Assembly: GCA_041648755.1 (NCBI GenBank) | Contig: JBAZOJ010000002.1 | Location: 1 to 58,288 of the forward strand | From: Candidatus Brocadiia bacterium | Lineage (GTDB): Bacteria; Planctomycetota; B143-G9 | Reading direction: 5' to 3' | DNA length: 58,288 nt | In this document: positions 1 to 58,288 of the stretch, one piece after another | Position numbering within the stretch: the stretch's first letter is position 1 | How the letters are laid out: each line of letters starts with the position of its first letter | Made by a program: the position numbers and the translations under genes | Notes under the pieces: generated by a model | What the model saw: only the letters and a program-made list of their open reading frames with translations | What the model was told of the DNA's origin: nothing | The model's database searches: none

Positions 1-25
1 CGCTGATTGGCTCTCATTTTCGGGA

Positions 26-54
26 ATAAGGGCGTCCCAATGGGACGCCCTTAT
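26..54. terminator. Perfect 14-bp inverted repeat, probable intrinsic terminator of a gene upstream of the window
   Basis: ATAAGGGCGTCCCA-A-TGGGACGCCCTTAT; same AAGGGCG...CGCCCTT style as the hairpins after the large paralogs. Confidence 0.65.
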
Positions 55-173
55 CATTAGTGGTTCCAGAAATTGGGGGTATTGGATCGGCCATGCCATC
101 ACGGAACAGACGCTCACTGGCTGCTTCTGGAGAGAGAGTCAATTCCTACCGCGAAAAACCCCGCAATAATGGA

Positions 174-202
174 ACGACCCCTGTTGTCGACAGTACTATA
201 TT
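174..202 (+). promoter_or_regulatory. Possible sigma70-type promoter for paralog 1 (good -10, poor -35)
   Basis: TATATT at 197-202, in a TGTCG...CTATATT context similar to the paralog 2 promoter; -35 only ACGACC-like. Confidence 0.35.
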
Positions 203-307
203 GCCGAGAGCCCTTTCAAAGAGGGCTGGAGCGGTTTTTTGGCCCTGCGCCGCGTCGCAACCGGTATGCTGTGGAGACGCCGTAACCATACGCTTAAGGG
301 GTGTACT

Positions 308-3300
308 ATGTTCAGGAACCTTTTCGTCGGATCGCTGCTTTTCCTTGCCGCTTTACTGTGCTTCTCGCCGTACGCGAAGGCTGGCGCTTCTGACTTCAAC
401 GAGAACTGGGACAGCGGATACAGCTACGGTCAGATGATGACCTCTTCGAGTACACCATGGTCTTTCTCATGTCCATCCGGAGTCTGCGGCTGTTCTTACG
501 CGGGAAGCGTTGACGGCTACAACTACAGTTCCTCTCAACTGGCGGGTCACATGGGTTGCCCGTATGGAAACTACTCCGGCTGGGGTGGCTATTACGACTG
601 GTACATGAGCCGCACTTGGTCGAATCCGACTTTTGCCCCCGGGACGCTCAAGTTCTGGTACTACTTGAGCGACGCCAGTCTCGACATCCAATACACGCCG
701 GATGGCTATAACTGGTACATAGCAGCCTATATCTACAGCTATCCGACGTATGATTACGGTTCAACCACGTCGGTCAGCATTCCGTCTGGCACCTTGGGAA
801 TTCGTTTCCACACTTACTGCTACTCTTACGCGTACTACTACGGCGCCTGGATCGACGACATCAAGTTCACAGTTCCCTGGGTGGAAATAGCTTCCATCAC
901 CGGTTACAACGCGACCGACATCAACGCGGGCATCCTGAATCTCACAGCGACTACGACCACCGTTTTTACAGGCGTGGACAAGGTCGAGTGGCAGTACAAG
1001 AAGAGCACCGACACGCTGTGGAGCGCGACGACGACTGATAACACTCCTGTGAACGGGTTCACCTATACGTTGGACACGGGGACCATTACCGACAGCTCAT
1101 TCCAAGTTCGGGCGCGGGCTTACGATGACGGCAACTATGGAGATTGGTTCATCGCCGTAATCCAGGTGCAGAACCTCGGTTCGGTGACATTGACTCCTCC
1201 CAGTCCGACTGGAGGGGACACAATAATGACTCTGTCGTACACTCGACAGTTGGTCGACGCATGGTTCCCCGCGAACAAGTGGGTGCATTCGAGCTTCTAC
1301 TGCAGCAGCAGCTATTACTGGACCGTTGACGTGGCTAATCCGATTCCCTACAGCGGTACGGCTACAAAGGTGCAGTCGAACTTCTACCAGACCTTCACCG
1401 AATACAACGGTTGCTCCAACTACAATTCGTGGAAGCTGAAGCTGTTTTCCGGTTCGGGCGGCAGTTTCACCGAAGTGGCAACGTCCCAGTCGATAAACGC
1501 GGAAAGCGGCTTGAAGGAGTATGATCTGTCCGGCTCTACATTCACGAACCTGGCCAAGAACCTGTTGCTCGGCCAGGAAGCAGGATATTGGGCATGTTAC
1601 AACGCAGGCAATTGGTCCGGCGGCAATTCGCAGAACTGCTGGTACAAGTACTATACCAGTTCGGGTTGGTCCGGGCCCTACACATACTACATTGTGCCTT
1701 TGCGCATCAAGATGAAGAGCTATGGCTCCGACATCGATCAGGTGTCATTCCAGTATTCCGCCGACGGCAGCCCTTGGGTTTCCCTTGGCAACAACCAGAT
1801 CGTAAAGGTCTCCGGTCAGGACAAGTACACAATCAACTGGGCCTCCTGGGCAGTTGACAGCAGCAACGTCAGTTTCAGGGTCCGCCTGCACTACGGGCCA
1901 GTGTGGAGCGGGACGTATACCTTTGGACCGTATCCAGTGCGCAACAGGATTGACCTGACCTACAACATCGCGAAGAGCCCCAGCGCGCCCGGGAGTTTCA
2001 CACCGGTTGCGGGCACGCAGTTGACGATAGGCTCCACGGCCACGACGGTTCCCTATTCCACGAATACAGGCTACTACGGGACATTCACGATTTCCGCCCC
2101 GCAATACATCATGGATGTGGGCGGAACTCAGTGGCGATTTGACTACTGGAGCGATGGCGGCGGGATAACCCACGAAATGCAGGTCCTGCCGAAGATGACC
2201 GGGACAATTACAGCCTTCTATGCGAGACAGGTCTACTTCGCAGTGGACTCAATTGTCAGCAATTACGTGGCGCCCCCGGCGGGGTACTACGAGCCCGGAA
2301 CCTTGATTCAGATACAGGTTCCGCAGTACAGCAACGTGGATTCTGTCACGAGATACCGCTACGTGTCGATGGACATTCCCTCGATCAGCATAAACACGAC
2401 CGAGACATGGTACAGCTTCAATCTGCCAGCCAGAACGATTGTGACCCTGAACTGGCAGTTGGAGTACTACTTCACGGTTCAGAACGACAAGGGAGTCGGC
2501 ACCGGCACCGCAAACGGGTGGTACTCTGACGGTGCTACCGTCAGCTACTCCGTGGCGCAGACCCTTGACAATGGCACAGGCGCGCGGTTTGACAACCGCG
2601 GGTACAACATCAACAGCGCGTTCGGCGCCGCAAGCCGCAGCTATACTGGTACGCTCACACAGCCGATAACGATCCAGTGGATCTGGCAGCAGCAATATAA
2701 CGTGGTAGTTTCGAGCAACGTCGGCACGACCACACCGGCGTCGGGCTGGTATGATGCGGGAACGGTGCTCAGCTTGAACTCCATAGTACCGGGCAGCACA
2801 TCCACGGTGTCGATGACGTTCAACGGCTGGGCGGGCAGCGGAACGGGGTCGGTCACGACAAGTGGCGGAAGCCCGGCCGTTCCGATAACCGTGAACGGAT
2901 ACATTACCGAGGTCGGAACCTGGACGGTATCGTTCAAACTCGACCTCATCGCTGTTAACGGACTCGGTTCGTTCTCGCCGGATGCCACAGGCTGGTACCC
3001 GGCCGGCACGATGGTCACGATAAACATAGTATCTCCGACTTCACCGACCGGTTCACGTTACGTACCGCAGTGGATAGGCGAAGGCAACGGAGCATTTTCC
3101 TCAATCGCGGCACCTGATGTACCGGTGTCCGTGACGGTGAAGATGGACAACCCGATCAAGGAATCAGTGCAGTGGCACCTGCAGCACTCACTGACGATCG
3201 AGAACCCTGATGGCTACGGGACGCAGAACCCGGCCGCAGGCGTTTACTGGCACATGAACGGTGATAAGATAAGTGGCGTGTGCCAATACATCGTCGGCAG

Positions 3301-4711
3301 CAAGATGTGCGACGGGTACTACGGCACCGGCTCGATAACCAACGGCACTAAGCCGTACTTCTCGGGCTTCATCACAGCGCCGACGCTGGTTCGGTGGGCC
3401 TGGAGGGACAGGCCGACCGCTGGCGATCAAAGTTGGAACACGTCGGAACTCATCATCAACATCGACACTCCTTCCCAGATGTCTGCCTCCCGCGACACAG
3501 CGGGTCATCCTGTAGTTGCTTATTACGACAAGACCTATCACGCGATCAAGATCGCAGTCAAGGACGAAAGCGGTTGGACCGTCAGCACATTCCGCGAGAA
3601 CGTCTCTTACCTCAACTGGCTGGACCTGTATGTTGACACCGCGAACAACCCCCATATCACCTGCTACGCAGTACAGGACAGGATTCTCCGTTATTACGGA
3701 GCGTTCGAGACGGTAAAGGTGGAGTTCTCGCCGGTGACACCGGACGTCATCCAGACAGTGGGCGATTCCGGTCGCAATCCGCACATTGCCGTCAACACGA
3801 TGGGCGATGTCTTTATCTCGTTCTACGACATGGCAGAGAACGCGCTAAAGGTTGTCTCGCGCATGCACGATTCGAGCGACTGGTCAGCGGAAACGGTGGA
3901 TTCCGAAGGTAACCCTGGAATGTTCAACGCTATCGCAATTCGTGAAATAGACGGGATGCCAGTCATTGCCTACCACTCGCTGACTCTCCGCAGGCTCATG
4001 TATGCCGAGAGCAGCGAAGGCGGATGGGTGCTGAGCATTGTTGACGACGATGGTGCACAGGGCTTCTACCCCTCGCTGGCCTTGTCTCCGGACGGCACTC
4101 CTATGATCGCATACCAGGACGTTACTGACAGCAACAAGATGCACCTGAAGTTCGCAACCCGCGTTGGCGATCAGTGGAGCACCGCGCTTGTCGATTCAAC
4201 GGATCGCTGCGGTTTCAACACCTCAATCGTTGCCGATGAGAACGGGGTCATCCATATCGGTCACCACGACGAGCACAACTTGAGATATGCTCGTTTTAAT
4301 GGTTCAGCCTGGGAAACCATGGCTCTCGGTGGAACGAACGTAGTTGGAAACACTGCGGTCGTGCTGGGAACGAACGGCTATCCGCAGCTTGTCTACCTCG
4401 ATGGAGGGAAGATCACCACGATTTCCGCGAAGAGTAGCACCGGGAGTGGCGGAGATGGCGGAGATGGCGGCGACGGCGGGACAACACCGACAACCAGCGG
4501 AGGCGGCGGATGCTTTGTGGCAACGGCTGCCTTTGGCTCGCTTGCAGCCTCTGAAGTCAACGCACTGACTTCTTGCAGAGATGCCGTGGTTGCTGGTTCA
4601 GAATCCGGCGCGGCCCTCGTAAGAGCCTATTACACCGTAGCCCCGAGCGCTGCGGACTCAATCCGCGCAAACGGCGCAATCAAGGCCTTCGTAAGAAGCC
4701 TGCTCGATTAG
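308..4711 (+). CDS. Large secreted surface protein, paralog 1 (1467 aa): signal peptide, two Tyr-rich variable domains, divergent InlB-B/Flg_new-like repeats, beta-propeller, Gly/Asp linker, CFI-box-CTERM-like tail
   Basis: ATG at 308 after AAGGGGTG; signal peptide MFRNLFVGSLLFLAALLCFSPYAKA; repeats GYYEPGT/GWYSDGA/GWYDAGT/GWYPAGT; PxIAYxD propeller blades; ends TTSGGGGCFVATAAFGS...FVRSLLD. Confidence 0.85.
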   Translation: MFRNLFVGSLLFLAALLCFSPYAKAGASDFNENWDSGYSYGQMMTSSSTPWSFSCPSGVCGCSYAGSVDGYNYSSSQLAGHMGCPYGNYSGWGGYYDWYMSRTWSNPTFAPGTLKFWYYLSDASLDIQYTPDGYNWYIAAYIYSYPTYDYGSTTSVSIPSGTLGIRFHTYCYSYAYYYGAWIDDIKFTVPWVEIASITGYNATDINAGILNLTATTTTVFTGVDKVEWQYKKSTDTLWSATTTDNTPVNGFTYTLDTGTITDSSFQVRARAYDDGNYGDWFIAVIQVQNLGSVTLTPPSPTGGDTIMTLSYTRQLVDAWFPANKWVHSSFYCSSSYYWTVDVANPIPYSGTATKVQSNFYQTFTEYNGCSNYNSWKLKLFSGSGGSFTEVATSQSINAESGLKEYDLSGSTFTNLAKNLLLGQEAGYWACYNAGNWSGGNSQNCWYKYYTSSGWSGPYTYYIVPLRIKMKSYGSDIDQVSFQYSADGSPWVSLGNNQIVKVSGQDKYTINWASWAVDSSNVSFRVRLHYGPVWSGTYTFGPYPVRNRIDLTYNIAKSPSAPGSFTPVAGTQLTIGSTATTVPYSTNTGYYGTFTISAPQYIMDVGGTQWRFDYWSDGGGITHEMQVLPKMTGTITAFYARQVYFAVDSIVSNYVAPPAGYYEPGTLIQIQVPQYSNVDSVTRYRYVSMDIPSISINTTETWYSFNLPARTIVTLNWQLEYYFTVQNDKGVGTGTANGWYSDGATVSYSVAQTLDNGTGARFDNRGYNINSAFGAASRSYTGTLTQPITIQWIWQQQYNVVVSSNVGTTTPASGWYDAGTVLSLNSIVPGSTSTVSMTFNGWAGSGTGSVTTSGGSPAVPITVNGYITEVGTWTVSFKLDLIAVNGLGSFSPDATGWYPAGTMVTINIVSPTSPTGSRYVPQWIGEGNGAFSSIAAPDVPVSVTVKMDNPIKESVQWHLQHSLTIENPDGYGTQNPAAGVYWHMNGDKISGVCQYIVGSKMCDGYYGTGSITNGTKPYFSGFITAPTLVRWAWRDRPTAGDQSWNTSELIINIDTPSQMSASRDTAGHPVVAYYDKTYHAIKIAVKDESGWTVSTFRENVSYLNWLDLYVDTANNPHITCYAVQDRILRYYGAFETVKVEFSPVTPDVIQTVGDSGRNPHIAVNTMGDVFISFYDMAENALKVVSRMHDSSDWSAETVDSEGNPGMFNAIAIREIDGMPVIAYHSLTLRRLMYAESSEGGWVLSIVDDDGAQGFYPSLALSPDGTPMIAYQDVTDSNKMHLKFATRVGDQWSTALVDSTDRCGFNTSIVADENGVIHIGHHDEHNLRYARFNGSAWETMALGGTNVVGNTAVVLGTNGYPQLVYLDGGKITTISAKSSTGSGGDGGDGGDGGTTPTTSGGGGCFVATAAFGSLAASEVNALTSCRDAVVAGSESGAALVRAYYTVAPSAADSIRANGAIKAFVRSLLD
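4448..4480 (+). repeat. Low-complexity Gly-Gly-Asp repeat linker (9-bp unit); similar linkers at ~9121-9155 and ~13820-13858
   Basis: GGCGGAGATGGCGGAGATGGCGGCGACGGCGGG encoding GGDGGDGGDGG. Confidence 0.7.
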
Positions 4712-4737
4712 CCAACTTCTGGGCACGAACAGATATT

Positions 4738-4767
4738 AAGGGCGCTCCGTCGGGGCGCCCTTTTTCA
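4738..4767 (+). terminator. Rho-independent terminator after paralog 1
   Basis: AAGGGCGCTCC-GTC-GGGGCGCCCTT followed by T tract. Confidence 0.85.
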
Positions 4768-4928
4768 TTCCGGATCGGGAATTGCGGAATCGGGAACATC
4801 GCAGGACCTGATCTGCCAACTCAGTCTCCCTCCAACACCAATGTGAACAGCGTTTGAGTGAAGAGCGACTCGGCAGATGGCGCATCCGGCCGATCCGAAG
4901 AGCACTTGGCAAGGCCACGAAAAAACTC

Positions 4929-4957
4929 TTGACTTTTCCCCTCTGTCGCACTATATT
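4929..4957 (+). promoter_or_regulatory. sigma70-type promoter of paralog 2
   Basis: TTGACT-17 bp-TATATT; RBS AAGGAG before ATG 5000. Confidence 0.75.
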
Positions 4958-4999
4958 CCGCAACGATAGCCAGAACGCAGTATCAATAAGGAGCGAGGC

Positions 5000-7900
5000 A
5001 TGTTCAAAAATGCAGTGGTTGGATTCTCCCTTGTCGTGGCCGCACTGCTGGGCTTTACGCGGAGCGCGAACGCTGCAAGTTCCTGGGACGTCAGCGAGAA
5101 ATGGGATAGCGGTTACAGCAACGGCCAGGCGATCTACAGCTACTCGACGCCATGGTCATCCTACACCACCTACAGCGGCTACCCGATGTACAACTCCAGA
5201 AGCGCGGACGTTGACAGCTACTACTACTCATCGTCTTCGTACGCGGCGCATATCGGGTGTCCGTATGGCTATTACATGTACACAGGCTTCTACGACTGCT
5301 ACCTGATCTATACTTGGTCATCACCGACGCTTGCAGCCGGTACGCTGACATTCTGGTACTACGTGAGATACTCGAGCCTCGACGTCCAATACACGACCGA
5401 TGGCTCAACCTGGTACACTGCCGCCACCCAGGCAAATTACTACTCCTACGTGTACGGCGCAAACACCTCTGTCACAATTCCCGCCGGAGCCAGGGCGATT
5501 CGCTTTCACAGCTACGCCTATCTGTACTACTACTACTATGGGGTGTGGATAGACAACGTCAAGTACGTGATGCCATGGATCGACGTCAATTCCATCAGCG
5601 GATACAACAGCACGGACATCAATGCGGGCGTACTCAGTCTTACTGCCAACGTCACTTCAGTGCTGACCGGTGTCGACTTTGTCGAGTGGCAATACAGGAA
5701 GAGCACGGACACTCTATGGAGTGACGCGACTACCGACAACACCCCTGAAGATGGCTTTACATGCGCGCTCGACACATCTGGCATTACAGACAACGCATTT
5801 CAGGTGCAAGCCCGAGGCTACGATGACGGCAACTATGGCGAATGGGCGGGAACAACGATGCAGGTCCAGAATTTCGCCTCGGTTGCCCTATCATCGCCTG
5901 ATGTCGGGGGTGGAGATACTGCAATGACCCTTTCGTATGTCCGAACACTTGTGGATGTGTGGCATCCCGCGAATCAGTGGACTCATACAAGACTGTATAG
6001 CACCAGCAGCAACTACTCGGCGGTTGACGTATCGAAGCCAATCCCTTACAGCGGTACCGCTACGAAGGTTCAGACGAACTTCTCATACACATACTCCTCC
6101 AGCTACAACAACTGGGCTCTGAAGCTTTACTCCGGGTCAGCGGGGAGCTTCACGGAAGTGGCCTCCTCCAATACAATAACTGCCGAAATAGGGCTCAAGG
6201 AATACGATCTCTCCAGCACCACTTTTTCGAACCTGTCGAAGAACCTGCTGCTGGGGATATACGGTGGGCGCTGGATGATGTACGATCCGTCCGGATACTT
6301 CACAGGCAATACGCAGAGCTGCTATTACAAGTCCAGCACGACCTGGTATGGGCCGTATACGACCTACAAGGTGCCTTTGCGAATTAAGATGAGTAGCTAC
6401 GGCGCAGATGTGGATCAAGTCTCATTCCAGTACCGGGCGGACGGTGGTCCATGGATTTCGCTGGGCAACAGCCAGATCGTCAAGATTGCCAGTTTGGACA
6501 AGTTCGCCATCAATTGGGCTTCCTGGGCTGTCGACAGTGACGAGGTGGAATTCAGGGCTCGATTCCATTATGGCCCCGTCTGGAGTGGAACGTATACATT
6601 CGGTCCGTATGCCGTGCATAACCGGATCGATCTGACGTACAACATCGCTAAGAGTCCTGGCGCCCCGGGCATGCTGAATCCGGTCTCGGACACAGAATTG
6701 ACAATCGACGCGCTCCCCCGGACAGTGCCCTATTCCGCAGACACGACCTACTACGGGGCGTTTACCATAGACGCTCCACAATACATCTCTGACATAGATG
6801 GCACACAATGGCGATTTGACTATTGGAGCGATGGCGGAGCCATGAGCCACGAAATGCAGGTGCTTCCGAGGATGAACACGGTGATCACGGCGTTCTACGC
6901 GAGGCAGACTTACTTTGGCGTTGACTCATACGTGAGCGATTTCGTCGCACCTCCTGCGGGCTACTACGAGCCCGGGACGTTGATTCAGGTGCAAGTTCCC
7001 AAATACAGTTACGTGTCCTCGGACACAAGATACCTCTTCGTTTCGATGGAAATGCCTACATTGAACGTCACTACCACAGAGAAGTGGTACACGTTCAACC
7101 TGACGGCCAGGACGATCGTCACCTTGAACTGGCAACTCGAGTACTACTTTGCAGTTCAGAACGACAAGGGAGTCGGCACCGGCACCGCAAACGGGTGGTA
7201 TTCTGAGGGAACGGCCGTCAGCTACTCGGTTGCATCGACGCTCGACAATGGCGCAGGCGCACGGTTAGACAATCGGGGCTACAACCTGAACGGTGCATTC
7301 GGCGCCGCGAGCGGCAGCTACTCCGCGCCATTGAGTTGCCCAATCGTGATCCAGTGGATCTGGCAGCAGCAGTACAATGTCTTGATTTCGAGCAATGTTG
7401 GCACGAGTATACCGGCTTCAGGCTGGTACGATGCAGGAACGACGCTGAGCTTGAATTCCATCGTGCCAGGGAGCACTTCCACGGTATCGACTGTCTTCAA
7501 TGGATGGTCAGGAACTGGCACAGGCGCAGTAACTACCGCTGGTGGTAGTCCTGCAATACAGATGACGGTGAACGGATGTATCACGGAAGTAGGCACTTGG
7601 AGCGTTTCATACAAGCTCGACCTCATCGCTGTAAACGGCCTCGGAGGCTTCATGCCGGATGCCACGGGCTGGTATCCTGCGGGAGCAATGGTCACGATCA
7701 ACATCGTTTCCCCAAGTGCGACATCGGGTTCGCGTTACATTCCGCAGTGGATAGGCGAAGGCAATGGAGCTTTGTCCTCGATCGCGGCTCCGGACGTTCC
7801 GGCATCCGTGACGGTGAAGATGGATAACCCGATCAAGGAGTCAGTGCAGTGGCACCTGCAGCACTCACTGACGATCGAAAATCCCGATGGCTTTGGAACG

Positions 7901-9391
7901 CAGAATCCTGCTGTCGGAACATACTGGCTCTTCAACGGCTCCAGGGCCAGCGGAGTATGTCAGTACATAGTCGGGGACAAACTGTGCGATGGCTACTTCG
8001 GCTCCGGCTCCACAGTTTCGGGTTCCAAGCCGTACTTCTCATGCTTCATCACGGCACCGTCTCTGGTACGTTGGGTATGGAAGGACAAGCCGCCTATTGG
8101 TGAGCAGAGCTGGAACACATCAGACCTCATTGTCTCCGTGGGTTCGCCGAGTCATATGGCTGCTTCCCGCGACACATCCGGACATCCGGTTGTGGCTTAC
8201 TACGATGCTGAGGCGAAGGCAATCATGATAGCTGTCAAGGGCGATAGCTCCTGGGCGGTAAGCACTCTTTGCGATGGCGTCGATAACCTGGACTGGCTCG
8301 ATCTGTATGTCGACAGTGCGAACAATCCACATGTCACCTACTACGCCATTTCCGACAGGATCCTACACTATGTTGGTGCCTTCGAAGAAGCCAAGACTGA
8401 CTCATTGACAGGTCTCGCGGATGTCATACAGACCGATGGCGACTCCGGGCGCAATCCGCACATCGCTGTCAATACGATGGGCGATGTTTTCATCGCGTTC
8501 TACGACATGTCCGAGAACGCACTGAAAGTAGCCTCTCGGGCCCATGACGAGACCATTTGGACCGAAGAGACAGTTGACTCAGAAGGCAATCCCGGGCTAT
8601 TCAACGCAATCGCGATCCGCGAAATAGACGGAATGCCGGTAATCGCATACCACTCGCTTACGTTGCGCCGTCTGATGTACGCGGAAAGCACCGAGGGTGG
8701 ATGGCAGTTGAGCGTTGTTGACTCGGATGGTGATCAGGGATTCTATCCCTCACTTGCTCTGACGCCCGATGGCGTGCCGATGATTGCCTATCAGGACGGG
8801 ACCGACGGCAACAACCTGCATTTGAAGTTCGCAACCCGGAGCGGCGGGCAATGGTTCACGGTTCTTGTTGACTCAACTGCGGGCTGCGGTTTCAATACGT
8901 CTATCGCTGTTGACCCGATCGGGGTGATCCATATCGGGCATCATAATCTCGGCAATCTCAGATACGCCCGCTACGACGGCGCATCCTGGGAACTCTCTTC
9001 TCTGGGAGGTAACAGAGTTATTGGCGACACGGCAGTTGTGCTGGGTTCCAACGACTATCCGCAGGTGGTCTACCTTGACGAAGGCAAGATCGCTACGGTT
9101 GCCGCGAAGGGCGGCGCAAGTGGCGGCGATGACGGTGATGGTGGCGACGGCGACGGAACAACCCCGACGACCAGCGGTGGCGGCGGCGGATGCTTCGTGG
9201 CAACGGCGGCCTTTGGCACGCTTTCAGCCTCTGAAGTCAACGCACTGACTTCTTGCAGGGACGCCGTAGTTGCCGGTTCTGGATCCGGCTCTGCCCTCGT
9301 AAGAGGCTATTACGCCGTAGCTCCGAGCGCTGCGGATCCGCTCCGCTCAAGCAGCGCAATCAGGGCTGTCGTACGAAGCTTGCTCGATTAG
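5000..9391 (+). CDS. Large secreted surface protein, paralog 2 (1463 aa), the most divergent copy
   Basis: Signal peptide ending SANA; collinear with paralog 1 along its length; ends SGGGGGCFVATAAFG...VVRSLLD. Confidence 0.85.
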   Translation: MFKNAVVGFSLVVAALLGFTRSANAASSWDVSEKWDSGYSNGQAIYSYSTPWSSYTTYSGYPMYNSRSADVDSYYYSSSSYAAHIGCPYGYYMYTGFYDCYLIYTWSSPTLAAGTLTFWYYVRYSSLDVQYTTDGSTWYTAATQANYYSYVYGANTSVTIPAGARAIRFHSYAYLYYYYYGVWIDNVKYVMPWIDVNSISGYNSTDINAGVLSLTANVTSVLTGVDFVEWQYRKSTDTLWSDATTDNTPEDGFTCALDTSGITDNAFQVQARGYDDGNYGEWAGTTMQVQNFASVALSSPDVGGGDTAMTLSYVRTLVDVWHPANQWTHTRLYSTSSNYSAVDVSKPIPYSGTATKVQTNFSYTYSSSYNNWALKLYSGSAGSFTEVASSNTITAEIGLKEYDLSSTTFSNLSKNLLLGIYGGRWMMYDPSGYFTGNTQSCYYKSSTTWYGPYTTYKVPLRIKMSSYGADVDQVSFQYRADGGPWISLGNSQIVKIASLDKFAINWASWAVDSDEVEFRARFHYGPVWSGTYTFGPYAVHNRIDLTYNIAKSPGAPGMLNPVSDTELTIDALPRTVPYSADTTYYGAFTIDAPQYISDIDGTQWRFDYWSDGGAMSHEMQVLPRMNTVITAFYARQTYFGVDSYVSDFVAPPAGYYEPGTLIQVQVPKYSYVSSDTRYLFVSMEMPTLNVTTTEKWYTFNLTARTIVTLNWQLEYYFAVQNDKGVGTGTANGWYSEGTAVSYSVASTLDNGAGARLDNRGYNLNGAFGAASGSYSAPLSCPIVIQWIWQQQYNVLISSNVGTSIPASGWYDAGTTLSLNSIVPGSTSTVSTVFNGWSGTGTGAVTTAGGSPAIQMTVNGCITEVGTWSVSYKLDLIAVNGLGGFMPDATGWYPAGAMVTINIVSPSATSGSRYIPQWIGEGNGALSSIAAPDVPASVTVKMDNPIKESVQWHLQHSLTIENPDGFGTQNPAVGTYWLFNGSRASGVCQYIVGDKLCDGYFGSGSTVSGSKPYFSCFITAPSLVRWVWKDKPPIGEQSWNTSDLIVSVGSPSHMAASRDTSGHPVVAYYDAEAKAIMIAVKGDSSWAVSTLCDGVDNLDWLDLYVDSANNPHVTYYAISDRILHYVGAFEEAKTDSLTGLADVIQTDGDSGRNPHIAVNTMGDVFIAFYDMSENALKVASRAHDETIWTEETVDSEGNPGLFNAIAIREIDGMPVIAYHSLTLRRLMYAESTEGGWQLSVVDSDGDQGFYPSLALTPDGVPMIAYQDGTDGNNLHLKFATRSGGQWFTVLVDSTAGCGFNTSIAVDPIGVIHIGHHNLGNLRYARYDGASWELSSLGGNRVIGDTAVVLGSNDYPQVVYLDEGKIATVAAKGGASGGDDGDGGDGDGTTPTTSGGGGGCFVATAAFGTLSASEVNALTSCRDAVVAGSGSGSALVRGYYAVAPSAADPLRSSSAIRAVVRSLLD

Positions 9392-9419
9392 CTTGCGCGT
9401 TCGGATCTGACCTGATTGG

Positions 9420-9448
9420 TGGGGCGGCCCTTTGGGACGCCCCATTCT
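9420..9448 (+). terminator. Probable terminator after paralog 2
   Basis: GGGCGGCCC-TTT-GGGACGCCC stem with one mismatch, then ATTCTT. Confidence 0.55.
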
Positions 9449-9631
9449 TCGTCTCCGGCAATGCGCGTTCTCACAAGTACGGGGAACTTGCCGCTCGTTA
9501 CAATGGGCGGTTTGACCTACTGCAATGAGGCCCGAGCCAAAAGAACCTGCGAGATTTGTGAAACGCTCCCGGTACCGCGCAACGCCATAGGCTGCACCAC
9601 GTTCCATCAGATTGTCCAAGGGCGAAAAGTC

Positions 9632-9659
9632 TTGACTTTTGCATTGGTGCCATTATAGT
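9632..9659 (+). promoter_or_regulatory. sigma70-type promoter of paralog 3
   Basis: TTGACT-16 bp-TATAGT; RBS GAAGGGG before ATG 9701. Confidence 0.7.
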
Positions 9660-9700
9660 ACGCGTGGATAATGAGAATCCCAACGCAGAAGGGGTGTGCC

Positions 9701-12700
9701 ATGCTCAGGAACGTCGCTGTCGGATTGCTGCTTTTCCTGGCTGCTTTACTGTGCTTCTCGCCGTACGCGAAGGCCGGTGCATCAGACTTTACCGAGAATT
9801 TCGACGGCGGAAGCTACTACTACGGCCAGATGATGACTCCCAGCGATTCGCCTTGGGCTTTCACAAATGATGAAGGCATCTGCTGTGGCGGTTCGTACGG
9901 CGGTAGCGTTGACGGCTACAACTACAGTTCGTCCCAGTTGGCTGGCCATTTGGGTGTGCCCTACGGGAATTACGCTTACTATTACTATGGCAACTGGTAT
10001 ATGGCCCGCACATGGTCCAATGCCACCTTTGCCCCCGGGACGCTCAAGTTCTGGTACTACCTGTACGACGCCAGTCTCGACGTCCAATACACACCGGACG
10101 GCTACAACTGGTATACTGCGGCATATGTCTACAGCTATAACACGTACGTGTACGGCGCAACCACATCGGTCACTATTCCTTCCGGCAGCAAAGGGATTCG
10201 ATTCCACACCTACTGCTACTCTTACTACTACTGGTACGGCGCCTGGATCGACGACATCAAGTTCACCGTCCCCTGGGTGGAAGTGGCCGACATCACCGGC
10301 TACAACAAGACCGATATCAACGCGGGCGTCCTTAACCTCACAGCTACAACCACCACCGTTTTCACCGGCGTGGACAGGGTCGAGTGGCAGTACAAGAAGA
10401 GCACCGACACGCTGTGGAGCGCGACGACGACAGACAACACCCCTGCGAACGGATTCACGTATTCGCTCGATACCGGGACCACGACAGATGGCGCATTTCA
10501 GGTTCGAGCGCGAGCCTACGATGACGGAAACTACGGGGACTGGTTCATCGCGACGATGAGTCTACAAAACCTTGGCTCGGTTACCTTGACGCCACCCAGT
10601 CCGACTGGTGGCGATACGATTATGACTCTGTCGTACACTCGACAGTTGGTCGACACTTGGTATCCTGCGAACCAGTGGAACAACTCCTCCCAGTATTGCA
10701 GCAGCGGAATGTACTGGACCGTTGACGTGGCCAACACGATTCCCTACAGCGGGACTGCTACGAAAGTGCAGTCCAATTTCTCCTACATCCATAATTGCTC
10801 AAGCTACAACTACTGGAAGCTGAAACTCTTCTCAGGCTCCGCAGGCAGCTTTACTGAGGTCGCCACTTCCCAGTCGATATATGCGGAAATCGGCCTGAAG
10901 GAGTATGACCTCTCCAGTTCCACCTTCTCCAATCTTTCCAAGAACCTCCTCCTCGGTCAGGAAAATGGCTACTGGGGTTGCTACAACGCAGGCAACTGGT
11001 CCGGCAACACCCAAAGCTGCTGGTACAAGTACGCTTACAACACCTACTGGTACGGACCGTACTCTCAGTATATTGTGCCTTTGCGCATAAAGATGAAGAG
11101 CTATGGATCCGACATTGACCAGGTGTCATTCCAGTATTCCGCCGACGGCGGCCCCTGGGTATCGCTTGGCAACAACCAGATCGTAAAGGTCGCAGGGCAA
11201 GACAAATACACAATCAACTGGGCCTCCTGGGCAGTTGACAGCAACAACGTCAGTTTCAGGACACGCCTGCACTACGGGCCGGTGTGGAGCGGAACATATA
11301 CTTTCGGGCCGTACCCCGTGCGCAACAGGATTGACCTGACCTACAATGTCGCAAAGAGCCCCAGCGCACCCGGAAGCTTCATACCGGTTGCGGGCACGCA
11401 GTTGACGATAGGCTCCACGGCCACGACGGTTCCCTATTCCACGAACACAGGCTACTACGGGACATTCACGATTTCCGCCCCGCAATACATAATGGATGTG
11501 GGCGGGACTCAGTGGCGGTTTGACTACTGGAGCGATGGCGGCGGGATAACACACGAGATGCAGATCCTGCCGAAGATGGCCGGGACAATTACAGCCTTCT
11601 ATGCGAGGCAGGTCTACTTTGCGGTTGACTCAATTGTCAGCAATTACGTGGCGCCCCCGGCGGGGTACTACGAGCCCGGAACCTTGATTCAGATACAGGT
11701 TCCGCAGTACAGCAACGTGGATTCGGTCACGAGATACCGCTATGTGTCGATGGACATTCCCTCGATCAGCATAAACACGACCGAGACATGGTACAGCTTC
11801 AATCTGCCAGCCAGAACGATTGTGGCCCTGAACTGGCAGTTGGAGTACTACTTCACGGTTCAGAACGACAAGGGAGTCGGTACCGGCACCGCAAACGGAT
11901 GGTTCTCTGACGGCGCTACCGTCAGCTACTCCGTGGCGCAGACGCTTGACAATGGCACAGGCGCTCGGTTTGACAACCGCGGGTACAACATCAACAGCGC
12001 GTTCGGCGCCGCGAGCCGCAGTTACACGGGCACGCTCACGCAGCCGATAACGATCCAGTGGATCTGGCAGCAGCAGTACAACGTAGTGATATCGAGCAAT
12101 GTCGGCACGACCACCCCGGCGTCGGGCTGGTATGATGCGGGAACGGTGCTCAGCCTGAACTCCATAGTACCGGGCAGCACATCCACCGTGTCGATGACGT
12201 TCAACGGATGGGCAGGCAGCGGAACCGGATCGGTCACGACAAGTGGCGGAAGCCCGGCCGTTCCGATAACCGTGAACGGATACATTACCGAGGTCGGAAC
12301 CTGGACGGTATCGTTCAAGCTTGATCTCATTGCCGTAAACGGGCTCGGTTCGTTCTCACCGGACGCCACGGGCTGGTATCCCGCGGGAACAACGGTCACG
12401 ATTAATATCGTTGCCCCAAGTGCGCCAACGGGATCGCGCTACATTCCGCAGTGGATAGGCGAAGGCAACGGAGCGTTTTCCTCAATCGCAGCACCTGATG
12501 TACCGGTATCCGTGACGGTGAAGATGGACAACCCGATCAAGGAATCGGTGCAATGGCACCTGCAGCATTCGCTGACGATCGAAAACCCCGATGGCTACGG
12601 GACGCAGAACCCGTCCGAAGGTGTTTACTGGCACATGAACGGTGACAAGATAAGTGGCGTGTGCCAATACATCGTTGGCAGCAAGATGTGCGACGGGTAC

Positions 12701-14092
12701 TACGGCACCGGCTCGATAACCAACGGCACTAAGCCGTACTTCTCGGGCTTCATCACAGCGCCGACGCTGGTTCGGTGGGCCTGGAGGGACAGGCCGACCG
12801 CTGGCGATCAAAGCTGGAACACGTCGGAGCTAATCATCAACATCGACACTCCTTCCCAGATGTCAGCTTCCCGCGACACGGCGGGTCATCCAGTTGTAGC
12901 TTACTACGACAAGACGGCAAAAGAGATCAAGATTGCCGTCAAGGACGAAAGCGGCTGGACGGTGACCACTTTCCGCGACAACATCGAGTACCTCAACTGG
13001 CTGGACCTGTATGTTGACACCGCGAACAATCCCCATGTCACATGCTACGCCGTCAGGGACAGGATTCTGCACTATTACGGAGCATTTGAGACGGTAAAGG
13101 TGGAGTTCGCTCCTGTGACACCGGACGTCATCCAGACCGTCGGTGACTCAGGGCGCAACCCGCACATTGCCGTCAATACGATGGGCGATGTTTTCATTTC
13201 GTTCTACGACATGGCCCTGAACGCACTGAAAGTCGTATACCGAATGCACGGTTCGAGCGACTGGATCATCGAAACGGTTGACGCAGAGGGTAATCCTGGA
13301 ATGTTCAACGCTATCGCGGTTCGTGAAATCGACGGGATGCCTGTCATTGCCTACCACTCGTTGACTCTCCGCAGGCTTATGTATGCTGAGAGCACAGATG
13401 GCGGATGGGTGCTGAGCACGGTTGACGCTGACGGCGCACAGGGCTTCTTTCCCTCACTGGCCCTGGCTCCGGACGGCACGCCGATGATCGCATACCAGGA
13501 CGTAACGGACAGCAACAAGATGCACTTGAAATTCGCAACCCGCGTGGGCGACCAGTGGAGCACCGCGCTTGTCGATTCAACGGATCGCTGCGGCTTCAAC
13601 ACCTCAATCGCAGCCGACGAGAACGGGGTCATCCATATCGGTCACCACGACGAGCACAACCTGAGATACGCGCGGTTCAATGGCTCCGCATGGGAGACAA
13701 TGTCCCTCGGTGGCACGAACGTGGTCGGAAACACTGCTGTCGTCCTTGGGGCAAATGGCTATCCGCAAGTAGTCTACTTCGACGGAGGCAAGATCACCAC
13801 GATCTCGGCTAAGAGCGGGAGCGGTGGCGATGGCGGTGACGGCGGCGATGGTGGTGGCACAACCCCGACAACCAGCGGTGGCGGCGGCGGATGCTTCGTG
13901 GCAACGGCAGCCTTTGGCTCGTTTGCAGCCTCCGAAGTCAGCACGTTGACATCCTGCAGGGATGCCGTGGTCTGTGGTTCCGAATCCGGCGCGGCCCTCG
14001 TCAGCACCTATTACGCCATGGCTCCGAGTGCTGCGGATTCAATCCGCTCAAGCTTTGCTATCAGGGCTTTCGTGAGGACGCTGCTCAAGTAA
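9701..14092 (+). CDS. Large secreted surface protein, paralog 3 (1463 aa), nearly identical to paralog 1 in the stalk
   Basis: ATG 9701 aligns with the paralog 1 start (MLRNVAVGLLLFLAALLCFSPYAKA); same architecture; ends GGGGGCFVATAAFGS...FVRTLLK. Confidence 0.85.
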   Translation: MLRNVAVGLLLFLAALLCFSPYAKAGASDFTENFDGGSYYYGQMMTPSDSPWAFTNDEGICCGGSYGGSVDGYNYSSSQLAGHLGVPYGNYAYYYYGNWYMARTWSNATFAPGTLKFWYYLYDASLDVQYTPDGYNWYTAAYVYSYNTYVYGATTSVTIPSGSKGIRFHTYCYSYYYWYGAWIDDIKFTVPWVEVADITGYNKTDINAGVLNLTATTTTVFTGVDRVEWQYKKSTDTLWSATTTDNTPANGFTYSLDTGTTTDGAFQVRARAYDDGNYGDWFIATMSLQNLGSVTLTPPSPTGGDTIMTLSYTRQLVDTWYPANQWNNSSQYCSSGMYWTVDVANTIPYSGTATKVQSNFSYIHNCSSYNYWKLKLFSGSAGSFTEVATSQSIYAEIGLKEYDLSSSTFSNLSKNLLLGQENGYWGCYNAGNWSGNTQSCWYKYAYNTYWYGPYSQYIVPLRIKMKSYGSDIDQVSFQYSADGGPWVSLGNNQIVKVAGQDKYTINWASWAVDSNNVSFRTRLHYGPVWSGTYTFGPYPVRNRIDLTYNVAKSPSAPGSFIPVAGTQLTIGSTATTVPYSTNTGYYGTFTISAPQYIMDVGGTQWRFDYWSDGGGITHEMQILPKMAGTITAFYARQVYFAVDSIVSNYVAPPAGYYEPGTLIQIQVPQYSNVDSVTRYRYVSMDIPSISINTTETWYSFNLPARTIVALNWQLEYYFTVQNDKGVGTGTANGWFSDGATVSYSVAQTLDNGTGARFDNRGYNINSAFGAASRSYTGTLTQPITIQWIWQQQYNVVISSNVGTTTPASGWYDAGTVLSLNSIVPGSTSTVSMTFNGWAGSGTGSVTTSGGSPAVPITVNGYITEVGTWTVSFKLDLIAVNGLGSFSPDATGWYPAGTTVTINIVAPSAPTGSRYIPQWIGEGNGAFSSIAAPDVPVSVTVKMDNPIKESVQWHLQHSLTIENPDGYGTQNPSEGVYWHMNGDKISGVCQYIVGSKMCDGYYGTGSITNGTKPYFSGFITAPTLVRWAWRDRPTAGDQSWNTSELIINIDTPSQMSASRDTAGHPVVAYYDKTAKEIKIAVKDESGWTVTTFRDNIEYLNWLDLYVDTANNPHVTCYAVRDRILHYYGAFETVKVEFAPVTPDVIQTVGDSGRNPHIAVNTMGDVFISFYDMALNALKVVYRMHGSSDWIIETVDAEGNPGMFNAIAVREIDGMPVIAYHSLTLRRLMYAESTDGGWVLSTVDADGAQGFFPSLALAPDGTPMIAYQDVTDSNKMHLKFATRVGDQWSTALVDSTDRCGFNTSIAADENGVIHIGHHDEHNLRYARFNGSAWETMSLGGTNVVGNTAVVLGANGYPQVVYFDGGKITTISAKSGSGGDGGDGGDGGGTTPTTSGGGGGCFVATAAFGSFAASEVSTLTSCRDAVVCGSESGAALVSTYYAMAPSAADSIRSSFAIRAFVRTLLK

Positions 14093-14113
14093 TTTTTCGG
14101 ACCAGCATTGACA

Positions 14114-14148
14114 GAAGGGCGGCGACTTTTGCCGCCCTTCTCTTTTCT
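14114..14148 (+). terminator. Rho-independent terminator after paralog 3
   Basis: GAAGGGCGGC-GACTTTT-GCCGCCCTTC then TCTTTTCT. Confidence 0.85.
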
Positions 14149-14183
14149 GTTGTGGACAACGGGCTTTTCCGGACACGCGTGCC

Positions 14184-14210
14184 TTGCAGTTTGAGATACT
14201 CCACTATAAT
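14184..14210 (+). promoter_or_regulatory. Promoter for the MshEN-lptC-lptA unit
   Basis: TTGCAG-15 bp-TATAAT; ATG 8 nt downstream of the -10. Confidence 0.55.
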
Positions 14211-14218
14211 CGTCACAT

Positions 14219-14446
14219 ATGACCAAACAACTTCGCAGGAATTTCGGCGACATCGCACTCGAGAAGAAGTACGTAACAGAGGCAAACCTGAAGACTGCCC
14301 TTGAACTGCAGAAGAAGCAGCGCACGGTCGGCAGATACCCCATGATCGGCCTGATTCTGCTCAGGATGGGTGTGATAACCAGTACGCAATTAATCGAGAT
14401 CATCTGCGAGATGGAGCGCTCCGCCAAACCGGAAGAGGGAAAATGA
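14219..14446 (+). CDS. Small stand-alone MshEN-like domain protein (75 aa)
   Basis: Two half-motifs NFGDIALEKKYVTEANLKTALELQ and MIGLILLRMGVITSTQLIEII resemble the MshEN consensus RLGxxLLxxGLIxxxxLxxALxxQ. Confidence 0.65.
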   Translation: MTKQLRRNFGDIALEKKYVTEANLKTALELQKKQRTVGRYPMIGLILLRMGVITSTQLIEIICEMERSAKPEEGK

Positions 14447-15087
14447 CCAATCCGGTTTCCACTTCGAACTCGACATCTACAGCGCCGCTCGCGAGAGCGG
14501 CGCTGTTCTGCATTGTCGTCGGTGCAGTGGTTCTCGGGCTGGCCGCATGGTCGGCGGCTATACCAAGAGCTCAGACCATCAACAAGGCAGAGAGATTCGA
14601 AGAGACCCCCGTGCACATGGTGGAATTCCGATCATTCAGTTATTCCGATGAAGCGAAGCAGGGCGGATTGGTCTATTCGCTGAAGGGCGACAGTGCGGAG
14701 TTCTTCAACTCGGACCTTCGCGACGTGCGCAATGTCGTTCTCGACTACTATATAGATAAGGCGGGCGACACGTCCAAGATACAGCTCACTGGAGAGCGTG
14801 GCGAATATCATCGTCTGGACTCCGTAGCGGAGCTTACCCGCCGCGTCACGATCACCGGAAACGCGAAGATGCCTCAGGGCAGCGGGAGTTGGAAAGTCAA
14901 CGGATCCGCTTTGAAGGTCAACCTGAAGACCGGGGAGTTTTCACTGTCGGGCTTGTTCGAGGTGCAGTACGGTTCTTACTTTCTCAAAGGAAGCAACTTG
15001 TCGGGAAAGCTGAATCCCGCGACCTCTTCACTTTCCGATTTCAAGTGCGAGGCGATAACCGAGAGCGGTTTCAGGTGGAACAAATGA
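14443..15087 (+). CDS. lptC: LptC-like LPS export periplasmic protein
   Basis: One N-terminal TM helix, then beta-jellyroll-type sequence (LTGERGEYHRLDSVAELTRRVTI; GSALKVNLKTGEF); ATGA overlap with a downstream LptA-like gene. Confidence 0.6.
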   Translation: MTNPVSTSNSTSTAPLARAALFCIVVGAVVLGLAAWSAAIPRAQTINKAERFEETPVHMVEFRSFSYSDEAKQGGLVYSLKGDSAEFFNSDLRDVRNVVLDYYIDKAGDTSKIQLTGERGEYHRLDSVAELTRRVTITGNAKMPQGSGSWKVNGSALKVNLKTGEFSLSGLFEVQYGSYFLKGSNLSGKLNPATSSLSDFKCEAITESGFRWNK

Positions 15088-16283
15088 CAGCAGCGCGTCT
15101 TGTCCTTCTCACCATCGGGCTACTTCTACTCGGCGTCGGCAGCACAGGGTCGGTGAACTGCGAGGAAAAGCCCGAGAAACTCCTGATCCGCGGCGATAAG
15201 CTCTACGGGTCTCCAGAGAAGGGAATCCTGGAGTACGACGGCAACGTGGAAATGACGTGGGGTGATAAGTCGCTTACTTGCGGCTATCTGAAGCTCACTT
15301 CGGAATCGGGATCCAAGTCTCCAAGGAACTTCGAGGCAACCGGATGCGTCAGGGACGCCGGGCCCGAGGAACGTGCCAAGGCAAAGCTTAACCTCAAAAT
15401 GCCCGGATACGATTTCCGCTGCTGCACAGTCACCGGGACGTTTCACGAAAAGACCCTCCGCGTGGCCACATTGCGCGCATCAGGTGATGTCTGGGCTCAG
15501 ATTACTCGTGGAGCGGACACCTTCACGCTGCATTCGGCAGCGGCATCCTTGACTCTCAATTCCGCCGGGGACAAAGGGACAGTCATTCTGACCTCTGATG
15601 CCGGACTTCCGCGGGTCGAGGTCGCCGGAAAGGGCTTCGTCGCGTCAGAGCTCGAAGGGACTGTGGAATTTTCCGGGGAGACATACGTTCACAGCGGCAA
15701 GGATATCGAAATGACCCTGAATGTTACCCCTGGCAAGCTTCTTCTTCCGGAAAATCTGAAGGAACTGCAGGCAGACAGGTTGGTCGCAACAGGTGGTACC
15801 TTTGTCTTCGAACCCGCGATTGGCAGATTCCGCTTTCAAGACGGTGCAACGGTCAAGTGCGGAGACCTGCTTCTTAAGGCGCCGATGGTGGAACTGCGAA
15901 CAGACTCGGGCAACAAGCTGCCCCGTTCGATTTCAGCAAGCGGCGGGAAGGCGGCTTGCTCTCTGACCTTCCGCGGAATGAACATTGACTCCGACACAAT
16001 GAAGTTCTCCTTCACAGAGAAGGGGGACCTGATTGACTTTACGGCGGACGGGAATGTGGCAATCAGAGTCATGGATTCAGCAAATCGCCTGATCAAGGGA
16101 CGCTGCGCAAGGGCCATTTTCCTCGGTGAGAAGGTAACGCTTGAGGGTGATCCCAAGGTGATAATCGTGGTCCCGTCGGAAAAGATCAGGATTACCGAGA
16201 CTCGGGGCGAGTTCGCTTACGCGAATGGACGATGGGATCACACGGGCACGAACGCTGTTATCGAGAACAATTATGAGGAGTAG
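15084..16283 (+). CDS. Enlarged LptA/OstA-like periplasmic protein (399 aa)
   Basis: Signal peptide from ATG 15084; repeated OstA-like segments IRGDKL..GILEYDGNV, LQADRL, IDSDTM..FTADGNV..VTLEGDPKV; follows lptC. Confidence 0.6.
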   Translation: MTAARLVLLTIGLLLLGVGSTGSVNCEEKPEKLLIRGDKLYGSPEKGILEYDGNVEMTWGDKSLTCGYLKLTSESGSKSPRNFEATGCVRDAGPEERAKAKLNLKMPGYDFRCCTVTGTFHEKTLRVATLRASGDVWAQITRGADTFTLHSAAASLTLNSAGDKGTVILTSDAGLPRVEVAGKGFVASELEGTVEFSGETYVHSGKDIEMTLNVTPGKLLLPENLKELQADRLVATGGTFVFEPAIGRFRFQDGATVKCGDLLLKAPMVELRTDSGNKLPRSISASGGKAACSLTFRGMNIDSDTMKFSFTEKGDLIDFTADGNVAIRVMDSANRLIKGRCARAIFLGEKVTLEGDPKVIIVVPSEKIRITETRGEFAYANGRWDHTGTNAVIENNYEE

Positions 16284-16316
16284 GCCCCATACGCTATGCC
16301 ATAGCAGGGAGTTCAG

Positions 16317-18056
16317 ATGATCCGTCAGAGCATTGCTGCGTTCTTCGTCGTAGCCTTGACCTCAGTCCTTGCATGTGCCGAAACCCAGGGCCCTGCATTC
16401 TGCCCGGCTACATCTCCGGGCTCGGTATACACCGGCAGCTTCGAGGCCGAGGCAATCTTGAAGGTCAATATCGATGCCCCCGGTGGCTGGGGAGATCAGG
16501 CGGCCAAAGCAATCAATGGCAGCGGCTATGCAATGACCGAGTACAGGCATCAGACAATTGATGCTTCCGAGGCCGGAATCTGTCGGTCTGCAGTGAGGAA
16601 CTACAAGAAGAGCGCCCTTAACATAGAAGCACCCAACCGCAATCAGAAAGGCGATGCGGGTCTGCAGGGGCGCAGATATTTCGTCACCGGCCCCGATGGG
16701 GTCTCGATTCGTCCGAAAAACGAATTGACCCCCGAAGCCATCGGCCTCGTACTCATTGACCTGGACGATCCTTTTCGCCCGTTGCTTCCGAAGGAAGAAC
16801 TGCGCCACGGTCTTGTGTACTCGCCGGACGAAAAGGACATCAAGGATTTCTACGCCAAGGTGAACAAGGTCATCGATGCGAAGTCCACGGCCGAAATTCC
16901 GCTTCAGTTTGCCGATATCAAGGGCCGCGTCTCAGTCGTTGGCATCACCAAGGCGACCATCTCGATCAAGTTTGACGGCAAGCTCGTTGTCCCCTTGGGA
17001 GCGGGAAAGACCTTCGAATTGCCTTTTACGGGCTCCATCGATGTAACCTATGATCTCGATAAAAAGTGCTACCTTGACGGAAAGCTCAACATCAACGGAG
17101 ACGGCAAAGGGAAGTTCGACTTCGGGGGAGTCTCAGTTCCCTATTCGCTCAATTATCGCATGACCGGCAGTTTTACTCGTAACCCGGGCGACGTACTTGC
17201 GGCAGCCAGAGGGCTGAAGGGTAAAACCGTCATCTGCGAACCGATAGTCGAAGATCCGCCGCTCCTTCTCCCTATCCTGTCTGACAAGCTTTACCTGCTG
17301 GCCGCCTGGGACGGAAGCGGAGCCTTCGAGGTAATGAACAGGGGAGCGGCTTTCGCGGGGGTAACGGATGCGCCGACGGCAGCCGGAATATCACCTGACA
17401 CAAAGTCAGTGCTCCTGGCGTGCGGAAAGAAGCTGTTTGAGTCGAGCGACTTTGGCGACACTTTTGCCCCGTTGAAGTGGGCGGGATCCGGAATCAGGAA
17501 CATCTGGTACTTGAACTCGCCCAATCCGGTTGCGCTGATTGAATGCGACGACAACAGTTACTTCCTGCTTAACCTTGGGGCGGCCAAAAGCGTAAAGCCC
17601 CTTCCTCCACCAATTTCCGGGAAGAAGATACTGAACGCCTGTCCCGGGCCCGGCAGAGAGGAGATCTACATCGCGATTCAGGATGAGTACTGGCTGTCAG
17701 TCGAAGGCGGGAAGGCATCCAAGCTGAGCGGCGGCCCGAAAAAAACGGCATCCCTCATGCGTCCCCACAGAGCCGGGGTCTTCGTGTTTACGGAAGAGGG
17801 CATCTTCGACTTGTCTCAGACAAAGTGCGTGTCCATTTGCGCCAAGTCCATTCCTTCGGTAATCGGGGTCACTTCCTCATCGGATACGCTCTTTGTAAGG
17901 GATTCACAGGGCGACGTTTTCGCTGTTCCTCTTTCTGGAGGAGTCGACCCAACCAAGACAGACACCGGAGTCCTTGCCTTGGCCGCGCGATACAACAAGC
18001 TCTTCTTCGCCAAGGCAGACTCCTTCGAAGTCCGCGACTCGGCGCCAAAGGAATAG
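16317..18056 (+). CDS. Secreted hypothetical protein (579 aa), probably two domains, C-terminal half beta-propeller-like
   Basis: Signal peptide MIRQSIAAFFVVALTSVLACA; long ORF in operon spacing; RBS GGGAG. Confidence 0.7.
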   Translation: MIRQSIAAFFVVALTSVLACAETQGPAFCPATSPGSVYTGSFEAEAILKVNIDAPGGWGDQAAKAINGSGYAMTEYRHQTIDASEAGICRSAVRNYKKSALNIEAPNRNQKGDAGLQGRRYFVTGPDGVSIRPKNELTPEAIGLVLIDLDDPFRPLLPKEELRHGLVYSPDEKDIKDFYAKVNKVIDAKSTAEIPLQFADIKGRVSVVGITKATISIKFDGKLVVPLGAGKTFELPFTGSIDVTYDLDKKCYLDGKLNINGDGKGKFDFGGVSVPYSLNYRMTGSFTRNPGDVLAAARGLKGKTVICEPIVEDPPLLLPILSDKLYLLAAWDGSGAFEVMNRGAAFAGVTDAPTAAGISPDTKSVLLACGKKLFESSDFGDTFAPLKWAGSGIRNIWYLNSPNPVALIECDDNSYFLLNLGAAKSVKPLPPPISGKKILNACPGPGREEIYIAIQDEYWLSVEGGKASKLSGGPKKTASLMRPHRAGVFVFTEEGIFDLSQTKCVSICAKSIPSVIGVTSSSDTLFVRDSQGDVFAVPLSGGVDPTKTDTGVLALAARYNKLFFAKADSFEVRDSAPKE

Positions 18057-18065
18057 AGTCCAAAC

Positions 18066-20021
18066 GTGAGCGAAGGCGATGCGAGCCCAAAGGAAGCATC
18101 TCCCGCGGCTCCCCCGCGTCTGCCTGCGGTAGGGATACTCGTCTTTGCAGCCGTTGGCCTTGTCATTGGCCAGTTGTTTACGCCCGCGGCGTCAAACCCA
18201 TTCTTCCTCGCTGCCTTGCTGGCGGCGTCATTTGCCGCTGTTGTCGGCCTCAAAGGCGCATTGGGGCATCCTTCGTCGCGAGCCACCGCCCTTGTCTGGC
18301 TGGCAGTCAGCCTCCTCATCGCCGGGCTCGCAGCTCGCTCAAACGTAAGCCCTGCCTCACCTCCATCCCAGACCTGCACCGTCAGCGGGGATATTGAGTC
18401 ACTGTTCCAGTCGGAGCGCGGTTCGTACTGCTCCCTTGTAAACGTCAAGTTCGGCGGCATTCCGGCTGACTCTCCAATGAGGGTTGCGTTCGACGTCGCA
18501 GAGGGTGACCTGGCGGTCGGTTGCCGTGTCGAATTCGTTGCGGATGTCGATGCCGACAACCGAGGCTACTTCGCGGAGCGCGTTCTCTTCATCAAATCGG
18601 TCGAGGCAGCCCCTTGGGGTATCGGGCTCGCGCTGGCAGCGGTGAGAGAGCGCATGGGGCTTATGATTCGCAGCAATCTGGATGCGCAATCAGGAGGTCT
18701 TGTCGAGGCGTGCACTTTTGGTACGCGCGGGAATCTCGACGCCGAATGGCGCACGGCCTTTCTGTATTCCGGAAATGGCCATCTGCTGGCCGTAAGCGGC
18801 CTGAACGCGGCTGTCGTGGCCGCCGTCGCCCTATGGATCACAGCGCTACTTCGCCTGTCGCTTTCGATCAGATGGCTGGCCGCGATGCCTTTCATATTCG
18901 CATACCTGCTGCTGGTCGGCTTCAATGCCCCTGCCGTGCGCGCAACGCTCGGGGTGGTAGCTGTCGCGGCAGCGGTGTGGTCCGGGAGGCGGGGTTCAAC
19001 CATTAACGCGCTGGCCGCGGTGGCCGTCGCGATGATGGCCTTCTGGCCGCAGGACGCGGTTCAAGCGCCATTTCTACTTTCCTTTCTTGCCGTGGCGGGC
19101 ATCCTGATACTTGGCGCTCCTCTCGCGAAGGCGGTCGTCGGAGATGTCGGCAAAAGACCCGTAGCCGCGGCGATAAATTGGCTGTCACAGGGCGCGCTCT
19201 ATAGTTTGAGTGCCTGGGCTTTCACCGTGCCGCTGCTGGCCTATTTCTTTGGAAACGTGACGCCTTTGTCTTTTCTGGCGGCCATCCCGACTGTTCCCTT
19301 GTCGGCGGCGCTTGTTCCCGCAGGGCTAATTCTTGTAGTGAGCCACACCGTCACAGGTGGTGCATTCGTTATCTCCGCCCCATCCGCCTGGCTTGCCCAT
19401 GCTATTGCCGCATTGAACAAGGGTTTCGCGGCAATTCCCGGAGGCTTTGAGGTCTGCACACGGCCCCCCGTTCTTGCGACGTGCTTGTGGATTCTGCTCC
19501 TCTTGATCGGGGCAATGCTGCTGTACTTTGGCAGAAAGAGGCTGGCAGCCGCCGCGTTTGCCGCGATCATCGTCATCGCTGTTTTCGAATATCCGCATCC
19601 AAACGGAGTCTTCGAGATAGGGGGCAAAGGTCGGGCGAGACTGGTTGCCGTTGTAAGTGGCGGCAAGGCGGTCGCATTTGATTTCGGGGCCCGGGAAGAA
19701 TGGATAGTCAGGCGACTGTGCCATATGAGTTACATTCCCCCGCCAGCCGCAATTGTGAGAATGGGGCGTTCGGAGAAAGAGGCAAGAGCCTCGGATGGGT
19801 TGTGCCCTGTCTACGAGCCCTATCCGTCCATGCATCCTGGAACAGTCGATTACTCATCCGGGAAAGAACTTATGTGGGGTTCGGTTGTCGCGCATGCCGG
19901 TGCTCCTCAACGGCTTCCATCGGTACTGATGCGATTGGCCCCATCTGCGTTTGCCCCAATGTGGGAGGTGAGGGGCACTCCAAACGGGACCATGGTCTTG
20001 ACTGAGGATCGGAGTGATTGA
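18066..20021 (+). CDS. comEC: ComEC/Rec2-family competence membrane protein with a degenerate C-terminal nuclease remnant
   Basis: Motif SGNGHLLAVSGLN, FNAPAVRA, PFLLSFLAVAG; many TM helices. Confidence 0.85.
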   Translation: MSEGDASPKEASPAAPPRLPAVGILVFAAVGLVIGQLFTPAASNPFFLAALLAASFAAVVGLKGALGHPSSRATALVWLAVSLLIAGLAARSNVSPASPPSQTCTVSGDIESLFQSERGSYCSLVNVKFGGIPADSPMRVAFDVAEGDLAVGCRVEFVADVDADNRGYFAERVLFIKSVEAAPWGIGLALAAVRERMGLMIRSNLDAQSGGLVEACTFGTRGNLDAEWRTAFLYSGNGHLLAVSGLNAAVVAAVALWITALLRLSLSIRWLAAMPFIFAYLLLVGFNAPAVRATLGVVAVAAAVWSGRRGSTINALAAVAVAMMAFWPQDAVQAPFLLSFLAVAGILILGAPLAKAVVGDVGKRPVAAAINWLSQGALYSLSAWAFTVPLLAYFFGNVTPLSFLAAIPTVPLSAALVPAGLILVVSHTVTGGAFVISAPSAWLAHAIAALNKGFAAIPGGFEVCTRPPVLATCLWILLLLIGAMLLYFGRKRLAAAAFAAIIVIAVFEYPHPNGVFEIGGKGRARLVAVVSGGKAVAFDFGAREEWIVRRLCHMSYIPPPAAIVRMGRSEKEARASDGLCPVYEPYPSMHPGTVDYSSGKELMWGSVVAHAGAPQRLPSVLMRLAPSAFAPMWEVRGTPNGTMVLTEDRSD

Positions 20022-20045
20022 AGCACGGCGGAGGGGCCTATTAGG

Positions 20046-20073
20046 TTGAAAGCCGCGTCGCTACGCCTATAAT
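20046..20073 (+). promoter_or_regulatory. sigma70-type promoter of asnS-aspS
   Basis: TTGAAA-16 bp-TATAAT; RBS GGAGGA at 20085-20090. Confidence 0.75.
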
Positions 20074-20093
20074 TCGCGGTTTACGGAGGAGTT

Positions 20094-21389
20094 ATGATAG
20101 ACCTGACCATAGAGAAGATGGCGGCGCATGTCGGAGAGGAAATCCGCCTTAAGGGCTGGATTGCCAACCGCGCGTCCAAGGGCAAGCTGCATTTCATCCA
20201 GATGCGCGACGGGTCTGGTTTCGTACAGTGCGTTGTTTTCGTGAATGACGTCACCCCCGAGGTCTTTGCCCTGTGCGACAAGCTGACCCAGGAGTCATCG
20301 GTAATCATCGAGGGCGTCGTCAAGGAAGATCCTCGCTCGCCTTCGGGTGTGGAACTGACGGTCCGCAACGTAGTACTGGTCTCAAAGAGCGAGGATTTCC
20401 CAATCGCCCCCAAAGACCACGGGACCAGCTTTCTGATGGACAACCGGCACCTTTGGCTGCGGTCGCGCAAGCAGCACGCGATTATGCGTATTCGCTACGA
20501 GATCGAGAAATCCATTATGGAGTACCTCGATTCGGAGGGATTTGTCCGCGTTGACTCGCCGATCCTCACTCCCGCTGCGTGCGAAGGCACGACAACCCTT
20601 TTCGAGCTTGAGTATTTCGATCAGGGCAAGGCGTATCTGACCCAGAGCGGGCAGTTGTACAACGAAGCAAACGCAATGGCCCTCGGCCGGGTGTACTGCT
20701 TCGGGCCGACATTCAGGGCGGAGAAGAGCAAGACCCGCAAACACCTGAACGAATTCTGGATGCTCGAGCCCGAAATGGCCTTTGCCGACTTGGACGAAGT
20801 GATCAGGATCGCTGAAGGCACAGTGGTGTACTGTATCCGCAAGTGCCTTGAGCGCAGGGCGACCGAATTGCGCGCCCTTGAGCGCGACACGGTGTCGCTG
20901 GAGAAGATCAAATCGCCATTTCCAAGGGTAAAGCATGCTGAAGCGGTGAAAATAATCCGTGCAGCGGGTGTGGAAATGGCTGATCGCGAGGATTTCGGCG
21001 CTCCGCAGGAAGAAGCGCTCGGGAAGCACTTCGGGTCTCCGGTGGTAGTAACACACTGGCCCCAGGAGATCAAGGCGTTCTATATGAAGCGCGATTCTCA
21101 GGATCCGAGCGTTGTTCTCGGAGCCGATATTATCGCACCTGAGGGCTATGGAGAAATAGTCGGCGGCTCTCAGCGCGAGGACGACTACGACCTGCTCCTT
21201 GCGAGAATCAAGGCTGACAACCTCCCCGTTGAAGTCTTCAACTGGTACCTGGACCTGAGGAAATACGGGTCCGTCCCGCATGGCGGATTCGGACTCGGGC
21301 TTGAGAGGCTGGTCGCGTGGGTTTGCGGAACGGAACACATACGCCAGTGCATACCGTATCCCAGAACTATCTACAAAATCTACCCGTAA
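20094..21389 (+). CDS. asnS: Asparagine--tRNA ligase
   Basis: OB fold GWIANRASKGKLHFIQMRDG; LTQSGQLY, FGPTFRAEKSKTRKHLNEFWMLEPE, PHGGFGLGLER. Confidence 0.95.
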   Translation: MIDLTIEKMAAHVGEEIRLKGWIANRASKGKLHFIQMRDGSGFVQCVVFVNDVTPEVFALCDKLTQESSVIIEGVVKEDPRSPSGVELTVRNVVLVSKSEDFPIAPKDHGTSFLMDNRHLWLRSRKQHAIMRIRYEIEKSIMEYLDSEGFVRVDSPILTPAACEGTTTLFELEYFDQGKAYLTQSGQLYNEANAMALGRVYCFGPTFRAEKSKTRKHLNEFWMLEPEMAFADLDEVIRIAEGTVVYCIRKCLERRATELRALERDTVSLEKIKSPFPRVKHAEAVKIIRAAGVEMADREDFGAPQEEALGKHFGSPVVVTHWPQEIKAFYMKRDSQDPSVVLGADIIAPEGYGEIVGGSQREDDYDLLLARIKADNLPVEVFNWYLDLRKYGSVPHGGFGLGLERLVAWVCGTEHIRQCIPYPRTIYKIYP

Positions 21390-21398
21390 GAGGCGCAA

Positions 21399-23168
21399 AT
21401 GGAAATGAAACGAACCGCAACCTGCGGCGAACTGAACAAGGCATCGGTCGCTCGCACGGTCGTTCTGAATGGCTGGGTGGATTCCGTTCGTCAGCACGGT
21501 TCCCTGGTCTTCGTTGACCTACGAGACAGGTATGGAATCACGCAAGTCGTCTTCGACGAGGCCAATGGTGAGCAGCTAATAGTCGCTGCCAAGGAACTGA
21601 GGCTCGAGTACTGCATAGCAGTAAAGGGTGTTGTCCGGGCTCGCCCGGAAGGCCTCGTAAATGCCAGCCGTCCGACCGGAGAGGTTGAGGTTCTGGCTAA
21701 TGCACTGCATGTCTTCTCGCGCTCACATCCACTTCCTTTCGTGATCAACGATCCCGAGCCCCCCAGCGAAGATACGAGGATGAAGTACCGTTTCCTCGAT
21801 CTGCGCAGGCCGTATATGCAGGAGGGCATAGAGTTCCGCAGCGAACTGGGCGCGTCGGTGCGCGAGTTCCTCAACTCTGAGGGGTTCTGGGAGATCGAAA
21901 CGCCATTCCTTGCGCGGTCGACGCCTGAGGGTGCACGCGACTACTTAGTGCCAAGCCGGGTCAACGCCGGGAGCTTCTACGCACTGCCTCAATCGCCACA
22001 GCAGTTCAAGCAACTGCTGATGGTTGGCGGCTGCGACAAGTACTTCCAGCTTGCGCGATGCTTCCGCGATGAGGATCTTCGCGCCGACAGGCAGCCTGAG
22101 TTCACGCAGATCGACATTGAAATGGCCTTTGTAGATCGTGACGATATCCTATCCCTTGGCGAGAGGTTGATGGCGTATGCGATGAGGGCAGCCATGGGGA
22201 TCGAAATCAAGTTGCCGATACCTCGGCTCACATATCGCGAGGCAGTCGAGAGATTCGCCTCCGACAAGCCGGATCTGCGCTTTGGGCTCGAAGTCCGGAC
22301 CCTTAACGACCTCATGGCAGGCAGCGAATTCAACGTGTTCAACAACGTTATCGCATCGGGCGGGATTATCAGGGGAATTGTCGCTCCTGGCTGTGCGGCA
22401 TGGTCGCGGAAACAGATTTCCGAGATCGAGACCGTTGCAGTTTCCTCCGGTGTGGGAGGAATGGCGTATCTCAAGCGCGTCGAGCCGCTCCGCTTCGAGG
22501 GCACGCTGGCCAAATTCTTCAACGGCGAGAAGGCCGCGGCCATCGCAGAGAAGCTCGGCGCCAAGGTCGGCGACCTGATGTGCTTCATCGCAGACAAGCC
22601 GACAACCGCGAACGCGGCGATTTCCAACGTCCGCCGATATCTCGGGAAAGTCCTGAAGCTGTATAACCCCAGTGAGATGAACTTCCTGTGGGTGGTTGAC
22701 TTCCCGCTGTTCAGTTGGAACGAGGAAGAAAGCCGTTACGATTCCGAACATCATCCCTTTACCTCTCCGCTTGTTCAGGAACTGAGTTCCTTTGATTGCC
22801 CTCTTGGCGAGATACCGTCTGCCTCGTACGACATGGTTTTCAACGGATCCGAGATCGCTTCGGGCTCGGTGCGTATCCACTCGCCCGAAGTTCAGAAGCG
22901 GGTTTTCGAGATCCTGAAGCTTGATGAGCAGACCATCGCCAGTCGTTTTGGGTTCTTCATTGACGCCCTCGGTTTCGGGACGCCGCCACACGCGGGAATC
23001 GCTTTTGGATTTGACCGGTTGGTGGCCATTTGCCTTGGCCGGGATTCCATCAGGGATGTCATCGCCTTCCCGAAGAATACGAGGGCGGTTGACATGATGA
23101 ACGGCGCGCCGTCAGCAGTTGATGAGAAGCAACTGAGGGATTTGCGGATTCGTATCGAACCGGTTTAG
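21399..23168 (+). CDS. aspS: Aspartate--tRNA ligase (bacterial type with GAD insertion, non-discriminating signature)
   Basis: RTATCGEL, STPEGARDYLVPSR, LPQSPQQFKQLLM, DLRADRQPEFTQID, PPHAGIAFGFDR. Confidence 0.97.
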   Translation: MEMKRTATCGELNKASVARTVVLNGWVDSVRQHGSLVFVDLRDRYGITQVVFDEANGEQLIVAAKELRLEYCIAVKGVVRARPEGLVNASRPTGEVEVLANALHVFSRSHPLPFVINDPEPPSEDTRMKYRFLDLRRPYMQEGIEFRSELGASVREFLNSEGFWEIETPFLARSTPEGARDYLVPSRVNAGSFYALPQSPQQFKQLLMVGGCDKYFQLARCFRDEDLRADRQPEFTQIDIEMAFVDRDDILSLGERLMAYAMRAAMGIEIKLPIPRLTYREAVERFASDKPDLRFGLEVRTLNDLMAGSEFNVFNNVIASGGIIRGIVAPGCAAWSRKQISEIETVAVSSGVGGMAYLKRVEPLRFEGTLAKFFNGEKAAAIAEKLGAKVGDLMCFIADKPTTANAAISNVRRYLGKVLKLYNPSEMNFLWVVDFPLFSWNEEESRYDSEHHPFTSPLVQELSSFDCPLGEIPSASYDMVFNGSEIASGSVRIHSPEVQKRVFEILKLDEQTIASRFGFFIDALGFGTPPHAGIAFGFDRLVAICLGRDSIRDVIAFPKNTRAVDMMNGAPSAVDEKQLRDLRIRIEPV

Positions 23169-23190
23169 CCGGGCAGTTTCGAAAATTCCC

Positions 23191-23218
23191 TTGACTTTCA
23201 GCCCTGTGCGGGTATACT
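23191..23218 (+). promoter_or_regulatory. sigma70-type promoter driving the structured leader and porin 1
   Basis: TTGACT-16 bp-TATACT. Confidence 0.75.
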
Positions 23219-23254
23219 ATCGCATTTTGTGCGCTCTTTTGACAAGCAGCTATT

Positions 23255-23480
23255 CCGCGGAAGGACCAATCAGGCCCAGCGGTGATTCGGGAAGCGGCCC
23301 AGATCCCGTAACGCGTGTAAAGCGCGAACGGGTGCGGCTTGGTGCACCGAGTCATACCTGCGGAGTTCGACGCCGTGATTTGACGGCGCCAGCTCCGTAT
23401 AGGTCGCCACAACGGCAGCCAGCGGCCTGAGTCCGTGAAGGGAGGTGAACTCAGCGAACCGGGGAGTAGTAGCAATAGAA
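23255..23480 (+). ncRNA. Unassigned highly structured RNA (multi-stem junction) in the 5' leader of porin 1
   Basis: Closing stem GGAC/TCAGGCC (23263-23276) with GGCCTGA/GTCC (23424-23434); internal stems CCCGT..ACGGG with a GTAA tetraloop, GCTTGG-TGCA-CCGAGT, ACCT-CGGAGTT..AGCTCCG-AGGT enclosing CGCCGT/ACGGCG, GCC-ACAAC-GGC. Confidence 0.55.
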
Positions 23481-23529
23481 CGTGAACCACTTTCAAGCTT
23501 CTGTGTTACAAAAAAGGAGTCTTAACGAA

Positions 23530-24801
23530 ATGAACCGTATTCTTGCAATCGTCACCGCTTTCGTACTCGTGCTGGGAATGGCCTCTACGGCCCAAGCATC
23601 CGGCACTGATGTTACGGTTGGCGCTGACATCACAGTCCTTGGTACCTACACAGACAACTACGACTTCACCGATGCCAACAAGGATGCTATTTCGTCGCTC
23701 AACGAGTACGTGCACCTCTACATCGACAACTTCTACACCGAAAAGGTGTCGACCCACATCGAACTGTCCCTCGCTTACTACGTTACTGACAAGGACAATG
23801 TTAGCGTTGAACTCGCTCAGGGCTACATCAAGGTTGAAGAGTTCCTGGACAAGAGCATCAACCTGAAGGTTGGTAAGATGAGCGTAAAGTGGCAGCTCCG
23901 CCCGACATGGGGCGCTGGCACCTTCGAGAACATCTATCCTTACGGCATGAACAGCGCATTCGTCATCAACGTCAATGCCCCTGGCTTCAGCTTTGAGTAC
24001 AGCTTCAATGAGAACGTCGCGCTGACCTTGGCTTGGTACAAGCTCCTTGAGGGCTCCGTCGCCGGCGACAATGCCAACGACATCGACCTCTATCTCGTTC
24101 GCTTGGACTACAAGCTTCAGCAGAACAGCAAGTTCTTCGCGGCCTTCTTGTTCTACGATGACCAGTGGGACAAGACCCAGATCAACAAGACCCTCATCGG
24201 CAATATGTGGGTTTTGAACGCTGGTATCGATTACTTCATTCAGGACGAGGCTCTCGAACTGTACGCTGAGTTCGCCTATCAGGCTGGCACCACTTATCCT
24301 GGACAGGCTGACCTCGGCTCCGTCGCGTTCAACCTGGGCGCTGAGTACACCTTCGGTGATCAGCAGTCCACTCCGTACATCGGCCTCGATGTCACCTATT
24401 TCCAGGGCCAGAAGACTGGTACCCCGGGAACGGCTGCATACAATCATTTCGGCGCCGATTTCACCCGTACCCTCATCGCTGAGAACGACAGCAACGTCCT
24501 CTTTGATCCCGCTGTTGTTCCTGGTTGGATGGGCGTCAAGCTGGTGGGCGGCATGAAGAGCGTTATGGACGACAAGATCGCCCTCGACTTCATCTTTGCC
24601 TGGTTCAGTGCTAATGGTGATATGCCCGGCGGCGCTGGCAAGGGACTCGGCTATGAGTTCGATGCCGTCGCTTCCTATCTGTACACAGAAGACCTGGTCT
24701 TCTCGCTGGGCTTCGGCTACTTCAAGGCTGACAAGGACCTCGGCGGCGCAACCACCGACGGCACTTGGCTGGCCATCCTTTCCTGCACGATCACCTTCTA
24801 A
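23530..24801 (+). CDS. Outer-membrane beta-barrel, alginate-export (AlgE)-like family, copy 1; probably highly expressed
   Basis: ATG 23530 after AAGGAG; signal peptide ending AQA; amphipathic strands, GKGLGYEFD, C-terminal Phe (CTITF); strong C-ending codon bias. Confidence 0.75.
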   Translation: MNRILAIVTAFVLVLGMASTAQASGTDVTVGADITVLGTYTDNYDFTDANKDAISSLNEYVHLYIDNFYTEKVSTHIELSLAYYVTDKDNVSVELAQGYIKVEEFLDKSINLKVGKMSVKWQLRPTWGAGTFENIYPYGMNSAFVINVNAPGFSFEYSFNENVALTLAWYKLLEGSVAGDNANDIDLYLVRLDYKLQQNSKFFAAFLFYDDQWDKTQINKTLIGNMWVLNAGIDYFIQDEALELYAEFAYQAGTTYPGQADLGSVAFNLGAEYTFGDQQSTPYIGLDVTYFQGQKTGTPGTAAYNHFGADFTRTLIAENDSNVLFDPAVVPGWMGVKLVGGMKSVMDDKIALDFIFAWFSANGDMPGGAGKGLGYEFDAVASYLYTEDLVFSLGFGYFKADKDLGGATTDGTWLAILSCTITF

Positions 24802-24823
24802 TTCTGTCCGCTTACTGAACGAC

Positions 24824-24857
24824 AAAACCGCGCCGGGAAACCGGCGCGGTTTTTTTT
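24824..24857 (+). terminator. Strong rho-independent terminator
   Basis: AAAACCGCGCCGG-GAAA-CCGGCGCGGTTTT plus T tract. Confidence 0.9.
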
Positions 24858-24988
24858 CGGCAAAAAGTGAACCTGGCTGGGGGATAAGCGAATATAGCGC
24901 AGCGCGAAAGGAAGTGTAACCAAACGCGCGTTTCTTCGTTAAGTCTGTGGAACGCGGGCGGTGGCCTGCTGTGAGAAAGGAAACGACG

Positions 24989-26227
24989 ATGAGGAGAGTT
25001 CTTTTGACTGGATTGATTGTGTTTTCCGTTGCAGCCGTGCTCTGCACGACGTGGAGAACGGCCTGCGCTGCGGGGACGGAAGTTGCTGTTGGTGCGGAGA
25101 TCTACATCAAGTCGGCCTATCAGAACAATGCTGACTTCGACGACAACGCCAAGGATGATGTCGCTTTCACCGTCGAAGAAGTCACGTTGATCATCAAGAA
25201 CAAGTTCACCGAAGAAGTCAGCACTACGCTTGAAATGGAAGCTGCCGTGATCGATTCGGCAAATGGGGCCGTCGAGATGAAGTACGCCTACATTGATGTG
25301 GGCCACTTCTTCACCGAGAATCTGAAGATCAGGATCGGCAAGATCGGCTCGAAGTGGGAACTCAGGAAGAACTACGGCGTGCCGAATGCGTGCAGGGTCT
25401 GCGACTTCGACCTGTCGCTTTTCCCTGACACGAAACCTCTCGGAATCCTGGCCGAGTATGTGTCCGGCGACATTACGGTGAACCTCCTTCGGGGCCAGTA
25501 CCTCGAAGGTTCCGTTGTCGGCAATAACGCCAATGACATCGACGAGTACCTGCTGAGAGTGGAGTACAACACCGGGAAGGGCTACGTGAACGGGTACTTG
25601 CTCTACTGGAATGACAACAACAGCGCTACGCCCATCGACTACTTCACCATCGGTTTTGCCGGTCGGCATGCCGTGGTTGAGGGCAAGATGGGACTGTGGG
25701 CCGACATATCCTACCAGACGGGCAACTCAACCGTTGCCACAGATGAGTTCGGCGCCCTTCGCGCTTGGGTTGGCACGGAAGTTGTCTTCGAATCTGAGAC
25801 AAAACCAATGGTCGGCCTCGACCTGTTCTACTTGCAGGGCGCGAGCGGGAACACCAAGGCCTACACTCAGATCAAGCATGACTTCGACCGCACGCTGATT
25901 GTCGAATCGACCAATTGGATCGGCTTCCTGCCACGGGCCAATCAAGGCTATACAAGCGTACAGGGGCTCGCGGGCCTGCAGAGCATCTTTAAGGGCAAGT
26001 GCGAGGTAATGCTCACGTTCACCTATTTCACCGCCAACGGTGACCTGCCCGCAGGCCAAGGCAAGGGCATAGGAACCGAAGTTGATGGCATCTTCGTGTA
26101 CAACTACATGGAGAACCTGTCCTTCGTTCTCGGAGTGGCCTGGTTTACCCCGGACAAGGACTTTGCCGGAGCCTCGAATCCGGACCCGACAGTGTTGGCG
26201 ATCTTCAACGCCTATCTCGAGTTCTAA
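24989..26227 (+). CDS. Outer-membrane beta-barrel, copy 2 (paralog of 23530-24801)
   Basis: Shared motifs GTEVAVGAEI, NNANDIDEY, DFDRTLIVE, GKGIGTEVD; signal peptide; C-terminal Phe (YLEF). Confidence 0.75.
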   Translation: MRRVLLTGLIVFSVAAVLCTTWRTACAAGTEVAVGAEIYIKSAYQNNADFDDNAKDDVAFTVEEVTLIIKNKFTEEVSTTLEMEAAVIDSANGAVEMKYAYIDVGHFFTENLKIRIGKIGSKWELRKNYGVPNACRVCDFDLSLFPDTKPLGILAEYVSGDITVNLLRGQYLEGSVVGNNANDIDEYLLRVEYNTGKGYVNGYLLYWNDNNSATPIDYFTIGFAGRHAVVEGKMGLWADISYQTGNSTVATDEFGALRAWVGTEVVFESETKPMVGLDLFYLQGASGNTKAYTQIKHDFDRTLIVESTNWIGFLPRANQGYTSVQGLAGLQSIFKGKCEVMLTFTYFTANGDLPAGQGKGIGTEVDGIFVYNYMENLSFVLGVAWFTPDKDFAGASNPDPTVLAIFNAYLEF

Positions 26228-26286
26228 GAGGCGCTTACAGCGGGCTTTCCGAAATTTGCCGCAACGAAGAAAGCGGAGCAAGAACG

Positions 26287-26323
26287 GAAGCCGGACGGGG
26301 CGGGAACGCTTCGTCCGGCTTTC
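26287..26323 (+). terminator. Terminator hairpin after porin 2
   Basis: GAAGCCGGACGGGGCG-GGAA-CGCTTCGTCCGGCTTT. Confidence 0.7.
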
Positions 26324-26331
26324 GGTTTGAG

Positions 26332-26359
26332 TTGACCCTGTATCCAATGGAGGTATACT
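26332..26359 (+). promoter_or_regulatory. sigma70-type promoter
   Basis: TTGACC-16 bp-TATACT, 7 nt before GTG 26367. Confidence 0.65.
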
Positions 26360-26366
26360 CTTAGGC

Positions 26367-27047
26367 GTGGACTTGTCTTCAGACTCGAAGCCATCGATTC
26401 AGGCAGCACACCCAGCGGTCTCCCTCGCGCTGCTCTGGGCGGCTTGCTTGTCGGCTGTTCTGCTGGTCATGGTATCCGGCAGAGGGGTTATGTCCTGGGC
26501 AGGATTCCCGGTGCATCTTGACCAGACATTTGTGATTTTCGGAATAACCGCGATAGCCTTCTTCGCCTACATTCCGCCGCTTTATTTCTCCCCGATGCGC
26601 GAGAAGGAGACCACCACCAGTGTAGGCGATGTTCTTGCCGTTTACATCGTTCTGGCGATGGTCTCTCTCCCCTTTCTCCTCCTGGTTCGCAGGTTCGTTC
26701 CCATTACCAAGGTGCAGATCGGAATGCTGTTGAGCCTTGTCACCGTATGCGGAATTTCGTCCGGCCTGTTCTTCGTCCTTATGCCAAGGCTCCACTTCTT
26801 TTTCTTCACGGCGATCCTGCTGGGGTTTCCCTTCGTCTATCTGTTGTTGTATGATATTTGGGGCATCCAGCCCCTCTATGTTGCCGCGTTGTCTCCATTC
26901 GTGTCGCTCTACTACTCGGGCGGAGCTCCGGGTGCGGAGAATGTGGGCTTTTCCTGGCTCAACATTCTCGTAATCTTTGGCCTGATCTCACTTGTCTGCA
27001 TTGTCTACATACTCCTCGAGGCGAAACCTGAGGAGGAAACGCCGTGA
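26367..27047 (+). CDS. Polytopic membrane protein (about 6 TM helices), function unknown
   Basis: Hydrophobic segments throughout; LSPFVSL motif loosely recalls ABC-2 permeases. Confidence 0.65.
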   Translation: MDLSSDSKPSIQAAHPAVSLALLWAACLSAVLLVMVSGRGVMSWAGFPVHLDQTFVIFGITAIAFFAYIPPLYFSPMREKETTTSVGDVLAVYIVLAMVSLPFLLLVRRFVPITKVQIGMLLSLVTVCGISSGLFFVLMPRLHFFFFTAILLGFPFVYLLLYDIWGIQPLYVAALSPFVSLYYSGGAPGAENVGFSWLNILVIFGLISLVCIVYILLEAKPEEETP

Positions 27048-27077
27048 GCAGCGTCCAACTTGTGTAAAGGGGAAGAT

Positions 27078-28538
27078 ATGAAGCTTTTGAGAATCTTCTC
27101 GGTCGCACTTGTCGCGGGGATGCTAGCTTCCTCGCTGACCGTGTATGCAGAAGAGCCCGGCCCCATCGAGGGCTGGACGCGCGAAAAACTCTCCCTGGTT
27201 GTTGCCAAGGATACTAACGAGTACATGACTGCGGCAACACAGTTCATGCCGCTGTTCTATGGCGGGGCCTCTCCACACTGGCTTGACGACATGGCCAAAG
27301 ATGCAAGAGAGAAGAACTTCAACCAGGAGGTAATCGGCCCGCCGACGAGGAGCGAGAAATACCGCGGAGTCCTGGTAGTTCGCGAAGGCAGCGGCATAAA
27401 CATTGACACCGACGGCGATGATCGGCCCGACACCAAGCTGGCGAAGACCGATATCGCTAAGGTGAAGTGCATCTATCGGAATGGAGACGTTGACCGCAAC
27501 GGCGAAATTGGCATTCTCTTCAAGATCGTGCTGGACGAGAACACCCAGAAGCCTCATTGGAGCTATTCGCGCGGTTACTACGTGACAGGGAGGCTCGCAG
27601 GGACGTCTATTTCGTTCTTTGACGAGAACGCAGACGGCTTTTTCAACGTCACCGCAAGCGACGGAATGGTCATCGGAAACAAGGAAAAGTACGGCTGCTA
27701 TCTGTCTTCGATTGTGCTCGCAGGTGGCAAGCTGTATGACCTGATGATAGACGACCAGGGACGCTGGTTTGACTATCGACCTATTCCCGCGGCGACCACG
27801 ACTGGCAAGATCGACTTCGTGAAGAAGTTCAAGGGCCCGATGAAGCCCCTTTTCGTTGTGCTTCGTACTCCCTTTGACAAAGGCAAGCCGGATCCGCGAT
27901 CGGTCTCAATTTTCCTGCCCAAGGGCGTTGGCATCGCGCCCGAAGGTCTGTACGATTTCAAGTGGACGATGATGGACGAGCGTTGCCAGGGCAGATCCGA
28001 GCCTCGGCCGGATCAATGGATCGATAACGAGAGCGCGGCGCCGTATTTTCTTGAGAAGAACGGGCAGAAGAATCGTCCTCCATTCAAGGCGCAGCCCATC
28101 AGCGTAAAGGCGAGTGCGGACAATGTCGTTGAGTGGGGTGCGCCGTTTGCGGTTCATGCGCGCCCCGTGCACAATACTAACGACGGCGGCGCCAAGGTGG
28201 ACTATCTGTCACTGTACGCAGGGGACTTCATGTTCTTCGACAGTAAGCTTGGCATTTGCTTTTGGACGCCCCTGGAGTACAAGAAAGAGGGCGCCGCCCT
28301 GCCGGAAGACCTGATGTTCGACATCATGGTCTACAACCCCAAGGGCGAGCTCATGAGCAGGAATACCCGCTATGTTAAGGGAGCGGGTGGCGGGACCGGC
28401 GATGCTGATCCCAACTGGCAGAACTTCAACATCAACCTGTCCGGACAGCGTGGAATTTTCAAGATCGAGATCAAGTCGCCCAAAGCTACGGCACACTTCG
28501 GCGAGATTCATTGCTATAACGATTTCGAGATCAAGTAG
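27078..28538 (+). CDS. Secreted hypothetical protein A with acidic Ca-binding-like loops
   Basis: ATG 27078 after AAAGGGGA; signal peptide ending VYA; DTDGDDRPD and DENADGFFN motifs. Confidence 0.75.
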   Translation: MKLLRIFSVALVAGMLASSLTVYAEEPGPIEGWTREKLSLVVAKDTNEYMTAATQFMPLFYGGASPHWLDDMAKDAREKNFNQEVIGPPTRSEKYRGVLVVREGSGINIDTDGDDRPDTKLAKTDIAKVKCIYRNGDVDRNGEIGILFKIVLDENTQKPHWSYSRGYYVTGRLAGTSISFFDENADGFFNVTASDGMVIGNKEKYGCYLSSIVLAGGKLYDLMIDDQGRWFDYRPIPAATTTGKIDFVKKFKGPMKPLFVVLRTPFDKGKPDPRSVSIFLPKGVGIAPEGLYDFKWTMMDERCQGRSEPRPDQWIDNESAAPYFLEKNGQKNRPPFKAQPISVKASADNVVEWGAPFAVHARPVHNTNDGGAKVDYLSLYAGDFMFFDSKLGICFWTPLEYKKEGAALPEDLMFDIMVYNPKGELMSRNTRYVKGAGGGTGDADPNWQNFNINLSGQRGIFKIEIKSPKATAHFGEIHCYNDFEIK

Positions 28539-28548
28539 TGGAGGCAAA

Positions 28549-29871
28549 GTGAAACGAACTTCTATGGCCCTTCTCGCGGGTATGGCCCTCTTTGTAATGG
28601 CTGTCTTGTCGAACCCGTTGTTGGCCGAGCAACCGGAAACCGGAGACACTGAGGTCAAGTTGAACTATGTCACAATGAATGACATGGCAGACTACTTCAC
28701 ACCCAAGCACAAGAAGAAACCCCTGACCTCGACCCTTGACCTTCCGAACGGCGAATCCCGGGGGATAAGATGCAACGTGACGGAGCAGAACGTCGAGGTT
28801 GACACAAACCTCGATGGCAAGCCGGACACCAAGATATCCCAAAGCGGTAAGATTGTTGAACTGACCATTTCTGACGAAAGCGGAGCGAAGAGGAAGTACG
28901 CTGTAATGCTCTGGCGCGACGACCGGTTCGTCCAGAAGCAATGGTACTATTATACCGCTTCCGCAGTGTCCGGCGTGATCGAGGGCAAGAAGTTCCTCGT
29001 CATAGACGACAACTGCAACGGGAAGTACAACGATTTTGGCGAGGACGCCATTATCGTTGCACCCAGCAAGGCGGGTTGGTTCCTTTCGTCCGTGCTCGAT
29101 TTCGGCAAAGGTCTGATCGAGATCGCAGTCGAGGCGGATGGCTCCGCGGCTTCGTACCATCCCTTCATTGGCACTACCGGGACGGTGGATGCGTTAAGCA
29201 AGCTTTCGAAAGCCAACTTCAAGCCCCTTGTCTTCGTAGTCAAGAACGAAGATCGCTCCTTCAACGTGATTCGCCCCGACAGCAAGCCTTCCATTGTTCC
29301 GATTGGCAAGTACAACATCGAGCGCGCGATCATCGACAGGACCATCGAGGTAATCGGAGCAGCCCATCCTCCCTTCGATATCCTGAAGGACAACACGACC
29401 ACGATAGAGTGGGGTGGGCCGTTCACAATGTTGTTCTACGCATCGCCGGGGCCGGACTACCCCCGCGCCGTATACGCCGCAGACCCGAACAACCATCTCT
29501 TCTACTGCGAGCCACCATACATCAAGGGCGAGAAGGGCGAGGTATATGTAGGGTCGAAAGAGTGGTGCGAACCCGAACAGGTTCTGAATTCGGCAGATAG
29601 CGAAGCACCCCAGAAGTGGTTCTTCACCGCGGAAAAACTCAACTTCAACATCGAGATCCTGGACATCAAGACCCGCAAGTCAATGAACTCTCTGAAGTTC
29701 TACTCCGCCGGACAGCCTGCCCCCCAACCGAGTCAGCCAGCTCCTTACTATTGGCTGCCTTTCACCTGGGAGTACAAGCAGCTTCGTGGCAACTACCTGC
29801 TGCGCGTTACCTGCCCGACCAGCAGGGCCTTCAAAGAGGCCGTGTATGAAGAGAAGATTGAGCTGAAATAG
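28549..29871 (+). CDS. Secreted hypothetical protein B, paralog of protein A
   Basis: GTG 28549 after GGAGG; signal peptide ending LLA; DTNLDGKPD, DDNCNGKYND, EWGGPF (A has EWGAPF). Confidence 0.75.
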   Translation: MKRTSMALLAGMALFVMAVLSNPLLAEQPETGDTEVKLNYVTMNDMADYFTPKHKKKPLTSTLDLPNGESRGIRCNVTEQNVEVDTNLDGKPDTKISQSGKIVELTISDESGAKRKYAVMLWRDDRFVQKQWYYYTASAVSGVIEGKKFLVIDDNCNGKYNDFGEDAIIVAPSKAGWFLSSVLDFGKGLIEIAVEADGSAASYHPFIGTTGTVDALSKLSKANFKPLVFVVKNEDRSFNVIRPDSKPSIVPIGKYNIERAIIDRTIEVIGAAHPPFDILKDNTTTIEWGGPFTMLFYASPGPDYPRAVYAADPNNHLFYCEPPYIKGEKGEVYVGSKEWCEPEQVLNSADSEAPQKWFFTAEKLNFNIEILDIKTRKSMNSLKFYSAGQPAPQPSQPAPYYWLPFTWEYKQLRGNYLLRVTCPTSRAFKEAVYEEKIELK

Positions 29872-29891
29872 CACGTGCTACTCGAGAGATT

Positions 29892-29920
29892 CCGGCCCGA
29901 CAGACTGTCGGGCCGGTTTC
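29892..29920 (+). terminator. Terminator-like perfect inverted repeat
   Basis: CCGGCCCGACAG-A-CTGTCGGGCCGG then TTTC. Confidence 0.7.
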
Positions 29921-29936
29921 ATTGACGGCCCTTTGA

Positions 29937-29964
29937 TTGGAATACCGGAGAGAGCCGATATAAT
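29937..29964 (+). promoter_or_regulatory. Probable sigma70-type promoter
   Basis: TTGGAA-16 bp-TATAAT. Confidence 0.55.
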
Positions 29965-30014
29965 TCCCCATCCGCAGAAAACTTTTGCGCTCAGACTGGT
30001 TCCCTTCGCTGGAC

Positions 30015-30554
30015 ATGAGATTTCTTGGCATCTACTTCGCTGCCTTGGGGCTGATCTACTTCGTAATCCTTGTCTGGCAGAACGCGCTCATCATCAGGTC
30101 TCAGGAACGCGTGATCACCCAACTCAAGACCAGTGCCGCAGAACTCCAGAAGGAGCAATCCGAGCTCGAATTCATCCGCAACGCCGTCATCAACCGCGAG
30201 CCCTACTTCTACATCAATTCACTCAGAGAAGACTGGGGATTCCGGAAGAAGGGCGAGGTTCTGCTATCGGAACTCCCTGCCAGTCACTACGTTGGGAAGG
30301 GCGAACCGGTTTCGGCGGTTCGGGCGCAGAAGAGAACGGGGACGCGATCCTCTGGCAGTGTGCTCTTTCTTCTGTTCGCGGGGCTCGCAGTTGCCGCAAT
30401 GACCTATATCATGGTATTTTCGCCCCGAAGGGCCGTTAAGAAGCCGAAGCCATCTGCATTGATTGACGGCTTCTGGAAGGGACCTCCGCCCAGCGAGCGA
30501 ATGTTGAGACCGTTTTCGGAGAGGGAAATCGGCCCTGATCAGGGCCCCCGATAG
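30015..30554 (+). CDS. FtsB/DivIC (septum formation initiator)-like protein with an extra C-terminal TM helix
   Basis: N-terminal TM, coiled coil, then YINSLREDWGFRKKGEV matching the FtsB YIExxARxxLGxxKxGE pattern. Confidence 0.5.
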   Translation: MRFLGIYFAALGLIYFVILVWQNALIIRSQERVITQLKTSAAELQKEQSELEFIRNAVINREPYFYINSLREDWGFRKKGEVLLSELPASHYVGKGEPVSAVRAQKRTGTRSSGSVLFLLFAGLAVAAMTYIMVFSPRRAVKKPKPSALIDGFWKGPPPSERMLRPFSEREIGPDQGPR

Positions 30555-30559
30555 GTCGG

Positions 30560-32251
30560 CTATTTGGACAGGTCGAACGGTATCTCGATCCCGAACCTGA
30601 TCGAGAGCGAGTGAATCTCCTGCAATACCTTCTCAGCTCTGCCCTTGACGAAGTATTCGTCGGCCAACTGGAAAATCCTGCCCCTTGCCCATTCGACGGC
30701 AATTTCCCGCTTATTCTCATCGGGCTCGGGCAAGGCGGTCCGCAGCAGGAATTGCCTGGTGCGGTTCAGGCTGTCGGTGCCCTGCAACTGAAGGCAGAAC
30801 TCGACTCCCCATGTGCAATGGCCGTAAACGACCATCGGTGAATCCCTGTAGAGATCCTTCAGAGCGGAAGGATATACGTCGCTGACCGCAGGCGCAAAGT
30901 AGGTCGCCGACGGCTGAACAAGAACCGGGCGGGAGAGGCGAGACGCAAATGCAGCAAGTTCGCGCACGGTGTCCTTGATATCAGGGCAGTCCGCGGACTC
31001 ACCGCGGCCGAAGTACGACATCATGTCGAGCATGAATTCCCCGTAAGGGCGCCCCGCATTGAAAGTGAACAGGCTGTGACCGGGCCTGAGCGTGTTGCTG
31101 AAATTGCCGGTCACATCGGCCACGCTGCCGACGCCTGCGGTTGCCATTCCGTCGGAAATCAAATACACCGCCATCGGCCTGCCCTCTGTCGGGGGAAAGC
31201 GGTTCAATGCCTTGCGGACGGTGCTGGACAGGTTGGTCAGGACGGCTCTATCAGGACGTTTGAGAAATGAAATCAGCCGGTCGAGGTTGCTGACGGAGAA
31301 TGGCCTGAAATCCTCAAAGAGCTGCACATCGCGCAAGTGAAACAAGTCCACATTGAACCTGTCGCCCGGCGGGAGCGCCGGAATGATCTCGCGCAATGAA
31401 GAGAATACCGAAGCAAGTTCTGCATCCTTAACGGAATCGGACACATCCACCAGGAACAGATTATCTTTCTCGAACGCCCCCAGCTTCGAGGTTGGCCGCA
31501 CTTTCAGCGTCAGGCGGAAGAAGGACTCTCCGCTCAATGGATCGCGGAACACCTCGAGGTTGACATCGAGGTCGTCATCGAGCGGATAGATTTTGCGCGG
31601 CTCCTTCAGCCCGTTGATGGGGGCATCTCCCGGCGTCGGCGGAGCTTGTGATCGGTCAACTTTGGCGGGAATAGTGACCGGAGGCGGAGAGGAAACGGGG
31701 ACCGGCGAGTCGCACGAAAGATCGGTCGATGGAATCTGTGGCCGGAGGGCTGATGGTTCGAGCCCTGCGAACTCTCCGCCTTTGGATGGTGCCGGTTGCC
31801 CGTTTCTTGCTGTCGGAGGGAAAAGCGGCGTGGAGAGCTTCCTCTCGGCACGCTGCAGCGCCCGTTCCGCGGATTCTCGCACTGTCAGGATTTCGGTCCG
31901 GGACGGAACGGATCGCGGAAGCGGGTCATCGAGTCCACTGAGCGTGGGTGATGCGCCAAGGCTGCTCAGGGGTGGGGCGCCTATCTCGTCAGGGGCCGTG
32001 GCCTCGCGCAGTGTGCTTGTGTCACGAAAGAATCGTTCAACTCGTTCGTTCTGATTCTCCTGCAGCCGCTGAAGCTCAGGCAATCTGCCGCTCTGGATAG
32101 ACCCGTAGACCGCGCCGAACATGCGCGTGTTGAGCGCAAGCACGATGATCACCACATGCACAATGACCGACAGCACCACGGGCACAACGACCGAGGTGGA
32201 AGCCTTGCGATCCACTACGCAAACTCCAGCGCGAGCCCCCAGAGGATGCAC
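30560..32251 (-). CDS. Membrane-anchored VWA-domain protein
   Basis: N-terminal TM, Pro-rich linker, MIDAS motif LFLVDVSDS, VYLISDG. Confidence 0.8.
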   Translation of the reverse strand: MHPLGARAGVCVVDRKASTSVVVPVVLSVIVHVVIIVLALNTRMFGAVYGSIQSGRLPELQRLQENQNERVERFFRDTSTLREATAPDEIGAPPLSSLGASPTLSGLDDPLPRSVPSRTEILTVRESAERALQRAERKLSTPLFPPTARNGQPAPSKGGEFAGLEPSALRPQIPSTDLSCDSPVPVSSPPPVTIPAKVDRSQAPPTPGDAPINGLKEPRKIYPLDDDLDVNLEVFRDPLSGESFFRLTLKVRPTSKLGAFEKDNLFLVDVSDSVKDAELASVFSSLREIIPALPPGDRFNVDLFHLRDVQLFEDFRPFSVSNLDRLISFLKRPDRAVLTNLSSTVRKALNRFPPTEGRPMAVYLISDGMATAGVGSVADVTGNFSNTLRPGHSLFTFNAGRPYGEFMLDMMSYFGRGESADCPDIKDTVRELAAFASRLSRPVLVQPSATYFAPAVSDVYPSALKDLYRDSPMVVYGHCTWGVEFCLQLQGTDSLNRTRQFLLRTALPEPDENKREIAVEWARGRIFQLADEYFVKGRAEKVLQEIHSLSIRFGIEIPFDLSK

Positions 32252-32952
32252 CAGATGGGGACCAGGATCGAGGCGATGGGAAGCGGCTTTTCAGAAGGCC
32301 GAAGCAGGTGAAAAAGGGATATGGCGCAGAGAATGCACCCAAGCATTGCGGGGGGGGACGTGAACGTAAATGAACGTGTGCCAAGACAACCCAGAATAAG
32401 CGCCATGAGTGTGCTCAGTGAGGATAATGATGCTGCCTCGACAAAGTGGTCTTTGCGCTTCGGCGAATCAAGACGAAAGGCTTCTCCGGCAAGCAGGCTC
32501 TCGGCAGCCAACATGAGGTTGAGCCACAAAACCACAGTCGTAAAAGAAAGCTCAGTTGGATGATGATTCTGACCCCGCAGTATGAAGAATGCGCCAATAG
32601 CCGCAAGAGAACCGCATACGGAAAGAAAACGAGGAGTCCACGGAGACGCCCAAGAGCCAGGTTCATCACCTGTCGAAGTGAAGAAGAGCCAGGCGGCAAG
32701 GAGTAAGGGCAACCAGCCGGCAGAGAGCATTGGAAAGTCAGGGACTGCGCCGTCCCAGTGAGGGTGGAGATAGCAGTAAAAAAATGCCCCTGCGAAGCAA
32801 AGCAGGCTCACAACAAACAGGACGAGTCCGCCGAGGATAGGATACCTCTTACTCCATAGCCGGGAGGCCGCGAGCAGCAGAAAGGCAAGGGCGAGCAAAA
32901 GCAAGGAAGTCACTCTTTGTGCTCCGCCGTTTGGCGATAGGACGTAGCCCAT
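32215..32952 (-). CDS. Polytopic membrane protein, degenerate CcsA/ResC-like
   Basis: TM layout and C-terminal LILGCLG...SLFHLLR recall CcsA GAxWA..WGxYWxWDPKE..YLHAR but the WWD motif is absent; directly downstream of a ResB-like gene. Confidence 0.45.
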   Translation of the reverse strand: MGYVLSPNGGAQRVTSLLLLALAFLLLAASRLWSKRYPILGGLVLFVVSLLCFAGAFFYCYLHPHWDGAVPDFPMLSAGWLPLLLAAWLFFTSTGDEPGSWASPWTPRFLSVCGSLAAIGAFFILRGQNHHPTELSFTTVVLWLNLMLAAESLLAGEAFRLDSPKRKDHFVEAASLSSLSTLMALILGCLGTRSFTFTSPPAMLGCILCAISLFHLLRPSEKPLPIASILVPIWCILWGLALEFA

Positions 32953-34787
32953 GTTCCGGTAAGAAAGTACCCAATCAAGAACAGAACAATCAGCAGAACG
33001 TAAGGGACCGGCTCAAAGACTATGGCGAGGATCAAGAAAGAGCCCTGGGTTCTGTCACAGTCCAGCACGGAGACCGTGTAACAGGCTGTTTCGTAAGACC
33101 CTTGATCGCTAACGGAGTACTCAGCCAATACCTTGCCTGTGCTAACCGCGAGTACAGCATAGTCAAGATAAGCGTCAACGGCCGGGCGAACGCTGAGTGA
33201 AAGCTCTTCGCGCACAAGCTCCAGAGACTGCTGACTGCCGGAAAACAGCGTCAGAGTGCGGTTGTCACCATGAGGGCGGATGAGCTTGCAGGACAGTGCA
33301 GTAGCTGGAGAGTCCTGCGCGACGAGCTTCTCGATCACCTGCGCGTCCGGGATGATCGAGCGTACCAGCAAGGCTGTGTCACCGCAATCGATGCTCTCGC
33401 CAACTTTCAGCACGCCTGACTTCTCCCGATGGCCGGCCTTGACAAGCGAGATGGAGTTCGGACAGTCGGGGGAGGTGATGATCCGCACAAAAGTCGAAGG
33501 CTCCCCGGATATGGAAGGATGGATGAGCCGTATGCGCAGGCCGGAATACAGATGCCCGAACACTACCGGTTCTGCCTCGGAAACGCGAAGAGATTCCTCA
33601 CCGCGCGGCCCCTCGACAATGACATCTGCCGACCCCTGCAAGGACATCGCGGGATCGCCGTATTCTGCCTTTTTGATCATGACGGAATAGTGCGAGCCCT
33701 GTACTCTTGTCCGTGAGCCTGCGGTGACATTGAAGCGATAGGTCTTGCCAAGATCCGGGAAGAACACTTCGACCTGCGGAAGATAGGGCAGATTGGTGCC
33801 GATGAGGGCTTCGTATTCGGGCTTCTCATCGAAGTGAAAGTAATAAAGGCTGCTGAACAGGTCTTCGCGATCGCCTTTCCCATGGATGAAGTAGTGAGAA
33901 ATATTGCTGCCGGATATGTCCAGAGGGAATCCGCCAAGGTCGCCATCGGCGCCGAAGCGGAAGAAGTCCCGGCTGGTCTCGCTCTTTGCCTTCGTTTCGC
34001 AGAACACTATGGCCGGGTTGGTGAAGTCCTTCGACTTGGTTTTCAACTCCAACTCGGCTACGGCCGGAATCCGAGTCTCCTCGATTCTCAAGATCGCATC
34101 GGTTCCAGGAAGGCTTATGTCCACAGGTTCTGTAATTGCGATTTCGCGCAAGGTCCGGCCCTCCGGGTCCGGTTTGGAGGCGATTCTCAATATCTCAGGG
34201 GGGTCAGGGTGCACGAGGTAGAACTCCTGCAACTCGAAGGAGAAGGGCAACTTCCTCATTTGACCGGTGGCCGGGTCAGTAACAGAAGACACCTTACGGT
34301 GGGGATAAACCTTCTCCAAGGCGCGGAAGCCGAAGGAGGAGTTGATCACCAAGGCAAGAATGCCCAAGGCCACAAGGGTAATGCCGATGTAGATTCTACC
34401 AAAGCGCGGTTTCTGAGCCATTGAAAGCAGCGCTGCGCCCGCCAGTGCGAGCAGGAACTTCATCCAGGCAGCCGACCAGACGGCGTTGAGCCCAAGGAAG
34501 ACGGGAATCATCGCATCACGGGGGACATGGCCCCCTGACACAGCGCCGGTCCAGCAATATCCTGCAAAGAGCCCGATGCCCACCCAGAGCATGCTCCATG
34601 CCGCAAGTTCGCGCGCATCCTCGCGCGGAAGGCTGCGGAGGACAACAAAGGCTCCGATGATGGTAAGACAAAGGACTGCAAGGGGGTGAACGAGGAAACT
34701 GACTGCAGGAAATGCCCCGGTCAGGGCAGAGACAATCATCCCGCCGAAAATGACGACGGGTGGAAGCAGGCGGGGTAGTGCCTTCAT
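32910..34787 (-). CDS. ResB/CcsB-like cytochrome c biogenesis membrane protein (degenerate)
   Basis: FLGLNAVWSAAWMKFLL (cf. LGLxxxYxSWWF), LPFSFELQEFY, large periplasmic domain, C-terminal FEPVPYVLL TM. Confidence 0.6.
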   Translation of the reverse strand: MKALPRLLPPVVIFGGMIVSALTGAFPAVSFLVHPLAVLCLTIIGAFVVLRSLPREDARELAAWSMLWVGIGLFAGYCWTGAVSGGHVPRDAMIPVFLGLNAVWSAAWMKFLLALAGAALLSMAQKPRFGRIYIGITLVALGILALVINSSFGFRALEKVYPHRKVSSVTDPATGQMRKLPFSFELQEFYLVHPDPPEILRIASKPDPEGRTLREIAITEPVDISLPGTDAILRIEETRIPAVAELELKTKSKDFTNPAIVFCETKAKSETSRDFFRFGADGDLGGFPLDISGSNISHYFIHGKGDREDLFSSLYYFHFDEKPEYEALIGTNLPYLPQVEVFFPDLGKTYRFNVTAGSRTRVQGSHYSVMIKKAEYGDPAMSLQGSADVIVEGPRGEESLRVSEAEPVVFGHLYSGLRIRLIHPSISGEPSTFVRIITSPDCPNSISLVKAGHREKSGVLKVGESIDCGDTALLVRSIIPDAQVIEKLVAQDSPATALSCKLIRPHGDNRTLTLFSGSQQSLELVREELSLSVRPAVDAYLDYAVLAVSTGKVLAEYSVSDQGSYETACYTVSVLDCDRTQGSFLILAIVFEPVPYVLLIVLFLIGYFLTGTWATSYRQTAEHKE

Positions 34788-34797
34788 GTTCCTTCTA

Positions 34798-35208
34798 TTA
34801 TAGCCGCGTATGTCCGGAAACGCGCAATCTGTTTATCGCACGGAACAAGGCGATTCTTGCCCGGTCAAAGTCCACATCCTCGCGCAATTTGAGCCGCTCT
34901 TCGGCGCGCTTTAAGGCTGCCTCCGCGCGTGCGACGTCAATTTCACCCTTGCTCTCGATCGCGTCAACAAGGAGAAGAAGCTCTCCGGAATGTACTTCGA
35001 AAAACCCCTCGCAGTGCGCAAAGATCTCATCATCCCGTTCGTCGAAATGGATTGTCAGGCATCCAGCCTTGAGGGCGCCCAGGATGTCCGCATGATGCGG
35101 AAGAACGCCCATTGAACCGCACTCCGCCTCGAACGACGCCCCGGTCGCGCCGGAGAATTCCCTGCGCTTGTCAGGCGACACTACGAGGATCTTCATTGTT
35201 GCGGCCAT
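34798..35208 (-). CDS. atpC: ATP synthase F1 epsilon subunit
   Basis: GSMGVLPHHA, GFFEV, IDVARAEAALKRAEERL. Confidence 0.95.
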   Translation of the reverse strand: MAATMKILVVSPDKRREFSGATGASFEAECGSMGVLPHHADILGALKAGCLTIHFDERDDEIFAHCEGFFEVHSGELLLLVDAIESKGEIDVARAEAALKRAEERLKLREDVDFDRARIALFRAINRLRVSGHTRL

Positions 35209-35219
35209 CTGATGGGCTC

Positions 35220-36665
<1,446 letters not shown>

Positions 36666-37559
36666 TCACTTGGCGGCCTTCATGGCCTCGGTGCCGCCGA
36701 CGATGTCAAGTAGTTCCTTGGTGATGAAAGCTTGACGGGCCTTGTTGTACTCCAGCGTCAGCGAGTCGATCATGTCGTCCGCGTTCTTCGTCGCGTTTTC
36801 CATCGCTGTCATTCGTGCTGCGTATTCGCTTGAGACGGATTCCATCATCGCCGCGTACAGGCTGACCGAGATGTAGCGATCCAGGATGGGGCGCACCAAC
36901 TCCACGGCAGGTGGCTCGTAGAGGTAATCGTGAGCATAGCGGCCGGGTTCCTGGTTGGACTGCTCGACCGATGGCGGCCACAGCTTGCGGGTTCCCGCGC
37001 TCTGCGAAGCCATGTTCACGAACTGGCTGTAGATAACATACATCGAGTCAAGCGTGCCTGCCGCGTAGTCCGCGTTCAGCTTCTTCGTGACCTCGAGAGA
37101 AACCTGGAAGGACAGACTCTTGATGAGGTCGAAGCGGCTGAAACACATTTCGACCCGCGAGTTCTTCTGTCTGCAGACTTTCTTGATGTGCGCGATGCCC
37201 TTTTTCCCGAAAACAAAGACGCGCAAATTCCTGTCCGGATTGGCCGCGCGGAATTTCTCGAACTCGCGGATCAGGTTGGAGTTGTATGCTCCGCACAGGC
37301 CGCGATCACCGCTGAAGAAAACCACTCCAACAGTCTTCTCCGGTCGCTCTTCCACAAAAGCGTTAGCCAGGTCGCCGACGCTTTCCAGCAGGTGATCTTT
37401 TAGCCGTGTAACCGCAAAAGTGTAAGGACGAAGCGTGATTGTCCGGTCCTGCACCTTGCGCAACTTCGATGCGGCGACCATCTTCATCGCGCGCGTTATC
37501 TGTTGCGTATTTATCACGCTACGGATGCGGCGCTTGATATCACGTGGCAGTTCGGCCAT
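36666..37559 (-). CDS. atpG: ATP synthase F1 gamma subunit
   Basis: QITRAMKMVAASK, DRGLCGAYN, SEYAARMTAM, YNKARQAFIT. Confidence 0.98.
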   Translation of the reverse strand: MAELPRDIKRRIRSVINTQQITRAMKMVAASKLRKVQDRTITLRPYTFAVTRLKDHLLESVGDLANAFVEERPEKTVGVVFFSGDRGLCGAYNSNLIREFEKFRAANPDRNLRVFVFGKKGIAHIKKVCRQKNSRVEMCFSRFDLIKSLSFQVSLEVTKKLNADYAAGTLDSMYVIYSQFVNMASQSAGTRKLWPPSVEQSNQEPGRYAHDYLYEPPAVELVRPILDRYISVSLYAAMMESVSSEYAARMTAMENATKNADDMIDSLTLEYNKARQAFITKELLDIVGGTEAMKAAK

Positions 37560-39082
37560 CAGTCAGCCTCTGCTGCCCTGTACGTGGACTTAAAAGTCTT
37601 GATCGCTTCGCCGAGGTTGGCCTTCGTGGTATCGTCCATGTCCTTTGACTTGCGAATTGCTTCGGGAATTTCCGGGTGGCGATTTGCCATGTACTCAAGG
37701 AATTCCTTCTGGAAACGCCCAACGGAGTTCGCGGGGAGATCATCGATGAAACCGCCTGTCCCGCAGAAAATCGCCATGACCTGATTCTCGACCGGCATGG
37801 GCTCGTACTGATCCTGCTTGAGGATCTCGACCAGTCGTTCGCCCCTGGTGAGCTGCCGCACGGTGGCGGCGTCAAGGTCGGAGCCGAACTGGGCGAAAGC
37901 GGCCAGCGAGCGGTATTGGGCGAGGTCGAGACGCAGCGAGCCGGCCACTTTCTTCATCGCCTTGATCTGGGCATCGCCGCCGACGCGCGAGACCGAGATG
38001 CCCACATTGATTGCGGGCCGAACGTTTTTGTTGAACAGGTCGGCCTCGAGATATATCTGGCCGTCGGTGATCGAGATGACGTTGGTGGGGATGTACGCCG
38101 AAACGTCTCCGGCCTTGGTTTCGATGATAGGCAGCGCGGTGATGGAGCCGCCGCCGTATTTTTCGTCAAGCTTGCATGCGCGTTCGAGAAGGCGTGAGTG
38201 AAGGTAGAACACATCGCCGGGGTATGCTTCGCGGCCGGGCGGACGCCGCAGAAGGAGGGAGATCTCGCGATAGGCCACCGCATGCTTGGAAAGGTCGTCG
38301 TAGATGATCAGGGCATGCTGCCCCTTGTCCAGGAAGTACTCCGCCATGGCGCAGCCGGAATAAGGAGCGATATACTGCATCGAAGCGGCTTCGGACGCGG
38401 AGGCAGAGACGACGATCGTGTAAGGCATCGCCCCGTGCTCTTCCAGCGTTTGGACAACCTGCAGCACCGAGGATCGCTTCTGACCAACAGCGACGTATAT
38501 GCAAACGACGTCGCCGCCTTTCTGGTTGATGATAGTGTCAATGGCGATGGCTGTCTTGCCGGTCTGGCGGTCACCGATGATTAGTTCCCTTTGGCCGCGA
38601 CCGATGGGCGTCATAGAGTCGATAGCCTTGAGTCCCGTCTGCAGCGGCTGGCTTACTTTGTGCCGCTTGACAATTCCGGGGGCGATGATCTCGATGCGCC
38701 TGCGGTTCTGCGTCGAGACGGGTCCCTTGCCGTCCAGCGGCTGACCGAGCGAGTCAACAACGCGACCGAGCATTCCTTCGCCGACGGGGACTTCGATGAT
38801 GCGGCCGGTACGCGTTACTTCGCCGCCTTCCTTGATGACTTCAAAATTGCCCAGAAGCACGACCCCGACATAGTCGGGCTCAAGGTTCAGCGCGATACCG
38901 AATACGTTATGGCCGAAACTCAGCAATTCGCCAGCCATGCAGTTCTCAAGGCCGGAGCACAGGGCGACGCCATCGCCGACCTGCAAGACCTCGCCCTTTT
39001 CCTTGATGGACTGTCTTTCTTCGCCGTATTGCAGAATCTGCTGACGAAGGATGGTTCCGATTTCGCCCGGGTTTATTTCCAT
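37559..39082 (-). CDS. atpA: ATP synthase F1 alpha subunit
   Basis: [42 protein letters not shown]. Confidence 0.99.
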
Positions 39083-39085
39083 TTC

Positions 39086-39637
39086 CTACCTCTGAGAATT
39101 GCCGGTCAGCTTGCGGCGCATCGTATCCAGCCGCGCCGAAATGCTGTTGTCGTACACTACGTTGTTTATCTCGACCTGCAGCCCGCCGATGAGTTCCGGT
39201 TTCACCGTGAACTCGCAAACAGGCTTGCAGTTGAACTTGGCAGCGAATCCCGCCCGCAATGCGTCTTTCTCAGCATCCGACAAGGTTTCGGCTGAGACCA
39301 CCTTTACCCTTACGTAGCCATCCCTCAGATCCGCAAGTTTGCGGAACATCGCGGCGATAGCCGGGAAAACCACGAACCTTCGCCGAACAACCAGGACTTG
39401 GCAAAAATGCGCGAACAAGGGGCGCAGGCGAAGGAGAGCAGTTGCTTCTGTCATTGCCTCCGAGCGCTTGTCCTCGGATATCTTCGCATCGGAAAGGAAT
39501 GCAGGGAAAGGGCGAAGATTGGCGATGTAGCCCTCGAGGGACTTTATGTCGGCCTTCACTTCATCGACCGCGCCGCGTTCAGAGGCCAAGTCGAGGAGGA
39601 CGCGGGCATATCTCTTTGCCAATCTAAGCTGTTTCAT
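39086..39637 (-). CDS. atpH: ATP synthase F1 delta subunit
   Basis: LAKRYARVLL, PELIGGLQVEI, DNSISARL; upstream of atpA. Confidence 0.92.
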   Translation of the reverse strand: MKQLRLAKRYARVLLDLASERGAVDEVKADIKSLEGYIANLRPFPAFLSDAKISEDKRSEAMTEATALLRLRPLFAHFCQVLVVRRRFVVFPAIAAMFRKLADLRDGYVRVKVVSAETLSDAEKDALRAGFAAKFNCKPVCEFTVKPELIGGLQVEINNVVYDNSISARLDTMRRKLTGNSQR

Positions 39638-39651
39638 CTGGCAGCCCCGGG

Positions 39652-40884
39652 TTACTTCGGCACCCGAAACCGGGCAAAGGTCTTCTTGCCAACCTTGAAG
39701 ACGTCATCGGCGCCGACGATTATCCGGGCGTCAGGAGATTCGATTTTCTCGCCGTTGAGCTTCAGCCCGCCCTGCTCGACGAGCCTCCTGGCTTCATTGT
39801 TGGATGCAATTGTGCCGACCGCCCTGATTATCGCGATCACGGAGACTTTGCCCTCGGCGTCACGCTCGGGCAGGTCAAACAGCGGGATGTCCTGCGGGAT
39901 CTCCCGCCGGGAGAATGTGCGCTCAAACTCTTCGCGCTCACCTGTCGCAGCTTCCTTGCCCCAGTACCAGCCGGTGATCTCGACTGCAAGGCGCTTTTTG
40001 GCCTCCATAGGGTGAGTCGGGGGGGCAAGCAGCGAGTTGATCTGCTCCATGGGCAGGTCTGTCAGCAATTCGTAATAATTCCTCATCAGGGAGTCCGGCA
40101 GCGACATCACCTTGCCGAACATCTCTTTGGGGGTATCGATAACGGCCACGAAGTTCCCCAGGGACTTCGACATCTTGTGTGTTCCGTCAAGTCCGATGAG
40201 AAGCGGCATTGTCAAGGCGACCTGGGCCTCCTGCCCGAATTCCGGCATCAAGCCGCGGCCGACCAGCAGATTGAAGGTCTGGTCGGTTCCGCCCATCTCG
40301 ACATCGCTGTTGATCATCACCGAGTCGTAGCCCTGCATCAGGGGATAGAGCATTTCGTGCAGAGCAATGGGCTGGCCGGTCTTGTACCTGTTGCTGAAGT
40401 CATCGCGCTCAAGCAGTCGTGCAACAGTCATACGGGACGCAAGCTTCACAACGTCGGCGAACATCATCTTGTAGAACCAGTCGCCGTTGTAGCGGATTTC
40501 GAGCAGTTTCTCGTCCAGGAGGACGATGCGACCGGCCTGCTCGAAATATGACTTGCAGTTGGCTTCGATTTCCTCGCGCGTGAGAACGGGGCGGGTCTTT
40601 GATCTGCCGGAGGGATCCCCGACGAAGGCGGTGCCGTCGCCGATGATAAGGACAAGCTTGTGCCCGAGTTCCTGGAACTGGCGGCACTTGCGCAGGACAA
40701 CGCTGTGTCCGAGGTGCAGGTCGGGATGCGTGGGGTCCATGCCAAGCTTGACTCGCAGAGGAGGGCGTTCCCCCCGATGGAAAGCAGCGAGCTTGCGAGA
40801 CAGGTCCTCGACAGTGAAGCAATCCACCGTTCCTCGCAGGAGCGTTTTCAGGTCAGCTTCGACTCTGGTTTTCACGTCTGTCAT
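39652..40884 (-). CDS. tyrS: Tyrosine--tRNA ligase
   Basis: KLGMDPTHPDLHLGH (HIGH), YPLMQGYD, GGTDQTFN, KMSKS, C-terminal S4 domain; start taken as ATG 40884. Confidence 0.97.
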   Translation of the reverse strand: MTDVKTRVEADLKTLLRGTVDCFTVEDLSRKLAAFHRGERPPLRVKLGMDPTHPDLHLGHSVVLRKCRQFQELGHKLVLIIGDGTAFVGDPSGRSKTRPVLTREEIEANCKSYFEQAGRIVLLDEKLLEIRYNGDWFYKMMFADVVKLASRMTVARLLERDDFSNRYKTGQPIALHEMLYPLMQGYDSVMINSDVEMGGTDQTFNLLVGRGLMPEFGQEAQVALTMPLLIGLDGTHKMSKSLGNFVAVIDTPKEMFGKVMSLPDSLMRNYYELLTDLPMEQINSLLAPPTHPMEAKKRLAVEITGWYWGKEAATGEREEFERTFSRREIPQDIPLFDLPERDAEGKVSVIAIIRAVGTIASNNEARRLVEQGGLKLNGEKIESPDARIIVGADDVFKVGKKTFARFRVPK

Positions 40885-40959
40885 AATAGGGGGTTCCGGG
40901 GGATATCGGAGCCGACGCAATTGTAACCCGTATTGCGGTCGGGCAAAGTAAAAACGAGC

Positions 40960-40987
40960 TTGACAGCGGCTTACAGCGGGGTATGAT
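40960..40987 (+). promoter_or_regulatory. Strong promoter of tRNA-Leu, with the -10 inside an 11-bp perfect palindrome
   Basis: TTGACA-16 bp-TATGAT. Confidence 0.8.
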
Positions 40988-41004
40988 ACCCCGCTGCATC
41001 AAGG

Positions 41005-41091
41005 GCCGAAGTGGCGGAATGGCAGACGCGCTAGGTTCAGGACCTAGTCCATGTAACGTGGGTGTGGGTTCGAGTCCCACCTTCGGCACCA
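41005..41091 (+). tRNA. tRNA-Leu (anticodon CAG), CCA encoded
   Basis: Acceptor GCCGAAG/CTTCGGC, D loop GGAATGGCAGAC, anticodon arm CTAGG-TTCAGGA-CCTAG, long variable arm, GTTCGAG T loop, ACCA end. Confidence 0.97.
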
Positions 41092-41101
41092 AGTAACGAT
41101 T

Positions 41102-41125
41102 ACCCCCGGTCTGCGGGGGTTTTTT
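41102..41125 (+). terminator. Terminator after tRNA-Leu (possibly bidirectional)
   Basis: ACCCCCG-GTCTG-CGGGGGT then T tract. Confidence 0.8.
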
Positions 41126-41160
41126 GTTGTCTGAGGGGGATGTGTGTTCGGCGAGACCCC

Positions 41161-42129
41161 TCAGCTTTTGCTCTGTTCGCGTCTCCACTTGACCGTCAGC
41201 GCGACTATGCTCTTTGTATCGTGTTCCGGTTGCCAGCCGCAAAGATCGAGGATGGCCGATGTGTCCGGAACACGCCTGCGCATATCGGCGTAGTCGCTGC
41301 CAAGGGAAGCTTCGGGAAGGAATTCGATCTCTCCACCATTGCACTCAGCTATGACCATTCGCGCCAGATCCAGTACACTGACCTCGTTCTGCGTGCCGAC
41401 GTTGAAGACGCGACCGTCCGCAGCGGGATTTTCCCCAAGCTGGACCAATGCGCGAACTGCGTCGGAGATGTACATAAAGCACCGTCTTGCCGAACCGTTT
41501 CCATAAACCCCCAATTTTATGTCTGCCAGTGCGGCTTCGATAAACCGCGGCAACACCATTCCGAACTCCGCCCGCTGTCGGGGTCCAACGGTGTTGAACA
41601 GCCGGGCCACAGCTAATTTCAGCGAGCGTTCCCGGTGCATTGCCATCAGGTAATGCTCGTCCAGAATCTTCGATGCGGCATAGGACCAGCGACCGACCGT
41701 TGGGGGGCCCAGTGTCAGGTCGTCCGCCTCGCTGAAAGGCACACGCTCGTTCCGGCCATATACCTCGGACGTTGACGCAAATACAAGGCGAGCCCCGGCT
41801 GCAAGCGCGGCATCGGCAGCAGATCTACTTGTCGCAATATTCTCTTCAATCGTCGCAAGAGCTGATTCGAGCACCCTGCGTACCCCAACCCGTGCCGCGA
41901 GGTGGTACACCACGTCGCAGCCTTTGGCTGAATCGGCTACAAGCGAAGCGTCGCGCGCGTCGCCCTGCACGACCTCCAGCAACCCGGTGGCGGACGCAGC
42001 ATCCAGGTTGCTGCGATGCCCTGTGGCGAAGTTGTCCAGCACTATTACCTTGTCTCCCGCGCCTGTCAGCGCATCGGCAAGGTGCGAGCCTATGAACCCC
42101 GCTCCGCCAGTTATGAGGACGCGCCTCAT
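41161..42129 (-). CDS. NAD-dependent nucleotide-sugar epimerase/dehydratase (extended SDR)
   Basis: TGGAGFIGSH, FASTSEVYG, YAASK, RLFNTVGPRQ. Confidence 0.92.
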   Translation of the reverse strand: MRRVLITGGAGFIGSHLADALTGAGDKVIVLDNFATGHRSNLDAASATGLLEVVQGDARDASLVADSAKGCDVVYHLAARVGVRRVLESALATIEENIATSRSAADAALAAGARLVFASTSEVYGRNERVPFSEADDLTLGPPTVGRWSYAASKILDEHYLMAMHRERSLKLAVARLFNTVGPRQRAEFGMVLPRFIEAALADIKLGVYGNGSARRCFMYISDAVRALVQLGENPAADGRVFNVGTQNEVSVLDLARMVIAECNGGEIEFLPEASLGSDYADMRRRVPDTSAILDLCGWQPEHDTKSIVALTVKWRREQSKS

Positions 42130-43106
42130 GCTTTGAAGGCTTTCTTGCGGGACGGAAGCGCAGTGCGAAGCAACCGCATCCAGTTGCCACCCATCACGCC
42201 GTCAGCTTCCGCTTCGGACAGTCCAAGCTGCTTCTTCAGGACTTCGCGCAAAGGTGGCTCGTCAAGCACACTGCTGATTCCCGCAGGCAGCTTGCCCACT
42301 CCGTCGAGGTCGGCGCCGAGCCCAACACAGCCGATACCACCGACAGACGCGATGTGGGAGATGTGGCGCAGGATATCATCGATGGTTGCTTCACCGGAAT
42401 CGCTCAGGAAGGTGGGGAAGAAGTTGATTCCGATCACGCCACCTGACGCTGCGATTGCCTTGATATGCTCGTCCGAGAGATTGCGCGGTGAGCCGCAAAT
42501 GGCCTTTGCGTTGCTGTGTGAAGCTATGACCGGCCGTGTGGCAAGCGAAAGGACGTCGTCCACGCCCTTCGGAGTCAAGTGTGACAAATCCACCAACACT
42601 TTCAGTGCTTCACACTCGCGAACCAGGCGCTTGCCTCTCTCGGTCAACCCGCGCGGGCGCTTGACCATCGCGCCGTCGCCGAACGCGTTGCGTCCCTGCC
42701 AGCAGAAGCCTATTGCGCGCAATCCCAGCCGGAACATTGCCGGAAGGATATCGTCCTCGGGGGCAATCGGAGTAGCATCTTCCATGCTTGCCAGAAGGCC
42801 GAGGCGGGTGCCGTCGAGCCGGTCCAGATCCTCGCTCCAGCGAACGAAGACCACGTTTGATCTTGATTCTTCCGTGCGCCTCAGCAGTTCGAGGTAGCTT
42901 AGAATCCGCGCGGTTGTGTTGCGCGAGTGGCGATGGGTGTCACAGGCTCGCACAGTGGTGAACATCGCCATCACCTGAAGTGTCTGGTGAGCCTTCAGCG
43001 CCCTGCCGATATCCCAGTGCTTGCCCTCGAAGCTGTCGGGCAGGCCATGATCCGAAGGCGGAGTGAACAGAATGGAATCGCAGTGAAAATCGACGAAGGT
43101 TTTCAT
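42126..43106 (-). CDS. Membrane dipeptidase (peptidase M19) family
   Basis: VDFHCDS, SMEDA, VDLSH, ASHSN, GINFF, GLGADLDG. Confidence 0.92.
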   Translation of the reverse strand: MKTFVDFHCDSILFTPPSDHGLPDSFEGKHWDIGRALKAHQTLQVMAMFTTVRACDTHRHSRNTTARILSYLELLRRTEESRSNVVFVRWSEDLDRLDGTRLGLLASMEDATPIAPEDDILPAMFRLGLRAIGFCWQGRNAFGDGAMVKRPRGLTERGKRLVRECEALKVLVDLSHLTPKGVDDVLSLATRPVIASHSNAKAICGSPRNLSDEHIKAIAASGGVIGINFFPTFLSDSGEATIDDILRHISHIASVGGIGCVGLGADLDGVGKLPAGISSVLDEPPLREVLKKQLGLSEAEADGVMGGNWMRLLRTALPSRKKAFKA

Positions 43107-43129
43107 CAGATTGTGCTTTCCTTGTTCGG

Positions 43130-43948
43130 CTACTGCTTCACGAATCTCGTGAGCATTGGAACCTTGAACGCCGGAGCGCGATACTCGTTGTCCAGGTATT
43201 TGCGTGCCATCAGCGCCTCGATGCGCGCTGCTTCTTTGAAAATGCGATAACCATATCCGGAGGGGGCATCGGGAGCCAATCCTATGAGGAAGGATCCCTG
43301 CGGGACCTCGAACGCCATCTTTTGAGTCGAGCCCGGGACGACGATTGCCGCACCGGGAGGCATGAGCTCACCCGACACGACAAGCCATCCTTCCGGTGCG
43401 CGAAGCTTGCCGTCAGGACTGTAGAGGGCCATTCGCTCGAATTCGACTCCGTTCTCCCTGAGCATGGCAGGTATCCCATCCAAGGGAACCAGATTTCCAT
43501 CCAACCATAGCTTGCTTTCGAGCTTCAGCCCGATGCCGTGCCATTGTGCGACGTTGTTGTCCTGTGCACTTGCTATCCACAGCGCGCGCAGGCCCAGTTC
43601 CTTTGAGAGAAGCAGTTCTGCTGTCTCAGGGCTTGCCGCGACAATCACATCTGCCTTGCTGAGGACTTTGCCTGAGCCCTCGGCGAGCCCCACGCGACCG
43701 TTATTTTCGGTCGGGACAGTGACGTCATCGCCTACTTCGGCGCGCACAAAATACTGTGCCTTTCCCGCGGCCTTGGAAAGCGAGTCAAGCTCTTGTGCGA
43801 AGCGGTCGCAATGTTCCTTCTCGGCGACAATGCCCGGGCGGAGGGCGAATATGACGATTGATGGCCTTGCAGGCCGTGTAGCGAGGATAAGGAAGATTAT
43901 CGCTACGACAATGCCAATATAGGCGATGCGCATTTTCTCGCTTAGCAT
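43130..43948 (-). CDS. Hypothetical membrane-anchored protein
   Basis: ATG 43948 one base after the BatA stop; N-terminal hydrophobic segment IAYIGIVVAIIFLILA. Confidence 0.6.
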   Translation of the reverse strand: MLSEKMRIAYIGIVVAIIFLILATRPARPSIVIFALRPGIVAEKEHCDRFAQELDSLSKAAGKAQYFVRAEVGDDVTVPTENNGRVGLAEGSGKVLSKADVIVAASPETAELLLSKELGLRALWIASAQDNNVAQWHGIGLKLESKLWLDGNLVPLDGIPAMLRENGVEFERMALYSPDGKLRAPEGWLVVSGELMPPGAAIVVPGSTQKMAFEVPQGSFLIGLAPDAPSGYGYRIFKEAARIEALMARKYLDNEYRAPAFKVPMLTRFVKQ

Positions 43949-43949
43949 G

Positions 43950-46076
43950 TCAGCGCCCTGCCTGGGATGCGCGAACCTGGAATGGTGCGCTGAACGTGGA
44001 AGCGAGGAGCGCCTCGAGGGCCAGGAAAACAAGGGCGGCAAACAAGAGGACCATCTGGATGTCGGAGAACTTGCCCTCCATTGTGGCCGGAGTGGTGTAG
44101 GGCTTTCGGGCGTCCTCGATCCGGACATTTGGCAAATTCCACACTTTTCTCAGGGCGGCCGGTGGAAGCGGGGTGATGTCGCTTTCTTCCCGCGGAGTGT
44201 TGACGGCTACGTAGGTGGTTCTTCCACCGGGAGCGGTGAATTTGTACCTGCCGGGAATCTCGACGGGACCGTAATCGAGAAGGGCTTTTCCTTCCGCAAC
44301 CCGCGGGAGAAGTTCGACTGCCGTGCTGTCGGGCAAAGTGAGGGTGCATGATCCGGCGGCTTCTGTGATGGTCAGCGGGATTGACACTTTGGCTCCCACC
44401 GTAACATTCGTTTCCTGAGATGATTTTCCCGCCAGGTAGTAGCATAGCTCGTTGGCAAGCGGGGGAAACATGGGTAACGCGACGAGGTTCGTCCATTGTC
44501 CGTCAAAAGTCGATGTCCACAGGAGCGTCTTGCCCCGCCCGCGAGCCCTCTCAATCAACAGTGGACGACCATTGTCGAGTTTTGCCAGCGTTGTCGCATC
44601 AGAGCGGGGACGCGCGTCGAAGTAGCTGAATATCTTCAGCCTCTTCATCCCTGAGCGCCAGAGTCCCGCGAGCCCTTCGAGAGTCTCGGGCATTTTGAGG
44701 TCGGTCAACGAGGCATATCCGTTGCCCTGCGATTCCTGAATTGCAGTCATCTCCGCCGGAAGGACCCCCGCATCCCCGCCGAGCTGCTCATTGAGAGCGG
44801 CAGGACGCATTGCGGGGCCGCACACGATCAGAAGTCCGCCTCCCAGGGAGACAAACGCCTTGATACGTTCGGCCGAAGCCGGTGAAATTGCAGGGGGCTC
44901 AAGGATGACAATTACATCGGCCGGATAGCTCTCCATGCCTTCAAAATCCGAGATCGCAGTCGTCGAAACTGAAATGGTCGAGAATTCGCTGTTGTCGAAA
45001 GGAGCCAGGGCGGCGGCAAGGTAAGACGAAGCCGCCTGGAAACTACCTGCGGATGGGCGACCGTCCACCAGAAGGACATTCACTTTGCGCGACACGTCAG
45101 CAGCGAAGAATCGAATGTCATCGTCAGGAAGGGAATCCGGTGTCATCGAAACCGAATAGCAGACAGAACCTTCTTCTGCCGGTTTCTCCGGGAAGGCCAC
45201 CGAGCTGCCGCCCTCCTTAACGCGCGTTGATCGTGTGGCGATGGCCTCATCCAACCTCTTGAAGGTAACCTGGGATTCCCGCTCGCCCTCGCCTCCCCAC
45301 AGGTTCAGGTGCGCCTTTAGAACGGTTCCAAGACCAGTGGCGAATACGCTGCGGGCCGGTTCGAGGTCCTCCACTGCGGCGTTCTTATCGTCCTGTGCGG
45401 AACAGGTCACGATAGTTATCGGGGCATTTGCCCATATTTCGGAGGCCAGCTTACTGAAAAACGCTTCCGGGCGGTCGTAAGCATTCTGCGCAAAGTCGCT
45501 CACAAGCACAAAATGCCCAACGCACCCGCTTTTATCAGCCAAGCCCCATTCCTGTCTCAGCATGGGGAGAATCAACTGAGGCGAGGTCCCGCGAAAGGAG
45601 GGCTCGATACGGGAGAGTTGCTCCTTGAACTGAGTCGGTGACAGAGCCCGGGATGAAGGCTGAATCGTATCGTCGAACACGGTCAGCTTGAAAAAGTCCC
45701 CGGGCGATGCCGAGTCGGCTTTTGCCCTGAGATAGTCCCGCGCGGCGTCAAAGCGTGTCTTCCCTCTGACAGCAGTGCGCATTGAAAGAGAGCCATCCAG
45801 GAACACGAAGTACATATTTGGCCTGTCGGTTCCCGCGCCGGTCAGCAGCGGGTGAGCAAGAGCCAGGAAGAACGCCAGAAGAGCGAAAGTACGCAGCGAC
45901 AGCAGGATCATCTCCTTGACGCGGATCCTGCGCCGAAGTCGGGCGTAGGCGCGAAGAAGGATGACCATGGCTCCGAAATCCTGCTTGCGATGTCTGCGCC
46001 GGAAAAGCAGATAGATAAGAAGCGGCAGCAGGCAGAACAGCAGCGTGCTAAGCAGTTGCGGGGCACCGAAATGCAT
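43950..46076 (-). CDS. BatA-domain / VWA / glutamine amidotransferase-like membrane protein
   Basis: BatA N-terminus LLPLLIYLLFRRR..DFGAMVIL; VFLDGSLSM MIDAS; DDIRFFA; FVSLGGGLLIVCG; C-terminal TM LFAALVFLALEALL. Confidence 0.85.
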   Translation of the reverse strand: MHFGAPQLLSTLLFCLLPLLIYLLFRRRHRKQDFGAMVILLRAYARLRRRIRVKEMILLSLRTFALLAFFLALAHPLLTGAGTDRPNMYFVFLDGSLSMRTAVRGKTRFDAARDYLRAKADSASPGDFFKLTVFDDTIQPSSRALSPTQFKEQLSRIEPSFRGTSPQLILPMLRQEWGLADKSGCVGHFVLVSDFAQNAYDRPEAFFSKLASEIWANAPITIVTCSAQDDKNAAVEDLEPARSVFATGLGTVLKAHLNLWGGEGERESQVTFKRLDEAIATRSTRVKEGGSSVAFPEKPAEEGSVCYSVSMTPDSLPDDDIRFFAADVSRKVNVLLVDGRPSAGSFQAASSYLAAALAPFDNSEFSTISVSTTAISDFEGMESYPADVIVILEPPAISPASAERIKAFVSLGGGLLIVCGPAMRPAALNEQLGGDAGVLPAEMTAIQESQGNGYASLTDLKMPETLEGLAGLWRSGMKRLKIFSYFDARPRSDATTLAKLDNGRPLLIERARGRGKTLLWTSTFDGQWTNLVALPMFPPLANELCYYLAGKSSQETNVTVGAKVSIPLTITEAAGSCTLTLPDSTAVELLPRVAEGKALLDYGPVEIPGRYKFTAPGGRTTYVAVNTPREESDITPLPPAALRKVWNLPNVRIEDARKPYTTPATMEGKFSDIQMVLLFAALVFLALEALLASTFSAPFQVRASQAGR

Positions 46077-46082
46077 GGCGGT

Positions 46083-46111
46083 ATTCTATTACCTATTCGC
46101 AGGCGGGCCAA
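46083..46111 (-). promoter_or_regulatory. Promoter for the BatA operon, apparently leaderless
   Basis: Minus strand TTGGCC-17 bp-TAGAAT, ATG 6 nt downstream. Confidence 0.55.
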
Positions 46112-46142
46112 ACGAAAACGGCGGGGCCGTGGCCCCGCCGTT
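46110..46142 (-). terminator. Terminator of the cyclophilin gene
   Basis: AACGGCGGGGCC-GT-GGCCCCGCCGTT with a T-rich tail on the minus strand. Confidence 0.75.
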
Positions 46143-46163
46143 GAATTGATGCGAAACTGCAGC

Positions 46164-47207
46164 CTACTTCAGGTACTCGACGCTGAGCTTTATCATCTCA
46201 ACAGGATTGCGAGGCTTGTTGGGAGCATCGGGACGAGTCTGAGTGGCGGCGATCTTCTTGCAGGTATCCAATCCTTCGGTGACTTTGGCGAACACGACAT
46301 AGCGACCATCAAGCGAAGGGATGGGCTCGACGCAGATGTAGAACTGGCTGCCGGCGGAGTTCTTGTCCTGACCGGTGAGGCCCATACCAACTGCGCCTTC
46401 CTCATGCTTGAGTTTGCTTTCCTCGAACGGGATAGTGTATCCGGGACCGCCCGAACCATCGCCGTGGGGATCGCCGCCCTGGATGAGCTTGAAGATCGGG
46501 CGATTCTCGACGCGGTGGAATATCTGGTTGTTGTAGTAGCCCTTTTCCACGAGGGTCAGGAAGTTCTTGCAGGTCTGAGGGGCGTCATCCATGCGCAACC
46601 AGATCAGGAAGCTGCCTTCCCTGGTTTCCACGCGGACACACACGCGGCTGTAGACATTGACGGTTGCCCAGTCGCTGCGAACGACCTTATTATCGGCGAG
46701 CTTGTAGATTGCGCGGACGTAGAACACCCCGCCATCGCCGAAATCGAAGTACTTCTCGAGGTTTGTCAGCGTTCCGCCGTAATAGGAGCCGCTGATCATG
46801 GGCAGCTTGAATTCGGTCCCATCCTGGGGGAAAGCCGCTCCGGTGCGAAGGATGGATGCGCGCTTATCCTCGTCGATCATCTCGACGCTGAAGCACTTGA
46901 ATGCGTTTGAATTGAGAACGACCTCAGCCTTCTCGCCGTTGAGTTCCAGCTTGAAGCCGACATTGACCGGCTCGACCCCGGCTTCGACCTTCTTGAAATT
47001 CAGCTTCCCAACCATTGCGAGGTGAAGTCCGTCGACATCCTGCCCTGTTTCGAGAGCGGGCTTGGGTGTTGGTGTTGGCGTGGGCGTAGGGGTCGGGGCA
47101 ACAATCGTGGGACTCTGGGACACCGGAGGCGTCACGGGATCCTCGGCGAATACGCTCACCGCGAAGCAGACGAAGCAAAGCGTTACCGCGAACAGGGAAT
47201 ACTTCAT
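46164..47207 (-). CDS. Secreted cyclophilin-type peptidyl-prolyl isomerase with an extra N-terminal domain
   Basis: Signal peptide, Pro-Thr linker; C-terminal APQTCKNF, FHRV, IQGGDPHGDGSGGPGY, NSAGSQFYI, LDGRYVVF. Confidence 0.93.
   Translation of the reverse strand: MKYSLFAVTLCFVCFAVSVFAEDPVTPPVSQSPTIVAPTPTPTPTPTPKPALETGQDVDGLHLAMVGKLNFKKVEAGVEPVNVGFKLELNGEKAEVVLNSNAFKCFSVEMIDEDKRASILRTGAAFPQDGTEFKLPMISGSYYGGTLTNLEKYFDFGDGGVFYVRAIYKLADNKVVRSDWATVNVYSRVCVRVETREGSFLIWLRMDDAPQTCKNFLTLVEKGYYNNQIFHRVENRPIFKLIQGGDPHGDGSGGPGYTIPFEESKLKHEEGAVGMGLTGQDKNSAGSQFYICVEPIPSLDGRYVVFAKVTEGLDTCKKIAATQTRPDAPNKPRNPVEMIKLSVEYLK
47062..47097 (-). repeat. Pro-Thr repeat linker
   Basis: Encodes APTPTPTPTPTPKP. 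Confidence 0.6.
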
Positions 47208-47249
47208 TACTGTAAGCTCCTCATATGTACGTACTTCTGGGAACGGGCA

Positions 47250-47277
47250 ATCTTATTCGGCCCTATGTATGTGTCAA
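47250..47277 (-). promoter_or_regulatory. Promoter of the cyclophilin gene
   Basis: Minus strand TTGACA-16 bp-TAAGAT. Confidence 0.7.
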
Positions 47278-47375
47278 CTAAAAATGGCGTCTCTTGGCCC
47301 CGAAGGCGCAGTGCGGGCGGAATCTTGAGAGGGAGTCCGGACCTGCGCGACTTGACAATGCGAGACGTTCTTTGT

Positions 47376-47402
47376 TTGAGGGCTATCAAAAGGCACTATA
47401 AT
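47376..47402 (+). promoter_or_regulatory. Promoter of the HtrA-like three-gene operon
   Basis: TTGAGG-15 bp-TATAAT; RBS GGAGGA before ATG 47441. Confidence 0.6.
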
Positions 47403-47440
47403 CGCTTCAACTGGCGATTTCGCCTCGTGGAGGACTCCAA

Positions 47441-49153
47441 ATGGCACGTAGCCTGTTTTGCGAATGCGGCGCCGTTTACGATGCTGACAAGCTGGCCGAG
47501 GACAGACTCTACAAATGCCGTGAATGCGGCGCGGTTCTCTCCTCGGAGTACGCTGTTGAGGAGGAGCTTCTGGCCATACGGCAGGAAGCTGCCATCCCCA
47601 AGACCGGAATGCTGATAACCGCTATTTTGATCGTTGGGCTCGCCATTATCGGCTTTGCCCTCGCCAAAATGAACGTAGTTGAAAAGGTCCGCACTGATTC
47701 GGAGAAGCAGGAAAAGACAGTCAGCGAATTCGGCCCGAAGCTGGACCAGTGGGAGACCTCCGCGTCCCGGATCCGCGTCGAAGACAAGAGCGAGCAACGC
47801 GCCTCGGAACTGATGGGCGAGGTCTTCGATCGCATCTCGCAGGCCAGAGACAAGGTCTATCCCGCCGTGGTCATGATCGAGTGTGGTGATAACGAGGGCA
47901 GTGGTGGCACCGGCTCCGGTGCTATCTTCATGCCCGATGGCCACGAAGGTGTGGATACCGAAGGCTACATCGTCACCAATTTCCACGTGGTGCAAAACGC
48001 CTTCATACTCGAAGTCATGCTCTCCAATCAGGAAACCAGCGCAGCCGATCTGATCTACGCTGATCCGTTCTGCGATGTCGCAGTAATCAAGCTGAAGTAT
48101 CCGGAGAAGTGCAAGGACATCAAGCCCGCCAAGTTCGCCGACAGCGAAAAAGTGAGAATTGGCGACTTCTGCATGGCAATGGGCGCTCCGCAAGGCCTTG
48201 GTCGTTCGGTATCTATCGGTGTCGTGACTGCACAACACAGGATGCACGCTTCCCAACTGGGCCCCCAGATCTCGCATCGCGAGCATTGCTTCATTCAGAT
48301 GGACGCGCCGATCAACCACGGCAACTCCGGCGGCCCCACGGTCAATCTTAACGGCGAAATCATCGGTATGAACACGCTCGGATTCGATATGTACGGCTTC
48401 GAGAAATTCGCCTACTGCATCTCTTCGAACTACGAACGCGAAATCGCAAATACGATCGTGCGCAACAATTCCCAGAGTCGCACTCCACTGGTCGAGCGCT
48501 CGACCTACGGACTTGAGTTCCTGCCGATGTCAACTATCGGTCGCGCGGAAAGCGACGGGGTTATCGTCTCCTACGTGGCTGACAGCAGCCCCGCATACCA
48601 GATGGGCCTTCGCCCGGGCGACATTATCACCAGGGCGGTCATCGGTGGCAAAGAATACCTCCCCAAGGTTCACTACCCGGAGCAAGCCTATCAGGCATTT
48701 TATGCCTTCCAGTTCATCCCCTTGGGAACTGGCGCCGACGTGACGTGGCACAACTATGTCACCGGTGAAGAGAAGACAGGCTCCATGAGCAGTGCAGGAT
48801 TTGCAGCGGAGAACTTCGACAAGGCCGGATCGTCAGACTGGTTTCTCGGCACCGTAATGACTCCATGTACCACGGCGGATTTGGAGGGCGCCGGATTCGA
48901 GGCTGAGGAAGCCAGCGGATTCGTGATCCAGGACTGGGCAGACAGCGGCTCATCGGTCATCGGCGGAATGCACCTGCGTGATTTTGGCCTCAAGAGAGGC
49001 GACATCATCAGGACTATCGACGGTGTGATTCCCCAGGCTGCCCGGCACATTTACGGCCTCATCGTTTCTCATTTCCAGGGGCGCCCGGATCCGATAGTGT
49101 TCGAGGTTATTCGCGGCAAGGCCAAGATTTACTTCCAATTCGAAGTGCAGTAG
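47441..49153 (+). CDS. Zinc-ribbon/TM/HtrA-like serine protease with PDZ domains, intact catalytic triad
   Basis: CECG...CRECG; TM; TNFHVV (His), CDVAVIK (Asp), GNSGGP (Ser); PDZ SSPAYQMGLRPGDII and GLKRGDII. Confidence 0.93.
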   Translation: MARSLFCECGAVYDADKLAEDRLYKCRECGAVLSSEYAVEEELLAIRQEAAIPKTGMLITAILIVGLAIIGFALAKMNVVEKVRTDSEKQEKTVSEFGPKLDQWETSASRIRVEDKSEQRASELMGEVFDRISQARDKVYPAVVMIECGDNEGSGGTGSGAIFMPDGHEGVDTEGYIVTNFHVVQNAFILEVMLSNQETSAADLIYADPFCDVAVIKLKYPEKCKDIKPAKFADSEKVRIGDFCMAMGAPQGLGRSVSIGVVTAQHRMHASQLGPQISHREHCFIQMDAPINHGNSGGPTVNLNGEIIGMNTLGFDMYGFEKFAYCISSNYEREIANTIVRNNSQSRTPLVERSTYGLEFLPMSTIGRAESDGVIVSYVADSSPAYQMGLRPGDIITRAVIGGKEYLPKVHYPEQAYQAFYAFQFIPLGTGADVTWHNYVTGEEKTGSMSSAGFAAENFDKAGSSDWFLGTVMTPCTTADLEGAGFEAEEASGFVIQDWADSGSSVIGGMHLRDFGLKRGDIIRTIDGVIPQAARHIYGLIVSHFQGRPDPIVFEVIRGKAKIYFQFEVQ

Positions 49154-49161
49154 GTGAAGAT

Positions 49162-50949
49162 ATGGCCAACTTCGTACAATGCAAATGCGGTGAGAAGATA
49201 GCCACTGTCCGGTTTCGCAAGGCCGACTCCGTGGTCTGCCGTAGCTGCGGTCTCATCGTCTATGCCGATGGACACACAGCAACGAAGACCGCGGTGATTG
49301 AGCGCAGGAAGCCGGTCGCAAAGAAGGTCCGCCCTTCGGGCTTCAAGCCGCGTCTGGTGATGCCCGCCCAGTTCCTTGGGCTTGCGCCGATTTTCTATCT
49401 TAACCTTGTTCTCGCGATCGTGGCGGTTGTTGTTCTTATCGCGTACGGTGGTTCGCGCCAGGTCGTATCTGATTCGAAGCCGCGTCCCTACTCCAATAAG
49501 CTCAACGAATGGACGCAGCAGGAAAGCACCATCAATGCGCGTATCAAAGAAGCTGCGACCGTCAAGGTCAACGTCAAGAGCATCATCAACGACATTATGC
49601 TCAACGAGGTCCCAGCTTCCTACAAGAAGACCGTCGGCTCGACGGTCATTATCGAGCCTCAGTCGTATCGCATCGTGAATGGTGAGAGACGCAGTATTGG
49701 GTACGGCAGACCCAGTTCGGGCTTCGTATTCTCCCCCTCCGGCTCAGTATCAGGGGAGGACTTCTATATCATCACGACCTTTGCCGCAGTGGATATGGCG
49801 GACTACGTTACTGTGACTTTCTCCGACATGTCTGTAGCCCGTGGTTCGATCGCGGGGGGCGACCCTGACTCGAACATCGGCGTTGTACGTGTCCCCAAGA
49901 AGTTCCTTGCCAATGCCGAGGAGTATCGGGCGGTGCCGACGACCGACAACGTGTCGCTGGGCGAACCCATACAGACACTGGGCGGAATAGGAATGAACAC
50001 CGGGTTGTCCCTCTATAGAGGAGCCATCTCATTCCTGAAGCGTGCACGGCAGAGCAGGCTCGCAAGCGGACGGCCCTCCGGCAAGTGCAGCGTATTCTAC
50101 CAGACCAACTGCGTAATTAATCCCGGCATGGAGGGCGGTCCCGCCTTCAATGCTCGCGGCGAAATAATCGGTGTCTCGATGTCCTACCTCAGCGAAGACG
50201 ATCTCGGCGCCGAACTCGGCATCTCGTATGAGTATGTGAACGGTGTCAACCTGATCCTTCCCATCGGCTACGCGCTGAAGATCGCCAATGCGATTGTCAA
50301 GGACGGCTATTTCAAGCGCGCGACTATCGGGGTCGAGTTTGAGGTCCTGGATCCGGCTGATCCTGCATCCAGCCTTGTTGTTTCATATGTAGAGCCGGAA
50401 TCCCCTGCCGGGAAGGCAGGCATTGTTCCCGGAGACCGGGTGCTGACCATTGGTGCGACTCCCATTGAGGTCAGGGTAAGCGGAGACATTCCCGCCCTTT
50501 ACCGCACGATCGCCGACCTCAAGACAGATGCGAAAATCGCTCTCAAGTTGCAGCATGCCGGTGCCGAAAGAACCGCCGAGTTGACCCCCATCGAGGCTAC
50601 AGACCCGCAGGACTTCGAGTTCTATTGCGAGGATTGGGGCCTTTCCCTGCGCATTCTCACCCCTCGCGAGGCCGCGAAGAGAGGCTTGGGGGAGACCCGA
50701 GGCTTGTTCGTTTCCAGTATTGACCGCGGAGGACGTGCGGCGGAGGTCAACCTGCGAATCGGCGATATCATCGTCAGCATCGAAGGCAAACTCCCCGTCA
50801 ATCGCGCTGAGCTCGAGGAGCTGTACATCCAGCTAACGTCTGATCAAACCCTGAGGAACGTCTTCTTCAAGGTGATTCGCTCCGGCTACACGCGGTTGTT
50901 CCTTCTGAGGAACGTCAAGAAGATCTCGTCCGGCGCGAACGTCAATTAG
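49162..50949 (+). CDS. Zinc-ribbon/TM/HtrA-like pseudoprotease with two PDZ domains
   Basis: CKCG...CRSCG; TM; triad positions TTFAAV, SNIGVV, PGMEGGP; PDZ SPAGKAGIVPGD, LRIGDII. Confidence 0.88.
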   Translation: MANFVQCKCGEKIATVRFRKADSVVCRSCGLIVYADGHTATKTAVIERRKPVAKKVRPSGFKPRLVMPAQFLGLAPIFYLNLVLAIVAVVVLIAYGGSRQVVSDSKPRPYSNKLNEWTQQESTINARIKEAATVKVNVKSIINDIMLNEVPASYKKTVGSTVIIEPQSYRIVNGERRSIGYGRPSSGFVFSPSGSVSGEDFYIITTFAAVDMADYVTVTFSDMSVARGSIAGGDPDSNIGVVRVPKKFLANAEEYRAVPTTDNVSLGEPIQTLGGIGMNTGLSLYRGAISFLKRARQSRLASGRPSGKCSVFYQTNCVINPGMEGGPAFNARGEIIGVSMSYLSEDDLGAELGISYEYVNGVNLILPIGYALKIANAIVKDGYFKRATIGVEFEVLDPADPASSLVVSYVEPESPAGKAGIVPGDRVLTIGATPIEVRVSGDIPALYRTIADLKTDAKIALKLQHAGAERTAELTPIEATDPQDFEFYCEDWGLSLRILTPREAAKRGLGETRGLFVSSIDRGGRAAEVNLRIGDIIVSIEGKLPVNRAELEELYIQLTSDQTLRNVFFKVIRSGYTRLFLLRNVKKISSGANVN

Positions 50950-50965
50950 CAGTAAGGGGTTTTCG

Positions 50966-53083
50966 ATGAGCAAGATACAAGAATGCAAGTGCGGAGCCAA
51001 GTATAACGTCGAGCGTTTCCAGCCCGGCACGAAGTTCAAATGCAAGGTCTGTGGAGAGATCCTCGGAGTCCCGGTTGCCGAGGCACCCACTCCTATTCCA
51101 ATTCCGGAAACGCCGAAGCCGATTCCCTCGCAGCCGCGCGCCACACCTCCGCGTCCAAGGGCTCCTGAATCTCGTCGCCCGGCGCGTGAAGAAGAAGCCG
51201 AACGGCCGCGTCCCATCCGGCAGCGGCCCGCGCCAGCGCCGGAGGTTCCGGAGCCTGTTGAAGAAGACGCCGAAGTCCCGCGTGCGCGCAGGACTCCTCC
51301 CCCTTCAAGGGAAGAAGCCGTCGAGCAAAGGCGTGAACCCGCTCGCAGGCCGACTCCTCCTCCGGCCGAACCTGAACCGGCTCCGCCTGAGCCTGAGCCG
51401 GAGGAAACAATTGAGGAAATATCCGCGGACGTTCTGCTCCGCAAGGAAGACTACTCCAAGCATAGAGACGAGACTCTGGCAAGGGTGCCGAAATTCCTTC
51501 CCGCATTTCTCATCAACGGCGCCGTTTTCGCGGCTGTTCTCATCGCTGGAATCGTAATGATCGGTGGATTTGCCAAGCCGCAGGTAAACGGCGAGGCAGA
51601 GCGAATTGCCGGAGAATTCAACAAGCGGTCGGAGAAGATTGACGCCACTATGACCGAGAAGCTTCAGGAAGCGATGAGGCTTGGCACGGTGAATAGCGAC
51701 ACGGTGTACAAGGGTGTTCGCGAGAAATTCGCCAAGGCCGCTCATCGCGCATCATTTGGCACAGTTTCCGTTATCAGCGACCTCGACATCTACGATGCAG
51801 GCACCCCCGTCAGAATTCCCTACAAGGGTGGCGGTTTTGCCTTTGTGGTCGATGGCGCGAAGAACTACGAAGGCTACATCGTTACCTGTTACGAGAACAT
51901 CGCCGGGGCACGGTCCGTCAAGGTTCTTGCGTTCGATGGCCGTCAGTACGATGCAAAGATCGTGGCCTATGATGTTCCTTCCAACATTGCCGTCCTGCAG
52001 ATAGATGTCGCCGAACTGAAGAAGAACGGGACAGCGCTTGAGCCCATTGAGTGGGGCGATTCCGACGAAGCCAAGAAGAAGGTCGCTTCATACGTGTTTA
52101 CCTGCGGCTCTCCTTTCGGAATGGACCGTTCAGTGGCCCTTGGAAGCGTTTCCTGCCCTGACCGCTACACCGTGTACTCGATTCGTACGGGTGAAGCGTG
52201 CGGATTCTACAACCAGTTGTTCCAGACCGACGCAGCCGTCAACTGGGGCAGCACGGGCGGCCCGCTTGTCAATCTCGATGGCCAGGTTATCGGAGTCTGT
52301 GTTGCGGGACTTCACAAAGCCTTCGGCCTTACTGACTACAACGGGCTCTACTTCGCAATACACAGCAATTTCGCCCGGAAGATCGCCAACGCTCTGGCGC
52401 GCAACAGCAGAGTGGACCGATCCTACACGGGCATACTTGTCGATTCTCTCAAGGCGCTTGAACTGGATCCCGATTTCAGAGGCGTGGCCGTTGTCGGTGT
52501 CGAGCCCGATTCCCCCGCTGCCAGCTCTGCGCTTTCGGCCGGAGACATTTTCTATGCCGTCTCCTACATGGAGAACAATGCGAAGAAGGAAATCAAGCTG
52601 AACGCCAGGCATACTCCTGACCTGCCCATCATCTACGACGCATTGGCCTCCCTGCCGCCGAATACAGAGGTAACGTTCCTCATCAAGGACAGGACTGGCG
52701 AAAACAAGCCCCCGGTCGTTATCAAGACCGTGCCTCTCCCGAGAGGTGGGTCTGATGTCGTGAACGCCGAGAGGTGGGGAATTGTCGTGTCGCCGGTGTC
52801 CAAGACGACCTCGATGGCTTTTGGCACGCCTGATGGCAAGGGTGTAATGGTGGTTGCCGTCATGGACAATTCGCCAGCTTCCCGCGCCATGATCCAAGTG
52901 GGAACGATTATCCTGGCAATCGACAACAAGTCCATTGACGACATCAAGATCTTCCGCACGCGCTACGATAACCTCCGGGCAGACAGGCGGCGCGAGGTAA
53001 CATTCGACGTCAAGAGGCCGAACGCATTTGGCATGCTTGGCGCGTATGGGAACGACTTCATCAAGATCCTTGTAATCTACTAA
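50966..53083 (+). CDS. Zinc-ribbon/Pro-Glu linker/TM/HtrA-like pseudoprotease with two PDZ domains
   Basis: CKCG...CKVCG; TM; triad positions TCYENI, SNIAVL, WGSTGGP; PDZ DSPAASSALSAGD, NSPASRAMIQVG. Confidence 0.88.
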   Translation: MSKIQECKCGAKYNVERFQPGTKFKCKVCGEILGVPVAEAPTPIPIPETPKPIPSQPRATPPRPRAPESRRPAREEEAERPRPIRQRPAPAPEVPEPVEEDAEVPRARRTPPPSREEAVEQRREPARRPTPPPAEPEPAPPEPEPEETIEEISADVLLRKEDYSKHRDETLARVPKFLPAFLINGAVFAAVLIAGIVMIGGFAKPQVNGEAERIAGEFNKRSEKIDATMTEKLQEAMRLGTVNSDTVYKGVREKFAKAAHRASFGTVSVISDLDIYDAGTPVRIPYKGGGFAFVVDGAKNYEGYIVTCYENIAGARSVKVLAFDGRQYDAKIVAYDVPSNIAVLQIDVAELKKNGTALEPIEWGDSDEAKKKVASYVFTCGSPFGMDRSVALGSVSCPDRYTVYSIRTGEACGFYNQLFQTDAAVNWGSTGGPLVNLDGQVIGVCVAGLHKAFGLTDYNGLYFAIHSNFARKIANALARNSRVDRSYTGILVDSLKALELDPDFRGVAVVGVEPDSPAASSALSAGDIFYAVSYMENNAKKEIKLNARHTPDLPIIYDALASLPPNTEVTFLIKDRTGENKPPVVIKTVPLPRGGSDVVNAERWGIVVSPVSKTTSMAFGTPDGKGVMVVAVMDNSPASRAMIQVGTIILAIDNKSIDDIKIFRTRYDNLRADRRREVTFDVKRPNAFGMLGAYGNDFIKILVIY

Positions 53084-53105
53084 GTCACATGCTCTAATCG
53101 TATGC

Positions 53106-53133
53106 AAGGGGGAGGCAATGCCTCCCCCTTTTT
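53106..53133 (+). terminator. Terminator closing the HtrA operon (may also serve the convergent operon)
   Basis: AAGGGGGAGGCA-A-TGCCTCCCCCTT then TTT. Confidence 0.85.
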
Positions 53134-53140
53134 CTTGATG

Positions 53141-53854
53141 TTACAGGCCGGATATGCGATTGTAGTGCTCGGCCAGCAGTCTCTGAGCGTCAGGGGCGGA
53201 TATCGTCTTAGCGTACTCGCGCGCAAAACTCTCGTCCGGGACACCGGGCGGAGGAAGGGCCATCCGGCGGCGCTCGGAACAGGAATCCAGATATTCGTCT
53301 GTCAGGGCCGATGGGATATCTTCGCAGATTTCGGCAATTCCCGGCGTGACGGCATCAACGCCGAGAATCTTGCGGCCGCGACGGATGATGGCCGAAGCGG
53401 TCTCCTTCCCGCAGCGCCTTTCCAACAAAGCGATGCCCCCTGAGCCAGGCGCAAAGCCAAGCGCGCTTTCGGGGAACCAGAAATAGCTGTGCCGGGAAGC
53501 AACAATGCACTTGCAGGCCAGGGCAAGCTCGAATCCCTTGCCAATGCAATGACCTTCGACGAGGGCAAGCGACGGGAAGGCCGCCTGCGCGATGGAGCAG
53601 AGCACTGCTTGAGCCTTCATTGAGCGCGCGAATGCGCGAGCCTCGTCAAGACCAACCAATTCGCCGAGGTGCGCCCCGCTGCTGAAGGTTCCATTTGCGC
53701 CACGGAACGCGAGCCCTTTGCCGTCGGATTGGCTGAGCGATACTGCCTCCCGGATGCCCTCCTGGACCTCATCGGAAATCGAATTCTGTGTCTCTGGCGA
53801 TTCCAGGAGCAGCACTCGCCATCGGGACAGTTCAGTAAGTTGCGTGTAAGTCAT
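53141..53854 (-). CDS. Enoyl-CoA hydratase/isomerase family protein
   Basis: FSSGAHL, GHCIGKGFELALAC, FPESALGFAPGSGG. Confidence 0.9.
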   Translation of the reverse strand: MTYTQLTELSRWRVLLLESPETQNSISDEVQEGIREAVSLSQSDGKGLAFRGANGTFSSGAHLGELVGLDEARAFARSMKAQAVLCSIAQAAFPSLALVEGHCIGKGFELALACKCIVASRHSYFWFPESALGFAPGSGGIALLERRCGKETASAIIRRGRKILGVDAVTPGIAEICEDIPSALTDEYLDSCSERRRMALPPPGVPDESFAREYAKTISAPDAQRLLAEHYNRISGL

Positions 53855-55653
53855 TTAGGCTGTTCCTCTACATCGATCAAGGCGGCCTGAGAATCGAAGA
53901 AGCCCACTCCGAGCATTCGGCCAACGGTGGCGAGATATGAAACCGGCCTGTGAAGGACGTAAGATTTGGTTTCGCCGTCCGAGAATATCTTGACAATTCC
54001 GTCGTCGAAAGCTACAGCCAGTCTGTCAGAGCCGAGGAAGGCGAGCAGGCTCTCGGCTTTTCCGGACACGAAACTCTTCACAGGTTTTCCTGGAGCCTCC
54101 ATCGAGTAGATCTCGGAAATTCCCCTGCGCGCAACAGCCACGCAATTGCCCTCAACTGCTACGGCCGTGGGTGTCCTTATCCCGTCTCCGTCAAGCGCAG
54201 AGGCAAGCGTTACGAGCGAATTATCCCCGAGCTTGAGGCCCAGGATTTCCCCGGAATTCGAATAGCAGAAGGCGTATTGCGCATCCCGGGAAAGCCCGAA
54301 ATAGCGATACTGTGGTGGTAGCGTGGTAGTCTCCGGCGGGGTTCCCTGTTCAGAAGAGTCGGACCAGCGTATCAGAACGCCGTCAGTTCGGAGAAGCAAG
54401 CTTCCATCCGCGTTCCGTCCAGCGGCTACGATTTTCGAGGCTTCTTCCAACTCCAGCTTACGAATGGTCTTCCCGGTCAAAACGTCAATCTCCGCTGCCC
54501 GCCCGGCAGGAAGAACGCAAAGTGCGCGGCCAATTCCGGCATCCCGGACAACCGTGACTGCGTGCATGAGTGAGAACAAGGGCTTCGGCTCAAATTCCGC
54601 GGAAAGCTCAAAAAAGGAAATGGCTGTTGAACGGCCGATCGCAAGCCACATTGCCCCCTCGCGGAGTCTGCCCGTTGCCATGCAGAGCACAGGTCCGGAC
54701 TTTCCGACGGGTCCCGCGATCAGTTCGCCTTTCCGCGTGAAGACTCGAAGGGAGCCATCCGGGTCGAATCCGGCAATCTTGTCGCCGACAAGGAGAACTC
54801 GAGCGAGATTGGAAGAGGAACTCCAGTTGCTCTCCTCCGCGAGCCCGGTGGAGAAGTCATAGGTTCTTACTGAAGAGTCCGCCATCGAGAACGCGAGGAA
54901 TGAGCCGGACGCGGCCGAGTCGAGGATTCTGGCCGGGCACTCAACACGCCCTTTGGCTTCACCTGTTTCGATGTCGAAGTAGGACAGGCTGGAAGAGGAG
55001 ATGACCGCGACGTATGCCGATTTGCCAGATGTCACAATGTGGCAGCCGTCAACTCTCGCATGCCTGAAGACCTTGCTCCATCCCCGTGCTTTCCCCCGCG
55101 CCCGGATCCAAATTGACTCGGCAAAGGAAACAGCGATATTTCCAGCCGGATCGACCTCAATTGCTCGTACTGACTGTTTCCATCCGCTCTCCACGGTCCT
55201 GCAGGTTCCATCGGCCGGGTTGAATTCGCGGAGTGCTCCAAGTGCAGTGCCACACAACAGGCCCGTTGGGCTGAAGCTGACAGCGGTCGGGCTGTCGTCA
55301 AGAATCGGGTACCGGTTCCGGGTGGTCAGGTCAACCGATAACAGCAGCAGGACGCCATCTTCCGTTGTAAGAGCGACCAACTGTCCGTCGCGTGACACAG
55401 CCAGACCTCCCGTTGATCCGGGTACCGGTGCGAAGCAAAGGCTTTTCCCTGTCGCGAGATCCCACTTCCGTATGAAACGCCGGTCAAGCGTATAAAGGGC
55501 CGTTCCGTCAGGACTTGCACGCACCGCAGATACGGACAGGCCGTTTCTGTATTCCCCGGCGCCGTCGTGCCAATAAGAAGGGGCCTCATCTGCCAGAGCC
55601 AGGCCTGTCAACATGGAGAGAATCAGAATCAGTGCGCCCGTTCCCTTACTCAT
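53851..55653 (-). CDS. Secreted WD40/beta-propeller protein
   Basis: Signal peptide ending ALA; repeats AVRASPDG, LAVSRDG, AVSFSPTG, AIEVDPAG, FGLSRDA. Confidence 0.8.
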   Translation of the reverse strand: MSKGTGALILILSMLTGLALADEAPSYWHDGAGEYRNGLSVSAVRASPDGTALYTLDRRFIRKWDLATGKSLCFAPVPGSTGGLAVSRDGQLVALTTEDGVLLLLSVDLTTRNRYPILDDSPTAVSFSPTGLLCGTALGALREFNPADGTCRTVESGWKQSVRAIEVDPAGNIAVSFAESIWIRARGKARGWSKVFRHARVDGCHIVTSGKSAYVAVISSSSLSYFDIETGEAKGRVECPARILDSAASGSFLAFSMADSSVRTYDFSTGLAEESNWSSSSNLARVLLVGDKIAGFDPDGSLRVFTRKGELIAGPVGKSGPVLCMATGRLREGAMWLAIGRSTAISFFELSAEFEPKPLFSLMHAVTVVRDAGIGRALCVLPAGRAAEIDVLTGKTIRKLELEEASKIVAAGRNADGSLLLRTDGVLIRWSDSSEQGTPPETTTLPPQYRYFGLSRDAQYAFCYSNSGEILGLKLGDNSLVTLASALDGDGIRTPTAVAVEGNCVAVARRGISEIYSMEAPGKPVKSFVSGKAESLLAFLGSDRLAVAFDDGIVKIFSDGETKSYVLHRPVSYLATVGRMLGVGFFDSQAALIDVEEQPK

Positions 55654-55659
55654 CTCTCA

Positions 55660-56463
55660 TCACCAGAGCTTCGGGAAAAACATCCCGGTTTTTGCCTTGT
55701 ACTCCGTGTACTCGGGGAAAGCAGCAGTCAGTTTGCGCTCTTCGATACGGGCACGGGTATACTGACCCAGCACGAAAACAGCGTAAACGATAATGGTATA
55801 CCAATACAGATTGATGAGCAGCGAGCCAAGAAAGACGACGAAATGGCCTGCGTACAAAGGATGACGCACGTAACGGAATATTCCGTGCCCGATAAGCGTT
55901 CGGGCCTCCGCCATCAGGGTGAAGGCTCTGCGCAGAGTCAGAAGGCCGATCAGGTTGATTGCGGATCCGGCGATCATCATCAGGCCCCCTACGAGGAGTT
56001 GTGTGTCCGATCCGCGGTGCACCTGTACTGGGATTCCTATCTTCTGGAGCAACGCAGGTCCCATAGTGATGAAAAACGGCAGGCCAGCGATGATCACGGG
56101 GAAAACGACTTCCATGAACCCTCTGGCAACGCTCCTCGCAGGTCTTCGCGTCAGGAAGGCGATTATGTATGCAAGATAGATCCCGGTCTCAAGGGCCCAT
56201 ACGCCGAACCAGAGGTAATTGAGTGCGGGGATTTGCGTGGCAATGTGCCCCGGCTCAAGTGTCGTGAATCCAAGCCGTGACTGAATATCGGACCAGAAAG
56301 TGGAAAAGGAGCAGCCGGTATATCGTCCAAAGTCCAGTAGACGCCAGACAAGGAATCCGACGCAGATGATGGTTCCTGTCGCGCGTCCAATGAATTCGCG
56401 ATACGGCCATCTGTTTGGATCGAAAATCGGCAGGTCATTGAGTCTGCGAAGGAGGTTGCTCAT
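55660..56463 (-). CDS. Isoprenylcysteine carboxyl methyltransferase / PEMT-family membrane methyltransferase
   Basis: LIGHGIFRYVRHPLYAG, EERKLTAAFPEYTEYKAKTGMFFP; several TM helices. Confidence 0.9.
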   Translation of the reverse strand: MSNLLRRLNDLPIFDPNRWPYREFIGRATGTIICVGFLVWRLLDFGRYTGCSFSTFWSDIQSRLGFTTLEPGHIATQIPALNYLWFGVWALETGIYLAYIIAFLTRRPARSVARGFMEVVFPVIIAGLPFFITMGPALLQKIGIPVQVHRGSDTQLLVGGLMMIAGSAINLIGLLTLRRAFTLMAEARTLIGHGIFRYVRHPLYAGHFVVFLGSLLINLYWYTIIVYAVFVLGQYTRARIEERKLTAAFPEYTEYKAKTGMFFPKLW

Positions 56464-56702
56464 GCATCACCTTGGGTAGAGTCCTTCTTTGACGTTCGTT
56501 CGCTTGCCGACTTGCTTCGGTTCCGAGAAGCCGGTTACCATGTGAGTATTGTACTCACGGTTGGTCCGAAAATCCTCTAATCTCCTTGTGCGCGCAGCAC
56601 AGGATGAAGCGGAATTGCGCAGGTCGTTTGCGTTGGTGGCTCGCGAGCTTTGCTGTAACGGCAAGGCGGCTATAATGGGAAAGCCAGCGAAGCGGAGGTT
56701 GT

Positions 56703-57008
56703 TTGCCGGATTTCTTCATAGTCACCAAACCGATCCAGTTCGATGCTCGGGGCCGGGTCATTTCCGGCCAGTGCCTTCCGGATACCGACGGTTGGAAGGT
56801 CATTCGTTTCGATTCTCTCTCGGGGACGGAGACTGTTGTCTTCACGGGCTTCTATGACCACTGCAAGACGATCCAGGAGAATTTTGTTCGAGGCGAGGTA
56901 GCGCTCATCGAGGAACTCGCCCGCAAGCTCGAAACCGAGGCGGGGACTCGACGCGGTCGCAAATCGTGGATTTTCCGCCATTTCACGAGGAACAAAGACG
57001 GGACTTAG
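56703..57008 (+). CDS. Small hypothetical protein (101 aa)
   Basis: TTG start with GGAGG at 56694-56698 and TATAAT at 56671-56676; globular-looking composition. Confidence 0.55.
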   Translation: MPDFFIVTKPIQFDARGRVISGQCLPDTDGWKVIRFDSLSGTETVVFTGFYDHCKTIQENFVRGEVALIEELARKLETEAGTRRGRKSWIFRHFTRNKDGT

Positions 57009-57052
57009 CACCGTCTAACCAGTTTCTGACAGACAAATGCCTCTCGCCCGTC

Positions 57053-57079
57053 TTGACATCTGCCTTTCCCTCCTATAAT
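57053..57079 (+). promoter_or_regulatory. Consensus promoter hexamers with a short spacer
   Basis: TTGACA-15 bp-TATAAT; RBS GGAGGG before ATG 57102. Confidence 0.75.
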
Positions 57080-57101
57080 TGCGGAGACACCCGGAGGGAA
57101 A

Positions 57102-57935
57102 ATGATCCCTGAAAACATTCTCGATAATGCCGCCTCGCTTCTCGAAAACGGCGATCGGGCTGCCGCTCGCGACGCACTTACCGAAGGTCTTCTTCAGTTT
57201 CCCGAAGAACCGCGGATTCTCAACAACCTCGCTGTCCTTTGTCTTGAAGAAGACAGCATGGATGAGGCCGCATCCCTCCTGAGCAGAGCTCACAATATCG
57301 CCCCGGACGACCACAGCATAGCCTGTAACTACGGCTATGCCTTGCTTTCCCTTGGCGATACCGCGGAAGCTCGCAACGTCTTTGAGTCGGTGCTCAAACG
57401 CAAGCCGGATTCAATCGAAGCGCTGAATCACCTTGCTTTGGTTGACACCATCGAGGGCAGATACGCGGAAGCTGTTGAGCTGTTCGAGAAATCGCTTGCC
57501 CTTGCACCTACAGATGTCCGGCTCCTGAACAACTATGGGGCAACCCTGCGCAAGACCGGCAGGTTCGCACAGGCCCTGAAAGTGCTGGAAAAGGCCAGAA
57601 GGCTCGCACCTAACGATGTCGAAGTCTTGAGCAATCTTGGTGCCACGCTGATCAGGCTGCACAGGTTCGAAGACGCGGAGGAACACCTCAACAGGGCTCG
57701 GGAAATTGACCCTGAGGATGCTTTGCTGTATTATCATCTTGGATGCAGGTTCAGAGAAGAATGGGTCGAAGCTCGGGCGGAGAAACCGGCGAACCGCGGG
57801 CACCTGAGCGATCTGATGCTCCGAGCGGAGGAAAACTTCCGGAAGTACCTGGAAGTATCCCGTGACAGCCTCTATGCGGACTACGTCAACGCCTGGCTCG
57901 ATGAGTTGGAGAACGCGCGAAAAGCGATGGTCTAA
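57102..57935 (+). CDS. Tetratricopeptide repeat protein
   Basis: About 6 TPRs: ILNNLA, IACNYG, ALNHLA, LLNNYG, VLSNLG, LYYHLG. Confidence 0.92.
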   Translation: MIPENILDNAASLLENGDRAAARDALTEGLLQFPEEPRILNNLAVLCLEEDSMDEAASLLSRAHNIAPDDHSIACNYGYALLSLGDTAEARNVFESVLKRKPDSIEALNHLALVDTIEGRYAEAVELFEKSLALAPTDVRLLNNYGATLRKTGRFAQALKVLEKARRLAPNDVEVLSNLGATLIRLHRFEDAEEHLNRAREIDPEDALLYYHLGCRFREEWVEARAEKPANRGHLSDLMLRAEENFRKYLEVSRDSLYADYVNAWLDELENARKAMV

Positions 57936-58288
57936 GCACTCGGCTGTTTGCGCTCCAGCGTGGAGAGGATTCTGTTTAAGTCTTCTACGCTGAAGTATTC
58001 GATTACAATGCGGCCTTTGCTCTTTGAATTCTTTATTATGACTCTTGTTCCGAAGAACTTGCGGAGATAGTCCTCCACCTCGGCAATGGCGGGATCGGGG
58101 GGAGCCTGGCTTCGTGTACGAGGCTGCTTTCCTTCTTCTGAAGCGGCTGGCTTCTCGGCGGCGAGCTTCTCAACGTCCCGGACGTTCAGGTCATTCTCGA
58201 TAACCTGCATGCACAGTTCCACCTGCCGTTCCGGAGAATCGGCGGCGAGAATAGCCTTGGCATGTCCGAATGAAATTCGGTTCGAGCG
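57932..58288 (-). CDS. parB: ParB/Spo0J chromosome partitioning protein, 3' part only (truncated by window end)
   Basis: Frame stays open to the window end: ISFGHAKAIL...DLNVRDVEKL...LRKFFGTRVII..KGRIVIEYFSVEDLNRIL. Confidence 0.92.
   Translation of the reverse strand, partial: RSNRISFGHAKAILAADSPERQVELCMQVIENDLNVRDVEKLAAEKPAASEEGKQPRTRSQAPPDPAIAEVEDYLRKFFGTRVIIKNSKSKGRIVIEYFSVEDLNRILSTLERKQPSA

Follow-up and report, generated by a model that had tools for sequence, protein, structure and literature searches.

Tyrosine-rich jelly-roll heads of large surface proteins in a class of Planctomycetota: a conserved, putative binding surface

Introduction

Three tandem genes at the beginning of the analyzed DNA of Candidatus Brocadiia bacterium (assembly GCA_041648755.1, contig JBAZOJ010000002.1, positions 1 to 58,288; this stretch of 58,288 nucleotides is referred to as the window) encode large proteins with an exceptionally tyrosine-rich region close to the N-terminus. 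The initial annotation likened this region to an antibody paratope, i.e., to a natural binding scaffold in which loops rich in Tyr, Ser, Gly and Trp vary between the copies while the framework is constant. This raises the question whether the region indeed is a hypervariable module or whether its unusual composition serves a conserved function. On the evidence presented below, the region is a conserved Tyr-rich, putative binding surface on a lectin-like fold and not a fixed framework with hypervariable loops.

Three tandem genes for large secreted proteins

As established by translation and alignment, genes A, B and C are collinear in-frame paralogs (Table 1) and specify tandem proteins of ~1,460 amino acids that extend from a signal peptide via the Tyr-rich domain, termed head in the following, to a CFI-box-CTERM domain. 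The ATG of gene A, which matches the starts of B and C in the alignment, is preceded by a conserved AAGGGG ribosome-binding site, while a hydrophobic core and an AxA motif suggest an N-terminal signal peptide in A. A site homologous to the promoter match upstream of B, which is itself a match to the consensus only, is present at 9632-9659 upstream of C and conserved in the alignment of the upstream regions. Terminator-like hairpins similar to that behind A occur after B, as judged from the alignment, after C (14113-14141) and at window positions ~29-50.

Table 1. Genes, head domains, head segments and flanking elements in the window
Feature	Position	Strand	Description
Gene A	308..4711	+	1,467-aa secreted protein; signal peptide, Tyr-rich head, Ig-like and repeat body, Gly/Asp linker, CFI-box-CTERM (translation, alignment)
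Putative signal peptide of A	308..382	+	MFRNLFVGSLLFLAALLCFSPYAKA, AKA↓G cleavage-type site
Head of A (jelly-roll)	383..889	+	169 aa, 15.4% Tyr
SCPSGVCGC segment of head A	467..493	+	Highest variability, lowest model confidence; indels among homologs
GCPYGNYSGWGGYYDWY of head A	554..604	+	Inferred BC loop and start of strand C; Y/S/G-rich, length-variable
YCYSYAYYYG of head A	815..844	+	End of strand H and inferred HI loop; conserved Tyr motif
Terminator-like hairpin 3' of A	4738..4762	+	
Sigma-70-like promoter match upstream of B	4929..4957	+	TTGACT-17-TATATT, consensus match only
Gene B, paralog of A	5000..9391	+	1,463 aa
Head of B	5075..5587	+	171 aa, 20.5% Tyr; profile match 2.4e-70
Gene C, paralog of A	9701..14092	+	1,463 aa
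Head of C	9776..10285	+	170 aa, 17.5% Tyr

The C-terminal domain of ~65 amino acids opens with CF(I/V)ATAA, a motif also seen in the further paralogs E and F and in the related proteins P0008-P0013, and belongs to CFI_box_CTERM (NF041770; 60.8 bits for A and 57-61 bits for A, B and C at a cut-off of 40). It was the sole recognized match when the full proteins were compared with Pfam and NCBIfam, and a sequence search of the PDB with the full protein returned chance matches to the Gly-rich linker only. A literature search yielded nothing usable on CFI-box-CTERM, and the papers on choice-of-anchor domains that it found treat other subfamilies.

The initial annotation was confirmed in part: the domain that it delimited lies in frame in all three collinear paralogs, each of which carries the four framework motifs, and the strings quoted for A (GCPYGNYSGWGGYYDWY, YCYSYAYYYG and SCPSGVCGC) are exact. 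The enrichment in Tyr and Trp was likewise borne out. Tyrosine accounts for 15-21% of the residues in the heads vs. 2.5% in the genome background (26-36 Tyr per 169-171 residues; binomial P 2e-13 to 8e-23), Trp is ~4-fold enriched, and Lys plus Arg drop to as little as 1-3.5%. When the 4,364 ORFs of the genome were ranked by Tyr per 170-aa window, all six head copies fell among the top eight. The head is also rare, with ~10 clusters among 1.84 billion representative proteins, and its family is confined to one class of Planctomycetota comprising four metagenome-assembled genomes, the relatives stemming from hydrothermal sediment and salar soil. A search of 90%-identity clusters for close relatives recovered this genome's own copies only.

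The head is a diverged galactose-binding-domain-like jelly roll

AlphaFold2 predicted a beta-jelly-roll for head A (pLDDT 86.9, pTM 0.87) and ten strands in the same order for head B (pLDDT 91.8, pTM 0.89). Within head A, pLDDT is 68-70 in the SCPSGVCGC block and 75 in the block encoded at 554-604. Foldseek comparison with the PDB placed the Kgp K1/K2/K3 cleaved adhesin domains first (E 3e-6, TM up to 0.64), followed by CBM70, MAM domains (meprin, enteropeptidase, neuropilin) and CBM61/29/4/22/16, with E values from 3e-6 to 1e-4 for the gingipain, MAM and CBM matches. Altogether, 73 matches were obtained at E<=1e-3, and the best 50 of these 73 are almost all modules of the galactose-binding-domain (GBD) type. 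Among viral structures, the matches were CBM-like modules of tail fibres. Both models and the Foldseek results agree with the two-sheet, superposable fold of ~150-180 amino acids that defines the galactose-binding-domain-like jelly-roll superfamily; as modeled, the head belongs to this superfamily but has diverged strongly. Its nearest relatives are the choice-of-anchor-J, MAM, gingipain cleaved-adhesin and F5/8 type C (CBM32) families.

At the sequence level, these links are faint, and the head stays below every curated family threshold in Pfam and NCBIfam. F5_F8_type_C matches appeared in 6 of 13 head members (best 3.7e-5), while the three members scored individually reached 15-19 bits with PF00754 (15-17 bits in two of them), short of the gathering threshold of 28.2. 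Profile searches of the PDB retrieved the F5/8-C-like N-terminal region of a hexosaminidase (residues ~49-151, 3.6e-5) and Kgp K2 (5.7e-3), and SxDGxxW, RYIR and LLDDIxF align in the PDB matches. The HMMs PF07675 and PF00629 had no match at E<=10 in the 13 head members. A paralog encoded on contig C49 carries a bona fide choice-of-anchor-J domain in the equivalent position (NF038128, 6e-11), to which the head aligned in hhalign with 94.5% probability (E 7.8e-8), over 62 C-terminal columns only. This paralog was the only match for NF038128 (cut-off 30 bits) in a search of the whole genome; head A and one G001 head were without match at E<=1. Another paralog, on contig C176, possesses the same domain with an ordinary Tyr content of 5.6% and has ETDPNGSLSPGG as HI loop in place of YxYxYYYYG. 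As it keeps the fold, the accumulation of Tyr is not required for folding.

Comparison with the four related families shows what is shared and what is particular to the head. The gingipain cleaved adhesin domains (Kgp K1/K2/K3; 4itc, 3km5, 3m1h; PF07675) are the best structural match (TM 0.52-0.64), are likewise jelly rolls of ~170 amino acids in a secreted surface protein, and their last strand LLDDIQF aligns with WIDDIKF of the head together with the preceding PAGTKYVAFRHY. However, identity amounts to 12-16%, a Pfam match is lacking, and the head is a single N-terminal domain whereas its gingipain counterparts are internal repeats of a protease polyprotein. Choice-of-anchor-J domains also come first after the signal peptide in proteins with a C-terminal sorting-type domain, but the N-terminal two thirds of the Tyr-rich head cannot be aligned with them by profile. 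The F5/8 type C/CBM32 family is linked by weak, repeated sequence matches and by common SxDGxxW and RY(I/V)R motifs. In this family, the ligand site resides in loops at the end opposite the termini, which on the inferred topology is the very end where Tyr accumulates in the head, though no sugar-binding residues could be identified in the head and the top Foldseek matches were to other families of the GBD clan. MAM domains (meprin, enteropeptidase, neuropilin, RPTPmu; PF00629) match in fold (E 1e-5 to 2e-4), are extracellular and share, in our reading, the motif order FWY...L.V.Y...G..W...IRF...IDDI. They constitute an animal family from which the head differs in composition and by the absence of the conserved MAM cysteines and of a Pfam match.

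Tyrosine is conserved and probably concentrated at one end of the fold

Top and bottom of the sandwich and the exposure of Tyr residues were assigned from jelly-roll topology, strand order and indel positions, not from coordinates, and two long DSSP strands (87-105 and 112-133) were read as ribbon corners on the same topological grounds. On the topology thus inferred, Tyr makes up 28% of the top half vs. 6% of the bottom half (Spearman rho 0.52, p 8e-9) and 36% of the top loops vs. 1% of the bottom loops, which suggests that it is concentrated at the end of the head away from the stalk. By strand order, the two named Tyr-rich segments, in the BC and HI loops, should share one end of the sandwich, remote from where the head joins the remainder of the protein.

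Much of this tyrosine is conserved. Approximately 21 columns are majority-Tyr among 25 homologs, 96% of which have Tyr at model position 151 and 84% at position 153. Besides Tyr, Asp is invariant at model positions 4, 10 and 158, which hints at a possible Ca2+ site. The YxYxYYYYG segment, which had been listed as variable, does not differ in length between A, B and C and has a mean entropy of 0.56 vs. 0.96 for the whole domain in the six paralogs. Sequence variation between the framework motifs was confirmed for the Cys-bearing segment (positions 29-37, entropy 1.63 vs. the domain mean of 0.96) and, mildly, for loop 62-74 (1.18), whereas the other segments named do not exceed the average. Variation in length is real, but most of it falls into the irregular N-terminal third (after positions 25, 33-36, 42, 59-62 and 66). 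Entropy is the same in strands as outside of them (0.96 vs. 0.95 for six copies; 1.88 vs. 1.71 for 25 sequences), does not differ significantly between top and bottom, and is not raised at the Tyr-rich end or in the loops (rho 0.04-0.16, not significant); Tyr itself has a frequency of 15.9% in strands and 14.0% outside. The initial annotation had named a lack of excess variation in the Tyr-rich segments among homologs as evidence that would speak against it, and this is the pattern found. What the analysis supports of its reading is a confidently predicted fold with the named segments probably at one end; the excess of variation expected there is not supported.

Sliding-window and segment-wise Nei-Gojobori estimates of dN/dS never came near 1, dS often being saturated. 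Overall, dN/dS of the head is 0.09-0.44; the most variable segments, chosen post hoc, have values of 0.19-0.44 and thus 2-4 times those of the framework (0.09-0.12). In comparisons with distant paralogs, the head is more conserved than the rest of the protein (40-61% vs. 31-34% identity), while among the close paralogs A-D it is the part that diverges most (entropy 0.58-0.78 vs. 0.24-0.64 elsewhere). Targeted hypermutation by a diversity-generating retroelement (DGR) was considered and rejected: two reverse transcriptase genes exist (contigs C213 and C86), but a template-like head repeat is found neither there nor elsewhere. Blastn searches with head DNA, covering the two contigs as well as the entire genome (an assembly that is 89% complete), returned paralogs only, and no cassette-like partial head copies were found in the genome. 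The differences between the heads of A, B and C, which concentrate in the irregular N-terminal third and the BC loop, are ordinary divergence of paralogs under purifying selection and do not originate from a dedicated mechanism. They may nevertheless tune binding.

Heads and bodies have separate histories

Phylogenetic analysis of the heads united all six heads of the genome (support 92/95 and 93/85). In the tree of the bodies, on the other hand, A-D grouped with P0008 and P0013 and E grouped with P0010 and P0012 (100/100). Approximately unbiased tests rejected the clades of each partition on the other one (p 1.2e-5, 1.6e-4 and 3e-6). In accordance, E is 0.53-0.74 identical to B and D in the head (alignment columns 41-200) and 0.08-0.4 past column ~200, whereas comparison of E with P0010, the ortholog of its body, yields the reverse pattern across column ~200. 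The history of the head is therefore decoupled from that of the body, with a breakpoint at the domain border, and the bodies of the six-head set belong to classes that split anciently. Convergent composition could inflate the clustering of heads within the genome, although the model employed allows for heterogeneity among sites and the breakpoint is sharply defined.

What is the Tyr-rich head for?

Taken as a whole, the data are best explained by a Tyr-crowned, adhesin- or lectin-like head of large surface proteins, a sticky tip that appears to be exchanged among paralogs; we consider this reading somewhat probable. The region would form the membrane-distal head of a family of large cell-surface proteins, and its cluster of Tyr with Trp, Ser and Gly, which is dense, nearly free of charges and for the most part conserved, would sit as a crown on the BC, DE, FG and HI loops and on the strand ends next to them, opposite the exit of the stalk, where it may serve as contact surface. 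Many of the conserved Tyr residues could, however, be structural and engaged in packing rather than in contacting a ligand. Since heads are alike within the genome despite diverged bodies and differ between genomes, the binding partner is most likely common and lineage-specific. Candidates are the heads of neighboring molecules or cells, in a homotypic manner resembling that of MAM domains, or a single surface or glycan ligand common to all heads. MAM domains mediate homophilic and oligomeric contacts, which fits the genome-specific likeness of the heads. A specific version of this idea is self-recognition through a natural minimalist Tyr/Ser surface, in which a lineage-specific Tyr crown, kept on all paralogs and their otherwise unrelated bodies by head swapping or gene conversion, would provide kin adhesion of cells or filaments of one lineage via homotypic head-head contacts of a MAM-like fold; as a defined proposal, we regard it as quite unlikely. 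A structural or assembly module that has no external ligand, with the Tyr surface packing heads into a lattice or capping the stalk and the copy differences reflecting neutral drift, would also account for conserved Tyr, low charge, purifying selection and likeness within the genome, and MAM domains do oligomerize. This alternative overlaps with the homotypic version of the adhesin reading, from which sequence does not separate it. Still, we hold it to be unlikely because the closest solved structures (the best 50 of 73) nearly all bind ligands or glycans or belong to adhesins and proteases, and the C176 paralog folds without a Tyr crown.

The antibody-like scaffold, i.e., a constant framework with hypervariable Tyr/Ser/Gly/Trp loops diversified among the copies for many targets, draws on Tyr/Ser/Gly/Trp-rich segments of differing length between conserved motifs, on the divergence of the head among A-D, on the elevated dN/dS of its most variable segments and on the probable location of the named loops at one end of the fold. 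The analogy mostly fails, as Tyr is conserved, entropy is even, dN/dS is 0.1-0.45 and a DGR template repeat is absent. In addition, the second named segment is conserved above average, a genome holds only six copies and no cassette-like partial ones, and distant paralogs resemble each other more in their heads than in their bodies, with the heads grouping by genome. Hypervariability of immune type is thus highly improbable, whereas what remains of the original proposal is a secreted N-terminal module that folds and whose fold class is used for binding. In chemistry alone, the head resembles the synthetic minimalist sites of antibody CDR and monobody libraries, in which Tyr likewise dominates alongside Ser and Gly and charges are scarce: those sites are hypervariable loops selected per target, while the Tyr residues on the presumed surface of the head are conserved, reach into strands and show no excess variation. 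Use of Tyr as a chemical handle, for oxidative cross-linking or DOPA-type adhesion in place of non-covalent binding, is suggested only by composition (~20% Tyr with Gly and Ser), which recalls that of adhesive proteins. It is scarcely credible here, as the domain is well folded and has its Tyr residues at fixed positions, unlike disordered repeats, and such chemistry is not expected in the habitats of the relatives if these are anoxic, as we assume. A search of the genome for tyrosinase found none, which carries little weight given that the control genomes were also silent and the assembly is 89% complete. Finally, the unusual composition might by itself evoke an artefact or a mis-called frame, an explanation that is refuted by long open frames conserved in four genomes under purifying selection, by the confident structural models and by the continuation of the frame into the recognized C-terminal domain, and that we regard as practically impossible.

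Implications

The heads do not reveal a new diversity-generating system. They represent a common lectin/adhesin fold that has been pushed far in composition, with one residue in five being Tyr, and that is still confidently predicted to fold. If the Tyr pole is a binding face, it would be a natural counterpart of the Tyr-dominated interfaces obtained from minimalist libraries. Moreover, with its history apart from that of the body and a breakpoint at the domain border, the head illustrates clearly how surface proteins evolve in modules, and it stands out as the unit on which lineage-specific selection acts in a class of Planctomycetota about which little is known.

Gene arrangement and genomic setting

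The window (contig C2) stems from a 3.75-Mb metagenome-assembled genome (MAG) of 383 contigs and 89% completeness and carries, at 308-14092, three collinear plus-strand genes, A, B and C, for products of 1,463-1,467 aa with 70-89% mutual identity. All three proteins start with a typical signal peptide, terminating in AKA (before G) or ANA (before A); their C-termini consist of a Gly/Asp linker plus a CFI-box-CTERM domain (NF041770, 57-61 bits; cut-off 40). The first mature domain is termed head here and the remainder body. As sigma-70-like promoter matches precede B and C, and terminator-like hairpins, that after B visible in the alignment only, follow all three genes, A, B and C look like separate transcription units. 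At the contig start (window 1-60), a stop codon (CGC TGA) is followed by a hairpin, GGGCGTCCC...GGGACGCCC, homologous to the terminator-like hairpins behind A and B, which suggests that an additional paralog may lie just beyond the contig edge, upstream of the window. Gram-negative-type genes are located downstream in the window, including those for an LptA/LptD_N-type domain protein and a ComEC-type competence protein.

Coordinates of genes, head domains and related features
Feature	Position	Strand	Remark
Gene A	308-4711	+	translation, alignment
Gene B	5000-9391	+	translation, alignment
Gene C	9701-14092	+	translation, alignment
Head of A	383-889	+	first mature domain; contains the flagged segment 392-860
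Head of B	5075-5587	+	first mature domain
Head of C	9776-10285	+	first mature domain
A/C low-dS central repeat region	2250-3450 (A), 11650-12850 (C)		residues ~650-1050
Triple-head sites of G002	C21 40554-42020; C49 14552-16051		loci L019, L021, L023, L025, L028

More than 20 loci of the genome have just the C-terminal part of these proteins in common, i.e., repeat region, propeller-like region and CFI-box, while their N-terminal modules differ; these loci form a large modular surface-protein family.

Distribution of the head domain

The head is rare and confined to one lineage. Exhaustive phmmer comparison against 1.84 billion representatives yielded 11 proteins, two of them marginal, and a 90%-cluster search returned nothing besides the genome's own copies. 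The domain is present in all four GTDB genomes of the window's class and absent, save for two weak partial matches, from ~400 other sampled GTDB genomes of the phylum. The relatives, which come from Guaymas Basin and Salar de Ascotan, were deposited as MAGs under the name 'Planctomycetota bacterium'. In G002, a genome of a sister genus, single proteins of ~1,800 aa contain three consecutive heads that are rich in Ser and Tyr (SSSSSSSYSGW) and bear a lineage-specific insert, PNxGTWGxYCS.

Composition and variability

In the six paralogous heads of the genome (A, B, C and three further copies, D, E and F), Tyr makes up 15.3-21.2% of residues; the remainder of these proteins has ~6%, and all ORFs of 200 aa or more have 2.5% (binomial P 2e-13 to 8e-23). 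By Tyr content of a 170-aa window, all six rank within the top eight of 4,364 ORFs, and their Lys+Arg content is merely 1-3.5%.

The genome's top Tyr window (28%) belongs to a CFI-box paralog on contig C112 (ORF start nt ~7019, 1,392 aa) and lies in this protein's N-terminal copies of GWY..G / C.GW.G 'B-repeat-like' modules, e.g., ADYYYYVGSGNPYDG...GYYYDGYWIY; the membrane-distal end is thus loaded with Tyr on another fold of the CFI-box family as well. The next most Tyr-rich ORFs encode large YD-repeat (Rhs-like) proteins (1,546-1,885 aa; contigs C9 and C47) that bear no relation to the head family. Another Tyr-rich patch, with 17% Tyr over alignment columns 451-500 (e.g., CWYKYYTSSGWSGPYTYYIVPLRIK), is located in the second copy-variable domain at window ~1650-1760 (protein A residues ~450-485) and has equivalents in B and C.

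The initial annotation had described antibody-paratope-like variable loops in a fixed framework. Its framework motifs and quoted Tyr-rich strings agree exactly with the translated and aligned copies. The proposed coincidence of Tyr richness and variability is only partly borne out: the first segment, positions 62-74, lies mildly above the domain mean (entropy 1.18), and the second, YCYSYAYYYG (positions 145-154), lies under it (0.56). Column entropies, computed for 25 non-identical homologous heads and combined with the DSSP string of the model, average 1.88 in strands and 1.71 outside (0.96 and 0.95 for the genome's six copies), and Tyr frequency is 15.9% within strands vs. 14.0% outside. Family-wide, Tyr is the majority residue in about 21 columns, with 76-96% Tyr for example at model positions 46, 64, 74, 77, 94, 104, 125, 151 and 153. 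Variability peaks in the Cys-bearing segment 29-37 (entropy 1.63), and indels cluster after positions 25, 33-36, 42, 59-62 and 66 in the irregular N-terminal third.

Values of dN/dS did not point to positive selection, be it in the head (0.14-0.47; elsewhere ~0.05-0.2) or in the most variable segments chosen post hoc (0.19-0.44 vs. 0.09-0.12 for the framework), with dS often saturated. Nor was a template repeat of any head found in the 89% complete genome, though two reverse transcriptases are encoded. Given these data, we consider an antibody-like variable scaffold improbable.

Fold and relatives

AlphaFold2 gave confident models for heads A (13 sequences; pLDDT 86.9, pTM 0.87) and B (25 sequences; pLDDT 91.8, pTM 0.89) that have ten strands in common; the lowest-confidence blocks, 31-50 and 61-70, are the indel-rich segments. 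In Foldseek comparison with the PDB, the three 'cleaved adhesin' domains of gingipain Kgp ranked first (E ~3e-6, TM at most 0.64); next came a pneumococcal hyaluronate lyase with its hyaluronan-binding module, then MAM domains (meprin, enteropeptidase, neuropilin, a Limulus astacin) and numerous CBMs (including families 61, 29, 4, 22 and 16). Among viral structures, the matches were tail-fibre modules resembling CBMs. Sequence methods concur at low significance: F5_F8_type_C matched six of 13 members (best 3.7e-5, under the gathering score), and PDB sequences matched were the F5/8-C-like N-terminal region of a hexosaminidase (3.6e-5) and Kgp K2 (5.7e-3), with SxDGxxW, RYIR and (I/L)DDIxF aligned. 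The head itself reaches no curated family threshold. Two paralogs of the same genome appear to link the head with known families. The first, on contig C49, bears in the same location a true choice-of-anchor-J domain (NF038128, 6e-11), which hhalign relates to the head profile (probability 94.5%) in the C-terminal 62 columns only; the second, on C176, contains the head domain itself (profile E 4.7e-10) in ordinary composition (5.6% Tyr) and reads ETDPNGSLSPGG where Tyr-rich heads have YxYxYYYYG. Structural and sequence matches together with these paralogs therefore place the head in the galactose-binding-domain-like jelly-roll superfamily, as a derived branch loaded with Tyr.

The jelly-roll chain is a long hairpin wrapped to form two sheets, which would account for two long unbroken DSSP strands (87-105 and 112-133) connected by an invariant DG..W turn; homolog indels at 96-99 and 123-126 would mark the ribbon corners. 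With strands read B to I, loops BC (58-69), DE (96-98), FG (121-123) and HI (148-153) would form one end, and CD (79-86), EF (106-111), GH (134-138) and the C-terminus the opposite one. With residues placed by this topology and strand order, Tyr amounts to 28% in the half near the BC/DE/FG/HI end vs. 6% in the remaining half (Spearman rho 0.52, p 8e-9) and to 36% vs. 1% in the respective loop groups. Entropy has no matching polarity along this axis (rho 0.04-0.16, not significant). Along strands C, D and H (70-78, 87-96, 139-147), Tyr takes the alternate positions that do not face the core, i.e., those on the predicted outer face. A conserved Tyr 'crown' is thus predicted at the pole distant from the stalk; discoidin and CBM32 domains bind ligand at the corresponding pole.

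Separate histories of head and body

The head tree united the six heads of this genome (support 92/95; 93/85 with a larger set) and both heads of G003, another genome (86/95). In the body tree, A-D joined P0008 and P0013, and E clustered with P0010 and P0012 (100/100), the P entries being homologous proteins. On head data, AU tests rejected the body clades (p 1.2e-5 and 1.6e-4); on body data, they rejected the own-genome clade (p 3e-6). In sliding comparisons, identity of E with B/D was 53-74% over head columns 41-200 and 8-40% past column ~200, and that of E with P0010 went up from 34-46% to ~50%, placing the apparent switch of history at the head/body border. Taken together, discordant trees, AU tests and border switch argue that paralogs within the lineage have exchanged or homogenised their heads.

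Within the four close paralogs A-D, divergence is greatest in the head (50-77% identity vs. 68-91% for the body), which also contains the highest-entropy windows. This contrast arises in part because the body was homogenised: dS between A and C is 0.03-0.35 centrally vs. 0.6-1.5 in the head, compatible with recent gene conversion in the body that spared the head. In comparisons with the distant paralogs E and F, the head is conversely the better conserved part (40-61% identity vs. 31-34% for the body).

Functional interpretation

On balance, the head is rather likely an adhesin or lectin-type module, the conserved, nearly uncharged Tyr-rich pole of which would serve as contact surface. Because heads are alike within a genome despite anciently split bodies and unlike between genomes, the putative partner is probably common and lineage-specific, be it another head in homotypic contact or one shared ligand; MAM domains make homotypic contacts. 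A purely structural or lattice role appears unlikely to us, and Tyr as a cross-linking handle very unlikely. That the domain is an artefact is hardly conceivable. We see in the head no new mechanism but a new version, extreme in composition and restricted to one lineage, of a known fold and of a known type of surface-protein module.

Follow-up and report, generated by a model that had tools for sequence, protein, structure and literature searches.

A structured RNA domain with a strand complementary to the 16S rRNA 3' end in the 5' leader of a porin-like outer-membrane protein gene family of Candidatus Brocadiia

We describe a structured RNA domain of about 220 nt within the 5' leader of a gene for a porin-like outer-membrane protein (OMP) of a Candidatus Brocadiia bacterium. 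The domain occupies positions 23250-23469 of the window, by which we mean the whole 58,288-nt stretch of DNA that was analysed (contig JBAZOJ010000002.1 of assembly GCA_041648755.1, forward strand). An earlier note, made from the sequence alone, had suggested that the leader contains a structured RNA of unknown class, and this is supported by the lack of any Rfam match, by a folding advantage over shuffled sequence and by covariation among homologs. Because the domain carries a near-invariant 12-nt complement to the 3' end of 16S rRNA, we favour, at a probability of roughly 0.4, a role as a cis-acting, ribosome-docking leader that stabilises the OMP mRNA.

The promoter that had been noticed about 310 nt before the ATG is of the sigma-70 type and lies 312 nt from the ATG at 23530 (Table 1), with a predicted transcription start at ~23225. 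Near-consensus promoters also occur 25-45 nt 5' of P0, the outermost helix of the domain, in the homologous leaders G003c2, G002b, L297 and L305. A hairpin predicted at the very 5' end of the mRNA, in whose place the homologs have other hairpins, may serve to protect that end. The OMP itself gives a weak domain match to Alginate_exp and belongs to a multi-copy paralog family. A second paralog, 36% identical to the first, lies immediately beyond the first gene's terminator (24947-26227); its short leader of ~190 nt is without the structured element, and the protein tree groups it with a leaderless gene of the genome G001.

Table 1. Positions of the promoter, the RNA elements of the leader and the OMP gene in the window
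Feature	Position	Strand	Description
Sigma-70-type promoter	23191-23218	+	TTGACT, 16-nt spacer, TATACT; 10/12 consensus matches
5'-proximal hairpin (predicted)	23221-23233	+	CGCA-UUUUG-UGCG, at the predicted mRNA 5' end
P0, 5' strand	23250-23260	+	CUAUUCC-G-CGG; pairs with 23459-23469; compensatory changes in 10 homologs
P1, 5' strand	23263-23266	+	GGAC
P2, 5' strand	23270-23276	+	UCAGGCC
Core arm	23286-23351	+	P3 23286-23290/23347-23351; P4 23297-23299/23336-23338; P5 hairpin 23305-23332
P6, long arm	23356-23404	+	ACCU...AGGU with nested hairpin
P7 hairpin	23406-23416	+	GCC-ACAAC-GGC
P2, 3' strand, and P1, 3' strand	23424-23434	+	GGCCUGA, then GUCC
Purine strand	23437-23448	+	GAAGGGAGGUGA; near-invariant, family consensus GAARGGWGGUGA; 2-3 nt after P1
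P0, 3' strand	23459-23469	+	CCG-G-GGAGUAG; recovered in full-leader MFE fold
AUAGA block	23475-23479	+	conserved in the alignment; just after P0
Pyrimidine-rich box	23487-23502	+	CCACUUUC...GCUUCU
Ribosome-binding site	23514-23519	+	AAGGAG
Start codon	23530-23532	+	ATG, then signal peptide MNRILAIVTAFVLVLGMASTAQA
Porin-like outer-membrane beta-barrel protein	23530-24801	+	423 aa; signal peptide; C-terminal Phe
Intrinsic terminator (read from sequence)	24828-24857	+	CCGCGCCGG-GAAA-CCGGCGCGG, then eight U

From outside to inside, the domain consists of P0, a short 5' joiner, the 4-bp helix P1, an A-rich 5' bulge, P2 and a junction with three arms, namely the conserved P3-P4-P5 arm, the long and variable P6 and the small hairpin P7. 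The bulge between P1 and P2 reads CAA in the window and GACAnACA in most homologs. The sequence of P2 is wholly different between clades with its complementarity kept, and in many members a further helix, P2b, lies beyond it. Within the core arm, P3 (UUCGG with CCGAG) is found in all homologs and P4 pairs GCC with GGC, which makes UUGGUGCA a conserved internal loop. The internal loops of this arm (GRAAGG, AAGAU, GUG, UUGUGCA) are near-invariant and the loop of P5 is purine-rich. The base of P6 covaries (A-U, G-U, G-C) and its terminal hairpin differs in sequence in every clade; where P7 lies, members of the window's subgroup and several further homologs have a short hairpin. Measured from P1, the purine strand ends after 179-198 nt in every member. 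Downstream of P0, the AUAGA block may begin another hairpin. Between P0 and P1 (window 23252-23262), the joiner frequently contains the palindrome CCGCGG, as in the window, L288, L294 and L304.

Much of what had been folded by eye in the earlier note survives comparison with homologs: its outer helix (GGAC/GTCC plus TCAGGCC/GGCCTGA) corresponds to P1 and P2, its hairpin CCGT-CGCG-loop-CGCG-ACGG to P5, its nested arm ACCT...AGGT to P6 and its GCC-ACAAC-GGC hairpin to P7. Two further arms that it proposed, GATTCGGG/CCCAGATC and GCTTGG-TGCA-CCGAGT, are complementary in the window sequence and present in its MFE fold, but the homologs pair P3 and P4 instead, and the TA-GCAA-TA tetraloop is not conserved. 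The closed junction seen at 23263-23434 is indeed folded, but the domain extends further, with P0 enclosing both the junction and the purine-rich strand; and the purine-rich tail is present as described, its complementarity to 16S rRNA having gone unrecognised. Some additional features were considered and discarded. A pseudoknot in which GUGCACC pairs with GGUG of the purine strand is uncompensated in G002a and L305 and overlaps P3; a K-turn in the P4/P5 internal loop was rejected by inspection, as its 3' strand is without the required G-A pairs; and what looked like a second conserved purine block 12-20 nt past the purine strand is actually the 3' strand of P0. No conserved hairpin was found within the 12-20-nt linker that follows the purine strand.

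Several lines of statistical evidence support this fold. Compared with shuffled sequences, the region 23263-23434 has a z-score of -5.2 and the region 23221-23529 one of -3.8, with none of the shuffles folding as well. Covariation is abundant across the ~16 distinct homologous sequences. After RNAalifold gave a first view of P3 and P4, a six-sequence alignment of the core showed 83% of cells paired and 12 of 17 pairs changed on both sides, neither of which was reached by any of 500 shuffles. An unguided MAFFT alignment of 16 sequences has 86% of cells paired vs 68% in shuffles, with compensatory changes in 24 of 30 pairs, and when the partner strand is slid by 1-3 columns the pairing falls to 27-49%. 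For the individual helices, the paired cells amount to 97% for P1 (with both-side changes in three of its four pairs), 99% for P3 and 94% for P4, and for P6 and P7 the support comes from the window's subgroup. Independent MFE folds recover the same architecture in 14 of 15 homologs; the window's own MFE fold mis-pairs the core arm, and forcing the consensus fold costs 1.5 kcal/mol. The 5' strand of P0 stops 3-7 nt short of P1 in the homologs; each P0 helix is short when taken alone, but the best-helix score summed over ten leaders reaches 64, and none of 1000 shuffles exceeds 60. The P0 pairs are CUAUUCC/GGAGUAG in the window and L284, ACUAUCCU/AGGGAUAGU in L305, CUACCC/GGGUAG in L304, ACUAUCCG/CGGAUAGU in G002a, CUG(A)CCCUU/AAGGGCAG in G003c2, GCCUC/GAGGC in G003c3 and CUGCUC/GAGCAG in G002b.

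No Rfam 15 family matches the domain at the gathering score, the sole match in the window being a tRNA elsewhere, and at E<=10 the segment 23100-23650 gives chance matches of 11-14 bits, all of them outside the domain. The source genome is a MAG of 383 contigs, which was compared with three other genomes of its family. The same leader, with its conserved blocks, precedes five more OMP paralogs in the sister genomes G003 and G002, and a 73-position covariance model of the core (R1) finds these six copies and no others in the family genomes. From 20 close homologs of the OMP we obtained 23 public contigs, and in every one of them R1 matches upstream of the OMP gene with 30-79 bits. The 30 matches obtained in total amount to ~16 distinct sequences; they come from public contigs (JGI, Logan and one NCBI genome) and from three genomes belonging to a single uncultivated family. 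A search at the DNA level with the leader in 40 relatives found nothing, as did a protein-pattern search of assembled genome contigs. Among 400 genomes of the phylum R1 gave nothing credible: there were two marginal matches at E about 0.003-0.004, close to chance, of which the full-length one (G235) falls within coding sequence in a high-GC genome and the other (G169, E about 0.004) is partial. A scan of public metagenome and genome contigs with the pattern TGCGGN{2,5}GTGCN{68,98}GAARGGWGGT returned ~200 loci, all attributable to chance, the pattern being too loose. Leaderless paralogs and distant OMP homologs, searched with filters off, gave no R1 match above 12 bits. Among the sequences searched, the element is thus exclusive to this OMP gene family.

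In the protein tree the leader-bearing genes all fall into a core OMP group, and among them branch two genes without the leader, G003c4 and G003C9; we therefore conclude that the leader travelled with the gene duplications and was lost at least twice. One locus of G003 (L024, contig C10, 6163-11500, minus strand) has three tandem OMP genes, each with its own promoter and leader copy and separated by gaps of ~525 nt, and a fourth OMP copy at 1356-2627 of the same locus, ~65 nt after an ABC-ATPase gene, has lost the leader. At L025 (contig C9 of G003, 1460-1602) an OMP gene follows aspS, in synteny with the window, and has a ~130-nt leader without the element; the syntenic OMP gene of L305 (GCA_053987155.1) retains it. 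The leader G002b, of ~455 nt, has an intact core, and the OMP gene behind it (L027, contig C21 of G002, 2787-4083, minus strand) is apparently broken, with two TGA and one TAA inside the match, so that it is either a pseudogene or an assembly error.

Except at its R and W positions and for a few isolated changes, the purine strand GAARGGWGGUGA is conserved in all homologs, and P0 and P1 close the large asymmetric internal loop that contains it. The only complete 16S rRNA gene of the family, in the sister genome G002, has a 3' end that reads GAUCACCUCCUUUCU and ends in ...GGAUCACCUCCUUUCUAAGG; over 12 nt, GAAAGGAGGUGA is complementary to the 16S tail UCACCUCCUUUC at every position. Where the strand varies between A and G, the facing 16S base is U, so that the duplex is kept through a G-U pair. 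In the G003 clade the strand reads GGUGG, and its duplex with CCUCC has a central U-U mismatch. Across the leaders the strand lies 80-300 nt upstream of the true start codon and ~65-300 nt upstream of the true ribosome-binding site. In partition-function folds of ten full leaders, the strand has a mean unpaired probability of 0.56 vs a leader average of 0.40. For the true Shine-Dalgarno sequence a mostly paired state is predicted, with an unpaired probability of 0.16-0.27 in five of the ten leaders, and in the window the predicted values are 0.73 for the strand and 0.27 for the true Shine-Dalgarno; thermodynamic predictions of accessibility are weak evidence. In the 3.75-Mb genome the 12-mer has three copies, about as many as chance would give. 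Its copies on contigs C208 and C27 have no flanking similarity, read like coding sequence and were rejected as further elements. A GGAAGGAGGTGA copy on contig C187 was also dismissed, yet it is followed by GGGATAG, as in the tail of the L288 group, and stands 37 nt from the contig end, so that it could still be a truncated element.

According to the reading that we favour, the folded scaffold would present the purine strand as a docking, or standby, site for the 30S subunit. Protection of the long untranslated leader from RNase E/G would come from the parked 30S and the compact 5' structure combined, and the parked subunit would also feed ribosomes to the partly base-paired true ribosome-binding site downstream. 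The net effect would be an OMP mRNA that is both long-lived and heavily translated. Some properties of the domain sit uneasily with such a role. Near-invariant loop nucleotides in P3-P5 are needless for a plain stabiliser and suggest a specific partner, be it a ligand or a protein; access of the 30S to a strand held in a loop between two helices might be hindered; and the predicted central U-U mismatch in the G003 clade would count against docking there.

The stabilising of an mRNA by bound 30S subunits has precedents. The stabilising Shine-Dalgarno sequence (STAB-SD) is found bare, close to a processed 5' end, in a Gram-positive organism and is thought to act against a 5'-3' exonuclease; the strand described here is embedded in a large conserved fold. 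RNase E/G is present in the genomes of the family, and no match for RNase J was found in G000, G002 and G003 (the last being 98% complete), so that the classical STAB-SD mechanism is inapplicable as such. In Bacillus thuringiensis cry3Aa, the STAB-SD is described as GAAAGGAGG, located ~125 nt before the start codon and without a start codon of its own, and it is thought there to bind 30S and prolong the life of the mRNA (Agaisse & Lereclus 1996, as presented in PMC12970973 and PMC7509114). The element in the window likewise has a far-upstream Shine-Dalgarno-like complement of 16S rRNA without its own ORF.

The 5' UTR of E. coli ompA, 133 nt long and made of simple stem-loops, has no sequence or structural similarity to the element. 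Like the element, it is a long structured leader of the mRNA of a major OMP with a hairpin at its 5' end, and both the RNase E/G and a predicted 5' hairpin are found in our case too. The strong, protective Shine-Dalgarno of ompA is its real ribosome-binding site, whereas the strand of the element is a separate upstream copy. Ribosome binding to the ompA leader is described as protecting the mRNA from RNase E independently of translation (Emory/Belasco and Arnold et al., as presented in PMC7509114), and stabilisation of an mRNA by 30S binding without translation is thus on record for both STAB-SD and the ompA 5' UTR (PMC12970973, PMC7509114).

Among published elements, the SLH motif comes nearest; it was put forward as a riboswitch candidate (Stav et al. 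2019, BMC Microbiol 19:66, PMC6429828), with Thermovirga lienii NC_016148.1/613490-613841 as type example. Its description gives 80 examples from Synergistaceae, Clostridia and Negativicutes, ~60% of them upstream of SLH-domain proteins, and leaves the function unexplained (PMC6429828). Like the element, it is an uncharacterised, conserved structured leader of major envelope or OMP genes in diderm bacteria; the downstream OMP and its paralog have no SLH domain. We compared the two by proxy, using the SLH-domain OMP loci of two Negativicutes genomes (16 loci, 14 upstream leaders). In L313, L317, L321, L323 and L324, five of the 14 leaders, an RGGAGGUG block complementary to the 16S tail precedes the ATG by ~85-320 nt. 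In L313, the one leader traced, the block lies in a hairpin loop, much as the strand of the element lies in a loop closed by helices; there the block comes first and is followed by ~170 nt of leader, whereas in the element a 175-nt junction domain precedes the strand. The 16 loci gave no Rfam match and, with filters off, no R1 score above 9 bits, and an nhmmer HMM built from the element alignment found the purine block and nothing else in the 14 leaders (E 0.5-9). Judging from these proxy leaders, the SLH motif would share a principle with the element, with no detectable likeness in sequence or structure, and the comparison neither shows nor excludes homology. In three Lucifera leaders a CAAAUAGAAC block resembles GCAAUAGAAC of the window (23472-23481), which could be convergence or distant homology.

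A less probable reading, though one to be taken seriously, is that the domain is a riboswitch or a protein-binding operator, in which the P3-P5 arm and the junction form a pocket for a ligand or protein. Binding would then set whether the purine strand captures the pyrimidine-rich box, in an anti-anti-Shine-Dalgarno arrangement that opens or closes the true ribosome-binding site. The fold is complex and aptamer-like, the junction and loop nucleotides have stayed near-invariant while the helices turned over, and the length of the domain is tightly constrained; the conservation of the P3-P5 loops is better explained in this way than by docking. Pyrimidine-rich boxes lie 36-43 nt before the ATG in five of 14 leaders and are in several of them complementary to the strand, so that such a box could pair alternatively with the strand or with the true Shine-Dalgarno, which in predicted folds is held within small local hairpins. 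The analogous SLH motif, moreover, was proposed as a riboswitch candidate by its authors (PMC6429828). However, the element serves a single gene family with no link to a metabolic pathway, the box cannot be aligned across clades and no covariation was found for either of its pairings, and there is neither a terminator nor a clear switching helix. For a strand that does no more than compete for the box, an exact 12-nt match to 16S rRNA would also be an odd coincidence.

It is improbable that a tiny upstream ORF or start-stop element uses the strand as its ribosome-binding site and, through its translation or the arrest of ribosomes on it, regulates the OMP gene. Start-stop mini-frames do occur 6-7 nt past the strand (AUG-CCA-UAA, GUG-UCG-UAA, GUG-UUG-UAG, GUG-ACG-UAA and GUG-GAG-CCG-UAG), all of them in one clade (G003c1, G003c2, G003c3, L297, L305), and L294 has an upstream ORF of 26 codons that ends just before the ATG. 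However, no start codon lies within reach of the strand in the window, L283/L284, the L288 group, L304, G002a or G002b, and because so many members are without one, an upstream ORF is excluded as the conserved function. For the docking of 30S subunits that we favour, the mini-frames are in keeping with real ribosome binding at the strand.

The public contigs bear on the form of the transcript. Of the 23, 19 are 1.50-1.61 kb long, start 0-26 nt upstream of P1 without ever reaching the -10 box, and end 12-29 nt past the stop codon, before the terminator hairpin, with leader and coding sequence continuous; the other four (L297, L300, L301, L305) extend into neighbouring DNA. From their sequence, these 19 contigs would be assemblies of an abundant, ~1.6-kb monocistronic mRNA that carries leader and coding sequence. 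Bases 1-8 of L287 (TCCGATCT) resemble an Illumina adapter tail in the Logan assembly, which puts its true 5' end 8 nt further in. The earlier note had also allowed for an independent ncRNA; a stable trans-acting small RNA, cut out or terminated from the leader and serving for example as a decoy that binds the 16S tail or an RNA-binding protein, would fit the compact fold closed by P0 and the clustering of contig 5' ends near P0 and P1, but it is very unlikely, because no terminator separates the domain from the OMP gene and 19 transcript-like contigs run in one piece from the domain to the stop codon, and the element was never found away from an OMP gene in the genomes and contigs searched.

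With a docking role in mind, one may speculate further, although we hold this to be doubtful, that the domain is a dedicated docking scaffold. According to this speculation, the 16S tail would pair over 12 nt between P0 and P1 while the P3-P5 arm contacts the platform of the 30S subunit, making the leader a bacterial counterpart of internal ribosome entry, or a 'ribosome-gated' element. Together with the SLH motif of Negativicutes and Synergistetes, it would then point to a general strategy of diderm bacteria, evolved independently, for stabilising the mRNAs of their most abundant OMPs and loading them with ribosomes.

Structured leaders of envelope mRNAs are known from a few models, such as ompA, S-layer genes and STAB-SD, and these have a simple architecture. 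The element described here is large, built around a junction and conserved to a degree otherwise seen in riboswitches, and its best-conserved single-stranded part is an anti-Shine-Dalgarno complement situated far from the start codon. It adds a compact and well-defined member, from an uncultivated lineage, to the catalogues of RNA families. If a ligand is sensed by the domain, it would be a new class of riboswitch controlling porin synthesis. If instead the strand docks the 30S subunit, the leader would provide a clean natural system for standby binding and ribosome-mediated protection of mRNA, and it would offer a testable function for the unexplained SLH motif.

Follow-up and report, generated by a model that had tools for sequence, protein, structure and literature searches.

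What two catalytically dead HtrA paralogs do directly behind a live one is the question raised by three co-directional genes, g1, g2 and g3, at positions 47441-53083 on the forward strand of the window (the whole 58,288-nucleotide stretch of DNA that was analysed). HtrA proteases are a standard model for allosteric, oligomer-based protease control and have been studied as homotrimers or artificial mixes.

The first-pass annotation described three paralogs lying between one promoter and one terminator, with g2 and g3 at full length and without frameshifts. The ORF coordinates bear out the gene layout, with gaps of 8 bp between g1 and g2 and 16 bp between g2 and g3. The genes are separate ORFs with their own stop codons, spread over two different frames and free of frameshifts and internal stops. 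The terminator likewise stands, a terminator-like hairpin starting 23 nt past the g3 stop and closing the three-gene unit. The promoter holds only in part: a perfect TATAAT is present with either TTGAGG (15-nt spacer) or a perfect TTGACA (39 nt away) as the -35 option, and the promoter scan called no sigma-70-like site 5' of the trio on the forward strand, missing the TATAAT because the -35 spacing is non-canonical. A GGAGGA ribosome-binding site is found directly 5' of the g1 ATG, and no Rfam RNA families were found within 46000-54000. The short gaps indicate that g1, g2 and g3 are co-expressed.

Table 1 Features of the HtrA locus. Positions are nucleotides of the window; region boundaries are residue numbers.
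Feature	Position	Strand	Residues	Details
g1 ORF	47441..49153	+	570 aa	Predicted active membrane-anchored HtrA
g2 ORF	49162..50949	+	595 aa	Predicted HtrA pseudoprotease
g3 ORF	50966..53083	+	705 aa	Predicted HtrA pseudoprotease
Candidate -10 box	47397..47402	+		Perfect TATAAT, 38 nt 5' of g1 ATG
Intrinsic-terminator-like hairpin	53106..53130	+		11-bp stem, 8 G-C pairs, 3-nt loop, then TTTTCTT
g1 triad codons	47984-47986, 48074-48076, 48326-48328	+	His182, Asp212, Ser296	Structure-based alignment
g2 triad-position codons	49783-49785, 49873-49875, 50131-50133	+	Ala208, Asn238, Glu324	Structure-based alignment
g3 triad-position codons	51893-51895, 51983-51985, 52253-52255	+	Glu310, Asn340, Thr430	Structure-based alignment
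g2 invariant TM residue	49402-49404	+	Asn81	Within TM helix
g3 invariant TM residue	51515-51517	+	Asn184	Within TM helix
g3 cleft residue	52244-52246	+	Trp427	Chymotrypsin position 192
g1 regions		+		TM helix 55-75; stalk; protease domain 137-345; two PDZ (Pfam, alignments)
g2 regions		+		Zinc ribbon; TM helix 69-95; stalk; trypsin-fold domain; two PDZ (Pfam, AF2)
g3 regions		+		Zinc ribbon; disordered Pro-rich linker of ~130 aa; TM helix 174-200; stalk helices 209-265; trypsin-fold domain; two PDZ (Pfam, AF2)
Exported cyclophilin-type peptidyl-prolyl isomerase (PPIase)	46164..47207	-		Divergent neighbour sharing a 233-bp intergenic region with the trio

All three proteins contain a Cys4 zinc ribbon, one TM helix, a helical stalk, a trypsin-fold domain and two PDZ domains, an architecture initially read from the sequence and now supported by Pfam, cysteine positions, hydrophobicity and, for g2 and g3, AF2 models. 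Trypsin_2 is matched by g1, g2 and g3 with E-values of 1.9e-23, 8.7e-14 and 4e-21, respectively, and phmmer searches of the PDB lead to DegP/MucD/HtrA (1e-37, 3e-20 and 2e-28). PDZ_2, PDZ_6 and PDZ matches occur across all three proteins, with PDZ1 of g1 scoring over part of its length only, and two PDZ-like β/α units are visible in the g2 and g3 models. Cysteines occupy positions 7, 9, 26 and 29 in each protein (C-x-C-x16-C-x2-C); assignment of this ribbon to a family gave sub-threshold matches only (ADK_lid, Zn_ribbon_4, S27e). One strongly hydrophobic segment per protein corresponds to the TM helix, and the AF2 models of g2 (pLDDT 79, pTM 0.71) and g3 (pLDDT 76.5, protease domain 85-97) contain N-terminal β-hairpins, the TM helix and stalk helices. 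Both are predicted with confidence to adopt DegP/DegQ-like folds (Foldseek E ~1e-27 to 1e-28, probability 1.00). All three proteins, including the active g1, are divergent HtrAs on long branches; their scores for the NCBIfam Do family TIGR02037 are 188, 121 and 191 bits for g1, g2 and g3, none reaching the cut-off of 416.

To identify catalytic residues, each protein was aligned with HMMER, residue by residue, to HtrA chains of known structure, and an hmmalign read-out and coordinates were used as well. The motif-based assignment of the first-pass annotation is upheld at all nine positions: g1 has an intact triad, with His in TNFHVV, Asp in DVAVIK and Ser in GNSGGP, while the corresponding residues are Ala/Asn/Glu in g2 and Glu/Asn/Thr in g3. 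The catalytic machinery is thus complete in g1 alone; none of its residues survives in g2 or g3, which, judged by their sequences, are HtrA-family homologs by fold, not family enzymes. At the L1 positions g2 has Pro/Gly/Met/Glu, and a g2-specific insert in the L2 region (residues 344-360) is modelled by AF2 at low confidence. Conservation in g3 peaks in the former active-site region, where Glu310 and Thr430 are each embedded in an unbroken invariant stretch (11 and 10 residues, respectively). The L3-equivalent loop is invariant at 16/22 positions in g3 (55% for the whole domain), compared with 5/22 in g1 and 6/21 in g2.

The full trio was found in three of the four species genomes that make up a small, uncultured, class-level Planctomycetota lineage. 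Gene order and the live/dead/dead pattern are identical in these genomes, which represent three genera with 42-54% identity between orthologs; lack of a conserved trio had been named beforehand as grounds for abandoning the proposal, which survives. The g1 orthologs retain H/D/S. In g2 orthologs the catalytic Asp is always replaced by Asn, and the Ser always by Glu or Asp. Only in the window's genus does g2 carry the zinc ribbon, its orthologs in other lineages beginning just N-terminal of the TM helix; that the ribbon is dispensable in other genera speaks against a fixed triplet of N-termini. A further metagenomic lineage encodes at least g1 and g2, an active g1 being followed 8 bp downstream by a g2 start. 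The fourth genome of the class retains a g1 remnant (first 102 residues, near a contig end) and has neither g2 nor g3. Presence of the trio thus looks all-or-none, the loss case being this single 77%-complete MAG. A HMMER scan of 1.84 billion protein representatives with g3 yielded one other g3 cluster, and searches of 5.8 billion proteins with g1 and g2, a contig scan and order- and class-level genome searches found the family in this lineage only. No fusion of the three paralogs was present among homologs from protein-database searches with g1 and g3, and in the rest of the phylum the relatives are active zinc-ribbon HtrAs that occur singly. It should be noted that three to four lineages are too few for co-evolution statistics.

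In phylogenetic analyses, the g1, g2 and g3 ortholog groups are each monophyletic (100/100) and their inner topology is identical, which indicates co-inheritance. From these sequence data, the operon is taken to be vertically inherited and lineage-restricted, encoding three type-II membrane-anchored, putatively periplasm-facing HtrA paralogs of protease-PDZ-PDZ type. Relationships among the three groups form a polytomy; a nine-protein clade is not rejected by the AU test (p 0.29). For the g2 and g3 protease domains, the top-scoring matches are active zinc-ribbon HtrAs (L074, L079) and not dead domains. One active HtrA with a zinc-ribbon anchor, a type that persists in other Planctomycetota, was probably triplicated to give the trio. 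In the trees g2 also clustered with an isolated pseudo-HtrA of H/D/E type (L085), a placement flagged as long-branch attraction and set aside; the L085 gene lies in an unrelated radical-SAM neighbourhood. Soluble live-plus-dead HtrA sets, some fused in one chain, exist elsewhere in Planctomycetota and show no specific affinity to the trio. A dead two-domain ORF of another family (L091) has no ortholog in the trio's class, and no full-length homologs were found for the three-domain protein P0139.

Selection on the dead copies is as strong as on g1. As dS is saturated between genera (pS 0.62-0.83), making those comparisons unusable, dN/dS was determined for a within-genus pair at unsaturated divergence, giving 0.104, 0.090 and 0.085 for g1, g2 and g3, respectively. 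Within species, g3 shows 12 synonymous and 1 non-synonymous codon differences in one set, biased for its look-up gene g2, and 28 and 0 in a second, where the zero arises by construction from an exact g3-protein look-up; each set served mainly for the genes other than its look-up gene. Both g2 and g3 are under purifying selection and are not decaying, in line with the earlier expectation that they do not evolve neutrally.

The divergent PPIase gene is syntenic in all lineages, and a periplasmic PPIase as neighbour fits an envelope-folding role. The entire neighbourhood (BatA/VWA, PPIase, ECH, beta-propeller, ICMT, ParAB) is syntenic across the lineage, so conserved adjacency alone is weak evidence of coupling between g1, g2 and g3. 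Three further canonical H/D/S HtrAs are encoded in the genome, two with export signals and the third N-terminally cut by a contig end; with these available for housekeeping, the trio represents an extra, specialised set.

Since the dead copies are selected as strongly as g1, they are probably non-cutting partners of it. We consider it reasonably likely that the trio constitutes one envelope protein-quality-control or regulated-proteolysis module in which g2 and g3 serve g1 non-catalytically. HtrA trimers relay signals between subunits from L3 to LD*/L1*/L2*. By such a relay, g2 and g3 could pass on unfolded or C-terminal peptide signals, captured by the PDZ domains and by clefts that persist in blocked form, to the sole active site in g1. 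The conserved sensor loop of g3 suggests signalling to another subunit, as a dead subunit would otherwise have little use for one. A mixed trimer on the membrane would be the simplest physical form of the trio, and a 1:1:1 g1-g2-g3 heterotrimer is plausible. In engineered HtrA2 heterotrimers PDZ-protease crosstalk occurs in trans (bioRxiv 10.1101/2021.10.04.462974), and a trimer with fewer active sites can therefore be regulated by its neighbours. Inspection of the aromatic lock residues of HtrA1/HtrA2 yielded no clear indication about the trimer interface. A more specific proposal, which we regard as somewhat doubtful, is an obligate asymmetric A-B-C heterotrimer of the inner membrane whose one active site would be gated in trans by two dead subunits of different specialisation, each binding signals with its own PDZ pair and a blocked cleft. 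Here, g3 would supply a MamO-like Trp192/Thr195 cleft and its nearly invariant L3 loop, and the invariant Asn residues in the g2 and g3 TM helices may help to specify assembly. If correct, it would be the first mixed trimer of HtrAs known from nature, and the pattern would have arisen at least twice in Planctomycetota, as the membrane-anchored trio and as soluble live-plus-dead sets.

The best-studied parallel is the MamE/MamO pair of magnetotactic bacteria, where the HtrA-derived membrane pseudoprotease MamO promotes proteolysis by the active HtrA MamE non-catalytically and with no physical contact detected, an observation that counts against the mixed-trimer reading; pseudo-HtrAs have reportedly arisen repeatedly after duplication (PMC4794232). 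Of the MamO-type L1 loop (Thr195, Trp192, non-Gly 193), g3 shares the Thr at the nucleophile position (Thr430) and the cleft-blocking Trp (Trp427) but has Gly428 at 193. MamO, unlike g2 and g3, keeps His and Asp and has a di-His metal site, a fused TauE transporter domain and a role in biomineralisation, whereas the trio has two distinct dead members, and all its proteins have zinc ribbon anchors at the N-terminus, two PDZ domains and no TauE. The g3 protein scores 31 bits against the MamO model NF040961 (cut-off 800), g2 does not match it and TauE is absent from the Pfam results. PflC of the Campylobacter jejuni flagellar motor is a triad-less protease-PDZ-PDZ HtrA homolog with a non-catalytic role (PMC12222027). 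It shares the Asp to Asn change with g2 and g3; however, it is a soluble, lattice-forming scaffold with an atrophied active-site region, the very region most conserved in g3.

Active and degenerate HtrA domains also share one assembly in DEG7 of plants and Nma111 of fungi, and the dead domain of DEG7 itself mediates trimerisation (PMC3473262). Those are single eukaryotic chains with a 1:1 ratio that form homotrimers of the fusion, in contrast to three separate bacterial genes for membrane-anchored proteins at 1:2. The chloroplast Deg5-Deg8 complex consists of two homotrimers and not of mixed trimers, and a review names it as the sole Deg hetero-oligomer known (PMC4877387). It likewise combines HtrA paralogs, but both subunits are catalytically competent, unlike the one-live trio. 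DegS of E. coli forms a periplasm-facing trimer with N-terminal membrane anchors in which PDZ-bound peptides activate via inter-subunit loop relays, and engineered mixed DegS trimers reportedly show trans activation; in nature, however, DegS is homotrimeric and triply active, lacks a zinc ribbon and has a single PDZ domain. In ClpP/ClpR and among proteasome beta subunits, dead copies of a duplicated self-assembling protease are obligate ring members. Fold and symmetry differ there and assembly is proven experimentally; the trio shares with them that its dead members are co-conserved with the live one and under purifying selection. Bacterial HtrA pseudoproteases and mixed active/dead HtrA assemblies are thus already known, and the statement of the first-pass annotation that no bacterial example had been described fails for the pseudoproteases. 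It stands for a naturally occurring heterotrimer of HtrAs and for an operon with one live and two dead members, neither of which is described in the literature searched.

Several of these precedents would suit a rather unlikely alternative, namely that g2 and g3 form separate homotrimers with independent non-proteolytic jobs and have only a promoter in common with g1. They might act as holdase chaperones tethered to the membrane, as peptide sensors whose zinc ribbons relay signals to the cytoplasm, or as structural scaffolds. The metal-binding MamO acts without detectable contact, PflC is a structural lattice protein, the dead domain of Deg7 trimerises with itself and Deg5/Deg8 consists of homotrimers; moreover, an identity of 24% between g2 and g3 and their different ex-active-site chemistry suggest different jobs. 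Co-inheritance in fixed order with apparent joint loss, the co-expression indicated by the gaps and the highly conserved L3-equivalent loop of g3 all argue for coupling instead, and face-to-face stacking of the Deg5/Deg8 kind would be sterically awkward for anchors in the same membrane.

It is very improbable that g2 or g3 still hydrolyses substrates through non-canonical residues, for example g3 through Thr430 or Ser429 with Glu310 as base. Invariance of E/N/T in every g3 ortholog and retention of the oxyanion-hole glycine, absent from MamO, would fit such chemistry, but the Asp-to-Asn change abolishes the charge relay, and MamO is inactive with the same Thr, its Trp192, which is shared by g3, physically blocking productive substrate binding. 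In g2 the His position varies (A/N/D) between genera, and we know of no chymotrypsin-fold protease that works without His57. That the duplicates are decaying, or that ordinary divergence has been over-read by chance, might be suggested by the long stems in the HtrA tree (1.3-2.0 substitutions per site) and the low Do-family scores, yet it is refuted by dN/dS of ~0.09, intact full-length frames in every trio-bearing assembly, confident AF2 folds and a substitution pattern held at 42-54% identity, and has practically no probability left.

Returning to the reading of g2 and g3 as non-catalytic partners of g1, nature would here have supplied a conserved HtrA set with one live and two different dead members, ready-made for working out the number of active sites and of sensors that a trimer of this family requires. 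Communication from subunit to subunit could be followed in it, as could the evolutionary route from a homomer to a heteromer with pseudo-enzyme members, a step also taken by ClpP/R and proteasomes. The proteins are small enough for heterologous co-expression, which makes the question directly testable. Should the dead copies act alone, the HtrA-derived pseudoenzymes tethered to membranes would gain two new classes, and one of these converges on the cleft design of MamO.

Three co-directional genes encoding HtrA paralogs (g1, g2 and g3, together referred to as the trio) are separated by gaps of 8 bp (g1/g2) and 16 bp (g2/g3), the ORF coordinates confirming the arrangement proposed in the first-pass annotation, and a purine-rich ribosome-binding site lies ahead of every start. 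The genes had also been placed between one promoter and one terminator. A hairpin bears out the terminator, while the promoter is only partly recovered: the 233-bp intergenic region 5' of g1, common to the trio and a divergently transcribed cyclophilin-type peptidyl-prolyl isomerase (PPIase), contains a perfect TATAAT with no -35 box at canonical spacing, and a promoter scan of the trio upstream region made no call on the trio strand. A perfect TTGACA lies 39 nt from this TATAAT, too distant for one sigma-70 promoter, and the two elements may be parts of two promoters or of a non-canonical one. An Rfam search of the trio region returned no matching family.

Coordinates of the trio, its signals and related HtrA loci (positions without a handle are those of the window; G, C, L and P handles denote genomes, contigs, loci and proteins)
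Feature	Location	Strand	Remarks
PPIase	46164-47207	-	Divergent to trio
Perfect TTGACA	47352-47357
Perfect TATAAT	47397-47402	+	PPIase/trio intergenic region
g1	47441-49153	+	570-aa ORF
g2	49162-50949	+	595-aa ORF
g2 zinc ribbon	49162-49266	+	Residues 1-35; present in the window's genus only
g3	50966-53083	+	705-aa ORF
Terminator-like hairpin	53106-53130	+	11-bp stem, 8 G-C pairs, then T-run
Single zinc-ribbon HtrA (G026)	L074:1454-3430	+
Single zinc-ribbon HtrA (G040)	L079:1736-3922	+
Lone HtrA-like protein (G012:C50)	L085:2505-3977	-	490 aa
g1 remnant (G002:C8)	L093:930-1268	-	112 aa; adjoins PPIase ortholog; 44% identical over residues 1-102
L091 gene pair (G010:C30)	3194-5107 and 1944-3194	-	Both genes on this strand
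P0139	L071:901-3270		789 aa; Logan assemblies SRR22388333, SRR22387932

In HMMER alignments to solved HtrA chains, the g1 motifs TNFHVV, DVAVIK and GNSGGP fall on the His, Asp and Ser positions of DegP, TTFAAV, SNIGVV and GMEGGP of g2 align to TNNHVI, TDVAVL and GNSGGP of MucD, and TCYENI, SNIAVL and GSTGGP of g3 align to TNNHVI, SDLAVI and GNSGGA of Helicobacter pylori HtrA. An independent hmmalign read-out gave H/D/S (g1), A/N/E (g2) and E/N/T (g3) at the same positions and, since both methods agree, the triad states reported earlier are right in every sequence detail. Two MamO features recur in g3, Trp192 (Trp427) and Thr195 (Thr430), and Gly is retained at position 193 (Gly428), where MamO has a non-Gly residue. 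Trypsin_2 and PDZ models match all three proteins, which score 121-191 bits against the NCBIfam Do-family model (cut-off 416 bits). The AF2 model of g3 (mean pLDDT 76.5; 85-97 in the protease domain) consists of N-terminal β-hairpins, a disordered Pro-rich linker, a transmembrane (TM) helix (178-200), stalk helices (209-265) and the protease domain. For g2 (pLDDT 79.2, pTM 0.71), the sole poorly modelled stretch within the protease domain is a g2-specific insert in the L2 region (344-360). Both models match DegP/DegQ in Foldseek searches (E ~1e-27 to 1e-28, probability 1.00).

All three proteins have cysteines at residues 7, 9, 26 and 29 and one strongly hydrophobic helix; zinc-ribbon family searches with the trio N-termini gave sub-threshold matches only. 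Because of this Cys4 ribbon, the lack of a signal peptide and the basic residues ahead of the helix, the N-termini are likely cytoplasmic and the protease-PDZ-PDZ portions periplasmic. AF2 confidence for the ribbon is low in g2 (54-66) compared with g3 (75-86). As g2 orthologs in three other lineages begin with MSARR or MARRR directly ahead of the TM helix and have no upstream space for a ribbon, two histories fit: a single loss of the g2 ribbon in the sister lineages, or a ribbon that is now disappearing. An invariant Asn lies in the TM helix of g2 (N81) and of g3 (N184), while that of g1 has none. Helix association within membranes often depends on polar TM residues, so these two may aid assembly.

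The class of the window's genome is represented by four species genomes only in the genome set searched, and the data, comprising 3-4 lineages, are MAGs or metagenome contigs throughout. Three of the four genomes carry the trio with the same live/dead/dead pattern (the window's genome, G003, which is 98% complete, and G001), and in the genus of G001 it is contiguous with 11-bp gaps in four more assemblies. A fourth lineage, represented by short metagenome contigs only, combines the PPIase with an active g1 (TNQHV, DVAVIK, GNSGGP) and a g2 start 8 bp past the g1 stop. The remaining class genome, G002 (77% complete), encodes a PPIase ortholog and a g1 reduced to its first 102 residues (zinc ribbon and TM helix) and then unrelated sequence near a contig end, where a 230-aa ORF is located; neither g2 nor g3 was found in this genome. 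The whole trio seems to have been replaced and lost here, although the site lies near the contig end of an incomplete MAG. With g3 as query, HMMER run over all 1.84 billion representative proteins recovered one other cluster, P0038 (E 2.8e-201), with E/N/T kept, after which scores fall to ordinary H/D/S HtrAs (E 1e-47). Searches with g1 and g2 gave the same distribution, and the trio family is essentially absent outside this lineage.

H/D/S is kept in every g1 ortholog and E/N/T in every g3 ortholog, with 11 consecutive invariant residues around Glu310 of g3 (TCYENIAGARS) and 10 around Thr430 (NWGSTGGPLV). Triad positions in the g2 orthologs read A/N/D for His and E/E/D for Ser, and Asn replaces Asp in all of them. 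Between genera, dN is 0.34-0.50 (g1), 0.44-0.59 (g2) and 0.37-0.46 (g3); dS is saturated at this distance and dN/dS was taken from a within-genus pair (dS 0.13-0.21), in which the PPIase gives 0.031. At 0.090 and 0.085, compared with 0.104 for g1, g2 and g3 are not evolving neutrally. Within a first species, g3 differences comprise 12 synonymous and 1 non-synonymous; within a second they comprise 28 and 0, the zero arising by construction because the set was retrieved by exact match to the g3 protein. Judged by their substitution patterns, both dead copies are functional genes. Across genera, 16 of 22 positions are invariant in the L3-equivalent loop of g3 (396-417), compared with 55% over the g3 protease domain; the corresponding counts are 5/22 in g1 and 6/21 in g2.

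In maximum-likelihood trees, the three ortholog groups are each monophyletic (100/100) and share an identical inner topology, (window, (G003, G001-genus)). The stem of each group is long (1.3-2.0 substitutions per site), active g1 included, and an AU test did not reject a single clade of all three (p 0.29). Two other Planctomycetota (G026 and G040) encode a single gene with g3 architecture (zinc ribbon, Pro-rich linker, TM helix, stalk, protease and two PDZ domains) and intact H/D/S, and the g3 and g2 protease domains find their best non-self matches in these proteins. Most economically, the trio would have arisen by triplication of an anchored active HtrA in the class ancestor, with catalysis lost in two copies, and this single zinc-ribbon HtrA is the probable ancestral form; no description of its architecture was found. 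A lone HtrA-like protein (L085), adjoining two B12-binding radical-SAM genes, keeps His and Asp and has Ser replaced by Glu (PEMEGGP versus PGMEGGP in g2). Its grouping with g2 was flagged as long-branch attraction.

Besides the trio, the window's genome encodes three canonical H/D/S HtrAs, one with a lipoprotein-type signal, one with a plain signal peptide and a third with its N-terminus cut by a contig end, and ordinary periplasmic quality control thus appears to be already covered. A tandem HtrA pair is present in 4/4 class genomes (C335:3-2587 in the window's genome, G003:C16, G001:C60 and G002:C20); both members in the window's genome are H/D/S canonical, one being fast-evolving (end branch ~2.1). 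A further DegQ-like gene is found in the window's genome (C20, with a lipoprotein-type signal), G001 and G003. Protein P0139 is a single chain with one PDZ domain and three tandem trypsin-like domains, two degenerate (R/D/I, then S/N/P) and the third canonical (H/D/S); it is a covalent two-dead-plus-one-live HtrA and possibly an intramolecular pseudo-trimer, and no full-length homologs were found among 5.8 billion proteins. L091, from another Planctomycetota family, pairs a 417-aa canonical HtrA with a 638-aa ORF directly after it (one-base stop/start overlap). The two protease domains of this ORF are degenerate (T/E/D and -/Q/S), and no ortholog of it was found in the window's class. L092 (G038:C104) likewise contains a single ORF bearing two dead protease domains. 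None of these three examples of soluble live-plus-dead HtrA sets showed specific kinship with the trio.

The trio places one competent protease and two folded pseudoproteases under selection, all with PDZ domains, in one tight gene unit. In HtrA trimers, as worked out for DegS and DegP, binding of a peptide to the PDZ domain and sensor loop L3 in one subunit reshapes loops LD, L1 and L2 in its neighbour. Engineered HtrA2 heterotrimers confirm such crosstalk in trans between PDZ and protease domains (bioRxiv 10.1101/2021.10.04.462974). The conserved L3-equivalent sensor loop of g3 would signal to another subunit, as it would otherwise make little sense in a protein without its own active site. 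We hypothesize that the three proteins work as one module, g2 and g3 probably being non-catalytic partners of g1; its boldest sub-case, a strict 1:1:1 g1-g2-g3 trimer, can be advanced only tentatively. Independent homotrimers of g2 and g3 with chaperone, sensor or scaffold roles are a less probable but serious alternative with several precedents: MamO affects MamE although no contact between them was detected (PMC4794232), PflC is a scaffold (PMC12222027), the dead domain of Deg7 trimerises by itself (PMC3473262) and the only known Deg hetero-oligomer consists of homotrimers (PMC4877387). Residual non-canonical catalysis by the substituted triads is very improbable, and neutral decay of g2 and g3 is excluded.

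HtrA pseudoproteases and active/dead HtrA pairings have been described in bacteria (MamE/MamO, PMC4794232; PflC, PMC12222027) and in eukaryotes (Deg7, PMC3473262), so systems of this kind are already known. The first-pass annotation, which knew of no bacterial example, therefore does not stand for pseudoproteases and does stand for a natural HtrA heterotrimer, none being found in the open-access full-text literature; searches of the same literature turned up neither planctomycete HtrA pseudoproteases nor zinc-ribbon-anchored HtrAs. New here is a fixed combination of one live HtrA with two dissimilar dead paralogs, all three of which would be membrane-anchored through zinc-ribbon N-termini, a combination kept under strong selection as a putative operon.
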